NCBI GenBank assembly: GCA_964187785.1
Contig: OZ076411.1
Location: 58,094,001 to 58,158,000, forward strand
DNA length: 64,000 nt
Direction of reading: 5' to 3'
Origin: Amphiscolops sp. MND2022
Taxonomy: Eukaryota
Shown one piece after another: positions 1 to 64,000 of the stretch. The notes below the pieces were generated by a model. The model was not told the DNA's origin and did not search any database. It worked only from the letters and a program-made list of their open reading frames with translations. The translations under genes were made by a program, and so were the position numbers. Numbering within the stretch: position 1 is the stretch's first letter; every line of letters begins with the position of its first letter.

Positions 1-408
1 AATCCTCAAGGGGGTGCTGGTATTCCGAGTCAGTTGGTGACCGATCTTGAAAACAGTAGTATAGGTAATTTAGATAATAGTACTAGTAATGGTGGCACAG
101 CGGCGACACAAGTTGCCCAAGGAAGACATAGTATGACTGCGACAACACCAGTGAATGAGGCGTCGTTCGCGACTGCTAATAGCTCGATTCAATCCTCAGT
201 TTCGTATGTCTCGAGCTCTTCAAGTTCTGCAAACGCGGCGGGTACCAGTTCTCAACCTGTCGCCGCCGACCCTTCTTCCATAAACAATTCTGGCTCTCCT
301 TTTCTGCCCAACACAGCTATGGACAGTATACACCTCACTGGTTCCGAAGCAGCTAACATGTCCAATGTCACCGTCACCCAAACTTCACCGGCCGCCAGCT
401 CCAAATAA
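1..408 (+). CDS. Ser/Thr/Ala/Asn-rich low-complexity ORF, open at the window's left edge (3' end of an unknown gene or TE ORF)
   Basis: Frame 1 is open from base 1 (NPQGGAGIPSQLVTDL...) to TAA at 406-408; no recognisable domain. Confidence 0.3.
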   Translation, partial: NPQGGAGIPSQLVTDLENSSIGNLDNSTSNGGTAATQVAQGRHSMTATTPVNEASFATANSSIQSSVSYVSSSSSSANAAGTSSQPVAADPSSINNSGSPFLPNTAMDSIHLTGSEAANMSNVTVTQTSPAASSK

Positions 409-2362
409 TTTTTTGGTCTCCTCCAGTTGTTGGTCGAACCATTTCAATTTTTACAGATTTTAATCCTTATTCGACATATGCACTATATCACCTATGCAAG
501 TCACTTTGCTGTGGGTTGTACTACCTACGAGAATTGTAATTAATGGTTCTTTACAATCCGCATTCTATCGTCAAACTTCGCAGGTTACAAATTTGAATTT
601 CGTTGATTCTGAAATTGATTTATAAATGCTTTGGTTATGTCTTGGAAAGAATATTGCAGAGATTTACTTCAAAAGATGCTAAAAAGTGAACAAAATTTAT
701 TGTGAAATATCATGCTTCTGGGCTTTCAAGGGCCGACTCTTTCCCATCGCGATACACTAGTATTACCCGTAGTTACATTGTCACAAGGCTGAATAGAGAT
801 GGATTTATTGCATCTGAGTACATGCGTTGCGTGGTAGACTATTCCGGACACTGCTTCAGTATGTTGCTCTACCAACTTCTATCGCTTGCTTTTTCTCAAT
901 TCCTGTGGGAAGAAGTCTTGTTATAATTTTACACAGATGGTCGACTGATGCTTGTATGCTACTAAAGGTCAATGACCTTTACAAGTTCATGATGCCTCCA
1001 CCTCTTCCACTCGGCTGCGTTGTTGCTACACTTTGGGCATTTTTCATTGAATTTCCGATCTCGTGAATTTTGAACAACCATTCAATGGTCAGCAGGAAAT
1101 ATCTAATGCAAATGGAAATACTAAAAATGAAATAATGAATGTTGAAAACATTTTCAGTTCTGATACATCAATTCCGGATGTCCAGAGCGTTTCCTGCCCA
1201 ATAATATCAGCGGAAGGTGGAGGCGAGCCTTCATTATGTACGTATGCAAACCTACTAACCCTTTCTTTCACCTCCTCATTTTGAGTACACTACTGAAAAG
1301 CTGTAAATTTGGACATGGTATCAAGCACCGTATCATCTGTACTACATAACACACTTAGACGTAGAACATGGCTTTTCGAAAAACTTCTGAACATTCGATC
1401 ATCATGCTGGAGTTTCTGTACACATTACTACCAGAGATGCTTTTTGCCATTTCCGCCTACGGTCGCCTGCCACGTGGTAATAGATGTATTAGTATTATCA
1501 ACGACCAATTCAACGGAGCAGACTTTATGCATAGACGGCAACCATTGCTTTGTTGTAATGTTTAATGGACCGACCAGACAGGCGCGAACCCCTGCAGTGA
1601 CGTTTTCAGCCAGCAGCGGCCCGTTGCAGCCGATAGCGACATGTTTCTTGAATATTGTTACAATTACTCAATTCTAATTCTCCATTCAGTATTCTAGTCT
1701 ACTTTATATAATATGATATGTAATGGCAATGCTATGGCGCTCTTTACACCAACTACCAAGCCAACCCTTTTGCCACCCTCACAGAATATGCAACTTAAAC
1801 TGATTTTTGATAGAATGCGACCCCCGTCTCTCCGCCCGCCGCCCACTCTTTACTAGTACTACTAACTGGGGCCTTTCATTCTTCATCTCTTGCTATCTGC
1901 GTGGGGAGTATAGATAACCAAATTTTAGGCGATGGCCTCTTACAAGCTCAAATATATTACTACTACGGGCACGAGTTTTATTCAATTGGCTAATTGTGAA
2001 TTTTCATTTGTCTCAAGACGACTAATTTCCCACTATTTTTATAATGCAGAAAATTTTATACGGAAATTTATTGAATGTAATAACGAATATAAAAATTTCG
2101 TCGTTTATATCTTTGTGCTGAGTTCTTGGATGATCACTTTCAAGTCTAAAGAACTGTTGGACCCGGAACGGACTTCTTGCAAAGACTAGACATCCTTTGG
2201 GTGTCAACTCGAGCAGAATAGATGTCAGCCTTTCATTGAGAAAAGAAGTCAAAGTTGTATACACTTTCATCATACTTTACCGCGTGCCAACTGCACTGTA
2301 ACAACGCATTTTGTTCTTTTCAGACAATTCTTCCTGTATCAAGTTTTAATTTAATTCACGCC

Positions 2363-2808
2363 TTTTTAGTCAGCGGTTTTCGTAGAAAACGCAGACTATA
2401 GCAGTGACTTTTCTTTCTTTTAAGACCAACGAACTGACAGATTTTATAAGCTGACTTGCACTAACACTAAACTGTGCCACACGACTTCTACTGGCACTTG
2501 GCATAGAGGTTAATGAGGCTTTTTTGAGGTCTGCCAAGGTTCGCTGTGGGTTCGAGTCCCGCCCTTGACCAATTTTTTTGTACAGATTATTTCGGCTTTG
2601 TGAGGCTTTTTTCGCAAATTTTTTTGATGTCTCCCAAGGGTCCCCCCTTCAATTTTCTTTCTATTTTGCAAAAGAATGGATGTTTGGAGTTTTTTTTCAA
2701 TTTTTTCCTAATGCGGGTACTGTAGAAGAGAATACTTAACACTTTGAACTCCTTGCGCTATTTTTGAGCCTTAGATATGGCGCCGACTCGGGCCATTCCC
2801 GGCTTGTT
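2363..2808. mobile_element. Non-autonomous interspersed repeat (HINE/DINE-1-like architecture) with an internal tRNA-derived A/B box; copy 1
   Basis: Starts TTTTT-AGTC-[GCGGTTTTC-gta-GAAAACGC hairpin]-GACTATAG; A-box-like TGGCATAGAGGT (2499-2510), B-box GGTTCGAGTCC (2549-2559); collinear second copy at 20002-20492 with shared end GAGCCTTAGATATGGCG...CTTGTT. Confidence 0.6.
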
Positions 2809-4414
2809 TCTATCAAAAAGGAAAGTAAAGCTACGTTAACAGAATTCAATGACATGATACTACGGAGTTACTTTTCATTGTAAGGTGTTTTACTTCTGAA
2901 ATTGTGCTTGCTTCAAGTGTGGCGTGGAAATTGAAACTTGGACTAGGAAAATCTCTACTTGATTACAAATCTTATTGGGTGCTGCTTTAAATATTTCACG
3001 CTCCCCCCGTGATGATGTCATCTCTCTCGTCTCAATGGATATGGTGTTTATTGCTGGCAATAAACATGCTCATGAGATTTGAGGAGAATCAGATGGTGGC
3101 TCGGGAATTCTTAATCAATTTAGGTTTTTCCCGTTGAAAATGCCATTTTTAATGTTTTCTAGTTTTTGAAATAGGCATTTTGAGACACAATGCTTATTTT
3201 GTAAAATCTAGCAACTATTTTCCAAAATCGGTCAATCGATTCGAATTGCTGCACGTCAATCACAACCAGTCTGGTCTCCAACCAGTCTGTTGCGCAATTC
3301 TCGTGCGAAACACTTTTCTCTTGTGCTCTCATCTACTCTGCTCACATTATTCTAAATTATTTTCCTCTCGTCCCCTCCCTGCCTCCTTTGCGTAATACAC
3401 CCCGAAATCCCCCTCCCAGTGGCCACCACACGTTTAAATGATCGAAATTATTTGAATTTTAATTGGGTTTCCGTTATTCGTTCATTAATTAACTCCTATT
3501 CGAAATTGATACCTCAAATTTTAGCTACTGAAGCAATTGAATTTTTCAGAAGTTGGTTCATCTTTTATCTTTTTCCACCTATCGAGCAGAAAAGCTAACA
3601 GGGAGGATTTAACTAACAGGTGTGTTTTTTGTGTTATCTGTCACCCAATCTTTCCTTGAGCCCTCTCCAAATTACGCTCACAATTTTCTTTCGCTCAGTA
3701 GGAAATTGGCGTGTAAAATACTGAAACAACAAATTGAGAAGAGTCAAAATTTATCCTGAGTCCGAAATCTGAATTCTTAAACATTAAGTGAACATTGTTG
3801 AATGACCCATTTTAGCAACCCACTTAAATTTCGAAAGGAGCAGATGTAGTGTATTCGGCCTGTATTGGAGTGGTACCAGGCTCCCTTCTCTCAACTGACC
3901 AGCGTTTGGCCTTAAGCATGTACTTCAGTCCTTGCTTAGTTGTGTGGTCATTGACAAAAAATAATGAAGAAAAACGTAATGAAAACAGGTACGCTGAATA
4001 AAGACCTTTGTGACCTCGAGAAAGAACATTCGTAGGATATTGTGATCTTTTCATGTGGATTGAAAGAGAAACGGACAAAAAGCCACGGGCAAAAAACACT
4101 CTCGAAATGCTTATTTTTGTCGTGGAAACTGACAATAAAAGTGAATAGGAAAAGCATTGGAAAATAACACAAAAAATAGTCTGATTTTTTCTGCTCGACA
4201 TTTCAACTGAAAAGTTATAAAACCAAGAACCCCAAGTCTGCAAATCCTGTTATTTTTGGAGGACATTCCTCTAGATGTCTTAACTATCGAGAAGCTACTT
4301 TTCAACTGCGATGACTCAACTGCTTTGGATGCGACTTTATTCCTTCATTCGTTCTGAAGCATGGTTGTCCAGATAAAGTCCCTGCTGTACTTCATTACGA
4401 TACATATGCCGCAA

Positions 4415-4440
4415 CGAACTAGCAAGATCTTGCTAGTTCG
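4415..4440. repeat. 26 bp perfect palindrome
   Basis: CGAACTAGCAAGATCTTGCTAGTTCG equals its own reverse complement. Confidence 0.9.
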
Positions 4441-4612
4441 ATTAACAACCAATAGAAACGCGTTTTTATTTCTGATACGCGTTACGAGTTTTGCTTGTTA
4501 CACTGTGTGATTTGGCGTTACGCGTAGTGATCAAACTACAGTAAATGACTACTTTACACTCTCTACAATTACATACTTTGACTAGTTTCCACTTCACACA
4601 AGAAAATGATAT

Positions 4613-4778
4613 TTCTAAGTACTCGAAAAGTGAATTCTACTCAAACATTGACTAATTCACGTGGTAGATAGCTCTAAGTACTCGAGAAGTGAATTCTAGT
4701 CCAATATTGACTAATTTATGTGGTAGATAGCTCTAAGTACTCGAAAAGTGAATTCTAGTCAATATTTGACTAATTTAC
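4613..4778. repeat. 59 bp minisatellite, ~2.8 copies
   Basis: CTAAGTACTCGA(A/G)AAGTGAATTCTA recurs at 4615, 4674 and 4733. Confidence 0.85.
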
Positions 4779-5427
4779 GCTTTATACACGTCACGGAATT
4801 GAGCCAATTGTAAGTTGAAATTCTTGACTGGTTTCCACTTTTCTCTAATTACGCTCAGTGACCACAATCCGCAATTTCTGATTGCACTGTGCATCACAAT
4901 TCACGATGAACACATTGCACTTTTTGACTAGAATACGGTTCGTTCCCGTATTACGGAAAATACACTTTACACTTGATGATAAACTCCACTTTTGCGGCAT
5001 ATGTATCGTAATGTTAACATTTTGAATCAATTATTCGGACAAAAGCATGGCCTGTCATTTGGTTGTGTAATGTGATCTGTCTTTTTTTACTATTTGCTTG
5101 AATTGAATTATTTTAACAGATAAACAGCACTACTCAACTTTTCCGTATGTCAATCTACCCTACTCCCTTTTCGATAAATCTACTTGTTGTACGGTAGTCT
5201 ATTCTGATATCAAGAAAGCGTTTCATTCAGTACCACATGAATTATCGCTGACCAAACTTGCAGCAACTGGGGTCGATGAAGATCTTCTATAGCTTTTCTG
5301 CTAATTATCAAATGGGACACAATGTGTTAGAATCAATAATGTTTTTTCCACGCAATGAGAAGTTACTTCTTGTGTCCCTTAAGGTAGTGGTACGGGACCA
5401 GTATCATTCCTCAAATTTATGAATGAC

Positions 5428-5628
5428 GATTTCAGAAAAAAGGTTTATCTTAGGGCAATTTTAGCATTCCGAAATAATCTTTATCTTATTCTGAATGTCT
5501 TCGATACGTAAAAGGTTTTCAAACGTTACATGAATCAATGTAATTTCTCAATGAATGATGAACAAACGATACTAAAGTCAGTTGAAATGTTTTCAGTCCG
5601 AGTTTGAGATAGTTAATGAAATTCAACA
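5428..5628 (-). repeat. 3' LTR of the BEL/Pao element (~200 bp)
   Basis: On the minus strand starts TGTTGAATTTC directly after a purine-rich tract (TGGTGGA here; GGCTGGAGGA in the tandem copies); homologous in inverted orientation to 13323-13515. Confidence 0.8.
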
Positions 5629-8600
5629 TCCACCAGCATTGAAGAAGGGATGGGTGCGAAGCCACATTGACGAAAGGCGCGACAGGTTGATAAAGATTTC
5701 TATTGTTGAGTTGAATGCCGAATAAAGCAAATTTAGGTGGTCTCCGGAAAGTTTTCCCGTATGATATAACTTCAACAGGTCTGGCTTGACCATCTCGTCC
5801 GATAATTAATTTTGACAATTTTCCAATGCGCCAACATGACTCGGACGTTTTCCATGCAACAATACTATGTCATTTTCTTTTGGAAGCGGGTTCGACAAAT
5901 TGTTTGATGGAGAATTGAAAGCTGTCGCAGCTCTATCACATGCTCTATTGACCCCACTGCCAAAAATTGATCGACCAGTGTTTTCAGAAATTGTTGTCGT
6001 CGTCGAATTGATTGCAGACTGCTTTCAAGGATTTCGACGGCTGAACCCGAAAGACTTCTGCCGTTGACGAGATGAGTAGGCGTTAGAGGAAGACACTCCG
6101 AAGGCTCGTCCATATAGAGGTATCCTAGCGGTCGACTGTTGACTACTGCTTCAATTTCGGTGACTTCTGTGACCAGTTCGTCGTACCCAATAACATTACC
6201 ACCTAACGCCTTCCTGAGTGATTCCTTGACAGATCGCACTAGTCTTTTCCAGAAACATCTCCACCAGGGTGCTAATTCCACTTTGAACTACCAGTCAACT
6301 CCAGGATGGGAAAACTCTGGCAAAGATAAGACACAAAGGCCTTGACACCTTCGCTCCCCCCTCTGAATGTCCTTCCGTTGTCTGAATAAATTGTCACTGG
6401 AGTGCCCCTTCTTGCCACGAATCTTTTGAAAACCCACAAAAAAGCTGCCACTGTGAGGCTTTGTGTGACCTTGATTGACCCTCTCATGAAAATGCATGAT
6501 AATTAGGTCTGTTATGTACTCTTTTGCAGGTAAAAGAATTGGATTTTTTGCATCGAATGACAAAAACTCAGCCTCCGCTAACCTTGTCAGACACCTTATC
6601 AACCCGTCCGTTGATAGAAAAAGCCGCAGCTCTTTGACCCTGACTGAATGCCCTGAAGGCTGAATGCCCTCCTGCTTCGCAAGAAATCGCAACTCCTACA
6701 GCAAACCTGCCTTTTGTACTGCCGAAAGAATCATGTTCTCCGTCTGCCTCTCTTTCCTTCTAAACCGCATCTTCCGCAAACGCTCCAATACGCTCAGTGG
6801 TAACCTAACTTCCAATGGACACTCTACAACTGCAACTGTTGCACAAACGTCTTCCTTTCTGACGTCGTTCGTTAACTAACTCTTTTTCTGGCGTTTCAAG
6901 AAATCTGGCCCTCCCCACCAGAGCTGACATTCCCTAAGATCACCAACCCGCAAACCTCTAGACGGAATGTCTGCCGGATTTCTGAAGGCACGTGGTACCA
7001 TGAATTGACATCAGTAAGCCCTCTGATCTCAAGCAACCTACGTTGAATGAACTGCCCGGTATTGGCCGTGTGCGATCGAATCCATGACGAAACAATGGCT
7101 GAATCCGACCAGAAGTGACTCCCTCGAACCACCTCACCTAAAGCGCAAGTTTGAGATAGTTAATGAAATTCAACATCCTCCAGCCAGCATTGAAGAAGGG
7201 ATGGGTGCGAAGCCACATTGACGAAAGGCGCAGCAGGTTGATAAAGATTTCACTTGTTGAGTTGAATGCCGAATAAAGCAAATTTAGGTGGTCTCCGGAA
7301 AGTTTTCCCGGATGAAATAACTTCAACAGGTCTGGCTTGACCATCTCGTCCGATAATTAATTTTGACAATTTTCCAATGCGCCAACATGACGCGGGCGTT
7401 TTCCATGCAACAATACTATGTCATTTTTTTTTGGAAGCGGGTTCGACAAATTGTTTGATGGAGAATTGAAAACTGTCGAAGCTCTATCACATGCTCTATT
7501 GACAACACTGCCCAAAATTGATCGACCAGTGTTTTCAGAAATTGTTGTCGTCGTCGAATTGATTGCAGACTGCTTTCAAGGATTTCGACGGCTGAACCCG
7601 AAAGACTTCTGCGGTTGACGAGATGAGAAGGCGTGATAGGAAGACACTCCGAAGGCTCGTCCATATAGAGGTATCCTAGCGGTCGACTGTTGACTACTGC
7701 TTCAACTTCGGTGACTTCTGTGACCAGTTCGTCGTACCCAATAACATTACCACCTAACGCCTTCCTGAGTGATTCCTTGACAGATCGCACTAGTCTTTCC
7801 TAGAAACATCCCCACCAGGGTGCTAATTCCACGTTGAACTTCCAGTCAACTCCAGGATGGGAAAACTCTGGCAAAGATAAGACACAAAGGCCTTGACATC
7901 TTCGCTCCCCCCTCTGAATGTCCTTCCGTTGTCTGAATAAATTGTCACTGGAGTGCCTCTTCTTGCCACGAATCTTTTGAAAGCCCACAAAAAAGCTGCC
8001 ACTGTGAGGCTTTGTGTGACCTTGATTGACCCTCTCATGAAAATGCATGATAATTAGGTCTGTTATGCACTCTTTTGCAGGTAAAAGAATTGGATTTTTT
8101 GCATCGAATGACAAAAACTCAGCCTCCGCTAACCTTGTCAGACACCTTATCAACCCGTCCGTTGATAGAAAAAGCCGCAGCTCTTTGACCCTGACTGAAT
8201 GCCCTGAAGGCTGAATGCCCTCCTGCTTCGCAAGAAATCGCAACTCCTACAGCAAACCTGCCTTTTGTACTGCCGAAAGAATCATGTTCTCCGTCTGCCT
8301 CTCTTTCCTTCTAAACCGCATCTTCCGCAAACGCTCCAATACGCTCAGTGGTAACCTAACTTCCAATGGACACTCTACAACTGCAACTGTTGCACAAACG
8401 TCTTCCTTTCTGACGTCGTTCGTTAACTAACTCTTTTTCTGGCGTTTCAAGAAATCTGGCCCTCCCCACCAGAGCTGACATTCCCTAAGATCACCAACCC
8501 GCAAACCTCTAGACGGAATGTCCGCCGGATTTCTGAAGGCACGTGGTACCATGAATTGACATCAGTAAGCCCTCTGATCTCAAGCAACCTACGTTGAATG

Positions 8601-10247
8601 AACTGCCCGGTATTGGCCGTGTGCGATCGAATCCATGACGAAACAATGGCTGAATCCGACCAGAAGTGACTCCCTCGAACCACCTCACCTAAAGCGCAAG
8701 TTTGAGATAGTTAATGAAATTCAACATCCTCCAGCCAGCATTGAAGAAGGGATGGGTGCGAAGCCACATTGACGAAAGGCGCGGCAGGTTGATAAAGATT
8801 TCACTTGTTGAGTTGAATGCCGAATAAAGCAAATTTAGGTGGTCTCCGGAAAGTTTTCCCGGATGAAATAACTTCAACAGGTCTGGCTTGACCATCTCGT
8901 CCGATAATTAATTTTGACAATTTTCCAATGCGCCAACATGACGCGGGCGTTTTCCATGCAACAATACTATGTCATTTTTTTTGGAAGCGGGTTCGACAAA
9001 TTGTTTGATGGAGAATTGAAAACTGTCGAAGCTCTATCACATGCTCTATTGACAACACTGCCCAAAATTGATCGACCAGTGTTTTCAGAAATTGTTGTCG
9101 TCGTCGAATTGATTGCAGACTGCTTTCAAGGATTTCGACGGCTGAACCCGAAAGACTTCTGCGGTTGACGAGATGAGAAGGCATGATAGGAAGACACTCC
9201 GAAGGCTCGTCCATATAGAGGTATCCTAGCGGTCGACTGTTGACTACTGCTTCAACTTCGGTGACTTCTGTGACCAGTTCGTCGTACCCAATAACATTAC
9301 CACCTAACGCCTTCCTGAGTGATTCCTTGACAGATCGCACTAGTCTTTCCTAGAAACATCCCCACCAGGGTGCTAATTCCACGTTGAACTTCCAGTCAAC
9401 TCCAGGATGGGAAAACTCTGGCAAAGATAAGACACAAAGGCCTTGACATCTTCGCTCCCCCCTCTGAATGTCCTTCCGTTGTCTGAATAAATTGTCACTG
9501 GAGTGCCTCTTCTTGCCACGAATCTTTTGAAAGCCCACAAAAAAGCTGCCACTGTGAGGCTTTGTGTGACCTTGATTGACCCTCTCATGCAAATGCATGA
9601 TAATTAGGTCTGTTATGCACTCTTTTGCAGGTAAAAGAATTGGATTTTTTGCATCGAATGACAAAAACTCAGCCTCCGCTAACCTTGTCAGACACCTTAT
9701 CAACCCGTCCGTTGATAGAAAAAGCCGCAGCTCTTTGACCCTGACTGAATGCCCTGAAGGCTGAATGCCCTCCTGCTTCTCAAGAAATCGCAACTCCTAC
9801 TGCAAACCTGCCTTTTGTACTGCCGAAAGAATCATGTTCTCCGTCTGCCTTTCTTTCCTTCTAAACCGCATCTTCCGCAAACGCTCCAATGCGCTCAGTA
9901 GTAACCTAACTTCCAATGAACACTCTACAACTGCAACTGTTGCACAAACGTCTTCCTTTCTGACGTCGTTCGTTAACCAACTCCTTTCCTCGCGTTTCAA
10001 GAAATCTGGCCCTCGCCACCAGAGCTGACATTCCCTAAGATCACCAACCCGCAAACCTCTAGACGGAATGTCCGCCGGATTTCTGAAGGCACATGGTACC
10101 ATGAATTGACATCAGTAAGCCCTCTGATCTCAAGCAACCTACGTTGAATGAACTGCCCGTTATTGGCCGTGTGCGATCGAATCCATGACAAAACAATGGC
10201 TGAATCCGACCAGAAGTGACTCCCTCGAACCACCTCACCTAAAGCGC
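5601..10247 (-). repeat. Three tandem ~1.55 kb copies of the Pao RNase H end - internally deleted integrase - C-terminal domain - PPT - first 28 nt of LTR
   Basis: Unit start AGTTTGAGATAGTTAATGAAATTCAACA at 5601, 7148 and 8699; the ORF track shows three paralogous ORF sets. Confidence 0.95.
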
Positions 10248-11500
10248 CCTCCACGCTGTTACCGAGTCTAGCAGCCAAAAGTGCAGAAACCAGCTTCAAC
10301 CTTAGAATGGTTCCTAATTTCAAGCTACTCAAGTTACTTTTCGACGCGATCAAAAACGTTTCGATTTCTCCTGCGACAACAGAACGACCATAACAAGCTA
10401 CCGCACTAACCCGCTTAGACGCATCTGCAAAACTATGTAGCTCAATCCCGTACCTACCTTGTACCTCAACTTACTGCCTTGAAATTACCAACTTTTCTTC
10501 CCTCCACTCCCTGAAGACCTGGAATGTCCTACCACATTCTTCTGACAATACTTCCTCCCAACCCAGCGACTCTTTCCAAAGATCCTGAATTGCTAACTTG
10601 AGCTCCACCACATCTGGTGAAACTAACCCCAAAGGATCGTAGACGCTAGAAACTACTCCCAGCACTATTCGTTTCGTCAACTTGTCTTTTTCTGCTAAAC
10701 ACTTCATGAAAGCGGAAAAATTTAAGTGAATTTTATCTTCTTCCACTTGATACGAAAGCCCCAACATTTTCATGCCTACCTGTTCTTCGGAAATACTTTC
10801 CACCAGCTTCTTCTCTACCAAGAATTTTGAAACTTCCGAGTTGTTTGTAACCCATTTCCTTAGTCTCATTCCAGCCTCACCTATCACCGTTTCCGATAGT
10901 GGAATCAGCCCCTCCGCTTCTTCCAGTGTCGGAACGCTGAGTGTCAAATCGTCAACATAAAAGCTGTCGATCAATGATTTCAGCATGACTTTATCCTCTT
11001 CACTGTGCCTTGTCTAGACACCTTTGTAGATGATACCTGATTGTTGCGTTTAAAGGAAATGGACTACAAACAAAGCCAAAAACCACCTTCAAATACCTGA
11101 ACACTTACCTGTCTATTGTTATCGAACGGATTTTGGTACCAAAGAATCCTCAAAGCGTCAATGTCCTCTTGATGCACACAAACCTGAAGAAACGCCTTTT
11201 CAATACCAGCAAGAACTGTGACCTGAAGCAATCTAAACCTTACTAAGATAGCAAACAAAGAAACCAATAAGTTTTGACCCTTAGAAAGACAGTCATTCAT
11301 TGAAAAGTCAAACTTTGATGACCTCGTTGCACCATACAGCACCACCCTGAGCTTCGAGGTGGCCTTGTCCTCTCTAATGAGTGCATGATGAGGTGTGTAA
11401 TGACACCTACCGCTCGTGTTAATGTCTTGTTCTGCCACTTTCTCCAGGATTCCATTTGTTCCCTCAAAACATCATCATATTCCTTCAATCGACCCTTAGC
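9997..11500 (-). pseudogene. pol: Pao-type reverse transcriptase and RNase H, frameshifted
   Basis: HYTPHHALIREDKATSKLRVV, IEKAFLQ, SFYVDDL, VYDPLGL, FADAS, HFWSDSAIVLSWI. Confidence 0.9.
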
Positions 11501-11588
11501 TATGATGCTTCTCGTAGTTGACTCTAACCTGCTTTTTGCTAGCTTCTAGTGATCTTGTAAAAACTCTTCATTCCCGTTCCACGGAAGC

Positions 11589-12200
11589 TTAGTTACGTAC
11601 CTTTCCCCGTTGAAAGTGACTTTTCTCGAAGTCCGCCAGTATAGTGTCTTCTGTCTTAATCCCCAAGCTTTCCAGGTTCCAAAAAGACTCGACCTTTTCC
11701 GACAGAGAATCTGCACCCTGTACAGACCTCAAGAAAGTTCCCACCGAACTTTCCAACTTCTCATCCTCGCACTGCAAAGGCACCGACAGAACCCAACCAA
11801 ACTTACTGCTGACCGCACTAAGTTTATTACCGTAGAAACCGACAATGACTCGTGATGTCACGAACTTGTAATAGAGATCTGAACCAATCAGAACATTTAC
11901 AGACAGCGCCTCCACCACGTCATCTTTGAAATCATCCGCTAATTGAAGGTTGCTCAAGTAACGATGCTGCCCCTTGACAGCATGAACGTTGCAAGGACTC
12001 AGCAACGGAGAATAGATGGTGTTCATTCCCACCTCGTATACTTTCTGCTCAACCTGCTGAACCTCATTAGAACCGAATGCGTTCACTCCAACTGCCTTGC
12101 GACCTACGACCTTCAACCTACACCTACCTGCAAACTCACGGTTATGTAAGATTGTTGCGAACACTTATCAAGTAGTATTCGTCCTCGACATGCATCATCC
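11589..12200 (-). pseudogene. Pao aspartic protease region (DUF1758-like), degenerate
   Basis: RILLDKCSQQS (decayed LLDSGSQ) near 12160-12200; NVLIGSDLYYKFV; SKFGWVLS. Confidence 0.75.
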
Positions 12201-12399
12201 TTACCATTAGAAACGCACTCCTGTACGGCCATTTCAAGTAGTACCAAAGTACTAGAACTTTAACAAAGAGATGATGTCTGCTCACCACCGCTGCCTTTCG
12301 AAACCTTGTCTGTTCGAAATTTGTCCTCTGCCCCCGCCTGATGAGAATCATTTTCCCAATTTCGACCCTTGCCTGAAGTGTTCCCCTCTTTTGTTTTTG

Positions 12400-13327
12400 A
12401 CATGTTCTTGAAACAAATAGCCTCATGATGCTTCTGCCCGCACTTAAAACAACCTCATTCCATCTTACAAACTAGCGATATATGCTCAGAAGACAAACAC
12501 CTTATACACCGTCCATTCTGCATCAGTTTTTTCTCTTTCCTGCGGTGACCGTTCTCTTAAACACCTATGACTACTGTGTTGACCCGAACAGAAAACACAC
12601 CCTTTCTCATGTGTCTTACTAACGAAGGATGAAGTAGTGTATCACCTGCAATTGGTTTTCCTGACTGTCCCGATACCTTATCCCTGTTTGTTGAGAAAGC
12701 ACACTTCTCCCTTGCTTCGATCTCGTTGCTGGGAAGCTGCAGTATTTCCTTCAAATCCCTAATCTCTGATGAAATCGATCGCGTTACTTGCAATTTGATA
12801 TCCTCAGGTAACTTCTCCAGCATGATTAGAATGAGTAAAGAACCAAATGTACTTTCGTCAACTGGCAAAGACTGCAAACCTCGAATGATGACCTCAACTT
12901 GTCCTGAAAATCCGCTTAACCTCGCAACATCTATACTCTCTGCAACACTGGAAATCTTGACGAGCTTATTCATGAAAATAGCTATTAACCTCTGCTTGTC
13001 GCCGATTCGTTTTTCCAAGAGTCCCCATGCACTGTTTTAGTTTGCACTTGTAAGGGGTAAACCAGCAATCGTTTCTGCTGCCTTCCCTGTCAAGCTTGCC
13101 CTCAAGTAGGCAAACTTGTCAATTTTTGGCAATGATTTTTGGTGAACTGCATTTCCGACAAAGTCTCGGAAACTCATCCACTCCGTGACTGTTCCGTCGA
13201 ATTTAGGCAGTTGCACTTTTGGAAGCTTCACATTGACGCGCTTTGAGAACGTTTTGAAGCTCTTTTTCAGTTGTTTCGTTCCTTTTTGTTCTTTTTTTTT
13301 CATTTTCGTCGTCGTCGTCTTCTTCAT
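12400..13327 (-). pseudogene. gag: Pao gag, C-terminal part (DUF1759-like)
   Basis: VKLPKVQLPKFDG...EW.SF.D, KF.YL...L.GKAA..I.GL, LEKLPEDI. Confidence 0.85.
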
Positions 13328-13525
13328 TCACTATCTCAAACTCGGTCTGAGAACATTTCAACTGACTCTAGTATCTTTGGTTCTCCATTCATTCTGAGAA
13401 ATTACATTGATTCTTGTTACGTTTGAAAACCTTTTACGTATCGATGAAATTCAGAAAAAGATAGAATTTTTCGGAAAGCTAAAATTGCTCTAAACGAAAC
13501 CTTTTTTCTGAAACATGGCGCTCAA
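13323..13525 (+). repeat. 5' LTR (13323-13515, ends CA, lacks the first ~8 nt) plus primer-binding site TGGCGCTC at 13516
   Basis: Reverse-complement match to 5428-5620; ends CTGAAACA|TGGCG. Confidence 0.8.
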
Positions 13526-13659
13526 AGTGAAAAACTAGATTACCACCAAAATTGAAAAATTCTATGTAAAAACAAAGCGTTAGCCGAAAAAAAACGCGGA
13601 AAAATAAACAAAATTTAGGAGTCCGATAAAAAAGAAAAAACTTGCGAAAATGAAACACT

Positions 13660-14843
13660 GTCAAAAAAGTTGAAAGCAAGCAGCCTGGTCACATGAATGT
13701 GATAGCAAAACTGGTAAAAGAGGTAGAAACACATATTTCTGCAGAAATGACTTCCAAAAAGACAATATCTTGTGTGAGAGCGGCAAGGAAAAGTTGATAG
13801 ATTCTAGGGTAGCAATGGAAAAATTAGATGAGGAAATGGATGATGCCTTAGCGGAAGAAGGAGACATAGCAGATGAAGCGGTTACAGAAAACGTAGAGCG
13901 GTGTCAAGAAGTACTAATGCTTTTGGAAGAGTCATTGTTTAACATTGAAGATTTTGAGGAAGAAATTGAGAAAAGAAAGGGTAAGGATGTTCTGGAGGAA
14001 CAACAGGGACCGGCGGTAAACGTGGTATCGGACACAGGCGATAAGGAGCAACGGGGGGATGTAGCAGTGGTAAATGTTTCAGCGGAAAACTTCATATCGC
14101 ACAGACTGGACGGTAGAGATAGCTTTCACGGAAGTTCCGGTTGACGCGGTGAAAGCGGAGGTTCAAGCGGGCAGAAGAATGGTCTTCAGAAGAGATGAGG
14201 AGCAACCAGATACAAGTCCTGGCTTGCAATCAGTCGAGGGCGGAGATGTCATGGCATCCGTTTTCGCACAGTTCGATTCTTTGGGGAGTAGCGGAAACAA
14301 TTTTCAAGGACATCACAGCCAACCGAGCTGACTGGGAACGACAAATTTGAATCCATTGGAGCTTCAAAATGTAGCGCAGTCACGATTGTGGAGCAACAAT
14401 GTGTTGTTTAATGATGATTTCAACCTTGGCGCTGATTTCGGCGGGAATTCCGTTTGGAGTTTGTCGAGACCATCAATATCAACAAGCGGTCAGAGGAATA
14501 GAGGAGCCTCAATAATCTCGGAAAGTTTTCAACGTAAAAGTCATCACGTCGAACACAAAGAAGGTGATGTTGGAAGCGTTCAGCGACCTGGAGAAGTTGG
14601 CAGTCGGAGATGGAGATGTTGGCGGTTGGAGATGTCGGAGATGCTGGTGCAGGCGGAGATGGAAACGCTACTGACACAACGCAAGACAAACGCGGCGAAA
14701 CAAAACGCAGCAAAGCTTCCGTCATGTTTTCAAACGACGAAGTTCCACCACTTATGCAAAAACTAGGAGAGAACTTGCCAAGCGGAAAACAACAATCACA
14801 GAGCGAATAGATGAAGACAAAAAAGACGACGACGACAGTGAAT
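13660..14843 (+). pseudogene. gag: Pao gag N-terminal coiled coil and acidic linker, inverted relative to the rest of the element
   Basis: GHMNVIAKLVKEVE; MEKLDEEMDDALAEEGDIADE; ends in a DDDD-S-E tract that resumes at 13327 on the minus strand. Confidence 0.6.
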
Positions 14844-14904
14844 CAGGAAATATCAGAATAATTTTCCATAATTATAGTTATTATAATGATAATAGGACAG
14901 GAAA

Positions 14905-14976
14905 TCTATCAGAATACGATTAAGATTGTTTCGGAAAAATAAACTTGCCCTAAAAGACACCTTTTTTTCTGAAACA
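14905..14976 (+). repeat. Diverged remnant of the 3' end of the same Pao LTR family
   Basis: TTGCCCTAAAAGACACCTTTTTTTCTGAAACA matches the end of the LTR at 13480-13515. Confidence 0.65.
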
Positions 14977-14989
14977 TGAGATTTCCACA

Positions 14990-15560
14990 AGTATCTGGAA
15001 CTCAGTCCCTCTTTTGTTCTATGATCTCAAGATTGTGTCTAAGCTCACTGTTCCTGAAATTCGAGAAGAACTTCATTGCCTATTGCTATGAGCTTACGGA
15101 AATCAGCTACAATTTCAATTCATTGAAGTCCAAGTGTTTGTTCTTCCAGGTAAACGCCATTCGTGTTGTCCATGAATAATGCATGGCTACAATCCATCGA
15201 CTCAATAAGAATCTTGGTGTAATCGTCGGTAGACGACTCAAATGGAACGAACGTGTTTTTCAAAAAAATACCAAGTGCACCAGAACTATTTATCTTCTAC
15301 CTCGAAATATTCCATACTGCACCCATAAATGGACAAAACCGAGACTCATTAAAACCCTCATTTTCTCGAACTTACTTAATTGCTCGCCTGTGTGGTATGC
15401 TAACATGACTTGTCTCAGAGATTTGGAACAGTTTCAGTACAAAATTTGCTAGAGTCAAATCGTATTCACTTTACAATGATATACTTGTGGACGTAGATTT
15501 CCTACCTATACCTACTAGCTAGTAAAAAATGACCAGTGAAAAATTAGTAAATGCTTTCTT
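14990..15560 (+). mobile_element. Non-LTR retrotransposon (CR1/L2-like) fragment, RT C-terminal region
   Basis: FNSLKSKCL, KNLGVIV...LKWNE, LIKTLIFSNLLNCSPVW, DLEQFQ. Confidence 0.75.
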
Positions 15561-16339
15561 TTTTTGGGAAAATTGGGAAATATTTGTCTTTCTTTGGTGT
15601 ATCATTTACAGTTGATGTATCAAGAGTAGTAATTCTGATCTTGGAGATAGCATGTATTTGTGATGAATTATACCATGAATCTACACGTGCTACAGACGAA
15701 TAAAGAACGGAAACAACCCTCGAGAAAACTAGGCAAGTTAAAATGGAAGGTTGGTGCATCGCTCCATTTTAATAATTACACAAAAATTTTCTGTGAACTA
15801 AACCTCAGATCGAAAATTGTCTTCCGTGTTCTCATCTGAATCGTGCAATTTTTTGGGGAAAGACATGGACTATTTCAGTAACTAGTTCTTTTGTCAGTCT
15901 CACTCTGAATGGTCCCTTTTTTGTGCACTGTTCACTTTTAACATAAGTACTCAGTACTTGATTTTGATCGCATTCAAAGTCTCTAACACGAAATACAAAA
16001 TCGTTCCAGAGCAGAAGAGTCCCCCTTTCCACTGTTTTCGTCACTATGAGCCTTCCCTCTGTTTTCGGCTATGAGAGCTTTTTTCCGAACCGTCTTAAAT
16101 GTCTCCAAAGGGTCCCTTTCCGGATTTTTTGGCACTATCAGCATGTTTCAAAATTTTCGCAAAAATTCGTCACCAAAATTTAGAGGGTTTGAAAGGACTA
16201 ATGCTAGTTTTTAGGAGTCGGAAAAAAAGTTTTAACTACTTATGCAATCGTGTCGTATTTTCTCCCCCGACCGTTTCATGAGGACCTTTTCAGTTGATAT
16301 CATGATACTATTTTAAATTAAATGATTATTCATATTGAT

Positions 16340-17080
16340 GGAAAATGTTCATTCTTTCTAACACCTTCTGGTAATAGTCAAAGTTGAATACACTTCTCAA
16401 AAGTTTAGTCCATAAAATTTTTCTTTTTGTTCTCCATCTTGCTCTTCTATACCATACATATCCGGGTTAGTTGGGTTAATTTTATGTATTTTAAAAAGTA
16501 CTCTATTCCAATTTGTTGTGTAACATTTTGAATAGATGTTTCGTTTATCAGGAACTCTTACAAAATCTTCCACTTGAAATTTGGGCAATTTATTATTACT
16601 AGGTATTACATTAGGTATTAGTTTATCATTAGCTTAAGAAGCTGTCATATGAATTGCACTATGGAACGATTATTATACTTTTCCAAAGCAGCATCAAGAT
16701 GATTCAACCAAGAAGCTTTTCCTTCAATATACATCGGTTCGTTTATAAGAACTAACAATGTTCTGTTGAATCGTTCAACAAAAACAGCTTTCAACTCTGT
16801 ATGAGTTGAATAAATACTTTCGTTTTGTCCAAGAGAATCCAAAAATGTTTTCTTTTACCTCTATCCGAGCATACTTTTTCTGGCTTTCTCTCACTGGTTT
16901 TTGAATGCGGTTGTTCTACTTTTTCCTGATTTATCTTGACTAGGAATTGTCCAAGCATATTTTGTATAGTTATCAATAATGGTAAAAAATAAATTTGAAG
17001 TTTTTGTTGTATTTGCTTAAAATTGAAAGATCAATACTCCAGCACATCTTTATATTGAAATATTTTAATGTGATGAAACT
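16340..17080 (-). pseudogene. Polinton/Maverick-type rve integrase relic
   Basis: TIIDNYTKYAW, KPEKVCSDRGK, KAVFVERFNRT, W...LD....KYNNR, PKFQV.D.VR, Y..NW...LFKI, TNP..Y. Confidence 0.8.
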
Positions 17081-17279
17081 TTTTAAATACCGGGGCGAAG
17101 ATTTCTTCAGTTATTATTTGTTTAGGTGCAGACATATTCGCCTGAGACATATTCATGATTTAATCAGAATTTTTTCTTATTCCTTTTGAAAAAGTACCGG
17201 CAAGGATTGCGTTTCAGGGTTTTTGATGGTGATAGTTTCGTCGGAAATTTAAACTTTCACACTGTTCGAAAGCCCTTTT

Positions 17280-17720
17280 CAAGATCTTCCAAATGGTATA
17301 TAATACTTCAATTTTTCATTCATTTATCATAATTGTAGGTTTCAGCTGGTTTCTTCAGGGTTTTTTGGTTCTTTATCTTTCTAGATTGGACGGACAGTCT
17401 TGATTTATTTGAATTCTCCTTCTCAAGACCTTTCAAATGGTATATAATATGCTATTATTATCAAAAGTTTAAGGTTTTAGGTGGTTTTATAGTTTCGGCC
17501 GAGACGGACCGATCACGAAAATAACCAAAATCTGTGATCTCCTTTTCAATACCTATCCAATGATGTATCGCACATGGTAATATCTTGAAGTTTTATAATC
17601 TCTACATGTGTAAGGGTTTCATTTTTTTCGAAGTTTTAGTTGGTATAGTTTCAGTCCATGTTTTCGGAACTTATGCAGATGGATTGTACTTGTCAAGACC
17701 TTTCCAATGGTATATTATAC
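17280..17720 (+). repeat. Loosely spaced motif CAAGACCT(T/A)TCCAATGGTATAT, 4 copies 120-150 bp apart; probably internal to a non-autonomous repeat
   Basis: Copies at ~17280, 17424, 17547 and 17694. Confidence 0.6.
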
Positions 17721-18690
17721 TTTGTTGTAGCTCAAATATTTGTTAAGTTATGCCATTTTTATTGAGCTAATTGTAAGTTTAAGAGTGAAAGTCTGAATGG
17801 TAAAAGTTTCCACTTGAGTGCTTTCCAAGTGGTTTTCGACCCTTTATCTTTTTTCAAATCACTTCTCCAAAACTATAATAGGTAGAAACTTGAAACTTGG
17901 AGGTTAAGCTAATTAGGGTATGGCCTAACGATTGGAACCGAGACCGCCAACCTCCGACTATTACCATGGTAAGATGGTAAGTCCTATTCTTAAACATGAA
18001 GATAGGTTATGGCAATGTTCACATATTTGAATTTATTCATTGATAGAATTTTTGTAAACAATTATTGAAGTTCATCAAATTCGGGTAAATAGTGAGGTAG
18101 GTAGATCCTGCAGTACGGCCATGTTGGATCATAAACAATGAAGAGACAGTGAAGGTTTCGCAATGTTTGGATGGGATCGATCATTCCTCGAACTTGCCAA
18201 ATCGTTTTGATTGAAAGCGCAAGTGCCCATATGACAAGCCTTTCTGACGATATAGCTCGAATGAAGGTCCATCTCAATCTTAACTTTTTTTACTGCTCTT
18301 ATTTTATCAGTGATTGACGAGAAATTCTCTTGTATGATCATTTCACGCCCGCTGTTGGTTATTTTATCGAACACTTCTGCCACCACTTGGATGCACATGC
18401 TGTGGCTTTCAAAATTTGAACTAATTTTTGATGGCTACAAGTAGTTAAAGCATTCATTCCTTGGATTAGATAAAATTTAAAAAAACAACAAAGGCTTATT
18501 TTAGTGTTTCGCACCAAAAAGGGCCTATTTTTGTTGTTTTAGGTTTTAGCCTGATCTAAGGAGGGAATTCTCTAACGACTTGGGAACAAAAAACTTAGTT
18601 CTATCAGAATTACTTTCGGAAACCTTAAAGCGTATGATATCATCAATCAGCGTGAAGATTTAACCGGTCATGCCAATTTTAGGTGGTGCT

Positions 18691-19480
18691 ATGGTGCGAA
18701 AGAAATCTCAACCCTCTTTTTTCCCGGCACGCGAGTGTCAACATAACAGCTGGTCATTAACTGGTGTAGAAAACAATTCCTGTGAATCCGAGGTGCTCAA
18801 TTTTCTGGAAAAATCCAGGATTCTGGCCGCTGAAAGTGCAGCTGTACAGAATTCCAAGACTAAAGACGACAGATATCAGTCTAGAAAACGGCCGTATCGC
18901 CAAGACTCTAGTGATATCAGTAATTGCTACTTGGAGGAAGTTTTATCGTCCAGCGATTCATCCTTAGTGGCTGCATGTGTTATCAAATTGCATACAAAAT
19001 CTCATGATAGCATAGCATCTAAGTTTTCTATTATAAAGCTTCGTGAAAGGCGTTTCAAACTGAAATCTATCTCATCAATTGATGATATGCGTGAACTGCT
19101 AATGACTCAGGAAAATCAAATTCTACTCTATGATTTTGTGGAAGACCGTTACAGTTTCCGTCTTCTGAGCAAACACAATTCAACAGAAGTAAGTTTCTCG
19201 CTCTCTGAACCAATCTACCCAGACCTGCAAGTTTTTCAAGCATCTGCTTCTCTCTCAAAACTCTCGGCCCTGTTTTTGTGCTTTTCTGTGGATCAACGGC
19301 AAGAGTGTGTAGTTGTTAAAGAGTATCTGAACAATGCCTTCGCTGTAGACGTGGATGCAGCTCCTCGATCAAAGAAAAAATCTCAGCCTTTGACAGTCCG
19401 CAAGATGATTCATTTCAAGGTGTTCCTCAACCACGTTTTTCGCTTTAACGATGAAGATATGAACATTTCTAATTCTGATG
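18691..19480 (+). CDS. SHPRH: Putative first coding exon of an SHPRH-like SNF2/E3 ligase gene
   Basis: Long ORF 18670-19527; N-terminus MVRKKSQP...NSWSL resembles SHPRH N-termini; donor G|GTAAT at 19480/19481 (phase 1) is in phase with the exon at 21707. Confidence 0.5.
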
Positions 19481-20001
19481 GTAATTTTTTCTATATTTTG
19501 ATCAGAATTTTGACACCGTTAATTTAGCGAAATTTTTTCAGCGATTTTATTACCGATCAGCAGCAATTAATAGATTGCTCGGGCATACACGATGATTTAA
19601 AATGAATTTCGAAAGATTTCAACTTTCACCCACACAGTATAAAAATTCGTTTTTTTCTTCCAAGAACTGATTTAGGTTATTTAATTTCAAAACATACTTG
19701 AAGTCAAACATTTAGTTTCAAGAAAACGTTTTTCAGCGAAAAAGCGATTTTTAAAGTAGCGGCATAGCGATTAGCAACAAAAAATTAGCAAAGTCAAAAC
19801 TCTGATTTTGATTATCATAGAAAGTGTATCAGATTCGCGAACTTTGATTTTTTTTCAGGAAATACTATAATTTAGTTATAAATTAGTGATAACCGTTTTC
19901 CGATTCTGAAGGGACCCAGTTGCATATTTTTCTGGGAGTTTTCAATCGACTTTTAGAATTTTTTGCCCCTGGTATCGGCCCAAGATTCATTCAAAAATCC
20001 G

Positions 20002-20492
20002 TTTTTTAGTCAGCGCTTTTCGCAGAAAACGCAAACTATAGCACTGGATTTTTTAAGACCAACGAAGTGACAGATTTTATAAGCTTTATAAGCTTGCACT
20101 AACTGCCACACTAAACTATTTGGCATAGAGGTTAATCAGGATTTTTTGAGATTCGAGTGGGTTCGAGTCTCGTCATTGGCCAAAATTTTTTTGTGCATGT
20201 TATTTCGGCTTTGTGAGACTTTTCGCAAATTTTTTAAATGTCTCTAAAGAGTTCCCCTTCAATATTTTGATGTTTTGCAACAGAATGGACGTTCAAAAAT
20301 TCCCCTTTTACATTTTTCGGCACTATGTGACTTACCGGAGACTTCAAAAAAGTTTCGAAAGAAATTTCGGAAATTTTTTCCTTCAATTTTAGTTTTTTGA
20401 GAGCTTTTTTTGTCTCCAGTTGTGGAAAAAGTGGTTTTCGAGTCTTATTGAGCCTTAGATATGGCGGGGACTTGGGCCGATGCCGACTTGTT
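20002..20492. mobile_element. HINE-like tRNA-box-containing repeat, copy 2 (in SHPRH-like intron 1)
   Basis: Collinear with 2363-2808: terminal hairpin, TGGCATAGAGGTTAA, GGGTTCGAGTC, GAGCCTTAGATATGGCG. Confidence 0.6.
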
Positions 20493-20652
20493 ATTAATAA
20501 TTCAATTCACAAAATTCTCGTAGAAGTAACCACTATCTCACTGTATAGATTCTAGTAAATGCCAATTTTTTATTCATAAATAATATTTGGCTCCACGTTA
20601 TTTGATGATGAAATCTTTCATATAAATAAAGCAAGGAAGATTTAATAATATA

Positions 20653-21640
20653 CAGTCAAACTCGGATAAGAGAAACTCAGAGGGCGGTGAAAAAAGTGTT
20701 TCTTTTATCTATAGTTTCTTTTATCGGTTGTCCTGTTACAACAGTATTGAACATTGAAACAATGAATTTAATGGACAAAAAAGTCAGTTATATTGGTCTG
20801 TTTTTTTCGGTTCTCATCTTCAATACTGTCCCGATAACTGGCAGTGTAATCTCGTCAGAAGCATAACCTTCTTGAACGAAAAACTTGTTCAATATGTTGT
20901 GCGCCGTAAGAGCAGATTTTACTGAGATGTGCTCCGTTAGATCACCTTGATCATCAGTTCTCCACGATTGACAAATTCACTTGATTGGCTTCTCCAGATA
21001 AAACTCGAGATAATATTCCATATATGTCTTTCCATCTTTGTAACCAGCTATCATTACACGTCCAGTCATTGTAATGAAAATTGCGGGCAAAAAGTTCGGC
21101 TTTTGCTTTCAAAATAGGTCCACTAATGGGGATTCGCTGAGATCGTTTATCTTGTAACCACTTATATAAAGCTAAATCAACCTCTGGGAAATCACTTTTT
21201 CGTTTTCGTTTCCAATCCGGAATGTTGTCGTTGTTATCAGAAATAATGCTGTCCCTGCTTTGAATACTTTTTGTCAAAGTTGATTTGTGAATTCCGTAAG
21301 TTGATGCAATTTGCGATAAAGTTTGACTGCCCCTTTTGTCTACAGCGAGAATAATTTCCAATTTCGGTGCTGATGTAAGAGTTTTACGCGTGACTGCGTT
21401 GGTTGAAGGCATTGTCATTATCTGAAATGTAAATACATTTACATGTATACCGTATGACACACGCTTACTTATTTTGGTAGCAAATTCAACATATCTCAGA
21501 AAAGTGAACGGTTTCTTATAACCGTTGTCGCGTTTCTTTTAACAGTAGAAATTTTGTCTTGTATAAAACCGGCGGAGTGAAATTGTTTCTTATATCCAAA
21601 AGTTTCTTTTATCCAGGTTTCTTTTATCCGAGTTAGACTG
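20653..21640 (-). mobile_element. Tigger/pogo (Tc1/mariner superfamily) internal-deletion derivative, 988 bp
   Basis: TA|CAGTCAAACTCGGATAAGAGAAAC ... GTTTCTTTTATCCGAGTTAGACTG|TA; TA TSD; CENP-B-type HTH domains and C-terminal KKQTNITDFF, no DDE domain. Confidence 0.92.
20954..21418 (-). CDS. Truncated pogo transposase: psq-type HTH plus CENP-B HTH only
   Basis: RKTLT...KLEII, IASTYGIHKSTL, KRKRKSDFPEVDLALYKW, PISGPILKAKA, SWLQRWK. Confidence 0.85.
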   Translation of the reverse strand: MTMPSTNAVTRKTLTSAPKLEIILAVDKRGSQTLSQIASTYGIHKSTLTKSIQSRDSIISDNNDNIPDWKRKRKSDFPEVDLALYKWLQDKRSQRIPISGPILKAKAELFARNFHYNDWTCNDSWLQRWKDIYGILSRVLSGEANQVNLSIVEN

Positions 21641-21706
21641 TAGTAGAATAACTTGTAAGGACTCGCTTAGACAAGTTGCTTGATAATTGAATTGACCAAA
21701 CTTCAG

Positions 21707-21907
21707 TGCCTGACGTCATTACACCGGAGGACGTTACCGACATTCTGGGCCTGTCTCAGGTGCACCGAGGCCCGAATTATTTCAGAACTGACAACAAAGA
21801 TCAGAGTGTACATCTACTGCCTAAATTGCGACCTTACCAGATTGCAGCATCTTCCTGGATGGTGCAGCGTGAACAGAACCCAGTACAGTGTTTCATCAAC
21901 AAGCAAG
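21707..21907 (+). CDS. SHPRH: Putative second exon of the SHPRH-like gene (start of the SNF2 Q-motif)
   Basis: Acceptor CTTCAG|TG at 21706/21707; LLPKLRPYQIAASSWMVQRE matches the SNF2/SHPRH LRPYQ..AV.WM..RE motif; donor AAG|GTCAG at 21907/21908. Confidence 0.6.
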
Positions 21908-23659
21908 GTCAGCTTTGGAAGCTAATCCGAAAATAATATCCAATACTTACCCTTTTTTGACCCAAGGTGAGCGTGACTGCAATGAATCAGATGAACTGAC
22001 TAGCAGTACACGAACTATGTTAACTATAAACGGAAGCTTTGTGTCACTTTGTATTACAAACCTAAGTAATTTGTCTTCCAATCTTCATGGTCAACCGCTT
22101 CCCGTTTGCTTCTGATTTCGCTGAAATTGGTTGATCAATACTCTCTAAGTGTTCATTGAGCATAATGAAGGTTGACCAGTTCATCTCCTGTAATTTCTGG
22201 TAGCTTCCCTAACAGTTGCAGTTGCCAGACGTTTTTTGCCTTGAGTTCGAATTAGCGTAAAGCAACAATTCATCCCATGTTCCAAAAAGCGACCATTCCT
22301 TCCCATCTTCAATTCGGCCCATTTTGAAAAGCGACAATTTGTCCCAATTGTTAAAATCTACAACTCATCCGTAATTTAATTGCCAATTAATTCCTTTGAT
22401 ATTGAATCCGGAATTATTACATTTAGAGGCAAGTACCAACATCCATTGATAGGACCTCATTTCGGCAAACTGGATGATCTTCTTTCACATTCTTCAGTGT
22501 TTCGAGACTAGTACGTTAAAATGCAATACTCAATCATTTACTGAGAGACGTAACGATAAATTAGTTCACACAAACAAAGATACAATGAAAATAGCTGCAG
22601 AGCATTTTGAAGATGCGATGATCGAAAATGCAAAGCACTTGCAGTAACGACTGATGACTCAGAATCAATTGTCTTGACAAACGAGCATTCACATGCTGCA
22701 ATTCCAGAGAAGATGTATAATATTGCATAATAAATGGTGATTGGTAGAAATCTCTTTGTAATAAGTGTAATAACCTAAAACAGTTTTTAAGATAACACAC
22801 GTGTTAACAAGTACACTTATTAGTTTTAGGCGCCCAAGAGATATGATTACAGGAATAGTTGGTTTGGATTCGCTGAATTCAAGGTGAATCTTTTTGGAGC
22901 CCGGTTTGGAACGAAGTACATGCGTTTTTAGAACGAAACATCATTTTTTTCCAAAAGCTCCGCAATCCAATATTTCGCAAGTGACAGCTTCTGATTCTGT
23001 TGAGACTGCTGCAGCCCTTCCAAAATACAAGAACGTGGTACGGTAAATAGAACAGAAACCCAAGTCCTTCAAGAACACAACCCCAAGACGCTAGCTGCCT
23101 TTGTTATTCCAGCTCCAACAAATTCTCCGGGGGTAACTTTAGTAGTTACGATTTCAGCCGGCCTTTCAACGGGGGGGGGGGTCCTCGGTTTTCACGGGGT
23201 GGGTCCTTGCTCTGAAATTTTAGGACCTATCCCTAAAAGGAAGGGGTCCTTCTAATATGTTGTTCGGAATTACTTCGGCTTCTGACTACGAAAGTAAATT
23301 ATTGGTCGGATTCTTTTTGTATTCGTTTTTGGATTTTTGCGAAAGTACATGTAAAAGCGTAGACACTCTTGTTTATCCTTTGAATGCCTGAATGTTTGGA
23401 AAGTACTAACCTTGATAATCGGTGGTAATAAAAGTCAAGTCAGGTTGTAGTATTGTTGTGTCAAGCGATGGATCGGCCAATAAAAAGTAATCTAGTTTGT
23501 CGTATATTTTTTACCGAAGTTTAATAGGGTACGAGAGGGTGTGGAATTTGTGTACAGTTTTGTTCGAATGCATTATTCGTCTGATGTTCCGAATGTGTTT
23601 TGATAAAAATTCATCATAAAGCAACTATCAGCACCAGGAAAGAATGCTGAGAATCAAAA

Positions 23660-24076
23660 TTGGAAATGGATCCCCAAAAAATAGACGTTGTAAAAGTGCA
23701 GCAAACTTTTCATAGACTTTCATCAGACAATTCGGACAAATTCGAAACTTATCAAAAGTATGTGCTAAGTTTTTGTTTGGTATATCTCAAAAATAGCAAC
23801 TTCAACAACATTACTTTGGACCATTTGAAATATTTGCTGAAAGAAGAACCAGAAATCAAATGTGAATTTTTCTACAAGTATTGCAAAGTGTACAGATTAT
23901 TTGTGATTGTTCGCGACTCGCAAGAACTTATGGGGGCGTTTAGTGACGTGTGTGACTGCTTGGATAGAAGAACAAGATTGCAAAAGTTTTGGTCATGCTC
24001 AGTTCGCCCCCTCTGGAGCATTTTGAAACTCAAATATTCAGCACAAGCCCACTGGTTCCGTGACTTGGAATGTTGA
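23660..24076 (+). CDS. Hypothetical 138 aa protein of the Polinton-like cluster
   Basis: Intact ORF whose stop overlaps the start of the next gene (24070). Confidence 0.45.
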   Translation: MEMDPQKIDVVKVQQTFHRLSSDNSDKFETYQKYVLSFCLVYLKNSNFNNITLDHLKYLLKEEPEIKCEFFYKYCKVYRLFVIVRDSQELMGAFSDVCDCLDRRTRLQKFWSCSVRPLWSILKLKYSAQAHWFRDLEC

Positions 24077-24650
24077 ATGAGAACGAAATTCTTGTTATTG
24101 ATTTTGAAGGGTTTGACTACAACAGTCCTATTGTTAAAGAGCTGAGCGTTCACAGTAAAAATCATCAAGAAACCCTACTTTTCAAACCTCCTCAAGCATT
24201 TTCTACAATTTCAACTATTAACCGCTACTCGATAATACTCTTAACAGAAAGAATACACGGTATTGACTGGGACAGTGGCGTTTACCCTTACATTTCTATC
24301 CATGATTATTTGGCCAGTTTACGAACTCGTTCTCCCAACGCAATTGTTTTTGTTGACGGACATGTGAAGAGAGCATTTATCTCCAACTATTTTTAAAAAG
24401 TTTACATTTTGCAACAGCTTGGTTGTCCCCCAATTAAACATTTGTGTGTTAATGCTGCTGTTTCTTGTGAGAACCACCAAACTTTCTCCCATGGAATAGT
24501 CAACAACAACATTTCTGGCATTGCAGCAAATTGAAAACTGCTGTTGCTTATCAGTGGTTAGAGAGTAGGCGCAATGCAAACCAATCAAATGTGTTTAATG
24601 TTGACTCCAATTTTGAGCGTCTGTGTGTAGGCTGTTTCAAACAATAGTTA
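24070..24650 (+). pseudogene. Polinton-associated DEDD/RNase H-fold exonuclease-like protein with Cys/His tail; premature stop at 24394-24396
   Basis: VIDFEGF...IVKEL, LLFKPP, LT..IHGI.W..G, VFVDG..K, then LGCPPI...C..H...HC. Confidence 0.65.
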
Positions 24651-25475
24651 TTTTATATCATTGATTCGAGACGAATATGTTGACTTGGGACCTTACCGAG
24701 TTTTGAGGAGTGGTGTTACTCATTAACTTTTATCAGTACTATTTGATGATATTGCCTTTGGTGTGGTGGATGCAAGCAGGACTTTTGGAAAGAATATGTC
24801 AGCAGCTTCTAGTGCACGAGACTCAAAACGGTCCAGGATGAAAAGAAACAACCTCCTTTAAACATGCACATTTCCAGGCCACCTACTCCTGTTGAAATTG
24901 ACAACAATTGCCCGAATCTACCACAAGAAGTGAGGGACATAGTCAAATCCAAAAGTGTCCTCAGAATTCGGTTCTATTACGGATCTGGGAAAACTGGCTC
25001 AAAATTCAAAATCGATTTGGAAACAGAAGATAAAGAATGGAATTCATTTATAATGCTGGAAACCCAAAGAGTAATCGTCTTACCAAGGAGCAAAAGTTTG
25101 AACTGACTTTTTGCGTGATTTGATATAACGCTTTTTTTTGTTTTGAAACTAACTTTCTCTGTAGTTTAGTCCTTCGGTGCCTCAATGGCAAGAACAATCT
25201 TGTCTCTGCACCTTAACCTACCTCAACATAGACAGCCAACAAAAAACTTGTGTAAACGACACACAAGGTCAGGCACGTACTGAGGAAAAAATGCATGATG
25301 CTCCGCAGTACAATCTTTTGTACTAACATTTTATTTAACAATTTTGAACCATTTCTGATATACAACGTGTGTAATAATGTACAATTATTTGGTATTGAAT
25401 TGAATAATTTCGTAGCACACTTTTTGAAAAATGGGTTCAGAATCAGTTGATTTACCAGATGTATTATCATGTCAA

Positions 25476-25708
25476 GAAATTATGTTCGATAAAGATAATA
25501 ACGAGAGTCTAGCCTGGAAATTTTGTTTTGCTACAAACATACCACGATCGCAAGTTATATTTTTTGTTCATGTACTCTCAGCTTTCTCTGTGATAACAAT
25601 TTGTCTGGTGAAACTAATCTTTTTGAAGTATCATGTGAAGACATGCCATTTTGGACATCACTTTTGGCTGGATCAGTTGGATATCTATTACCTAGCCCAA
25701 AGTTATGA
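25476..25708 (+). pseudogene. Small two-TM protein upstream of the packaging ATPase (one frameshift)
   Basis: WKFC...PRSQVIFFVHV...VITICLVKL + WTSLLAGSVGYLLPSPKL; stop overlaps the ATPase ATG (ATGA at 25705-25708). Confidence 0.55.
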
Positions 25709-26429
25709 ACAAAATCATTTTTACTACAGAAAGAGTTTTCATGTCAGTTGTTGGACCATCTGGATCTGGAAAAACCCGACTGATTTTTTCTATGCTCACA
25801 TCCAAGACCTTTTATCCACGCTTTCAAAAAATTTACTACTTTTATCGCGAGTTCCAACAAATTTTCAAAGAAGTGGAAAAACGGATGAACATTGAGTTTA
25901 TCAGTTGCCTAGATTTTGATTTGATAAAGACGCTTCTGGAATGTTTGCTGATATTTGACGACTCTTGCGAAGAAATTTACCAAGATAAAACTTTGCAAAA
26001 ATTGCAGTCTCTGGCCGACACAGAGGAATTGACTGTATTTTTGTCAAACATAATTTGTATCATCAAAGTAAGTGGTCACGTACAATTGACCTCAAAACAA
26101 CCCACATCATTCTTTTTAATTCTCCTCGTGACACACAGCAAATTGAATATCTTGGCAGACACTTAAACAAAGCTGTATTTCTGAAAGATTGCTACACAGA
26201 CGCTGTTGCAGAACCACATGGTCATTTACTCATTGATTTGGATCCAAAGACAAGTGAATGTCTACGCTTTTGTTCAATTATTGTAGGACCAGGACCAACA
26301 ATATTTTATTTGCCTTCGTCACAAGCCAAAATTACAGAAATTAACAATGAGCGAGAAAAATTTGCATACATTCAGTCTCTTGAAAAAACTCACTTCGATA
26401 CAGCAACAAAAACTTTTACGACATTGTGA
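25705..26429 (+). pseudogene. A32/FtsK-HerA-type DNA packaging ATPase (one frameshift near 25995)
   Basis: Walker A GPSGSGKT, Walker B LLIFDD, SGRH arginine finger, HNLYHQSKWSRTI, SPRD, HGHLLID. Confidence 0.9.
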
Positions 26430-26650
26430 CAAGGAATTTTTGAGATTTTTTTGCGAGTGTGCAATCAATGTTGTGAATGGAACAGTTGGTATCAACGTGG
26501 ACGAATTAAAACAGTACGAAATCCAACTTAGATTACTTTGTAAAAGGTCTACATCCAATAAGAAACGCAGAAAAATTTGAATGTCACCAAAAGGTCTCAA
26601 GTTGTTAAACTTTTTTATTCGGCCTTGTTTTTGTTACCTTACAGATTGAA
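26347..26650 (+). pseudogene. Small basic Polinton protein (putative core/DNA-binding protein)
   Basis: LL..CDKEF..FFCECAINVVNGTV...LRLLC.....KKRRKI...KG pattern, directly downstream of the ATPase. Confidence 0.55.
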
Positions 26651-26657
26651 TTCCGTT

Positions 26658-27185
26658 ATGAACACCCAAGAATTTGTACTTATCCCAAAAAGTTTTTATA
26701 CTCAACAGAAACACTCCACACTGCAAGTTTTGAGAGACCCAGAAGTTGAACGAAAGGCAAAGTCTCTCGCTCTACTGCAAAGAAACAAAACTTTTCCGGA
26801 CCCCTCAACAGTAGACAAGAAAGAAGAAACCAGTAAAGAAAATATTTTAAGGTCTTTGGATATGCTCACAGCGGCACAAAAACAAAGAACGAGAGATATT
26901 TTGAACAAAATTGAATCTTCCGAAACAATTGATTTTGATAAAACAGGCGATATTACAGCAAACAAAATTTCCACAAAAGTTTCACTCTCAACATTTCTTT
27001 ATAATCTGCAGCAACCCAACAAAAACCTGACTGATCCTTCATACTCTATCATTCTTAAAGAATAGATGGTAAATCCTAATTTAGTGCCTGACCGGAACGC
27101 CAAAAACATTTTGAACCCTAGTACAACAAGAAAGAGAGCAGAACCAACTCGAAACGAATCAGATGCCAGCAACGAAGAATCTTAA
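26658..27185 (+). pseudogene. Polinton-like hypothetical protein (in-frame stop at 27063-27065)
   Basis: MNTQEFVLIP start; G.I......LSTFLY.LQQP.K...P..L..NAK pattern; collinear with upstream cluster genes. Confidence 0.45.
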
Positions 27186-27192
27186 GAAATTG

Positions 27193-27765
27193 CTAAAAGC
27201 AAGCGTCTGGATCCTTCATTGGAGGGCAATCCTTCATTGTGATGATTTCTGGTTTCTTTGGTGTCTCAGATGAACACACTTGCTTTGCGTCACCTATATT
27301 GTTGTAAAGACTAGTTGAACCATCGTCAGGTGACTCGGGCGAACCTTTGATACCCCAGTACCATTCCAGTGTTTCCATGTCTGAAAGGTAGCCCATCTGG
27401 TTTTCCAAAAAAGGCACATTTCGGCAGTCAATTTCGTAAAGCAGCTGCCGCACGGCAGAGGGTAACTCGAACCGATCATAGATTATAGTGGTCGAGAACG
27501 GTTCTTCGACTTTGTCCGTCATGTTGGTAGTTTGGGGTGTAATCTTTGGGGAACATTCAGTTCTCAGCAGTGAAAACAAATCTTTCGGAATTGAAACTGA
27601 GCTTTTGATTGACCAAACGTCTTCCCATAAATCTTCCTCGACTATTGCTAATGTTCTGGTAAACCAAGTTTCGTAAAACGTGAATCTTGAGTGATTGTTG
27701 ATACATCTGAAAGTCTGGTATCTGGACCGCAGAGAAAATGAAAGAAAATTCGTTTTGTTGGTCAA
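27193..27765 (-). CDS. Orphan 190 aa ORF
   Basis: Intact ORF with globular-like composition; no family recognised. Confidence 0.45.
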   Translation of the reverse strand: MTNKTNFLSFSLRSRYQTFRCINNHSRFTFYETWFTRTLAIVEEDLWEDVWSIKSSVSIPKDLFSLLRTECSPKITPQTTNMTDKVEEPFSTTIIYDRFELPSAVRQLLYEIDCRNVPFLENQMGYLSDMETLEWYWGIKGSPESPDDGSTSLYNNIGDAKQVCSSETPKKPEIITMKDCPPMKDPDACF

Positions 27766-28185
27766 AAAGTCACTTTACAAAACTAACTCACTAGATTAGC
27801 GAGAGACCGAGACAGGGAGATTGATAAACAAATATAAACAATTAAGCACCAAGCACTTAGCCAGATGTTTATGAAATTCAACTTTTGAACAAGTTAATGC
27901 TTGAACGCCTATCAAATCGATTTAGCTTTGTAACCGTTTTTATTACTCAACCACAAGACTCAATCGAAGTATGTTAGTAATTGCAATAAACTAACTTGTT
28001 AAAACTTGTACCACTTCAGCTACATTTTTGCTGTTTTTTTTGTTTTTCAGTGATTCTTGCTTTTCTGACTCAATCCAAAATGGAAATTGAAGCTACACTG
28101 GATCTTCCAAGATGTGAGGATCGTTCTGCCTAATATCCAATGCGTGAAAACCCTTTTACTAGCTAAGCGCAATCAATGTAAGTTT

Positions 28186-28845
28186 TCAAAAAAGTTGTGA
28201 ATGCAGATTAAATTCGAGATCAAAAATAAACCATAAGAAGCATTGCGGACAGATTGACGTTTCAGAAGCATCAAATGAGAAATATAAGCTATTAGAGCTA
28301 ATACGTCCATAACCATGATCAAGAATGTCTAGTATTTTGTAAAAAGTTGATGCAGAGGGGCCTTGAGACAGTCGCTGGAATCTTATAAGTGAAACAGTTG
28401 GTAAAACACAAGTTTGAGTACTTTTGTCTCGCCTGATTTGAACCAGGGGAACTTTACGTCGAGCCTGAGTCAGCAACATTTTGTTTTCTTTCACGTTGTA
28501 CTGAATCGCCATATGCAATCGTTTCATCTTTTCTCCATGCATTACGAAGCCGGAGCAGTCCGCTAACAAGAGACAGAAAGTTGAGTAGAGGCAGGGTACG
28601 TTGTAACTCTTCCTCTTCTCCGAATCACATTCAAAAAGAACATGGTAATGTGATGGTTCATCGAAACCACAGAGATGATCAGAAGTCGACGCATGAATAC
28701 CGAACGCATAGTTTGATCCCGATGGAATATCCAGTCCAGTCCTTGGTTCATTTTCAAGCACGAGGTACTGGAAATTTTTTCGATGCTGTTTGAAATAATC
28801 AGGTTGTTCGTGCATTGCTTCAACCATGATTTTTTCACAAACCAA
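28186..28845 (-). CDS. Orphan 219 aa Cys/His-rich ORF with an HUH-like SHYHVLF motif
   Basis: Intact ORF; HLCGFDEPSHYHVLFEC, VPCLYSTF, CPQC. Confidence 0.45.
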   Translation of the reverse strand: MVCEKIMVEAMHEQPDYFKQHRKNFQYLVLENEPRTGLDIPSGSNYAFGIHASTSDHLCGFDEPSHYHVLFECDSEKRKSYNVPCLYSTFCLLLADCSGFVMHGEKMKRLHMAIQYNVKENKMLLTQARRKVPLVQIRRDKSTQTCVLPTVSLIRFQRLSQGPSASTFYKILDILDHGYGRISSNSLYFSFDASETSICPQCFLWFIFDLEFNLHSQLF

Positions 28846-29180
28846 TGAATTTCTGAAACATTCTTTAAAGCGAATGCAACTGATTGAACAGAAACATGGC
28901 TGGACAATTCTACCACATGCAAATCGCGAGTAACATTACAACCTTCAAATTGATTCAGTAGACGAACCAACAATAGTTATTTTTTGCTCGTTTTAAATCA
29001 TTGAATGAGGTGCAAATGTCTACTCGGAAACGCACTACTTACAACTTTTCAAACATGTAGAGTAACGGTTTGTACTCCACCAATCTGTGAAGACGACTCA
29101 AAGTTTTCATGAATACAATTTATTAGCCAGAATAGAGTGAACAGAAAACCAAATACAGCAATATGTAAAAAATCATGACT

Positions 29181-29561
29181 TCAGAAAGATTTAGAGATTA
29201 GTTGTCTTTCAAATCGTGGTCTCTTTGCTTTTTCTTCCGGCACATCCGGGTTGTTTTCTTTGACTCGCTTGTTTGGCTTCTTCTCCCTCATTGCGTCTTC
29301 AGAGCTCACAGGTCCTAATCGTATATTCTCTGTATTTGCCATCAAAAGTTGAAATTCCTTAACAGTCAGTGCTACCCTTTGTTGCATACAAAAGTTGTCC
29401 CGATCATCTCTCCGTTTGAACAATTTGATTGTGATGTAAGTGCCGCCAGAACTTTGATACGTGTTTGTGGTGACTCGGATCAGCCTTTTTTCGGATGTAG
29501 CCACATCAACATATGCATCTCCGAATTCTTGATCCTTCAGCAATGTAGCACCAAAAATCAT
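29181..29561 (-). CDS. PC4/Sub1-like ssDNA-binding protein with basic tail
   Basis: IRVTTNTY...GTYITIKLF...QRVALTVKEFQLL matches the PC4 pattern RVTV..F.GK.YIDIR...GISLT.EEF..L. Confidence 0.6.
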   Translation of the reverse strand: MIFGATLLKDQEFGDAYVDVATSEKRLIRVTTNTYQSSGGTYITIKLFKRRDDRDNFCMQQRVALTVKEFQLLMANTENIRLGPVSSEDAMREKKPNKRVKENNPDVPEEKAKRPRFERQLISKSF

Positions 29562-30429
29562 GGTTGTATCACAGGTCGCAGGTTACTTTCAAAACGAGTA
29601 TCTGAAAAATATCAAAAACTGTGAAGTTGGAAACATGAGAACATCAGCGGTAAAAGATGCATTCAGTGGAAAATGAAGTTTCGAAGGAAGATAAAACGAA
29701 AAAGATTTCAAATCAAACTTTAAACTAGAATTCTGCTTTATTGAAATATGGAACTATGACAACACTCAAGCAACTAACCTTTGACGGATATTATTCAATG
29801 AAACTATCAAGGCTCGTTATCAGTTCGAATCAAACCGCCTGAATATTGACCGTTGACTGCGTAAATGTGTTTACGAAGACTCAGGTCTGGAACGTCACGC
29901 TGAGAACACTTGAAACCGACTCGGCAACAATGAATGGTCACTCTTCTTTTCTGTGTGCTGATTCATGTTTCAGCACGATTGAACATGATAAATGCAATTG
30001 TTAGACGTGAATTCTTCATATTTGCACCTAACTCGTTCTCGATTCGCATCTAGCGTTGCTAGTGATCCAACATCATGCTTTGTTATCCGAAAGACGTGTC
30101 TGGAAAAGACTGTTTAATTCAACACAACCACCGTGAATAAATTGCTGAAAATAGATGAAGACAATCCAAACCCTTGGATACCCAAAAACTATGTTCGAGT
30201 GTGCACAAGCTTAAATAAAGAATATGCAGTGCATCGGTCACAATTGATACGATTCCACTTCCTTTGATTGCATGTAACTTGGCCTATACAGGGTTAATAC
30301 AGTCGATTGTTCATAACTTACCAGGCTAACATCAGCCAAAACTGTCAAGGATTGGGTTGGATTTAAAAAAAGCATATACGGTATTCATTTAAATCTTAAT
30401 TCATCTCTCTATTCTATCTTTCTATCAGA

Positions 30430-31250
30430 GAGTCTGTCCATTCACACTGGGCGGGTACCGGCCGAAAGCGTCTAAAATTTAATGTACATGAGCATCAGCT
30501 GAAAATATACTTTCAAGGAATTTCTAGGATGTAGTAGGCTAAAGCTATCCAAAAGTACCTAAAACTGTTTGAATATGGCTTTATAATAGACATATGCAGT
30601 GTATCGTTCAACAGAGATCCAAACTAGCCAAAACACTCTACGATTGGAAGTTGGTACGCATAGTTTGGATTTATACAGTCCATCTTTCATCATATAGTAG
30701 GTTAACTTCAGTCGAACCTGTTCAAGACTGGAAATTTATGAGCATTTATAAGATAAAAGCAGTCTATGTTGCAGTAGAAAGTAGGCCTTTGCCGGCCGCA
30801 ATCGTCTAAAACTGGATATATGTGACGCTATTTCGGTCAAAAGCTAACTTTTTAGCTGGGAGTTTGCTTTTGCTAGCCAGAACTGCCTAAAACTACATAC
30901 GAGAGGCTTTGTAGGTTAAATGCAGTCTGTCCTTCGATAAACAGTGGGCTAATCCTAGCCAATACTGTCTAAAAATGTTCATATACGGTAATACATAGAA
31001 TAATTGCAGTTTATCGTTCAGCCTATAGGAGGTTGAAACGATCAGAACCGTTTACGATTAGAGGTACCCGAACATATACTGGCTATATGCAGTCTATCGT
31101 TCAGTAAATAGTAGGTTAAACACGTCGAAACTCCAAGTTTCGAAACTCATGAGCATTCATGAGACAATTCAATGAATCTTGCTGTAGAGAGTAGGCCTTT
31201 ACCAGCCGCAACCATTCGAAAGTTGATACGTCAGAGGCTCTTTAGATCAT
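30430..31250 (+). repeat. Highly diverged relic monomers of the downstream ~83 bp satellite
   Basis: Recurring GCAGTCTATC...GGCTAA..CTAGCCAAAA..GTCTAAAA(A/C)TGG..ATAT pattern. Confidence 0.6.
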
Positions 31251-31275
31251 TTGCCGTCTATTTTGAAGTAGATAG

Positions 31276-31605
31276 TGATATACCAGATGATATACCAAAT
31301 ATTTCTTGATTTATAATTATCCCCCCTATATGTCTAGACTTTAGAACAGTGCATATCATTTATGAATGTGCTCATTAATATTCTAGATGTAAAATGAATT
31401 GATTGATGTAACTACTTTATATTCAATACCATGAATTCTGATTTGTAGAACACAACTAGAATTGAATCTTCACCGATTAGTTGTCTTCACCTTAAGACCT
31501 AATAACTGCAGCTCTGTTAGCGTCTCTTAAAGTACTAATTGTAATTTCGATAGAAAGGCCCAATTCTATCTTAACTTTAAATAACAACAAGATCCAAGTA
31601 CTTTA
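31276..31605 (+). repeat. 5' LTR (330 bp, TG...TA)
   Basis: Matches 49427-49759 apart from 4 substitutions and a C6/C9 homopolymer difference (manual comparison). Confidence 0.95.
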
Positions 31606-31607
31606 AC

Positions 31608-31620
31608 TGGTGCGACCACC
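31608..31620 (+). promoter_or_regulatory. Primer-binding site TGGTGCGACCACC (possibly tRNA-Gly type)
   Basis: TGG 2 nt after the LTR end; complementary to a tRNA 3' end ...CGCA-CCA; tRNA identity is inferred. Confidence 0.7.
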
Positions 31621-31685
31621 TCTTTTCTTTCCTTTGTCTAAACATTTTTCTACTCATTTTTCCTTTCCATTCCAAACAAACTTTC

Positions 31686-31945
31686 TGTACTAATCACACA
31701 AAGTGATTCGACTCATTGTCGGTACACCCCTCAAACCTTCTTCTGTACTAATCACATCTCGTGGTTCGACCTAGTAGTCGGTACACCAAATCTTTTCTGT
31801 ACTAATCACTTCTAAGTGATTCAGCTTTTTGCTGGTACAACATCCTCTTCTGTACTAATCACCTTTTGTGATTCAGCTACGCGCTGGTACACTTTCTTCT
31901 TCCGTACTCATCACCTTTGACGTGATTCCGCCTTTAGCTGGTACA
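31686..31945 (+). repeat. Five ~42 nt structured units (three-way junction) in the 5' leader
   Basis: TGTAC-T-AATCAC-loop-GTGATT-[CGAC/CAGC]-loop-[GTCG/GCTG]-GTACA at 31686, 31744, 31798, 31851 and 31903. Confidence 0.85.
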
Positions 31946-32662
31946 CTTTTTTCATTTCTTTTTTTACCTCCCACTTTTAAATCATTAAATTTTCTATTTA
32001 AAATTCCTTCCCTTTTCTACCTCCTCCCAATTTTTCCATGCCTTCCCTTGATGACTCCGTTTGTATTTGTCTAATCCTCCTCTACCTTTTTGGTCTTTGT
32101 GCCATTGTCCTTCTTCTTGTTGATAAATTCATTCTTCCTTTCCTCCCTCATGTTATTGACCAATATAGAGCATAATCCCTGCCTTTTTCATTTATGTTTC
32201 TTACCGAAAACCTTGCCACTATTATTCTTTTCGTTTCATACATTTTTGCAATGGTTGTTTTCTTAATGCTCCTCATTGAAAAAAATGTCGAATCTCTCTT
32301 CCACTAACTCCCCCTTCTTCTTAAATTTCCCCATTTCCTTCTCCCTTCTTCCTTTTATATTCCCACTTAATTTATTATCTTCATTTATACTTTTATCACT
32401 CTCCTTTCCTTTTTCCCCTCCCTTTTTGTATGAACCTCCTCTTCCTTCACCCCAATCCTTGCCTTGCCCTTCTTCAACTACTTTTCCTTTCCCTTCTTCT
32501 TATCAGTACACCTCTATATTTTCATTCGTCTCTCTTATCATTTTATACCTACATTCGCCAAAAAATTCATCGCTTTTTTCCCCTCCCTACTGAACCATCT
32601 GTCCATCCTGAAGTTATTATGGATTGGATTTGGTTATATTACAATCCCCATAAACACTCCTA

Positions 32663-35340
32663 ATGACTGACCCCATACAACCCGTTATCCCCCTTCCCTT
32701 TGTTTTCAATGCCTCTCAACGTGTTACCCGTGATATTTCACAAACTCTCACTCAATTTCTTAACAATCTTATTTACAACTCCACCACTCCTCTTTCTTTT
32801 GAAACCTACCCGGAAGATATTTATACAACCCCTCTTATTCGTGAACATCATGACTCTTATTTATACTATATTAACACCCATTCTCTTGTTGTAAATTCTG
32901 AAGAACCCCCATTTTCTATTCCCTTTACTTCTCTCACAACTCGCTCTGATACCTTTCGAAAAAACATCTATCCTAACAATATCTATATCCCTATCGCTAA
33001 TGTCTTTACAACCTTCCTCAATCATCTTCAAGAAAAAAATAACATTTTACCTAAACCTGTTTTTAACCCTTCTTCCATACAAGACCTTCTTCAAAAGGAA
33101 TCTCTTTTTGATCTTCCTAATATTGAACAATTTCGCATTATTGAAAATGATCCTCACCATTGGCTTACCACCGATATTCTTCAAATTCATCATTTTCAAT
33201 ACCAATTCTTTCAAAACCTTACCCTCAATACAAAAACCAAAGAACAAATTCAGATATACTCTTTTCCTTCGAAAATTCTTTCGACATAATTACCAACTCG
33301 TTTGGCACTCGAAATTCCAAGATGCTTGTATAAATTTTCCTCAACAGTTTACTTCAGATGAACTTTTACCTTTTCTCGATACTCCTGATAATCAACACCC
33401 TCAGTATTATAATCTTCTTGATTTTCCTTCCTCTCATTTTAAATACCTTGCCTATGACTCCAATAGTCTTGATAAAAGTCTTAACCTTCCTCCTCCTGTT
33501 CGTCCTTATACACAACAACACCATCTACCTCCTTGAACTGATACAATTTCCAATGTCTCTATTCACACTCTTCCCTCATCTTCAAATGCTGTAGTAAACC
33601 CTACCCCACCTATAAATCAACACATTCCCACTTCTACTTCTCAAGTCACCACAATTAATGAAAACCTTCCTACTTCTCACTCACCGAATCAATATACTAC
33701 ACCTTCTAACACTCCACCTGCCGTTCCTTACAATACTGTTAAACCTTGAGCTCTCCAAATCCCCACATTACCCCCATTCCTCTTTCTTTGAATAATACTC
33801 TTCCTACTCAATCTCTCCCTCAAAACCCCCTACCTTCTTCCACCCATGATCCTTCTTTATTTAATCAAAATCATTTTTCATCTTCTTCCCTACCACCAAT
33901 TCCTTCTATTTCTCAAACTACTTCTTCTAATACCCAATCCACCTCATACAATCCTTATCTTTCTCTCTATCCTACTTTTCAAAACTTTCTCACTAATTCT
34001 TTCCAACCCCCTTCAAACCCCCCTCATCCTATTCCTCCTACTTCTACAGTACCTTTCAATTCTTCTTCTCTCTATTCATCTCTTCATTTTCCAACCACTC
34101 CTTCTGTCCCTTTTGCTGCTTTATCCGATCCTATTAAACTCTTTGATGGCCTCGACCATACTTATCCTCCTGAAAAATTCTTAGCACATCTTAGTGCTCG
34201 AGTAACATTTCAACTTGGACCTCAACCTGTAGATATTCAATCATGTTTAACTTGGCATTCTCGTCGAATGTCTCTCCTTTAATGTTCCCTCACAGGAACT
34301 GCAAATTGAAGCTCTTTCCCTTGTTAAAAAGGATAATGAAAATGTCCGTCACTTCGCTTTTAAAGTCGAAACCCTTGTTACTTAAGGTTGGTACAACGAG
34401 TACCCTTCCACTATTAAACTCAAATGTAATGAAATTTTCACTCGTGGTCTTCCCAAAAAATTAAAAGACTTTGCCAATAAACGCCAAGTTAAACATATTT
34501 CAAGTTCCTTAGAACCGTCAATTCCTTTTCACTCTCTTGTCAATATGGTCGATTCCGAAGATATCACTCTTGAAAAAATTAAAACTCAAGAACTTTCCCT
34601 TGAAAATAACACTCTGTCTAATACTTTTCAACCATTCAAGATTCTCCTTCCGAATCTCCACAAGTTCAAGTAATGGATCCTAACAATAAATCAAAACCTC
34701 AATTCAAGAAATATTGTTCCTTTTGTCATAAAAATAACCACTCTGTTTCAACTTGCTTTCGCCGACTTAATATGCTCAAAGAATCAAAACCACAATCTAG
34801 ATCTCCGACTCCTACCTTTTATCAACATTTTAAAAACCCTTCAAATAAATCTCATTATCCTCGCTACCGTAGTCGAAGTCATAGTAACCCTTCGCGAAGA
34901 TCTCGCGACACTCGGTATCAATCTCGTTCTTATTCACGTTCACATTCACGTCCTAGATACAATATTAAAACCCCCTCCCGTACATATTCGTCTTACCACA
35001 ATCGTGATAGATATTGATATGATAAACATTACAATCACAATCCCTACAAATCATACACTTCTTCACGAACATATTATAACTCTAATTCCTCTCGTAGTCC
35101 ATCTAAATATTACCCTCGTTCTCGTGAACGTTCCTCAAGTTTTAATACTTCTACTTTTAATAGATACAATTCTCCTTATCGTCCTCCTTCTAAACCACGC
35201 AATGATCGCTATCGTAGTAGATCTCATTCAAATTCAAACAATCATTCTCAATCCCAATACAAACCATCCATAAATCTTACACATCCATCTACACCACCTC
35301 TTCAAAGCAACTCCAATACAGAAGCTAATTTTGAAATAAA
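32663..35340 (+). pseudogene. gag: Long Gag: N-terminal extension, P/S/T linker, capsid, CCHC knuckle, RS-rich domain (several frameshifts and stops)
   Basis: DPIKLFDG...PEKFL; FAFKVETLV...EIFTRGLP; CSFCHKNNHSVSTC; RSRSHS...RSYSRSHSRPR. Confidence 0.8.
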
Positions 35341-35341
35341 C

Positions 35342-36320
35342 ATGTATCACCCTAATCCTCCACTATCCCAGTCTTCTTCAACTTCTACTGAACATGCCAA
35401 TGCTATTACACCTTCCACTTGGTTTGTTAATTTATACATTTTCAAACCCAGTGAAGTTACCTCTATCCCTTCTAAACTAGAACTCTTATTCTTACTTGAT
35501 AGTGGAGCATCCATTTGTGTTTTAAATTTACCCACTTTCACCATTTTAGCCGATCACTTTTTAAAATGCTCAAAACATTCCCCACATCAAAATGAATACA
35601 AAACTTTAACCGTTGCCAATAAATCCGAAGTACCTATTCTCCATTATCTAATACTTACACTTCATACCTCCCTTCATGAAAATACTCGTACCCTTGTTAT
35701 TCCTTTTGCAGTAGCAAATATTAAATACACTATTCTTGGAACTCCCTTTTTTGAAAAATGTTAAAACTCTTAATATTGAAAGTATGTCACTGACATTTAA
35801 TACTCCACATGAATCTGGCATTAACACCCTCCCTTTTACAGCTCTTAAAGAAAAGGATTATCCATATTTTTCTTACATATACACTATCAATGTTAAAAAT
35901 AAGCTCTATTTTAAACCCAACGCCTCTCAAATCATCCATTTTCCAATTCAACCAACACTTCCTTTAACGTTTAAAACTTCTGATAATGAAATCATATTCC
36001 CTTCCACGCCTCATCCATTTTTAATACACGCTTCAACTCGACCTTTAATTTTCTCCAAGTCTACCGGAATAATAATACCGAACCTTCAAGTTGTTCTGTT
36101 ATTATTCAAAATATTACTCACCACTCTGCCTTTCTTGCCCCTGGATATATTGGATACATTGAAGTTCCAGCCACTAATATTCAACCAACTCACTATAAAG
36201 TTAATGATGTAAACTCCGTAATACACACCGTATTTCATTCTTATTATCCTGATCTTTCTGAACCAAAACCTCCCCGTCGACATTCTTCTCTTCGCAACCC
36301 TCCAATTGAAATAAACAATT
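35342..36320 (+). pseudogene. Aspartic protease followed by a possible dUTPase-like spacer
   Basis: LFLLDSGASICVL and ILGTPF; downstream QNITHHSAFLAPGYIGYIE is only weakly dUTPase-like. Confidence 0.75.
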
Positions 36321-37800
36321 TGCAACCTTCTCAAATTTTAACCCGACCTCTTCCACCATTGCCATATTCACCAGACACTCAACAATTCCTCAATAATATT
36401 AAATTTCAGTACTCTGATGTCACTGATGAAGAATACTTACAACTCTGCTCCATGCTTGTTAAATATCGAACCTGCTATGCGACACATAAAAACGATGTTG
36501 GTCAAATAGCTACTCCTTTTCGAATCCGTCTTAAACCCAATGCTAAACTTCAAACCCAAAGACCTACAAAAGTTCCTATCCATTATAGAGAAAAATTAAA
36601 AACACTCCTCGATGAATTAGAAAAACACAATATTATTCGCCAAATTTGTTCCACTCATTCTGACAAATCCATTTATGGCACCACATTTTTAAACCCCCTT
36701 ATTATTATACCCAAAGGAGATACTATTAAGGTCGTTTTAGACGCACGACATCTTAACTCAAATACCGATCAATCTTTCGAATCCTGGCCTATTGAACCTT
36801 TAGCTCCCCAACTTGCACGTGCTAACAAAAAATTCAAATCCGCCATTGATCTCTTGTATGCTTATGCTCACGCTCCCTTAGATGAAGAAACTATAACTTT
36901 AACTAGTTTCTCTTCTGGTGACAAACTTTACGCTTTCATTCGTGGATTTTATGGTCTTAAAGGCCTACCCAATTTTTTACCAAACAAATGTATTCATTTT
37001 TTCAAAAACTTATTGACCAAGGTTTTGCATTAGTTTATATAGATGACATTCTTCTTCTTGCAAATTCAAAATCTCACATGTTAAATTTAATTGAACAACT
37101 TCACCAAATTTGTCAAATAAATAATCTTAAAACTGCTCCTGAAAAATCTTACTATATCCTCCTCACCGTCAAATTTCTTGGACATGAAATCGGCAATAAT
37201 ACAATCAAACCCATCTCTTCTAAAGTTGATGCTATCCACCAATTAAAGACACCTACTTCTAAAACTGAATTAATGCGCTTTATTGGATCAAGGAACTTTT
37301 ACTCCAAATTCATCAACAAACTACATATTTCCTTGAAACCCTTTTACACTCTTCTCCACGATGATATTTTATTTGAATGGACTCCTGATCTAGATAAACT
37401 TTTTAATCAAATCAAACTTTCTCTTTCTAAAGATGCAGAACTCGCTATACCAAACACTACCCATCCATTTTATATAACTGTCGATGCCTCTTTAATAGGC
37501 CTAGGTGCAGTTTTATTTCAACCTAACTCCAAAAATAAAATGCAAATAATTTCTTATAATTCTCGTATTTTAACAACGCAAGAACAAAAACTTTCTACCT
37601 ATGATAGAGAACTTTGTGCTGTTACCGTTGCTCTTTCCTAATACGAATTTATTATAATTGGCTCCAAGTTTCCGATAACAATTTTTACAGATCACAATCC
37701 TATTCTTTTCCTTTTCACTCGTAAAGGTAACCTAACTCCTAGACAATATAAAGCTCAAATGCTATTAACCAAATTTTCAAACCTACAAATATTTCACACA
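36320..37800 (+). pseudogene. pol: Reverse transcriptase and RNase H
   Basis: VLDARHLN, IDLLYAY, FYGLKGLPNF, VYIDDILL, KFLGH, TVDASLIGLGAVL, STYDRELCAV, FTDHNP. Confidence 0.95.
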
Positions 37801-38599
37801 GCTGGTACAAACCTTACTGTTGCTGATATGCTAAGTAGAGATTTTTCAACTATTAGTACTAAAACATGCCAACTCCAACACAAAACTCTCCCTCCACATA
37901 TTGATTTCCTTCAACTCAAAAATAATATTTTAAAACCCATTCACTATCTAGTAAAACATGAAGATGTACTCCCTACACAAAAAACTGATTCACATTTAAT
38001 CTTAGCTGATTATGGTGATGATCAATTCACACTCCGTATCCAAGATAAAGGCAATATCGTTAAATATACTCCTCTTGATTCCTTTTCTTTTCAATCTGTT
38101 TCCTCATTCTTAAAGAAATACAAAAAACCTGTCAAAAATAAAGTTAAAATTTTACTCCAAGAAAATTCCCTTTTAATATGATACAGACGATCCCGTTCTT
38201 AAATTAATTCCTCAACAACATTCACAACCATCTCATGAACTTCACACCCTTTTTACTGAAATACAACATCATTATTTTAACGATATCAACTTGTCTCAAG
38301 ACATCCTAACCAACTTTACCAACTCCCCTCCTTTTGTTAATAATATTATTGACAGTAATGCTATAACCCCAACTTCTCCAAAGCCTATACATGCTCAATC
38401 TTTACCATTTTTTGACACTTCCTTCTTTGCTCACTGTAAAGCATTTGATTTCTTTCTCCCTTCCGACACTTTTTTGACAGTACCCATTTTACTTCAAGCT
38501 CAAAAGGATGATCCTGTCCTTTCTACAGTATATAAATGGCTAAAACCAAAACAAAGACCTTATTCCTTGACTCCAATTATTGAAGCAAACTCCTTTTTA

Positions 38600-38887
38600 T
38601 TGCACATAACGAAGTAAATGTGCATTGCAGTCCAGCTAACTAAGTTTTTTTTCCACAATAGTCAACTTCATAATGAGCGCCTTTTAGATAAAAGCCAAAA
38701 CTCCGGAGAGATTCGAATCTGCAGCCTCCCGATTGCACGGCATGAGTGTTGACCACTGTGCCATAGGGACGTTATTGAACAAAGTTGAACTGTTGAATAT
38801 ATACGCATGCGATTAAAATAATATATACGCATATTGTAATAATCGATGTCTTCGTCATGTGTTGCGAAGCACCGCTTCGCCTCTGTG
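38600..38887. mobile_element. 288 bp HINE/Helentron-like insertion carrying a tRNA-derived segment
   Basis: Excision without TSD restores ANSFL-YTYYRQF in frame; subterminal IR CACATAACGAAG / CTTCGTCATGTG; 3' hairpin GCGAAGC-acc-GCTTCGC (38864-38880); minus-strand TGGCACAGTGG and GATTCGAATC boxes. Confidence 0.75.
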
Positions 38888-38889
38888 TA

Positions 38890-40738
38890 TACTTATTATA
38901 GACAATTCCAACATTTATATATTGACCCGATCTCTCATCTTATCCAATATTATACACCTAACTGTCGAATTGTGGAAGAAATCTTTATTAAAACTCAACC
39001 CTCTACTAACCAAACACGTATGTTTACCATTTAAACTTTTTTTATGCTGCATTTAGTGAAACACATTCTCATGGTCATTCCGGTGAAAAACTCTCTATTA
39101 AGACATTTAACCAATTTTTTTTATCCCTCATTTACCTTTATGGTTCTCTATTTTCATCCATGACTGCATTGAATGTCAAACTAATAAACATTCAACCCCT
39201 ATTCCTATTCAACCCCAAAACATTTCTCCTCCTCTTCCTTTTCACGAGAGTGCTACTCACTTCAACTACCGGATCTCCATGGACACTAAAGGCCCTATTT
39301 CTCCATCTTCTCAAAACAACTCCTATATTTTTGTCATCATTGACGCATTCAGTCACTTTGTTGATACGAAGCTCCTCATATTACTTCTAAATATGCATTT
39401 CAAACTCTCCTCCATCACTGGATCACAAAGTTTGGTCCCCCTCAATACCTAGTTACAGACCGAGGTACCGAATATATCAATCAAGATATGGCTCACCTAT
39501 GTTCTCTCTTTCATATTAATCACTCACCTCGAACTCCTTACTCTCCCTGGACAAACGGTCTAGTAGAAGTTCAAAACCGAAATCTTGAAACTCATCTCCG
39601 AATATTTTTACAAAATCCTCCTACTAACTGGTCATTTCAAACTCAAATGTACGCATATGCCCATAATACAACACCTCTTTCTCAACTTATACTTCCCCTT
39701 ATCAGATTGTTTTCCATACCCATCCTCGTATACCTCTCACCTTTTCTCTTAACCTATCTCGTGATGCTTCAAAAAATTGTATCGCATCTTATTGTGAGTC
39801 TTTTCCCCCTCATTCGCATTATAGCACTCAAGACCTTATCCCTTCTTCCACTCACTCCTTGATAAACCTATCTCCCCATGGCTTTTAGCAGCTGAAACTA
39901 CAATGTTAGAAATATATTCAACTGTCCATCGCCATTTAAATCATAAACTCAATTCTCAAAGTTCTACATTTGAAACAACTCACTTAAAACAACTACCTCT
40001 TAATACTTTTGTCATTCATACGAATTTTAAACCTGTTAACTTTTCAAAAAAACTCAAACCTCTCCGAATTGGCCCATATAAAATACCTAACCATCTCTCT
40101 GAGGTAACATATGAACTCCTGTCTCAAGATGGTTCTACATTTCAAACCCATCGAAATCATATTCTACCATATTATCCCAAAGAACCTATAATTTTTCCAT
40201 ATATTAAACACTACCGTTCTACCCCTTCTCTTATTAATAATCCTGACACTGAACCTTACCAAGATACCTTTTCTCGATTTTCCTCCTTAGATTCACAACA
40301 AAATTCAAATCATTCTCAAACCCTTACATTCTCAAAACATAAACAATTCAACAATCTCTCCACTTCCATTCCTAAGTATCAAAATTTTTCACATTATTCT
40401 TCTTTACAAGATAAATTAGATATATTACCATATCTACTCCTGTATACCACAACCCTTCGCATTCTTCTTTTCAAGATAACCTTGATAATACAATTCACTC
40501 TCACGACTCTGACTTTGAAATGCTTCCAAATCCCATTTATTATTCAAACCCCTCAAATGATTCCTTTCCTCAGTTCTTCCCTCGTGTTGCTGATTCTCCT
40601 GATACTTCCTCCTCTCCTTTACTCAACTCTCAAAATGAATCTACTTATAAACGAGCTCCTCATTCCCCATGTAATCTACGTTCACTCCCTCTTCGACATT
40701 ATAATTCATCCAAACCAAACATCGACTTCCCCCCTTGA
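38890..40738 (+). pseudogene. pol: Integrase (HHCC, DDE core, GPY) with long S/P-rich tail
   Basis: HSHGHSG...CIECQ; ISMDTKGP; IIDAFS; LVTDRGTEY; PWTNGLVEVQNR; RIGPYKI. Confidence 0.92.
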
Positions 40739-41067
40739 TTAAATATTCATTCTTTAATTGGATTTTCTACCTTTCCGTATTGTCCTTAGTCTAGACTTCT
40801 ATTAAAGTCCGACACGACAATATAATTAGTAACTGCCTCTTATACACCTTTCTTCACTTTACCTTAGTGAAATCTAGCTGAACGGTTGCTCTCATCAAAA
40901 ATTGATTTCATCAAAACAAAATTAGTATTATTCTCAAATCTCTCTTCACTATTTTCCATCTACATTTCTGTCTCCTTCCAATATTAATCTTTGTTCATCT
41001 TTTCATACTTAATAGAAGATTTTAATATATTTTCCTTTTTGTTTCCATCCTGGATCTTACTGTATTT

Positions 41068-42437
41068 TTGTCCGATTCCTCTTCTCAACCTTCTGTTTCA
41101 AGTGATACTATACCTTCATCACAAAGTTTTTTACCAACTCCTCAACAACCTCCCCTGAACCCTATACCAATCACCCCCTCTTTAGATACCACCCCTGTTA
41201 ATACCCCAACTCACACTCCTCTTAAAACTTCTATTCCTCAACAAACTCAAACTTCTTTAACTCTCCCACTTTCCGATACTGAATCCCCTTTTAACATAAC
41301 CCCTACCCATTCTCCACCTCCTTCTTCTTTTCATATCCCTGATCCTAGTGATATCAACCCTATTCTCCTTAGAAATATTAATAATCCAACCCTTCCTAAA
41401 TCAAAACTTATACCTACCTGCATAAAATCTTTTCGCAGACGCTCTCAGTTAGATAATTCTCTTTCAATCCCTCCACCTTGTTCTAATATCTCCTCTCAAT
41501 CTTCACTTCCCCCACCCAAACCTCTCAAAATCCCCGCGCTTGAATCTCTTGACTCTCTTCAGAAGAAATCAGACTTAAGTGAAGTCGATTCCACTACTTG
41601 CTCTCTCCTTTATCCACGTCTTCCTCCTTCAAATTCCGCCTCTAAATATACAACCTCTTCTTTAGATAACCTTCTTGACACTACTTCTGAATCTACTCTT
41701 CGCCATCCGCTTCGTCATAGATACAACCTTCGCAATAATCGTCGTCCTTCTCCTTCTAAGCAAGTACTAACTCTTCTCTTCTACGCCACCACGCTCAATC
41801 TCTTTCTTCGGATTCCCTCTCTAACGCGGAAAACTCTCCAACTTCGGGAATTGACACTACTTTTTCTCAACGTTCTTCTATTTCTTCTTATAACCACACT
41901 GGTTACCTTTTCTCTCGCCCAACCTCTCAAAACTCCACTATTCTTTCATCTGATAGTCAATTGCTTAACATTGATCTTACTACTGATCAATACTCTACTC
42001 CCCCTACACCTAATCGTGTTGAGAACCCTTTAATCGTAAACAACACTCTTGTCAATAGCCCCCGCCAAGATCCTCGCTTTCTTTACCTTGCCACCCATAA
42101 ACTTAATTCGAATCCCCATATTTCTAATGCACGCCGTCGTAAAGAATTTCTTTGCCTTGAAGACACAAATTTAGAACTTAAATTTGAAATTACAGTAAAA
42201 TTTTATAACTTAAGTCCTCACCCCATTCCTTCACATACAACAGTTAATTTTAAATCTCTTCCTCATCCTTTTATTGCCACAATCCTTAGTCTCTTTGTCA
42301 GCGACCATCCTCCCTTTCGTCTTTTACACGGTTCCATCACATTTCTTAATACTCACCTTTTTGAAATATACTGCCCAATTTTAAAATGCCTTTCCTTTTT
42401 CACTCGCTCTTCTATTTCCTTTCTTCCTATTTCTTAG
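41068..42437 (+). pseudogene. Accessory ORF A between pol and env (P/S/T-rich N-terminus, possibly globular C-terminus), frameshifted
   Basis: Overlapping ORFs 41068-42033 and 41961-42437; no family recognised. Confidence 0.45.
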
Positions 42438-45147
42438 TCTTTTCTCAAATTGCTCCCTCCTCTGATCATGTAGATCCCAATGATCCTCATATTTCGGACC
42501 TTTTAGTCTCTCACTACGATTGTTCTAAACAGCATAATTTAAGACAGTTCAGTCTTACTCGAGTCCAACCATGCGCTCAAGCCCCATCTGCTTTTGAAAG
42601 TACCCGTGCTATTGTCAATGTTTTTGTTCGCGCTAAAGCTAAACGTCTTAGAGCTTGGACCTGTGAAGCTTATGTAAAACGTGAAAAATTTGTCTGTGCC
42701 CAATCGGATTACAAATATCGTCGTCATGATCGTACTGATTATCACCAAAATACTATGGAACGTCCTCGTACTCTCGATCCTACTGATTGCAAACATGCTA
42801 TTCGCCATTTGAATGGAACTAACAACCCTCCACTCGACGCTTTTAATTACTCTAATTCTTTTACATTCTTTGATGATATTCAAAAACAACGCCTTTTAGA
42901 AACAAAACAACCCCCTTTTCGTATTACTAAACTCAATACCTTTCACTATGGTGCTTTTGCTTGGATCACCAATTCACAATTAGTATTAAACTCAACTCTA
43001 AAAGAAAAAGCTGTTTGTTGGGATCGCTATGAATACATTATCGAAAAAGATTGCTGGTCTCTTATCGTAAAAGAAATTGGAATTACTTATGATGATAAAG
43101 ACAATAAACTAATTTACCATGGACATACTTTACCTTGTCTCCACGATGATGGTTTTTGTAAGCCAACTATATTAACACCATTCACCATTGTTTGGTTCCC
43201 TGAAGACCTTTGTTTAATCTTTTCCATTACTTCCTTTATTGGTAGAATGTCTAAACTCAATAACCGTTATTGGCTTGAAACTGAACACTTTTCAATAATC
43301 ACTCCTCTACTATTCAAACAGATACTCCTTATCACGATACCAAATCTCAAACCCGCCTCTCCCGTTCTGAAGTTTTTCCTGAAAATAAAATGTTTTGTAA
43401 TAAACCCACTCCTTTACATCTTACTCAATATCATGATCTTTTTATAACATACAAAGAAGGTTTTAATATGCATACTGGTAAACCTAATCCTCTTCAACTT
43501 CCACAAAATGAACAATACAATCAACTCACTACCCAATTAATATCTGGAAAATTAATTCATACCCACGACAAATTTCTTTTCCCTGCTCTAAACTCTTCAA
43601 ATAATTTTGCCACCATTGATTACGAAGCTCATATCAATACTAAAATGAACTATTCTATAAACCATGTATTTAAAAGCATGTCCGTTGCTGAACTTAATAC
43701 TCTTCATACTATATGTGAAGTGGAAAGAACCCAACTTTTAACAATCCTCTCCATGTCTGTTAAAAATCCACAACTCGCTGGTTTCCTTTTAACCCAAAAC
43801 CGTAGTAACTTATATGTTGAAGGCTCTACTGCCTGGTTATATGATTGTCCTCATCATCTTTCACCTCTATACATTGCTGACCAATGCTATGACAAAATTC
43901 CCGTCAATTATCTTGACACTGTTATGTATGTCGATCCTGTTACACGTCAAACGTTTGAATATGCCAGTCAAATTCCTTGTGAGAATAATCCTCAAAATGT
44001 TATTTCTCTTGACCCAGATACCGATCAATATTATGTTTTAACTCCTCAACCTATTAAAAAAAGATCCCCCTCTCCTTTTTGAACCAACCCAAATCCAAAC
44101 TGCTATCAGTCCTAATACCTTCACTGCTCAAGATGCTGGCATTTATTCTCAAAAAGAACTAAAACATTTTTGGAATCGAGTTTTATTTACTAGACATTCT
44201 GACAATACTCTTCAACTTCTTGGAAAAGCTATTAGCTATGAATTTATGAATCAACAATCTGCTAATTCTTTTCCGGATAATCCTTACCGATCACACAGAA
44301 TTGGTCTTCACGATTACATGTTAAACTTAACCCCATTTTTCTCTCCTGACTGGTTTACCGATGCTTTTATAAAACTTTATGGCTATCCATGCTATATTTT
44401 AACCCAATGTGGAATCTATTTTTCTACCGCTCTTTTCTTACAATTCGCTTTTAACACACTCTTTAGTATTTATCGTTCATTCATTGTTCGAAATTTACTT
44501 AAAAAACAAATTTCTGTAATAACTGCCTTAGGATTTGGTTTCTTTGGAACTATTACCCAAACCATGATGACCGCTATGATTAAATCATCTAATTCACAAT
44601 CAGAATCTGACGATTCAGATTCACCCCACTCCCCATTAGCGAAAACTCACACTATTCCTTCTAGTCCCAAACCTCGTCCTCCTAAGTATCATACTAATAT
44701 TAAAACAAAACTCCTTAATTTAAAAAATAAAAACCCAATGCAAAGATCTTCACCTAATTCTTCCCCAATCAAACCTCTCTCTTCTGTTCTTCATTCTACT
44801 CCCCCTAATCATGCACAATCCTCTAACACCGAAGATTATTCACCCCCACCTCCAAATTATAATTCTCACCTTCCCCCTCAAATAATCTTTCTCCTCGACC
44901 CCCTCAAATATCTTCGATATCTTCTCCCCTATATTTGCATAATTCTCCTCCTCCTGATGACACAAATTGTGATAATTCTTCCAATGATTCCCCCATACAT
45001 AACCTCTGGCAATCTACTAAAATATATCGCCCTACTCCGCCGCCAATTAAAACTAATGACATCCCTTTAACTTCTGTCAATAATATTTTTGACCCATCTG
45101 ACAGTCCTGTCAAAGTTTATTCCTCTTGCCGTTTTCCTCCTGAATAA
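42386..45147 (+). pseudogene. env: Envelope glycoprotein, class III fusion type (chuvirus G / herpesvirus gB-like), frameshifted
   Basis: Signal peptide; HYDCS...N...FSL..V..C; C..........C; LPC....GFC...IVW....C; ICEVERT.LL..LS; LYDC...CYDKIPV...YVDP.T...QIPC; GIYS.KEL; C-terminal TM segment and S/P-rich tail. Confidence 0.8.
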
Positions 45148-45491
45148 TCCATCAACTTTTAATTTCATCATTTTCTATCCTGAATATTGCTAATCTAACT
45201 TAATTTCCTACGAATTGATTTTGAATATTAATATTTTACCTCCTTTACATAATAATTACTGTTTTCCTAACTTACTTCCCATTTCATTTGTCATCATTCT
45301 CGCTTCTCCTTTGGTCACTTCTCCTTACTTTCTCAAAATCATTTGTCTTGAACTTTTCACGAAAATCTTACTTATCTATATAATCTTTTCTATTAACCAC
45401 ACAACGCGCACTTGTATCACCTTCATTTCTTAGTTGCTTATTTATACTAAACTTTTTCACACATTTTCTTCCTCTTCTTTCTAATTCCAAA

Positions 45492-46587
45492 ATGGTAACC
45501 ATAAATCCTGAGGAAGAACTTCTGTCAAGCATCGCTTCCTTGTCGCCCCCTCTTTCTCTCAAATCTGGTACTCTTGATATCGTAATTTTGACCACTATGT
45601 TGCCTATGCTTCCAAAAACTTACCACAACTCGCCTTCTGGCAAAATAATCAAATTCGTTTCTTTCAATTTCAATTCAATTTTCTTAAACCGACTCACAAT
45701 GATCTAAATACTAATCCTAATGATATAACCACAACTCCTTCTGTTAAAAAACTTCACCATCAGACTTATCAACTCTTTCTCGAACAAAAACACCCTCAGA
45801 ATTTCTTTTTTCAAAATCACAAATTTACTTCCCCATTTTCATACCACTCTCACTATTCCTTAAACCATCTCTTCACAATCGGAACAATTCGTAATTATGA
45901 CCCTGTTAAACAGTATTTTATTCTTTCGTCATACCATGACCCTACTCGTCCGTTGTTCGTTCCTCAAGAAGGTCTTAATGTTAATGATGATTTTCTTCTT
46001 CCGACCCACATCCCTAACGCCGTTCCCAATTTCTTTCCAAAAATGAACAAATTAGTGGAAACACCTCTTGATGATCATTCCCGCTCTCTATATACAGCTC
46101 TAATTCACAAACATTATTCTCTCGCTCAACTCAATTTTATTATTGCAAAACTCTCCTCATTCATTTTGAAAAAACAATATAAATACTTCTCTTTAAATGT
46201 CTCTGATGAAATTTTTCAGTCTCTTCCTAAACATACTCCTTCAATACTGTATCTGAACCTTCTCAGGCCCCTTCTGCAACAATCCCTCCTCAATCCACTT
46301 ATGTTCTACAAACTGCAAATCCTAACGTTTGTATTAACTCCTTCTCCTGTCCTACTGACAAATTTGTGTCAGAAATTCTTACTCTCCTCCGTCCTCATGT
46401 TGAAATTGCTCCTAATACCGATCCTTTTATTATTTTAAACCACATTTTTGACACGTTCCGTAATCTCCAATCTTTACTTCAACTTCATTCAACAGATATT
46501 CAAAATTTGACACTCTCTACAATCCATGTTAACGACTTTCTTAAACTTGTTTTACTTGAAACTCCTCCTCAATTTACTTCATCTTAA
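45492..46587 (+). pseudogene. Accessory ORF B downstream of env, fragmented
   Basis: Consecutive protein-like ORF pieces 45492-45707, 45953-46438 and 46366-46587. Confidence 0.45.
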
Positions 46588-47282
46588 AATTCTTCTCTCC
46601 TATTGGTAAATTTTCTTTAAATCCAATTTTTAATCAATATTTTTTTAAATCCAATTTTTAATCACTTTCACCTGACTTCAACTACTTCGGTAATTACTCC
46701 CGTTCACACCTTCAAACATAACTACCAACACTTCGAAAAATTTTTCCTCCTTTCTTCTAGAATCCTTTCCTATCTCACAGCCTTCTTGTCTTTCTACTTT
46801 CAAATCTCTTATCACTCATACCTGAAATCTTTTCAATTCTTTGACAACGACTCATTCCACTTCCTATATCTTATCTTTCATTGACTTCTTACACAATTAT
46901 GTTTTTCACTCCTAATTAACATATATCACTCCTTTTCCTTTTTCTCTTGACACTTCTTCCTATTAGTTTCTTTTGTTCTTAGACCTATTCACTTGACATT
47001 TTCACTTGTTCTTCTTTCATGAGTTTTGACAACCTACTCTTAATCTTTTATAACTATTATTTCTAAAGTATTTTCTCTTCTTTAATTTCTCTTTTTCACT
47101 TGCTCTTTCAAAGTCTCTAAAGTTCACTACTTCAACGAATATCCATTTTCCAGTTTTCAACTCATATTTTTTCTTCTCTGACATAAATAAATTTGATCAC
47201 AACATCCTCTGTATCTATATTAAATTCCTCCGAATTATTTAAAATTAATACAAAATAACTCAGCAATAATTTTGTTTCAGTA

Positions 47283-47900
47283 ATGTCATCTTATCCTCCT
47301 TCCACTTTGGCATATCCTCTTTTTAATCAACTCCTCGACTCCTTTCTGCCATTCCCCGTCTCTTCTACTTCTTCGACGTTCACTCTTTCATCCATTGATA
47401 CTTCTTCACCTTTGTCTGTGGCATCACTTGTTTCTTCAACTTCTGCTGTTCAATTGCCACCCATGTCTTCTCTCTTGACAACAACTGCTTCTACTACTCT
47501 TCCAGTGCTTTCTTCTTCTCTTCAAACTCCAGTTTCGATGACAGACCCCACTCCTTCTCTTCACCCCAAAGATGCAGTCGCCACTTCTCCCAATCTTCAA
47601 CAATATTCAGCCGTCCGTCAATTGACCAATGATCTTCAACTGAAGAAACCACGGCACCCCAGACGTCCACAGCTACCTCTAGATGGAATTGGTCCACCTG
47701 TCCGTCGACTGGTCCACACAGCTGTCTATAAACAGAAACTCGCACATTATATTGATGCATTAAAACTTTATGAAACACATCTTGATGAACTTATTCAGCA
47801 AACTACTCTTGAATTGGATAATATTAATAATAAACTCCCCCTTCAAAATTGCGAAAATTTAAATCGACTCAGTCGAAAACTAGACATTTATCCCCTTTAA
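47283..47900 (+). CDS. Accessory ORF C, intact 205 aa (S/T-rich N-terminus, basic middle, coiled-coil C-terminus)
   Basis: Intact ORF preceded by the splice-acceptor-like TTTTGTTTCAG (47270-47280). Confidence 0.55.
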   Translation: MSSYPPSTLAYPLFNQLLDSFLPFPVSSTSSTFTLSSIDTSSPLSVASLVSSTSAVQLPPMSSLLTTTASTTLPVLSSSLQTPVSMTDPTPSLHPKDAVATSPNLQQYSAVRQLTNDLQLKKPRHPRRPQLPLDGIGPPVRRLVHTAVYKQKLAHYIDALKLYETHLDELIQQTTLELDNINNKLPLQNCENLNRLSRKLDIYPL

Positions 47901-49426
47901 ATATTCAAATCCCCTTCCATAATTGTTCTAATTATCTTAATTACTTCCAATGCAATACCCCCCATTGTTCGCATGTACCAGTCAAATACACACTCCGTTC
48001 TCCTTTACCTCCCCTCTCTCTTTCCCCGCATTAATTCCCAATCGTATTGAACCCATAACACCATCCTCTCAATCACCCACCCCCTTAAACGATTTAGATA
48101 ACTTAGTAACGTCATTAAATGATGATTAAAATGTTTCATATGTTCGTTTTCCCTACATATTTTTGTACATTTTGTTCAAAACTATCTCTGTTCTTATGTT
48201 CTTAGTACAACAATCTCACCCCCTCCCTATTTTGCTTTTAACCCCCCCCACCTTCTACCTTTATGCTATACCCTTCCTTTCTCCCCCTTACTTTTCCCCC
48301 CTGACGTCATACAATTTCTTTGTAAAATTCCCTTTTAACTTCGGTTCTAACTGACAAAATTTTACAAATCCCATCTTAGCATGTTGCTCTCGCCCCAATT
48401 TCTCCTGAAATGTGGAGCTACTTTTTTTCTTTTCACCTTTCTTCCACTTTAATAGACATTTTTTCAAACAAAATTCCATTTTTTTAACCTTTCTCCCAAA
48501 AATTTTAACTTTGATTCTCTATAACTTCAGTTCTAACACCTTTTTTTTCTTCTTACTCTTACTAAATCACATATTAAAACTCACTCACCTCAGCATCTAA
48601 CTCTTCGTCACTTGCTGATTTCGCAAATAAATTTGCTTGCTCAAAATTTTCTTTGCCTTTTCTCAATTGAAAAATTAACCTGCCACATGATATAATTTTG
48701 AACACATGTTGACTCATATGGATTTGTTTTGGCTTCCAAATTTGTTTTGATCACGCCGCCTTCTTGCTTTGAAGTTCCGCCATTTAATCTTAGTTGTTCA
48801 AAAGACTAAAGAGATAAATGCTTAGTTACCCGACAACTAAGAATCTTGGTCTTTCACTCTGAACTTCTTTGTCAATCAGGCTGCCATTTCTTGCCAATCT
48901 TTTAATTTTTCCAAATTTCTGCCTGTCACTCAAATCTTTTACCGCCTCGGAAGAAACTTGAAGAAACTTAGAATAGATATTATATGAAAATTTCATAGAC
49001 CTCGAAAACACTAAACTACTAAAATCATCACCAATATGAATATGCAAATCACCCTCAAAAATTCAAAATTTTTTCTTGTAATTTCTAAATACATCCTCTG
49101 GCCTACCGATTAAACAAATGTACTTAACTACCTGCTGAAATAATCTCACTCAGGCTTAGACCCGATACTGCCGGTAACTTACGAAAGGAAAGAAATGAAG
49201 ACAACTTTCTATTAAGACAATTCCAATCAAAAAATTTTTTTTTCATTCATAAAACTTTATATCACAGACTGCCAAACCTTCTCTTATTATTCTTTCTCTT
49301 CATACGTATTAAACCAACCTCCGACAATTTGAATGAAACCTCCACTTCCAAAATTTACACCAATAAAATTTAAAATCAACACCAAATTTAATTTTAAAAA
49401 ATTTCTCTTTTCAAAACCCGGTCGGA

Positions 49427-49759
49427 TGATATACCAGATGATATACCAAATATTTCTTGATTTATAATTATCCCCCCCCCTATATGTCTAGACTTTAGAA
49501 CAGTGCATATCATTTATGAATGTGCTCATTAATATTCTAGATGTAAAATGAATTGATTGATGTAACTACTTTATATTCAATACCATGAATTCTGATTTGT
49601 AGAACACAACTAGAATTGAATCTTCACCGATTAGTTGTCTTCACCTTAAGACCTAATAACTGCAGCTCAGTTAGCGTCTCTTAAAGTAATAATTGTAATT
49701 TTGATAGAAAGGCCCAATTCTATCTTAACTTTAAATAAGAACAAGATCCAAGTACTTTA
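49427..49759 (+). repeat. 3' LTR (333 bp)
   Basis: Direct repeat of 31276-31605, followed by TSD ATAG. Confidence 0.95.
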
Positions 49760-50334
49760 ATAGGAAGCCATTGCTAGCCTAAACTGTCTAAAACTGGAAT
49801 TACAAGCGGCTCTGTGGAATATATAGTCTGTCTTTCAATAGACAAAAATCTAATGCTAGCCAAAACTTTTCAAAAAATGTTCATATACGAGTATACATGT
49901 GACATTTGCAATCTATCGTTCAGCATGAAGCAAGCTAGAACCAACCAGAATTTTATAATGATTGGAAGTACCTAAGCATCTGTTGGGTATTTACATCGTT
50001 CAGTAAAGTACGTTGGAACAAGTCGAAACAGTCTGTTGGCGCCAGTCACTTGCAAGATCAGAAACTCAAAGTTGAACGTGATTGATAAAACTTATATTTC
50101 AAAACACTTAGAAACATTGTCACGATTTTAGTTAGAAAATTACAAGTTTCACCAGAAAAAGGGTATTGCAAAATGTGCAACCCCCCTCTCGTCCCGATGA
50201 ACCACTTCATCAATCACCTTGAAACTCGGCACACATATAGTGGTGGTGCTATCCTAACCTTTCACTTCTAACACCCTACACCGTATCTCCCCTGGGTTCA
50301 GAGCAATTAACACCCAAAGTGATCTAGGTCGGAC

Positions 50335-51463
50335 CCCATGAATTACCCAAAATTGATGTATTAATTATTGTGATTTTCTCATATGACCTTGAAGGAAATG
50401 TAATTTTGTTGGAATTAATGATATTTACATTGTGTAAACATACTTTCTAACCCACCTAACCAACATGCCAAAACCACCACATAGTTTGTTTACTTAGCCA
50501 ATAACATCATTTTATGCTTTAAATGTCATTTATTTATACTTACATATTTCGACTCATATTTACTGTAGAATTGTAAACCACATTTATACCATTATAAGAG
50601 AGAGATTTTCTCCACTGAATAGCTATAGTCAAGTTGGGTCTTAGGACCAAGAGACTAATTAAACAACTTCTCAATCTTCACAACATTTCGCTAGAGTCAG
50701 AGCGACTAAGTACCTACTCTCATAGTTGGAGAGCCGGAGCGCGTGAAGATACTGTGAGGGAAGTGTGTTACGGATCACATCGGATCCAAATCAGTGCAAA
50801 GAGGAATCGCAGAAGATTCCACGAGTCACATCGGACCCATCAAGCCAAAAGATACAGTCCTTTAAAACAAGAAACCAGTTGGTTACATGCGGTCTATCTT
50901 CCAATAGATAGAAGGCTAATGCCCATGAATTACCCAAAATTGATGTATTAATTATTATGTGATTTTCTCATATGACCTTGAAGGAAATGAACTTTGTTGA
51001 AATTAATGATATTTACATTGTGTAAACATACTTTCTAACCCACCTAACCAACATGCCAAAACCACATAGTTTGTTTACTTAGCCAATAACTTCATTTTAT
51101 GCTTTAAATGTCATTTATTTTTACTTACATATTTCGACTCATATATTCTGTAGAATTGTAAACCACATTTATACCATTATTAGAGAGAGATTTTATCCAC
51201 TGAATAGCTATAGTCGAGTTGGGTCTTAGGACCAAGAGACTAATTAACCAACTTCTCAATCTTCACAACTTTTAGCTAGAGTCAGAGCGACTAAGTAGCT
51301 ACTCTCATAGTTGGAGAGCCGGAGCGCGTGAAGATACTGTGAGGGAAGTGTGTTACGGATCACATCGGATCCAAATCAGTGGAAAGAGGAATCGCAGAAG
51401 ATTCCACGAGTCACATCGGACCCATCAAGCCAAAAGATACAGTCCTTTAAAACAAGAAACCAG
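50335..51463 (+). repeat. Tandem duplication of a ~543 bp segment (period 587) with a 44 bp satellite-derived spacer
   Basis: CCCATGAATTACCC at 50335 and 50922; both copies end AAAACAAGAAACCAG; spacer 50879-50922 is identical to 51798-51842. Confidence 0.9.
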
Positions 51464-52329
51464 GAATTGTTTAGTGACGGTCAACAGCACTAAGCAACGG
51501 ATCAGGGCGGCGTAAAGCTTGTCAAGCCTCAGCGCAGGATAAGGGCAAGCAGCCGTTACACAGTCCAAGTTTCAAAAAATAAGAGTATTTATTAAAGAGC
51601 AGTGTATCTTTCAGTAAAAATTGGGACATTGGATCTGGAATTGTCGAAAACTGAATAAGAGTGACGCTACTCAGGTCAAAGGCAGTCTGTTTTTCGGTAT
51701 GTAGTAGGCTATTACAAGCCGAAACCGTCCAAAATTGAAAATACGTGAGGCCTTGTTACACGCAGTCCGTTCAAAATTGAAAATACGTGAGGCCTTGTTG
51801 GTTACATGCGGTCTATCTTCCAATAGATAGAAGGCTAATGCCAGTCAAAATTGTACAGAATTGCTTGACGATGGATATACAAGAGACATTTGCAGTCTAT
51901 CGTTCAGTATACAGTAGGCTAACTATGCAAAAGGGTATGAGGTTGGTTATACACTAGCGTATACACAATTTATGCAGTCAATTTTTCAGTATTTATAGGC
52001 TAACAACAAGAGTAAGTGTCAAAGATTAGATATACATGAAATTGTAGAGGGTTTAGGTAATCGTTTTCAATAAATTGAACGCTAAACTAGTCAAAAGTTT
52101 CCAAGTTTGTATATACATGAGCTTATTTAGGGTGTATGCAGTCTCTTTTCTGTGTATAGTAGACTAACATCATGCTAAAGGGTCTAAAATTGGGTATGCA
52201 TTAGCGTATACACGATTTACGTAGTCTCTCGTTAAGTATTCAACAGGCTAACACACGATGCCAAACTGTCTGAGAATAGATATACATGACAATGCAGAGG
52301 ATTTAGGTTCTCTTCCAAGATATAGATCG

Positions 52330-55300
52330 CTAACACCAGCCAAACGTGTCTGAGATTGGATATACATGAGCATATACAGGGTATATACAGTCTATCTTTT
52401 GGTATATAGTCTGCTAACAACAGTCAAAAGTGTCTAAGACTGGTTATACATTGGCATATTTAAGCTATACGTAATCTCTTCCAAGATATAGTACGTTAAC
52501 ACTAGTCTAAAGTGTCTGAGATTCGATGTACATGAGCTTACATTGGGTATATACAGTCTATCTTCCAATTTATCGAAGGCTAACAACATTCAAAAGTGTC
52601 TAAGACTGGTAATACATTGACATATGTAAGCTATAGGTAATGTCTTTCAAGTTATAGAAAGCTAACACTAGCCAAAAGTGTCTGAGATTAGTTATACATC
52701 AGCTTATACTAGGTATATACAGTCTATCTTTTGGTATATAGTATGCTAACAGCAGTCAAAAGTTTCTTAGACTGGTTACAAATTGGCTTTTATAAGATAT
52801 ACGTAATATGTTTCAAGATATAGTACGCTAACACTAGTCAAAAGTGTCTGAGATTCGATATACATGAGCATACACTGGGTATATACAGTCTATCTTCCAA
52901 TTTTTCGATGGCTAAAAAGATTCAAAAGTGTCTAAGACTGGTTATACATTGGTCTATGTAAGCCATACGTAATGTCTTTCAAGATATAGAACGCTAACAC
53001 TAGCCAAAAGTGTCTGAGATTAGTTATACTTCAGCATATACTAGGCGTATACAGTCTATCTTTTGGTATATAGTATGCTAACAACAGTCAAAAGTGTCTA
53101 AGACTGGTTATACATTGGTCTATGTAAGCCATACGTAATGTCTTTCAAGTTATAGAAAGCTGACACTAGCCAAAAGTGTCTGATATTGGATATACATCAG
53201 CAGATACCGGGCATATACAGTCTATCTTCCGCTATATAGTATGCTAACAACCTTCAAAAGTGTCTAAGACTGGTAATACATTGGCATATGTAAGCTTAAG
53301 GTAATTTCTTTCAAGTTATAGAAAGCTGACACTAGCCAAAAGTGTCTGAGATTAGTTATACATCAGCTTATACTAGGTATATACAGTCTATCGTTTGGTA
53401 TATAGTATGCTAACAACAGTCAAAAGTTTCTTAGACTGGTTACAAATTGGCTTTTATAAGATATACGTAATATGTTTCAAGATATAGTACGCTAACACTA
53501 GTCAAAAGTGTCTGAGATTCGATATACATGAGCATACACTGGGTATATACAGTCTATCTTCCAATTTATCGATGGCTAAAAAGATTCAAAAGTGTCTAAG
53601 ACTGGTTATACATTGGTCTATGTAAGCCATACGTAACGTCTTTCAAGATATAGAACGCTAACACTAGCCAAAAGTGTCTGAGATTAGTTATACTTCAGCA
53701 TATACTAGGCGTATACAGTCTATCTTTTGGTATATAGTATGCTAACAACAGTCAAAAGTGTCTAAGACTGGTTATACATTGGTCTATGTAAGCCATACGT
53801 AATGTCTTTCAAGTTATAGAAAGCTGACACTAGCCAAAAGTGTCTAATATTGGATATACATCAGCAGATACCGGGCATATACAGTCTATCTTCCGCTATA
53901 TAGTATGCTAACAACCTTCAAAAGTGTCTAAGACTGGTAATACATTGGCATATGTAAGCTTAAGGTAATGTCTTTCAAGTTATAGAAAGCTGACACTAGC
54001 CAAAAGTGTCTGAGATTAGTTATACATCAGCTTATACTAGGTATATACAGCCTATCTTTTGGTATATAGTATGCTAACAACAGTCAAAAGTTTCTAAGAC
54101 TGGTTACAAATTGGCTTTTGTAAGATATACATAATATGTTTCAAGATATAGGACGCTAACACTAGTCAAAAGTGTCAGATTCGATATACATGAGCATACA
54201 CTGGGTTTATACAGTCTATCTTCCAGTTTATCGAAGGCTAAAAAGATTCAAAAGTGTCTAAGACTGGTTATACATTGGTCTATGTAAGCCATACGTAATG
54301 TCTTTCAAGATATAGAACGCTAACACTAGTCAAAAGTGTCTGATATTGGATATACATAAGCTAATACCGGGTATATACAGTCTATCTTCCGCTATATAGT
54401 ACGCTAACAACATTCAAAAGTGTCTAAGACTGGTTATACATTGGCATATGTAAGCTATAGGTGATCTCTTTCAAGTTATAGAAAGCTAACACTAGCCAAA
54501 AGTGTCTGAGATTAGTTATACATCAGCATATACTAGGCGTATACAGTCTATCTTTTGGTATATAGTATGCTAACAACAGTCAAAAGTGTCTAAGACTGGG
54601 TATACATTGGCATATGTAAGCTATACGTAATCTCTTCCTAGCTATAGAACGCTAACACTAGTCAAAAGTGTCTGAGATTCGATATACATTAGCTTACACT
54701 GGGTATATACAGTCTATCTTCCAATTTATCGAAGGCTAACAACATTCAGAGGTGTCTAAGACTGGTTATACATTGGCAAATGTAAGCTATAGGCAATGTC
54801 TTTCAAGTTATAGAAAGCTAACACTAGCCAAAAGTGTCTGAGATTAGTTATACATCAGCATATACTAGGCGTATACAGTCTATCTTTTGGTATATAGTAT
54901 GCTAACAACAGTTAAAAGTTTCTAAGACTGGTTACAAATTGGCTTTTGTAAGATATACGTAATATGTTTCAAGATATAGTACGCTAACACTAGTCAAAAG
55001 TGTCTGAGATTCGATATACATGAGCATACACTGGGTATATACAGTCTATCTTCCAATTTATCGAAGGCTAAAAGGATTCAAAAGTGTCTAAGACTGGTTA
55101 TACATTGGTCTATGTAAGCCATACGTAATGTCTTTCAAGATATAGAACGCTAACACTAGCCAAAAGTGTCTGAGATTAGTTATACATCAGCATATACTAG
55201 GCGTATACAGTCTATCTTTTGGTATATAGTATGCTAACAACAGTCAAAAGTGTCTAAGACTGGGTATACATTGGCATATGTAAGCTATACGTAATATGTT

Positions 55301-58300
55301 TCAAGATATAGTACGCTAACACTAGTCAAAAGTGTCTGAGATTCGATATACATGAGCATACACTGGGTATATACAGTCTATCTTCCAATTTATCGAAGGC
55401 TAAAAAGATTCAAAAGTGTCTAAGACTGGTTATACATTGGTCTATGTAGGCCATACGTAATGTCTTTCAAGATATAGAACGCTAACACTAGTCAAAAGTG
55501 TCTGATATTGGATATACATAAGCTAATACCGGGTATATACAGTCTATCTTCCGCTATATAGTACGCTAACAACATTCAAAAGTGTCTAAGACTGGTTATA
55601 CATTGGCAAAGGTAAGCTATAGGCAATGTCTTTCAAGTTATAGAAAGCTAACACTAGCCAAAAGTGTCTGAGATTAGTTATACATCAGCATATACTAGGC
55701 GTATACAGTCTATCTTTTGGTATATGGTATGCTAACAAAAGTTAAAAGTTTCTAAGACTGGTTACAAATTGGCTTTTGTAAGATATACGTAATATGTTTC
55801 AAGATATAGTACGCTAACACTAGTCAAAAGTGTCTGAGATTCGATATACATGAGCATACACTGGGTATATACAGTCTATCTTCCAATTTATCGAAGGCTA
55901 AAAAGATTCAAAAGTGTCTAAGACTGGTTATACATTGGCAAATGTAAGCTATAGGCAATGTCTTTCAAGTTATAGAAAGCTAACACTAGCCAAAAGTGTC
56001 TGAGATTAGTTATACATCAGCATATACTAGGCGTATACAGTCTATCTTTTGATATATAGTATGCTAACAACAGTTAAAAGTTTCTAAGACTGGTTACAAA
56101 TTGGCTTTTGTAAGATATACGTAATATGTTTCAAGATATAGTACGCTAACACTAGTCAAAAGTGTCTGAGATTAGTTATACATCAGCATATACTAGGCGT
56201 ATACAGTCTATCTTTTGGTATATGGTATGCTAACAAAAGTTAAAAGTTTCTAAGACTGGTTACAAATTGGCTTTTGTAAGATATACGTAATATGTTTCAA
56301 GATATAGTACGCTAACACTAGTCAAAAGTGTCTGAGATTCGATATACATGAGCATACACTGGGTATATACAGTCTATCTTCCAATTTATCGAAGGCTAAA
56401 AAGATTCAAAAGTGTCTAAGACTGGTTATACATTGGCATATGTAAGCTATAGGTAATCTCTTTCAAGTTATAGAAAGCTATTACTAGCCAAAAGTGTCTG
56501 AGAGTAGTTATACATCAGCATATACTAGGCGTATACAGTCTATCTTTTGGTATATAGTATGCTAACAACAGTCAAAAGTGTCTAAGACTGGGTATACATT
56601 GGCATATGTAAGCTATACGTAATCTCTTCCTAGCTATAGAACGCTAACACTAGTCAAAAGTGTCTGAGATTCGATATACATTAGCTTACACTGGGTATAT
56701 ACAGTCTATCTTCCAATTTATCGAAGGCTAACAACATTCAGAAGTGTCTAAGACTGGTTATACATTGGCAAATGTAAGCTATAGGCAATGTCTTTCAAGT
56801 TATAGAAAGCTAACACTAGCCAAAAGTGTCTGAGATTAGTTATACATCAGCATATACTAGGCGTATACAGTCTATCTTTTGGTATATAGTATGCTAACAA
56901 CAGTTAAAAGTTTCTAAGACTGGTTACAAATTGGCTTTTGTAAGATATACGTAATATGTTTCAAGATATAGTACGCTAACACTAGTCAAAAGTGTCTGAG
57001 ATTCGATATACTTGAGCATACACTGGGTATATACAGTCTATCTTCCAATTTATCGAAGGCTAAAAGGATTCAAAAGTGTCTAAGACTGGTTATACATTGG
57101 TCTATGTAAGCCATACGTAATGTCTTTCAAGATATAGAACGCTAACACTAGCCAAAAGTGTCTGAGATTAGTTATACATCAGCATATACTAGGCGTATAC
57201 AGTCTATCTTTTGGTATATAGTATGCTAACAGTCAAAAGTGTCTAAGACTGGGTATACATTGGCATATGTAAGCTATACGTAATCTCTTCCTAGCTATAG
57301 AACGCTAACACTAGTCAAAAGTGTCTGAGATCCGATATACATTAGCTTACACTGGGTATATACAGTCTATCTTCCAATTTATCGAAGGCTAACAACATTC
57401 AAAAGTGTCTAAGACTGGTTATACATTGGCAAATGTAAGCTATAGGCAATGTCTTTCAAGTTATAGAAAGCTAACACTAGCCAAAAGTGTCTGAGATTAG
57501 TTATACATCAGCATATACTAGGCGTATACAGTCTATCTTTTGGTATATAGTATGCTAACAACAGTTAAAAGTTTCTAAGACTGGTTACAAATTGGCTTTT
57601 GTAAGATATACGTAATATGTTTCAAGATATAGTACGCTAACACTAGTCAAAAGTGTCTGAGATTCGATATACATGAGCATACACTGGGTATATACAGTCT
57701 ATCTTCCAATTTATCGAAGGTTAAAAAGATTCAAAAGTGTCTAAGACTGGTTATACATTGGTCTATGTAAGCCATACGTAATGTCTTTCAAGATATAGGA
57801 CGCTAACACTAGTCAAAAGTGTCTGATATTGGATATACATAAGCTAATACCGGGTATATACAGTCTATCTTCCGCTATATAGTACGCTAACAACATTCAA
57901 AAGTGTCTAAGACTGGTTATACATTGGCAAATGTAAGCTATAGGCAATGTCTTTCAAGTTATAGAAAGCTAACACTAGCCAAAAGTGTCTGAGATTAGTT
58001 ATACATCAGCATATACTAGGCGTATATAGTCTATCTTTTGGTATATGGTATGCTAACAACAGTTAAAAGTTTCTAAGACTGGTTACAAATTGGCTTTTGT
58101 AAGATATACGTAATATGTTTCAAGATATAGTACGCTAACACTAGTCAAAAGTGTCTGAGATTCGTTATACATGAGCATACACTGGGTATATACAGTCTAT
58201 CTTCCAATTTATCGAAGGCTAAAAAGATTCAAAAGTGTCTAAGACTGGTTATACATTGGTCTATGTAAGCCATACGTAATGTCTTTCAAGTTATAGAACG

Positions 58301-61300
58301 CTAACACTAGTCAAAAGTGTCTGATATTGGATATACATAAGCTAATACCGGGTATATACAGTCTATCTTCCGCTATATAGTACGCTAACAACATTCAAAA
58401 GTGTCTAAGACTGGTTATACATTGGCAAATGTAAGCTATAGGCAATGTCTTTCAAGTTATAGAAAGCTAACACTAGCCAAAAGTGTCTGAGATTAGTTAT
58501 ACATCAGCATATACTAGGCGTATACAGTCTATCTTTTGGTATATGGTATGCTAACAACAGTTAAAAGTTTCTAAGACTGGTTACAAATTGGCTTTTGTAA
58601 GATATACGTAATATGTTTCAAGATATAGTACGCTAACACTAGTCAAAAGTGTCTGAGATTCGATATACATGAGCATACACTGGGTATATACAGTCTATCT
58701 TCCAATTTATCGAAGGCTAAAAAGATTCAAAAGTGTCTAAGACTGGTTATACATTGGCAAATGTAAGCTATAGGCAATGTCTTTCAAGTTATAGAAAGCT
58801 AACACTAGCCAAAAGTGTCTGAGATTAGTTATACATCAGCATATACTAGGCGTATACAGTCTATCTTTTGATATATAGTATGCTAACAACAGTTAAAAGT
58901 TTCTAAGACTGGTTACAAATTGGCTTTTGTAAGATATACGTAATATGTTTCAAGATATAGTACGCTAACACTAGTCAAAAGTGTCTGAGATTCGATATAC
59001 ATGAGCATACACTGGGTATATACAGTCTATCTTCCAATTTATCGAAGGCTAGAAGGATTCAAAAGTGTCTAAGACTGATTATACATTGGTCTATGTAAGC
59101 CATACGTAATGTCTTTCAAGATATAGAACGCTAACACTAGCCAAAAGTGTCTGAGATTAGTTATACATCAGCATATACTAGGCGTATACAGTCTATCTTT
59201 TGGTATGCTAACATATAGTATGCTAACAACAGTCAAAAGTGTCTAAGACTGGGAATACATTGGCATATGTAAGCTATACGTAATCTCTTCCTAGCTATAG
59301 AACGCTAACACTAGTCAAAAGTGTCTGAGATCCGATATACATTAGCTTACACTGGGTATATACAGTCTATCTTCCAATTTATCGAAGGCTAACAACATTC
59401 AAAAGTGTCTAAGACTGGTTATACGTTGGCAAATGTAAGCTATAGGCAATGTCTTTCAAGTTATAGAAAGCTAACACTAGCCAAAAGTGTCTGAGATTAG
59501 TTATACATCAGCATATACTAGGCGTATACAGTCTATCTTTTGGTATATAGTATGCTAACAACAGTTAAAAGTTTCTAAGACTGGTTACAAATTGGCTTTT
59601 GTAAGATATACGTAATATGTTTCAAGATATAGTACGCTAACACTAGTCAAAAGTGTCTGAGATTCGATATACATGAGCATACACTGGGTATATACAGTCT
59701 ATCTTCCAATTTATCGAAGGCTAAAAAGATTCAAAAGTGTCTAAGACTTGTTATACATTGGTCTATGTAAGCCATACGTAATGTCTTTCAAGATATAGGA
59801 CGCTAACACTAGTCAAAAGTGTCTGATATTGGATATACATAAGCTAATACCGGGTATATACAGTCTATCTTCCGCTATATAGTACGCTAACAACATTCAA
59901 AAGTGTCTAAGATTGGGTATACATTGGCAAATGTAAGCTATAGGCAATGTCTTTCAAGTTATAGAAAGCTAACACTAGCCAAAAGTGTCTGAGATTAGTT
60001 ATACATCAGCATATACTTGGCGTATACAGTCTATCTTTTCGTATATGGTATGCTAACAACAGTTAAAAGTTTCTAAGACTGGTTACAAATTGGCTTTTGT
60101 AAGATATACGTAATATGTTTCAAGATATAGTACGCTAACACTAGTCAAAAGTGTCTGAGATTCGATATACATGAGCATACACTGGGTATATACAGTCTAT
60201 CTTCCAATTTATAGAAGGCTAAAAAGATTCAAAAGTGTCTAAGACTGGTTATACATTGGCAAATGTAAGCTATAGGCAATGTCTTTCAAGTTATAGAAAG
60301 CTAACACTAGCCAAAAGTGTCTGAGATTAGTTATACATCAGCATATACTAGGCGTATACAGTCTATCTTTTGGTATATAGTATGCTAACAACAGTTAAAA
60401 GTTTCTAAGACTGGTTACAAATTGGCTTTTGTAAGATATACGTAATATGTTTCAAGATATAGTACGCTAACACTAGTCAAAAGTGTCTGAGATTCGATAT
60501 ACATGAGCATACACTGGGTATATACAGTCTATCTTCCAATTTATCGAAGGCTAAAAAGATTCAAAAGTGTCTAAGACTGGTTATTTATTGGTCTATGTAA
60601 GCCATACGTAATGTCTTTCAAGATATAGAACGCTAACACTAGCCAAAAGTGTCTGAGATTAGTTATACATCAGCATATACTAGGCGTATACAGTCTATCT
60701 TTTGGTGTATAGTATGCTAACTACAGTCAAAAGTGTCTAAGACTGGTTATACATTGGTCTATGTAAGCCATACGTAATGTCTTTCAAGATATAGAACGCT
60801 AACACTAGTCAAAAGTGTCTGATATTGGATATACATAAGCTAATACCGGGTATATACAGTCTATCTTCCGCTATATAGTACGCTAACAACATTCAAAAGT
60901 GTCTAAGACTGGTTATACATTGGCAAATGTAAGCTATAGGCAATGTCTTTCAAGTTATAGAAAGCTAACACTAGCCAAAAGTGTCTGAGATTAGTTATAC
61001 ATCAGCATATACTAGGCGTATACAGTCTATCTTTTGGTATATGGTATGCTAACAACAGTTAAAAGTTTCTAAGACTGGTTACAAATTGGCTTTTGTAAGA
61101 TATACGTAATATGTTTCAAGATATAGTACGCTAACACTAGTCAAAAGTGTCTGAGATTCGATATACATGAGCATACACTGGGTATATACAGTCTATCTTC
61201 CAATTTATCGAAGGCTAAAAAGATTCAAAAGTGTCTAAGACTGGTTATACATTGGCAAATGTAAGCTATAGGCAATGTCTTTCAAGTTATAGAAAGCTAA

Positions 61301-62030
61301 CACTAGCCAAAAGTGTCTGAGATTAGTTATACATCAGCATATACTAGGCGTATACAGTCTATCTTTTGATATATAGTATGCTAACAACAGTTAAAAGTTT
61401 CTAAGACTGGTTACAAATTGGCTTTTGTAAGATATACGTAATATGTTTCAAGATATAGTACGCTAACACTAGTCAAAAGTGTCTGAGATTCGATATACAT
61501 GAGCATACACTGGGTATATACAGTCTATCTTCCAATTTATCGAAGGCTAAAAAGATTCAAAAGTGTCTAAGACTGGTTATTTATTGGTCTATGTAAGACA
61601 TACGTAATGTCTTTCAAGATATAGAACGCTAACACTAGCCAAAAGTGTCTGAGATTAGTTATACATCAGCATATACTAGGCGTATACAGTCTATCTTTTG
61701 GTGTATAGTATGCTAACTACAGTCAAAAGTGTCTAAGACTGGTTATACATTGGTCTATGTAAGCCATACGTAATGTCTTTCAAGATATAGAACGCTAACA
61801 CTAGTCAAAAGTGTCTGATATTGGATATACATAAGCTAATACCGGGTATATACAGTCTATCTTCCGCTATATAGTACGCTAACAACATTCAAAAGTGTCT
61901 AAGACTGGTTATACATTGGCAAATGTAAGCTATAGGTAATCTCTTTCAAGTTATAGAAAGCTAACACTAGCCAAAAGTGTCTGAGATTGGATATACATGA
62001 GCATATACTGGGTATATGCAATCGATCTTC
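52330..62030 (+). repeat. Satellite array: alternating 84 and 82 bp monomers (166 bp dimer), ~58 dimers, with higher-order repeats
   Basis: CAAAAGTG anchors at 52839, 52923, 53005, 53089, 53171 (84/82 alternation); diagnostic variants recur at 498, 664, 996 and 2000 bp. Confidence 0.97.
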
Positions 62031-62174
62031 TGTATATGTATCTTCGAAACCCAGTTTCATTTTCAAATTGGTGCAGAAATAGCTCCTGTCCATTAATACA
62101 TACTCAGCAAACTGATGTAAACGCCGCTGCGAGCTCACAACGCTTTATGTTAAAGTATAAATTACTCCATTTCA

Positions 62175-62245
62175 GCTCCCCGTGGCGCAGCGGTATGCCA
62201 TCTGACTCCGACCCCACCGGCCCGAGTTCGAACCCCGCCAACCAA
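62175..62245 (+). pseudogene. tRNA-derived sequence (SINE head or pseudo-tRNA)
   Basis: A box TGGCGCAGCGGT (62183-62194), B box GAGTTCGAACC (62224-62234); acceptor and anticodon stems do not pair. Confidence 0.6.
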
Positions 62246-62353
62246 AATATTTTATGACCCGATACCAGTGAATTTGAACCGGTCCCCCCATGTTTTAAGA
62301 TTGGTTATGACCCGGACCCGGTGTAATTGTGGTGCATATACACCCCCACTACT

Positions 62354-62558
62354 AAAACATCATCTTGAAAAGTGTGGGGAAAGAAAAAAAATTTCAGAAA
62401 AAAAGAAAAAAATTTTCAAAGGATTTGTCAAAATTTTTCAAAGGATTTGTCAATGTTTAATAGAGATGTCAATGTTTAGGTGAACTGTTTCATTGGAAAC
62501 TCAATTGATAATAATTAATTGCAAAAACATCATCTTGAAAAGTGTGGGGAAAGAAAAA
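62354..62558 (+). repeat. 35 bp direct repeat, 170 bp apart
   Basis: AAAACATCATCTTGAAAAGTGTGGGGAAAGAAAAA at 62354 and 62524. Confidence 0.85.
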
Positions 62559-62642
62559 AGTTCCCTCAAAAGTATTTGTCGTTTATTTGTTCAATTCTTG
62601 GATTTCAGTTTTCAAAAGGTTGTTAATTAGGTAATCAATTAA

Positions 62643-63077
62643 CCCTAAATGGACGATAATACGATTTCTTACCAATTAGTTTCTGCAAACTTCTGAAGGC
62701 ACTAGCTGAACGTATGGAAAAATTTCTAGACGATATTGCAAAGCGTCGCTCGCATTCTCTCGAAACAATGACTTGATGCCTCAGAAACAGGGATTTAAAA
62801 AATGAAAACTGAGTGCAGATTTTCCGTTCAACCTGTTTCCGTTCGTCGGCACTTCGCGGCCCTAGCATGTTTTGAAACATACCGAATTGCGATCAGAGAC
62901 ACAAAGTGTGCAAGGTTTTGGCGCAAAGGCCGGAGCCAGTGCGATTGAAAGCCCTGATTGTTTTCCTCCGAACGCTCTATAAATTGTTTGTCGAACTCGA
63001 ATAGTTAAGATCTTGCGGTTTAAAGTTTAAGCACCAGATTTTTGGATGGAATCGGAAATTTCTTCGTCCATTTAGGG
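62643..63077. mobile_element. piggyBac-type MITE, 435 bp
   Basis: TTAA|CCCTAAATGGACGA ... TCGTCCATTTAGGG|TTAA: perfect 14 bp TIRs and TTAA TSD. Confidence 0.92.
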
Positions 63078-64000
63078 TTAAACAATTTGGGACGAATGGT
63101 CGCTTTTCACAAGTGCGATGAATTGAAAGGTAAAAAATACATATACGAGTTTCTTGGAAACAATAATTTCGCATAAAGAGTTGTTTGTGATTGAGGAAAT
63201 TGAGTAGTATCGAAACGTGATTGATATACCTCATCCTTTTGCTAATCGAATCTTAGCATGCCTGAGACGATGCCAGTTTTTGAGCTTAGTGAACTTCGTA
63301 AATTTCAATTTTTCAAAGGGGTGAGTCAATTCTTGAGAGACTTCAATCGACGGCCAGTGATGAAAATGAATTAACGGCTGTTGTTTTGCATTCCATCGAT
63401 AGCCATAAATGATCCACCGCTGGTTGTCGATGGAATTGTATAAAACTTGAGACAAAAGTTTATTTACTCAATTTTTGTTGATACTTTGTTACTTTGTACC
63501 CGTTTTAGCTCTTAGCCAATAATCCAAAACAAAATGTTTGTTGACAACAAAGAAAGAAAGAAAAAGTTTATTTGATTGGAAAGAGAGTGTTACAATTGTT
63601 ACGATAAAGAAATAACGATCCAATCTGGACGGGAAAAGAGTTATCAAAACTCGTCGAGTCCCCGCCCGAAGAGAACCAATTAGGGATAATGATATATGTG
63701 GAGATGAAAATTAAACTTATTTGAGTTTAAGTTTCAGATTTTTCGAAATAAAGCGAAAACAGATGCCTATTATCAGCAATGAAAACATTAGTTATTTTTG
63801 ATATCAAACCCTTAATTTGAAATCGACTTAGTTCCTTCAAGTTACAGGGCAGCAAACTGGCTTCTGTCAGCCAGTTGGAAGTTTCCTTCATAAATTACTT
63901 AAAGATTTCCGTTGGATAGCTGTTCTACTTTACGCAGTTGCGAAGAGACCTTTTTTGCCACCTGGTACTGTACGCGTTTTGAGCAGACATTTCAGAACCA

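Follow-up and report, generated by a model that had tools for sequence, protein, structure and literature searches.

Ty3/Gypsy elements with a chuvirus-related class III env gene have been described in metazoans as gB-type "errantiviruses", which, like the element reported here, have a Ty3/Gypsy pol, the order gag-pol then env, multiple copies and invertebrate hosts (Chary and Hayashi, PMC13524379). The screen behind that survey covered regions of up to 10 kb with a pol-env gap of at most 1 kb, and its main text makes no mention of "accessory" or "extra" ORFs (PMC13524379). Elements far above 10 kb are also on record, as described for the planarian giant Gypsy element Burro/GYPSM1, Ogre and the 17-kb fish foamy-like ERVs, and resemble the present element in copy number (thousands for Burro), in env homology and in their capacity to encode accessory proteins (PMC6431247). 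Small conserved ORFs located before gag, including membrane peptides under purifying selection, occur as sORF1 and the FAST-like sORF2 in the Drosophila MDG1 group (PMC11952523). Non-env accessory genes are found in other animal Gypsy elements, namely CERV in Cer1 of C. elegans (PMC10309623) and the rotifer ORF3s (PMC5408684), with a single extra gene per element.

We analysed a window of 64,000 nucleotides from Amphiscolops sp. MND2022 (contig OZ076411.1), in which positions 31276-49759 are one decayed insertion of a Ty3/Gypsy LTR element with a chuvirus-like class III env aboard. The original prediction of paired LTRs flanked by an ATAG duplication was confirmed, and a primer-binding-site-like 11-mer is also present. 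The features are as follows, with sizes as in the family where stated:

31272..31275, plus strand: left target-site duplication ATAG
31276..31605, plus strand: 5' LTR, 330 nt, with TG...TA termini
31608..31618, plus strand: primer-binding-site-like TGGTGCGACCA, an 11-mer starting with TGG, conserved in both families
31682..31953, plus strand: five ~54-nt tandem units, each a predicted three-way junction
32038..32175, plus strand: ORF 0a, 45 aa, with one strongly hydrophobic segment
32194..32307, plus strand: ORF 0b, 37 aa, hydrophobic
32430..32663, plus strand: ORF 0c, 77 aa, with a hydrophobic N-terminal half and a conserved C-terminus
32663..40738, plus strand: gag-pol, at family level a single frame of about 2,650 codons, which is interrupted here
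38601..38888, no strand assigned: 288-nt insertion inside pol, private to this copy and absent from the others
41050..42384, plus strand: ORF A, about 445 aa, likely CUG-initiated, frameshifted in this copy
42386..45147, plus strand: env, about 920 aa, a chuvirus/Monjiviricetes-type class III fusion glycoprotein, frameshifted here
45492..46587, plus strand: ORF B, 495 aa in the family, with about 380 nt missing here at 45579
47283..48129, plus strand: ORF C, about 300 aa, frameshifted here
49413..49426, plus strand: CCCGGT-N-GA motif directly before the 3' LTR, common to both families
49427..49759, plus strand: 3' LTR, 333 nt
49760..49763, plus strand: right target-site duplication ATAG

Eight genes are under purifying selection in the family: the three small hydrophobic ORFs, gag-pol, ORF A, env, ORF B and ORF C. 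The predicted Gypsy genome of complex-retrovirus type, in which accessory genes flank env on either side, was supported, and ORFs A, B and C proved to be genuine genes, each with purifying selection; the accessory set stood, while its number rose from the three or four proposed to six. Both grounds that had been named for refuting the prediction failed, namely other copies lacking 41-49 kb and accessory ORFs free of purifying selection. Taken together, the locus is one decayed copy of an abundant Ty3/Gypsy element of 18-19 kb with eight selected genes, which likely functions as a complex endogenous virus that moves between the cells of its invertebrate host. Unlike in the gB-type errantiviruses, 1.6 kb with ORF A lies between pol and env, two genes follow env and three precede gag, a layout that the published screen could not return because of its 10-kb and 1-kb limits (PMC13524379). 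In Burro, the extras including env are part of one ~4,900-aa polyprotein with the host domains BIR, BCL2 and MATH, whereas the extras here are six orphan ORFs, each on its own, and env is a distinct gene behind pol (PMC6431247).

The two LTRs differ by four substitutions and one 3-nt gap inside a C-run, and all ten other LTR-paired copies examined have 4-nt target-site duplications, with element lengths of 18,383-18,898 nt. Paired LTRs with 4-bp duplications (4-6 bp are expected) and a protease-RT-RNase H-integrase order after a gag with a CX2CX4HX4C knuckle agree with membership in Ty3/Gypsy. The gag-pol frame (w 0.03-0.28) encodes, in order, a Pro/Ser-rich N-terminus, Retrotrans_gag, the CX2CX4HX4C knuckle, a protease with LDSG, an RT with YIDD, RNase H, a 335-aa bridge, integrase, an SH3-like domain and a tail. 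The Pfam matches at 36961-40742 (RVT_1, RT_RNaseH, rve and SH3_Tf2-1) are of the Gypsy type, and the best PDB match of the RT is the Ty3 RT (E 5e-34), followed by a caulimovirus-type polyprotein (1.5e-22) and foamy Pol (1e-17), a ranking by score rather than by tree. No Pfam family was found for the bridge between RNase H and integrase, the region in which gB-type errantiviruses have a "mini" domain or pseudo-RNase H (PMC13524379). Two common but not universal features of the group differ: the termini are TG...TA rather than the usual TG...CA, and no polypurine tract was found before the 3' LTR in either family. Troyka was rejected as a match, having a 3-bp duplication, CG...CG termini, a CX2CX8-10HX4C knuckle and no env (PMC12440569), as compared to 4 bp, TG...TA, CX2CX4HX4C and an env here. 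Odin/lokiretrovirus has a dual RNase H and an RT that is sister to retroviruses (PMC9040795); in our element, Pfam identifies one RNase H, and the RT is closer to Ty3 by score.

In this copy, gag-pol contains five in-frame stops, and as many as 19 indel calls change its frame. Homopolymer sequencing errors had been proposed as one cause, in which case the locus would really be intact. Some errors or slippage do exist in the assembly, since 22 of the 46 short indels in eight young copies fall in runs of four or more, which make up 11% of the coding bases. Here, however, the proportion is just 6 of 25, and errors of this kind leave unexplained the stops, the private 288-nt insertion and the deletions of about 105 and 380 nt. 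Furthermore, the private substitutions (1.05%) are of the same order as the LTR divergence (1.2%). An intact locus is therefore highly improbable, and the frame breaks are mostly real decay after insertion. The 288-nt insertion looks, by eye, like a tRNA-derived (SINE-like) sequence on the minus strand; ARAGORN finds no tRNA in it.

The family is very abundant and has recently been amplified, as seen in its youngest subfamily, in which the LTR pairs are 99.4-100% identical in 8 of 10 copies. The 41-49 kb region is family-wide and not a local insertion: among 18 copies picked solely by their 5' end, 16 contain ORF B DNA. Each region of the element was found in 25-26 of 27 natural copies, and the starts and stops of its ORFs are conserved, although such counts of invariance are not independent because the copies are related. 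Selection was computed from the variants shared across these 27 copies. For the accessory cores, w was 0.02-0.22, as compared to 0.7-14 for shifted frames of the same regions, with the Ser/Thr-rich start of ORF C as the exception to the low values; singleton variants were near-neutral (0.47-0.93). A second family of the same plan, here called family 2, has the same layout and gene order at protein identities of 32-56% (about 34% for ORF A) and shows the same selection pattern (w 0.03-0.17). The 41-49 kb region might in principle be captured host or foreign-virus DNA, a passive cargo of a large derivative, with ORFs that are compositional artefacts of a G-poor strand. The element strand contains only 9% G, which favours long Pro/Ser-rich frames, and none of the six accessory proteins has a Pfam family. 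We nevertheless regard this explanation as having a negligible chance of being correct: the frame-specific purifying selection in two families is counted as already refuting it, the gene order is maintained at 32-56% identity with conserved starts and stops, and ORF B has relatives at 30-50% identity, seemingly from outside this genome. The antisense module that had been suspected received no support; in the leader, the spacers and the 3' region that were scanned, minus-strand frames gave no sign of selection except for shadows of the plus-strand ORFs.

The leader contains the primer-binding-site-like 11-mer, which is not in the errantivirus table of such sites (PMC13524379) and for which no matching tRNA was found (one tight pattern gave 1 match, as compared to 2 for the reversed control). 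The tandem units fold with a z of -5.3, the unconstrained stem is paired in 184 of 192 cells, and a two-sided swap is seen in 26 versus 19 of 48 distinct units. The array is a candidate packaging or export signal. Coding capacity upstream of gag had been suggested as a possible ORF0, and it is indeed present, not as a single ORF but as three separate small ones. ORF 0a (w 0.22, p 4e-4) has a 40-aa homologue in family 2 (blastp E 1e-7), where w is 0.12. ORF 0b has a w of 0.02, with 18 synonymous and 1 nonsynonymous shared changes. ORF 0c, which is 78 aa in most copies, has a w of 0.22, decreasing to 0.08 for the last 30 codons, and its TAA overlaps the gag ATG (TAATG); both the stop and the gag ATG are present in all 26 aligned copies. 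Like sORF2 and other FAST-like fusogens, these are small membrane-type ORFs upstream of gag. However, the MDG1 elements lack env, while here three hydrophobic ORFs of 37-78 aa co-occur with one (PMC11952523). ORFs 0a-0c start with MPS, MFL and MNL and have no basic cluster, unlike the MDG1 sORFs with their MG start for myristoylation and a polybasic patch behind the membrane segment (PMC11952523). The genomic RNA would probably be tRNA-primed at the binding site and packaged via the hairpin array. We also find it fairly probable that three membrane micro-proteins would be translated from the leader, the last passing ribosomes on to gag through the TAATG stop-start.

ORF A consists of a region rich in Ser and Pro, in which an HRYNLR motif is conserved, and of a conserved C-terminal domain of ~110 aa, with a w of 0.07-0.12 for the variants shared by the 27 copies, and it has no in-frame ATG. 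At its start, a CTG is present in 26/26 and 20/20 copies of family 1 (46/46) and in 6/7 and 18/20 copies of family 2 (24/27), in a strong context with a purine at -3 and a G at +4 in all located copies; in gag-pol, CTG accounts for only 2 of 259 Leu codons. At this codon, w drops from about 1 to 0.18 and the indels change from non-triplet to triplet. Because selection starts at a strong-context CTG, and because a diverged subfamily has an ATG at exactly this position, ORF A very probably starts at CUG. The protein could also be made by splicing of an upstream AUG exon to an acceptor about 60 nt past the CTG, with the CTG block as an RNA signal and not a start codon. The CTG is followed in family 1 by what by eye resembles a branch-like CTTAC, a pyrimidine tract and TTTCAAG, 13 columns around it are all nearly invariant, and the accessory CERV of Cer1 is translated from a spliced mRNA (PMC10309623). 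Against this, we note the natural ATG in the diverged subfamily, that only indels of 0, -3 or -6 occur from the CTG to the AG, and that family 2 retains A(-3)-CTG-G amid different flanks with no fixed AG. The first 30 codons from the CTG also show 4 synonymous versus 2 nonsynonymous shared changes, albeit in small numbers. Splicing is thus improbable, and initiation at the CUG remains our preferred reading.

The env ATG is located 1 nt past the ORF A stop. The density of ATGs in ORF A is 0.9 per kb, as compared to 14-18 per kb in pol, env, ORF B and ORF C, with 1.2 observed versus a shuffle mean of 7.6, and 17 of 20 further copies are free of ATG over 1.2 kb. However, the synonymous-shuffle test of this scarcity is weak per copy (P 0.006-0.57), and Met is rare in gag-pol too (18 of 2,650 codons). 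A weak CUG start and an AUG-poor ORF A might, with even chances, allow ribosomes to continue to the env AUG of a single subgenomic RNA. The argument for such leaky scanning loses strength in family 2: out-of-frame ATGs number 1-8 per 1.2 kb there, though not one is in a strong context. A similar arrangement is found in rice tungro bacilliform virus, where an AUU start and about 900 nt free of AUG permit leaky scanning through a non-AUG upstream ORF that precedes a major structural gene (PMC5902531). That system is experimentally proven and belongs to a plant pararetrovirus, whereas the CUG here precedes env and the arrangement is incomplete in family 2 (PMC5902531). The CUG start, the leader translation and the bicistronic env are steps that we infer from the sequence.

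The YNLR of ORF A is present in 58 of 73 homologues, as compared to 0.4% of shuffles, and the Y-x-x-R motif occurs once more, in the pol tail. In foamy-virus Gag, the strictly conserved Y537 and R540 contact the H2A-H2B acidic patch (PMC6042332, PMC9040877). A complex model of the ORF A motif on the host acidic patch scored 0.71, as compared to 0.02 for the best of three controls, none of which carried a substituted arginine. Among microbial pairs, 51 of 78 solved ones and 2 of 108 mismatched ones reach the score mark, and among eukaryotic pairs 39 of 65 and 2 of 126, respectively; the modelled peptide is disordered, a class that the tool gives as unvalidated. The runs show at least 64% contact agreement and a partner pLDDT of at least 45, and the modelled interface is exactly RHRYNLR on H2A E60/E65/E68/E96. 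The tool may have reproduced this placement from the solved structure of foamy Gag on the nucleosome. The likeness to foamy Gag extends to the Y-x-x-R spacing in a disordered region and to a modelled arginine on the acidic-patch glutamates, but here the motif is in a separate Gypsy accessory gene and binding is only predicted (PMC6042332, PMC9040877). We lean slightly towards a role for ORF A in which the YNLR arginine would tether DNA or RNA complexes of the element to chromatin, as foamy-virus Gag does.

The env product combines a hydrophobic N-terminus and an ectodomain rich in Cys with hydrophobic segments around 670-735 and a long tail rich in Pro and Ser. Its assignment to class III was supported by a Pfam match to PF24664 Monjiviricetes_fusion at 42365-44082 (E 3.9e-27, 94.9 bits, cut-off 27), which is above the cut-off also in family 2 (E 3.3e-25); no sequence match was found in the PDB. 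Judged by this profile, env is of the HSV gB/chuvirus class III type and located downstream of pol. In the gB-type errantiviruses, env is further characterised by a gB fold of five domains, by fusion loops and by cysteine bridges in classed patterns (PMC13524379). With a w of 0.03, as compared to 0.25 in the tail, the ectodomain is as constrained as the RT, and its Cys pattern is maintained in both families. It seems probable that Env mediates entry into other cells, probably from soma to germ line. Alternatively, the element may be an intracellular retrotransposon whose env and accessory genes are retained for tasks within the cell, such as particle membrane anchoring, RNA export or silencing evasion, with no passage between cells. 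Very high abundance, as seen for this family, is typical of intracellular spreaders; in env, the hydrophobic anchors are of modest strength (Kyte-Doolittle peak 1.5-1.7), and a furin site was not found. These traits are set against the RT-like constraint on the ectodomain, its Cys pattern, the membership of env in a viral fusogen family and the wide retention of gB-type env in Gypsy elements (PMC13524379). We consider a purely intracellular life rather unlikely, and passage between cells the better reading.

Downstream of env, ORF B has a highly conserved core of ~270 aa with a w of 0.02 and represents a new conserved protein family, constrained like the reverse transcriptase. Its structure model (pLDDT 60, pTM 0.35) gives at most a weak hint of a small beta-barrel of the Tudor/chromo/SH3-like kind (Foldseek E 1.5 or worse; VIA Z 3.9, rmsd 2.4, 48 aligned). 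ORF C consists of a Ser/Thr-rich start, a basic patch, a predicted helix, a Cys/His cluster and an acidic-hydrophobic end, with w values of 0.12 for the core, 0.21 for the tail and 0.64 for the N-terminus; in family 2, its slot is occupied by an unrelated gene of 150 aa. From their composition and the weak fold hint, ORFs B and C might be nuclear or host-evasion regulators, though we hold this to be somewhat doubtful.

Gypsy elements that carry a gB-type env, Gypsy elements of giant size and small ORFs ahead of gag have each been described before (PMC13524379, PMC6431247, PMC11952523), and the eight-gene layout was not found in the literature searched. Because class III env and giant size have been described, what is new is the accessory set together with its expression signals, and the proposal of an undescribed system holds for these and not for the env class or the size (PMC13524379, PMC6431247). 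An env survey limited to 10 kb would miss elements like this one (PMC13524379). Our broadest reading, which is tentative and at present the less probable outcome, is that an invertebrate Ty3/Gypsy stock has, independently of the vertebrate retroviruses, given rise to a complex infectious endogenous virus of eight genes that is still amplifying. It would combine membrane micro-proteins stop-start-coupled to gag, a CUG-initiated acidic-patch anchor that shares its mRNA with a class III fusogen, the new ORF B family, an exchangeable slot for an ORF C regulator and second-strand priming without a polypurine tract. Since young and old copies are both numerous, function can be tested purely by observation, from maps of the transcripts and their initiation sites, the preference for insertion sites and the tissues in which the element is expressed. 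Genomic complexity in the form of many regulated accessory genes has usually been held to be a trait of the vertebrate lenti-, delta- and foamy viruses. If the broad reading is true, the six selected accessory genes, the non-AUG start and the foamy-like chromatin motif would mean that the same complexity has arisen separately in invertebrates.

The two LTRs of the window copy differ by four substitutions and a 3-nt gap within a C-run, and the target-site duplication ATAG is present at either end of the element, as the original prediction had noted. The coordinates are:

31276-49759, plus strand, element with paired LTRs
31276-31605, plus strand, 5' LTR
49427-49759, plus strand, 3' LTR

The PBS-like sequence TGGTGCGACCA is located directly after the 5' LTR, at 31608, and no priming tRNA was found for it. 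The termini are TG...TA, which is atypical for Ty3/Gypsy, and there is no polypurine tract before the 3' LTR. Pfam matches to RT, RNase H, integrase and an SH3-like domain are located, in pieces, at 36961-40742. The nearest solved relative of the RT is that of Ty3 (E 5e-34), and both the domain order and the CCHC knuckle are of the Gypsy type. A placement in Ty3/Gypsy fits on structure, despite the TG...TA ends and the missing polypurine tract. The env gene, with a Pfam match to the Monjiviricetes fusion glycoprotein at 42365-44082, passes the cut-off of PF24664 (E 3.9e-27) and is of class III, as proposed from the sequence alone. In both families, G makes up only 9% of the element strand. The GC skew of -0.2 to -0.7 across 31276-49759 is an extreme strand bias, also seen in both families, while the private substitutions of the window copy have no strong G>A bias.

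The window is part of a 1.07-Gb animal assembly, in which a first look gave 970 candidates with the 5' end, 554 with the ORF B DNA and 6,834 with the ORF B protein, none of which are copy numbers. All 150 ORF B matches that were scored have at least 92% identity. We fetched 29 loci and based the counts on 27 natural copies, including the window copy, of which 11 were picked via ORF B. Three of the fetched loci were excluded from these counts: one recombinant (68-82% internally), one truncated and one 3'-only locus. The region at 41-49 kb is not a local insertion, since ORF B DNA is present in 16 of the 18 copies picked solely by their 5' end. Ten LTR-paired copies are 18,383-18,898 nt long with 4-nt duplications. 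In the youngest subfamily, the LTR pairs of eight out of ten copies are 99.4-100% identical. In its natural frames, the family encodes gag-pol as a single frame of some 2,650 codons, then ORF A, an env of about 920 amino acids, ORF B (495 amino acids) and ORF C (about 300 amino acids), followed by a 3' non-coding stretch of roughly 1.3 kb. A second family (seven loci, about 18 kb) has the same gene order, with identities to the first of 33-35% for ORF A, 46-56% for env and 32-45% for ORF B.

Several copies are adjoined by tandem repeats or by other family members. The window element itself is surrounded by a degenerate tandem repeat of about 410 nt (30533-31249 and 49771-50029; 68-71% identity). 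Four 5'-end matches are spaced 20.1 kb apart in tandem at G000:C7 8.98-9.04 Mb of the host genome, and two element units have a common middle LTR at G000:C3 37.20-37.23 Mb; both arrangements could reflect unequal recombination or an assembly artefact. Elsewhere in the window, a 166-nt satellite occupies 52311-62041 (58.6 copies, 82% matches), and inverted repeats of about 190 nt (88%) bound a stretch at 5430-13513 with three copies of a 1,550-nt unit and minus-strand RT-like remnants that are BEL/Pao-like by eye. The minus strand at 20954-21538 resembles, also by eye, the N-terminus of a pogo/CENP-B-type transposase. The host genome contains 43 exon-level matches to nuclear-receptor zinc fingers and 82 matches to innexins, a gene content that makes a ctenophore, a chordate or an echinoderm improbable as the host.

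The frameshifts of the window copy had been attributed either to mobilisation in trans of a defective copy or to homopolymer sequencing errors. The copy contains five in-frame stops and a private 288-nt insertion and lacks two stretches of about 105 and 380 nt, and only six of its 25 short indels are located within long homopolymers. A comparison with a young natural copy gave up to 29 frame-changing indel calls, an upper bound because the young copy's own breaks are included. Private substitutions amount to 1.05%, compared to an LTR divergence of 1.2%. Ordinary decay would be enough to account for these breaks, without trans-mobilisation or sequencing error, although young copies are enriched in homopolymer indels (22 of 46).

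To estimate the selection ratio w, single-base variants in the 27 natural copies were scored against the commonest codon of each column, and variants in at least three copies were counted as shared. For shared variants, RT, integrase and the env ectodomain each have a w of 0.03. ORF A gave values of 0.12 and 0.07, the ORF B core 0.02 and the ORF C core 0.12, as opposed to 1.8-14 in shifted frames of the same regions. Singleton variants gave a w of 0.47-0.93, as expected from decay after insertion. The Ser/Thr-rich start of ORF C is hardly constrained (w 0.64), while its tail is constrained (w 0.21). In the second family, the ORF C slot contains an unrelated 150-amino acid gene with a w of 0.03. 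The accessory ORFs are thus under purifying selection, with shared-variant w of 0.02-0.12 for ORF A and the ORF B and C cores, and are real genes.

The leader upstream of gag is also coding and conserved, but the single possible ORF0 of the original prediction resolves into three hydrophobic ORFs: 0a (45 amino acids, w 0.22), 0b (37 amino acids, 18 synonymous to 1 nonsynonymous variants) and 0c (78 amino acids, w 0.22). The stop of ORF 0c overlaps the gag ATG (TAATG) in all 26 aligned copies. The leader of the second family has two such hydrophobic ORFs, one of which is a homolog of 0a (E 1e-7). Scanning the leader, the spacers and the 3' region in all six frames gave no independent antisense signal, which speaks against the antisense module suggested earlier. 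The leader also contains five 54-nt units that are each predicted to fold as a three-way junction (z -5.3), and the stem that was left free in the search pattern is paired in 184 of 192 cells, with one two-sided swap. This hairpin array fits a candidate packaging or export signal; Rfam has no matches within the element. A different 47-nt tandem hairpin repeat is located at the same position behind the PBS in a second-family leader (locus L077).

An in-frame ATG is lacking from ORF A in both families, and homology among its relatives starts at an I-L-D motif. The leucine of this motif is encoded by CTG in 26/26 and 20/20 copies of the first family and in 6/7 and 18/20 copies of the second, where position -3 is a purine and position +4 is G in both families. 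CTG is rare in the element (2 of 259 leucine codons of gag-pol), and in the six other columns where it is the commonest codon it is held in just 11-17 of 25-27 copies. Upstream of the CTG, w stays near 1 and indel length is not restricted, whereas downstream w is lower and indels are 0, 3 or 6 nt. One diverged subfamily has an ATG at exactly this place. Taken together, ORF A likely initiates at CUG. The env ATG is located 1 nt past the ORF A stop, and ATG occurs at 0.9 per kb over all frames of the first-family ORF A, against 14-18 per kb in pol, env, ORF B and ORF C, and is absent from ORF A in 17 of 20 further copies of that family. The arrangement resembles the leaky scanning described for rice tungro bacilliform virus (PMC5902531). 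Three observations count against leaky scanning: ORF A in the second family contains 1-8 out-of-frame ATGs, zero of them in strong context, a synonymous-shuffle test is weak per copy, and in the first family the CTG is followed by what looks, by eye, like a splice acceptor. ORF A and env may be expressed bicistronically.

None of the six accessory proteins has a known family. Searched with A, B, C, 0a-0c and the second-family C-slot gene, Pfam gave no noteworthy match. In the PDB sequence search, env and the ORF A profile had no match, and the best for ORF B (E 0.03-0.04) is at noise level. The ORF B core and the ORF A C-domain had no usable match in the ESM Atlas, none of 76 pattern hits to ORF B in JGI metagenomes was confirmed, and neither were any env-related loci in IMG/VR. 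Homologs among the near-length sequences searched (30 for ORF B, 73 for ORF A and 121 for ORF C) are all unnamed. The ORF B relatives P0024 and P0373 probably come from other hosts, since their best scored matches in the host genome are just 50% and 33% identical. The first ORF B model had a pLDDT of 39 and a later one was poor (pLDDT 60). A 45-residue barrel in this low-confidence model is weakly similar to Tudor/chromo/SH3 folds (E at least 1.5, Z at most 3.9), and a viral fold search with the model returned no result. ORF C contains a basic patch, a helix, a Cys/His cluster and a hydrophobic-acidic end, a combination of motif types that may point to a nuclear regulator.

The disordered half of ORF A contains a conserved HRYNLR, and YNLR is present in 58 of the 73 homologs, compared to 0.4% of shuffles. 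In foamy-virus Gag, the conserved Y537 and R540 mediate binding to the nucleosome acidic patch (PMC6042332, PMC9040877). A complex model of a 36-residue natural ORF A piece with host H2A/H2B scored 0.71, and the best control 0.02. Among microbial pairs, 51 of 78 solved and 2 of 108 mismatched ones attained the mark, and among eukaryotic pairs 39 of 65 solved and 2 of 126 mismatched ones did. Model runs agreed in at least 64% of contacts, with a partner pLDDT of at least 45. The confident contacts join RHRYNLR to H2A E60, Y61, A64, E65, E68 and E96, which by our own count correspond to the canonical E56-E64 and E92. Because peptide partners are a class without a benchmark for this tool, and solved complexes may have been memorised, the model supports a likeness rather than binding itself. 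ORF A may act in chromatin tethering through the motif. The host histone genes at loci L091 and L095 form a 3.63-kb H3-H2A-H4-H2B repeat, in which H3 and H4 are noticeably divergent; of 1,594 candidates, 150 were scored.

Gypsy elements whose env is of the gB or chuvirus type are widespread among animals (PMC13524379, a screen limited to 10 kb in length and a pol-env distance of 1 kb). Giant Gypsy elements such as Burro and Ogre and 17-kb fish ERVs have been described before (PMC6431247). Small ORFs upstream are on record for MDG1 elements, which have no env (PMC11952523), and Cer1 (PMC10309623) and rotifer elements (PMC5408684) have a single extra gene each. Troyka (PMC12440569) was rejected as the identity of the window element. 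The literature searched, with Repbase, most subscription papers and bioRxiv supplements outside its range, describes neither this eight-gene plan nor a CUG-started gene ahead of env. The element would function like a gB-type errantivirus, and it may be infectious.

Follow-up and report, generated by a model that had tools for sequence, protein, structure and literature searches.

An env-bearing Ty3/gypsy-type element with a repeat array in its leader

The window studied here is a stretch of 64,000 nucleotides from Amphiscolops sp. MND2022 (contig OZ076411.1, positions 58,094,001 to 58,158,000). It contains an 18.5-kb, env-bearing LTR retroelement of the Ty3/gypsy type, located at 31276 to 49759 on the plus strand. 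The 5′ LTR (31276 to 31605) is 97.9% identical over 334 nt to positions 49427 to 49760, ends in TG...TA (instead of TG...CA), and is accompanied by a 4-bp target-site duplication (TSD). The 3′ LTR (49427 to 49759) was placed by this LTR-LTR match, its right end being read in the window copy only. The primer-binding site (PBS; 31608 to 31618) consists of 11 nt complementary to the 3′ end, with CCA added, of a host tRNA-Met(CAT) gene, which we take to be of the elongator type from its acceptor stem. In other leaders, the match was 14 nt (L089), 11 nt (L103), or 9 nt (L122), and a tRNA-Met(CAT) primer with a match of just 9 to 14 nt is common to family A, to which the window copy belongs, and its sister families B and C. 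Just before the PBS, the end of the LTR carries a palindrome with a GUAC core (31590 to 31605), which could pair with the 5′ strand of the first repeat unit around the primer site.

No ATG occurs from 31431 to 32038, an interval that covers the repeat array. The first AUG after the PBS opens a small hydrophobic open reading frame (ORF) of 45 amino acids (32038 to 32175) that has counterparts in subfamilies of family A as well as in family B and its variant B′. It is followed by a hydrophobic ORF of 37 amino acids (32194 to 32307), kept in the family-A subfamilies examined, and by one of about 77 amino acids (32430 to 32663) immediately 5′ of gag; the two hydrophobic ORFs gave no Pfam match. 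Family C has its own 37-amino-acid hydrophobic ORF before gag. The small ORFs between the array and gag may encode small membrane proteins, and their presence at 32038 to 32663 raises the question of the route by which gag-pol is translated.

The gag-pol region (32663 to 40742) encodes a protease-like motif, reverse transcriptase (RT), RNase H, integrase, and an SH3-like C terminus, with several broken frames in the window copy. Gag has a CX2CX4HX4C zinc knuckle near 34715 to 34756, followed by an Arg/Ser-rich tract (about 34715 to 35270 in the window; families A and B). Long tracts of this type are reminiscent of SR proteins or of the hepadnavirus core tail. The env-like gene (42365 to 45070), again with several broken frames in this copy, matched Monjiviricetes_fusion (PF24664; E values of 4.9e-17 and 1.6e-4). 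One ORF between pol and env (41026 to 42033) and two after env (45578 to 46587 and 47268 to 47900) gave no informative Pfam match and are candidates for accessory-protein genes.

The LTRs, the PBS, the TSD, and the protease-RT-RNase H-integrase (PR-RT-RH-IN) order are those of Ty3/gypsy (Metaviridae), and the best match of pol to a solved structure was Ty3 Gag-Pol. The closest element types, as far as the cited accounts describe them, are the env-bearing Ty3/gypsy "errantiviruses" in the wide sense (PMC13524379), the Burro/Ogre giants (PMC6431247), and the 412/mdg1 lineage (10.1101/2020.09.24.311225), which share the PR-RT-RH-IN order, an env gene after pol and, in 412/mdg1, small ORFs before gag. 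The present element is set apart by its length of 18.5 kb with short LTRs, its Monjiviricetes-type fusion gene, its tRNA-Met primer, and its TG...TA ends. Membership in Troyka, for which the source gives CG...CG ends, a 3-bp TSD, and no env (PMC12440569), was ruled out by the TG...TA ends, the 4-bp TSD, and the presence of env. The Odin/lokiretrovirus hallmark is given as a tether plus a second RNase H (PMC9040795; PMC7947760). We found one RNase H, which is Ty3-like, and the stretch of about 330 residues between it and the integrase (about 37800 to 38900; searched on P0002) gave no informative Pfam match.

Elsewhere in the window, a 166-bp satellite with about 60 copies and a higher-order periodicity forms an array at about 51800 to 62040, and the flanks of the element resemble decayed copies of a related repeat. 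A stretch of 1.55 kb is present three times in tandem at 5601 to 10247 and adjoins a BEL/Pao-like element; the BEL/Pao peptidase domain in the window fits an animal host. A further stretch of roughly 550 bp is tandemly duplicated at 50335 to 51463.

Five structured units behind the primer-binding site

Directly 3′ of the PBS, 78 to 338 nt from its start, lie five repeat units of about 42 nt that a sequence-only reading of the window had described; the stems and the position that it gave were recovered here. Unit 1 (31686 to 31726) comprises a GUAC strand, a 6-bp hairpin (P2), a 4-bp hairpin (P3), and a second GUAC strand. P3 is CGAC/GUCG (GAC type) in units 1 and 2 (31744 to 31785) and CAGC/GCUG (AGC type) in units 3 (31798 to 31839) and 4 (31851 to 31891). 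Unit 2 has a U-G pair at the third base pair (bp3) of P2, the loops differ from unit to unit, and unit 5 (31903 to 31945) is degenerate, as had been noted; this last unit is decaying in the subfamily of the window copy. The linkers were also correctly called pyrimidine rich (81%, or 1,834 of 2,277 nt in 195 linkers), but this is not a property of the array in particular, since the whole sense strand of the element is C rich and G poor (GC skew of -0.3 to -0.7).

The unit pattern matched five times in the window, compared with no match of any kind in 100 shuffles. The 271-nt array folds more stably than expected on the plus strand (z = -5.3) and on the minus strand as well (z = -4.6), so that stability alone does not fix the strand. 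Folded singly, units 1 to 4 formed the junction proposed in the sequence-only reading (z = -2.4, -1.1, -4.1, and -2.0, respectively), and unit 5 formed none (z = -0.4). A covariance-model search of positions 30500 to 33000 against Rfam, with E values up to 10, gave no match to the array. There is no conserved palindrome in an exposed loop of the kind that serves kissing-loop dimer initiation: the family-A loops are variable and the GUAC palindrome lies in the stem strands. A GUUCGA-like word recalls tRNA mimicry or a Pol III B box; we rejected this on inspection, since AGC-type units lack the word and its agreement with the consensus is incomplete.

Copies of the array and selection on its stems

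The source genome contains 1,110 exact matches to the unit pattern, compared with none to a reversed-pattern control. Among 50 loci picked by the motif alone, 48 had the family PBS just upstream; of the other two, one had a degenerate PBS and one had lost it. A landmark-based parser identified 301 units, 231 of them distinct, in 74 of 76 distinct leaders (1 to 8 per leader); as it needs sequence landmarks, it misses decayed units and is biased to intact ones. The number of units per array is variable, about 3 to 8. None of the family-A loci that we mapped was a replicated nonautonomous derivative, which would have indicated a need in cis. In a pattern scan of IMG/VR there were 8 single matches and no full unit. 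For 92 relatives in JGI metagenomes we kept 80 loci, all 21 to 34% identical, and none had the family-A unit.

We compared the window array with 22 distinct close copies, which had been selected by array similarity, a choice that should bear equally on stems and loops. The stems of units 1 to 4 differed at 51 of 2,715 sites (1.9%), the loops at 124 of 915 (13.6%), and the linkers at 122 of 1,122 (10.9%), with 8.1% and 11.1% in the two flanks. In unit 5, 127 of 648 stem sites differed (19.6%). This comparison of copies establishes purifying selection on the stems of units 1 to 4.

The stems of the array thus change 4 to 7 times less than its loops, linkers, and flanks, which largely refutes the explanation that the array is a functionless by-product, namely, a hairpin amplified by template slippage whose arms are kept complementary by template-switch repair of quasi-palindromes. 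The variable unit number and the decay of unit 5 would fit such an origin, and a single template-switch event could produce the two-base-pair switch between GAC and AGC types. Repair of this kind should not leave stable G-U pairs, however, and the array is kept at the same place in three families (see below). We regard this explanation as very improbable.

Covariation in the two inner hairpins

Among the 231 distinct units, P3 was G-C (105 units) or A-U (85) at bp2, A-U (126) or G-C (81) at bp3, and C-G (179), U-A (14), or U-G (12) at bp4, and bp3 of P2 was U-A (146), U-G (38), C-G (24), or C-A (15); these counts come from related sequences and overstate the number of independent events. The CAAC/GUUG form of P3 was seen in 4 leaders. 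P2 is sometimes imperfect, as the C-A mismatch (15 of 231 units) occurs in 8 leaders. The span of P2 varies between 11 and 26 nt, with two cases at 38 nt.

The compensatory change from CGAC to CAGC, which the sequence-only reading had taken as covariation, is a genuine paired change but not an independent one: mutual information across positions (0.59) exceeds that of one true pair (0.52), indicating one linked lineage event. Better evidence of covariation came from other family-A subfamilies and from the sister families. By our reading, independent double changes, with G-U intermediates, probably occurred four to five times in family A. Counted by leader, P2 bp3 has a sense-strand G-U pair in 44 and A-C in 8, and G-U intermediates on the sense strand favor RNA over DNA as the level of pairing. 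A test of shared versus private differences was uninformative (3 G-U, 3 A-C, and 5 other differences shared in at least three leaders; 60, 48, and 124, respectively, private). Taken from these alignments, the paired changes support P2 and P3 as selected RNA helices. The proposal that structure rather than sequence is under selection holds for the inner hairpins but not for the junction letters, which are nearly invariant in sequence and point to a sequence-specific reader.

The same data bear on a role at the DNA level, in which the repeats would be dyad sites for a host factor (an insulator or enhancer), as in the 5′ untranslated regions (UTRs) of the Drosophila elements gypsy, ZAM, accord, and Tirant. 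Tandem 5′-UTR repeats with a function in DNA are described at the equivalent position of Ty3/gypsy elements (PMC8872304), and here the sequence of both the junction letters and the GUAC palindrome is preserved; the minus strand also folds well. Yet the distance between dyad halves varies widely, as the P2 span shows, both arms change together, and the sense strand has the excess of G-U over A-C at P2 bp3. The units are thus not linear, pairing-independent DNA motifs of the gypsy/ZAM insulator type, their changes being paired and their dyad spacing variable, and we consider a DNA-level role quite improbable.

Closing stem

The sequence-only reading had proposed a three-way junction supported by covariation. 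Covariation supports the two inner hairpins, but the stem that would close the junction has no compensatory change at all: in every leader from which a unit was parsed (74 of 74), its core is the palindromic GUAC/GUAC. When the leader was folded as a whole, the 3′ GUAC of a unit paired with the 5′ GUAC of the next unit with a probability of 0.84 to 0.95, compared with at most 0.06 within the unit, and this was the same in the model at 37, 25, and 15°C. The preference for pairing between units is not decisive, as the folding model has a multiloop penalty and no coaxial-stacking term. The 5′ strand of the first unit was intact in 65 of 67 leaders and the 3′ strand of the last unit in 55 of 67 (with the parser biased to intact landmarks); that the outermost strands are mostly kept fits a junction and a closure of the whole array alike. 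From the model, a chain with three hairpins per repeat appears just as likely as a three-way junction.

Sister families carry arrays of different construction

A homolog search and tree identified related clades about 67% identical in RT/RNase H (within-group tree), two of which have many copies in the source genome. Families A, B, and C each have many copies with long open gag-pol frames there. The P0007 and P0008 clades are not in the source genome (best matches of 74 to 75% and 78 to 81%, respectively).

Family B had an array in 19 of 19 leaders, and B and B′ use the same PBS as family A. Arrays of B and B′ contain about seven units, as counted by eye. In family B, the outer stem of the unit is 5 bp long and occurs as three versions, all fully paired (in 19, 19, and 5 of 19 leaders); the inner hairpin comes in several paired versions, among them a fixed G-U, and the unit has a bulge on its 3′ side. 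Family C, with a 9-nt PBS, had an array in 20 of 21 leaders with 5 to 7 parsed units each. Its unit combines a stem and an internal loop with a hairpin that varies; the outer stem reads ACCG/CGGU in some units and ACUG/CAGU in others, and two cases show a G-U intermediate. As copies within family B or C are close, the evidence here is in paired variants between units. The word that marks family-A units was found in the leaders of neither family B nor family C. A terminal hairpin is common to B, B′, C, and one old A subfamily, which indicates common descent of the arrays. Neither the B array (z = -1.4) nor the C array (z = +0.6) was more stable than shuffled sequences, and folds of whole leaders recovered only some of their units. 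The leader comparisons nevertheless show that families A, B, and C carry differently built, covarying arrays at the same leader position.

Two loops in these sister arrays stood out. In one of the family-C units, the apical loop holds a 6-nt palindrome (about +429 to +470 in the L122 leader; 19 leaders), resembling a retroviral dimer-initiation loop. In one of the family-B units, a GACG tetraloop (about +345 in the L103 and L131 leaders; 19 leaders) is kept in B and B′; the same tetraloop occurs in the psi packaging signal of MLV.

A candidate family-specific signal on genomic RNA

Fixed core letters, covarying helices, free loops, and a variable copy number together suggest a multivalent protein-binding RNA, and the presence of three different modules in one host suggests that every family encodes its own reader and that no single host protein serves them all. 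Our preferred reading, which we hold tentatively and give nearly an even chance, is that the array marks the genomic RNA with a multivalent signal specific to the family, which a protein encoded by the element, probably Gag, reads for packaging and possibly for dimerization. Each of the 3 to 8 modules would present a short core of fixed sequence in one constant shape, leaving the apical loops free, and the array, behind the primer site in an AUG-free stretch, would offer several binding sites together to the protein. Gag, with one zinc knuckle and a long Arg/Ser-rich tract, is the likeliest reader and would thereby pick the RNA of its own family. That sister families in one host have rebuilt the module into other shapes is what would be expected if signal and Gag change together. 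We infer the element-encoded reader, its identity as Gag, and the packaging step from these patterns. By its position in the DNA, the array would lie between the PBS and gag on genomic RNA, where psi is found in Rous sarcoma virus (RSV; PBS at nt 102 to 119 and minimal psi at nt 156 to 238, i.e., behind the PBS) (PMC5035971). The packaging sequences of Ty1 and Ty3 are described as imprecisely defined and not confined to such a leader (PMC4974528), which we counted against packaging. A more specific version, in which the arrays are modular RNA "barcodes" derived from one ancestral leader element, each fold being read by its own Gag only and so distinguishing self from sister RNA, is possible but doubtful.

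Two other functions of a leader RNA have to be weighed against packaging. The array could act in nuclear export of the unspliced RNA or in control of its splicing, as a response element read by an accessory protein (Rev/Rem-like) or by a host export factor (as with a constitutive transport element [CTE]). Since env and other ORFs follow pol, the element probably needs spliced as well as unspliced RNA, and family-specific shapes are equally compatible with an element-encoded reader of this type. Each family-A unit moreover starts with a UACUAAY word, which presumably resembles a branch point or a STAR-protein site; the word is absent from families B and C, so this resemblance is only a lead. 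The accessory ORFs, as noted above, gave no informative Pfam match, and most known export elements are distant from the PBS. The CTE of MPMV and the direct repeats of RSV are known export elements and, like the array, cis RNA elements on unspliced retroviral RNA, differing from it in position and in their binding of host factors (PMC5035971). On balance, we consider an export or splicing element unlikely. Alternatively, the array could steer translation past the small upstream ORFs to gag-pol by internal entry, shunting, or reinitiation, and three small ORFs do precede gag-pol, while the array is AUG free with pyrimidine-rich linkers. That linker composition, however, follows the general strand bias, and the array, at a distance of about 700 nt from gag, lies upstream of every small ORF; family C even has an ATG and a 60-amino-acid frame ahead of its array. 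A host factor should also see one motif, yet three families have three. A translation element is accordingly, in our estimate, improbable, a little more so than one for export.

Relation to known systems

The array shares with retroviral psi, as described for RSV, a structured RNA between PBS and gag and a Gag with a Cys-His box, but the RSV signal is built of single, nonrepeated folds, whereas the array, known here from its sequence, repeats a module of about 42 nt 3 to 8 times with free loops (PMC5035971). With the 5′ UTRs of Drosophila gypsy, ZAM, accord, and Tirant it has in common a repeated motif in a Ty3/gypsy leader; those repeats are described as insulators, linear DNA motifs bound by host proteins (the TERM motif by RpL22) and shared between families (PMC8872304). 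The present units, in contrast, form covarying RNA helices that are different between sister families. Repeat A of Xist resembles the array in having short structured units, pyrimidine-rich linkers, a debated balance of intra- and interrepeat pairing, and multivalent protein binding. Unlike an element leader, Repeat A, with the related case of SPEN-bound endogenous retroviral RNA, concerns a host long noncoding RNA acting in silencing (PMC7282817).

A search of mostly open-access papers, in their main texts, found no description of an RNA array that is built of repeats, covaries, and is specific to a family in a leader of this type, nor of this element. Ty3/gypsy 5′-UTR repeats acting as DNA insulators and a structured psi at the retroviral position are already known; what is new is that sister families have their own covarying arrays.

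If the barcode reading is true, Ty3/gypsy elements, for which packaging signals are otherwise poorly defined, would have a packaging code made of repeats and turning over fast. With its 42-nt module, which has natural variants, differs in copy number, and exists in three family versions within one genome, the array is a compact candidate for direct testing. Such work would show how related retroelements avoid cross-packaging or would bring to light an element for export or translation in a large env-bearing lineage that is apparently undescribed.
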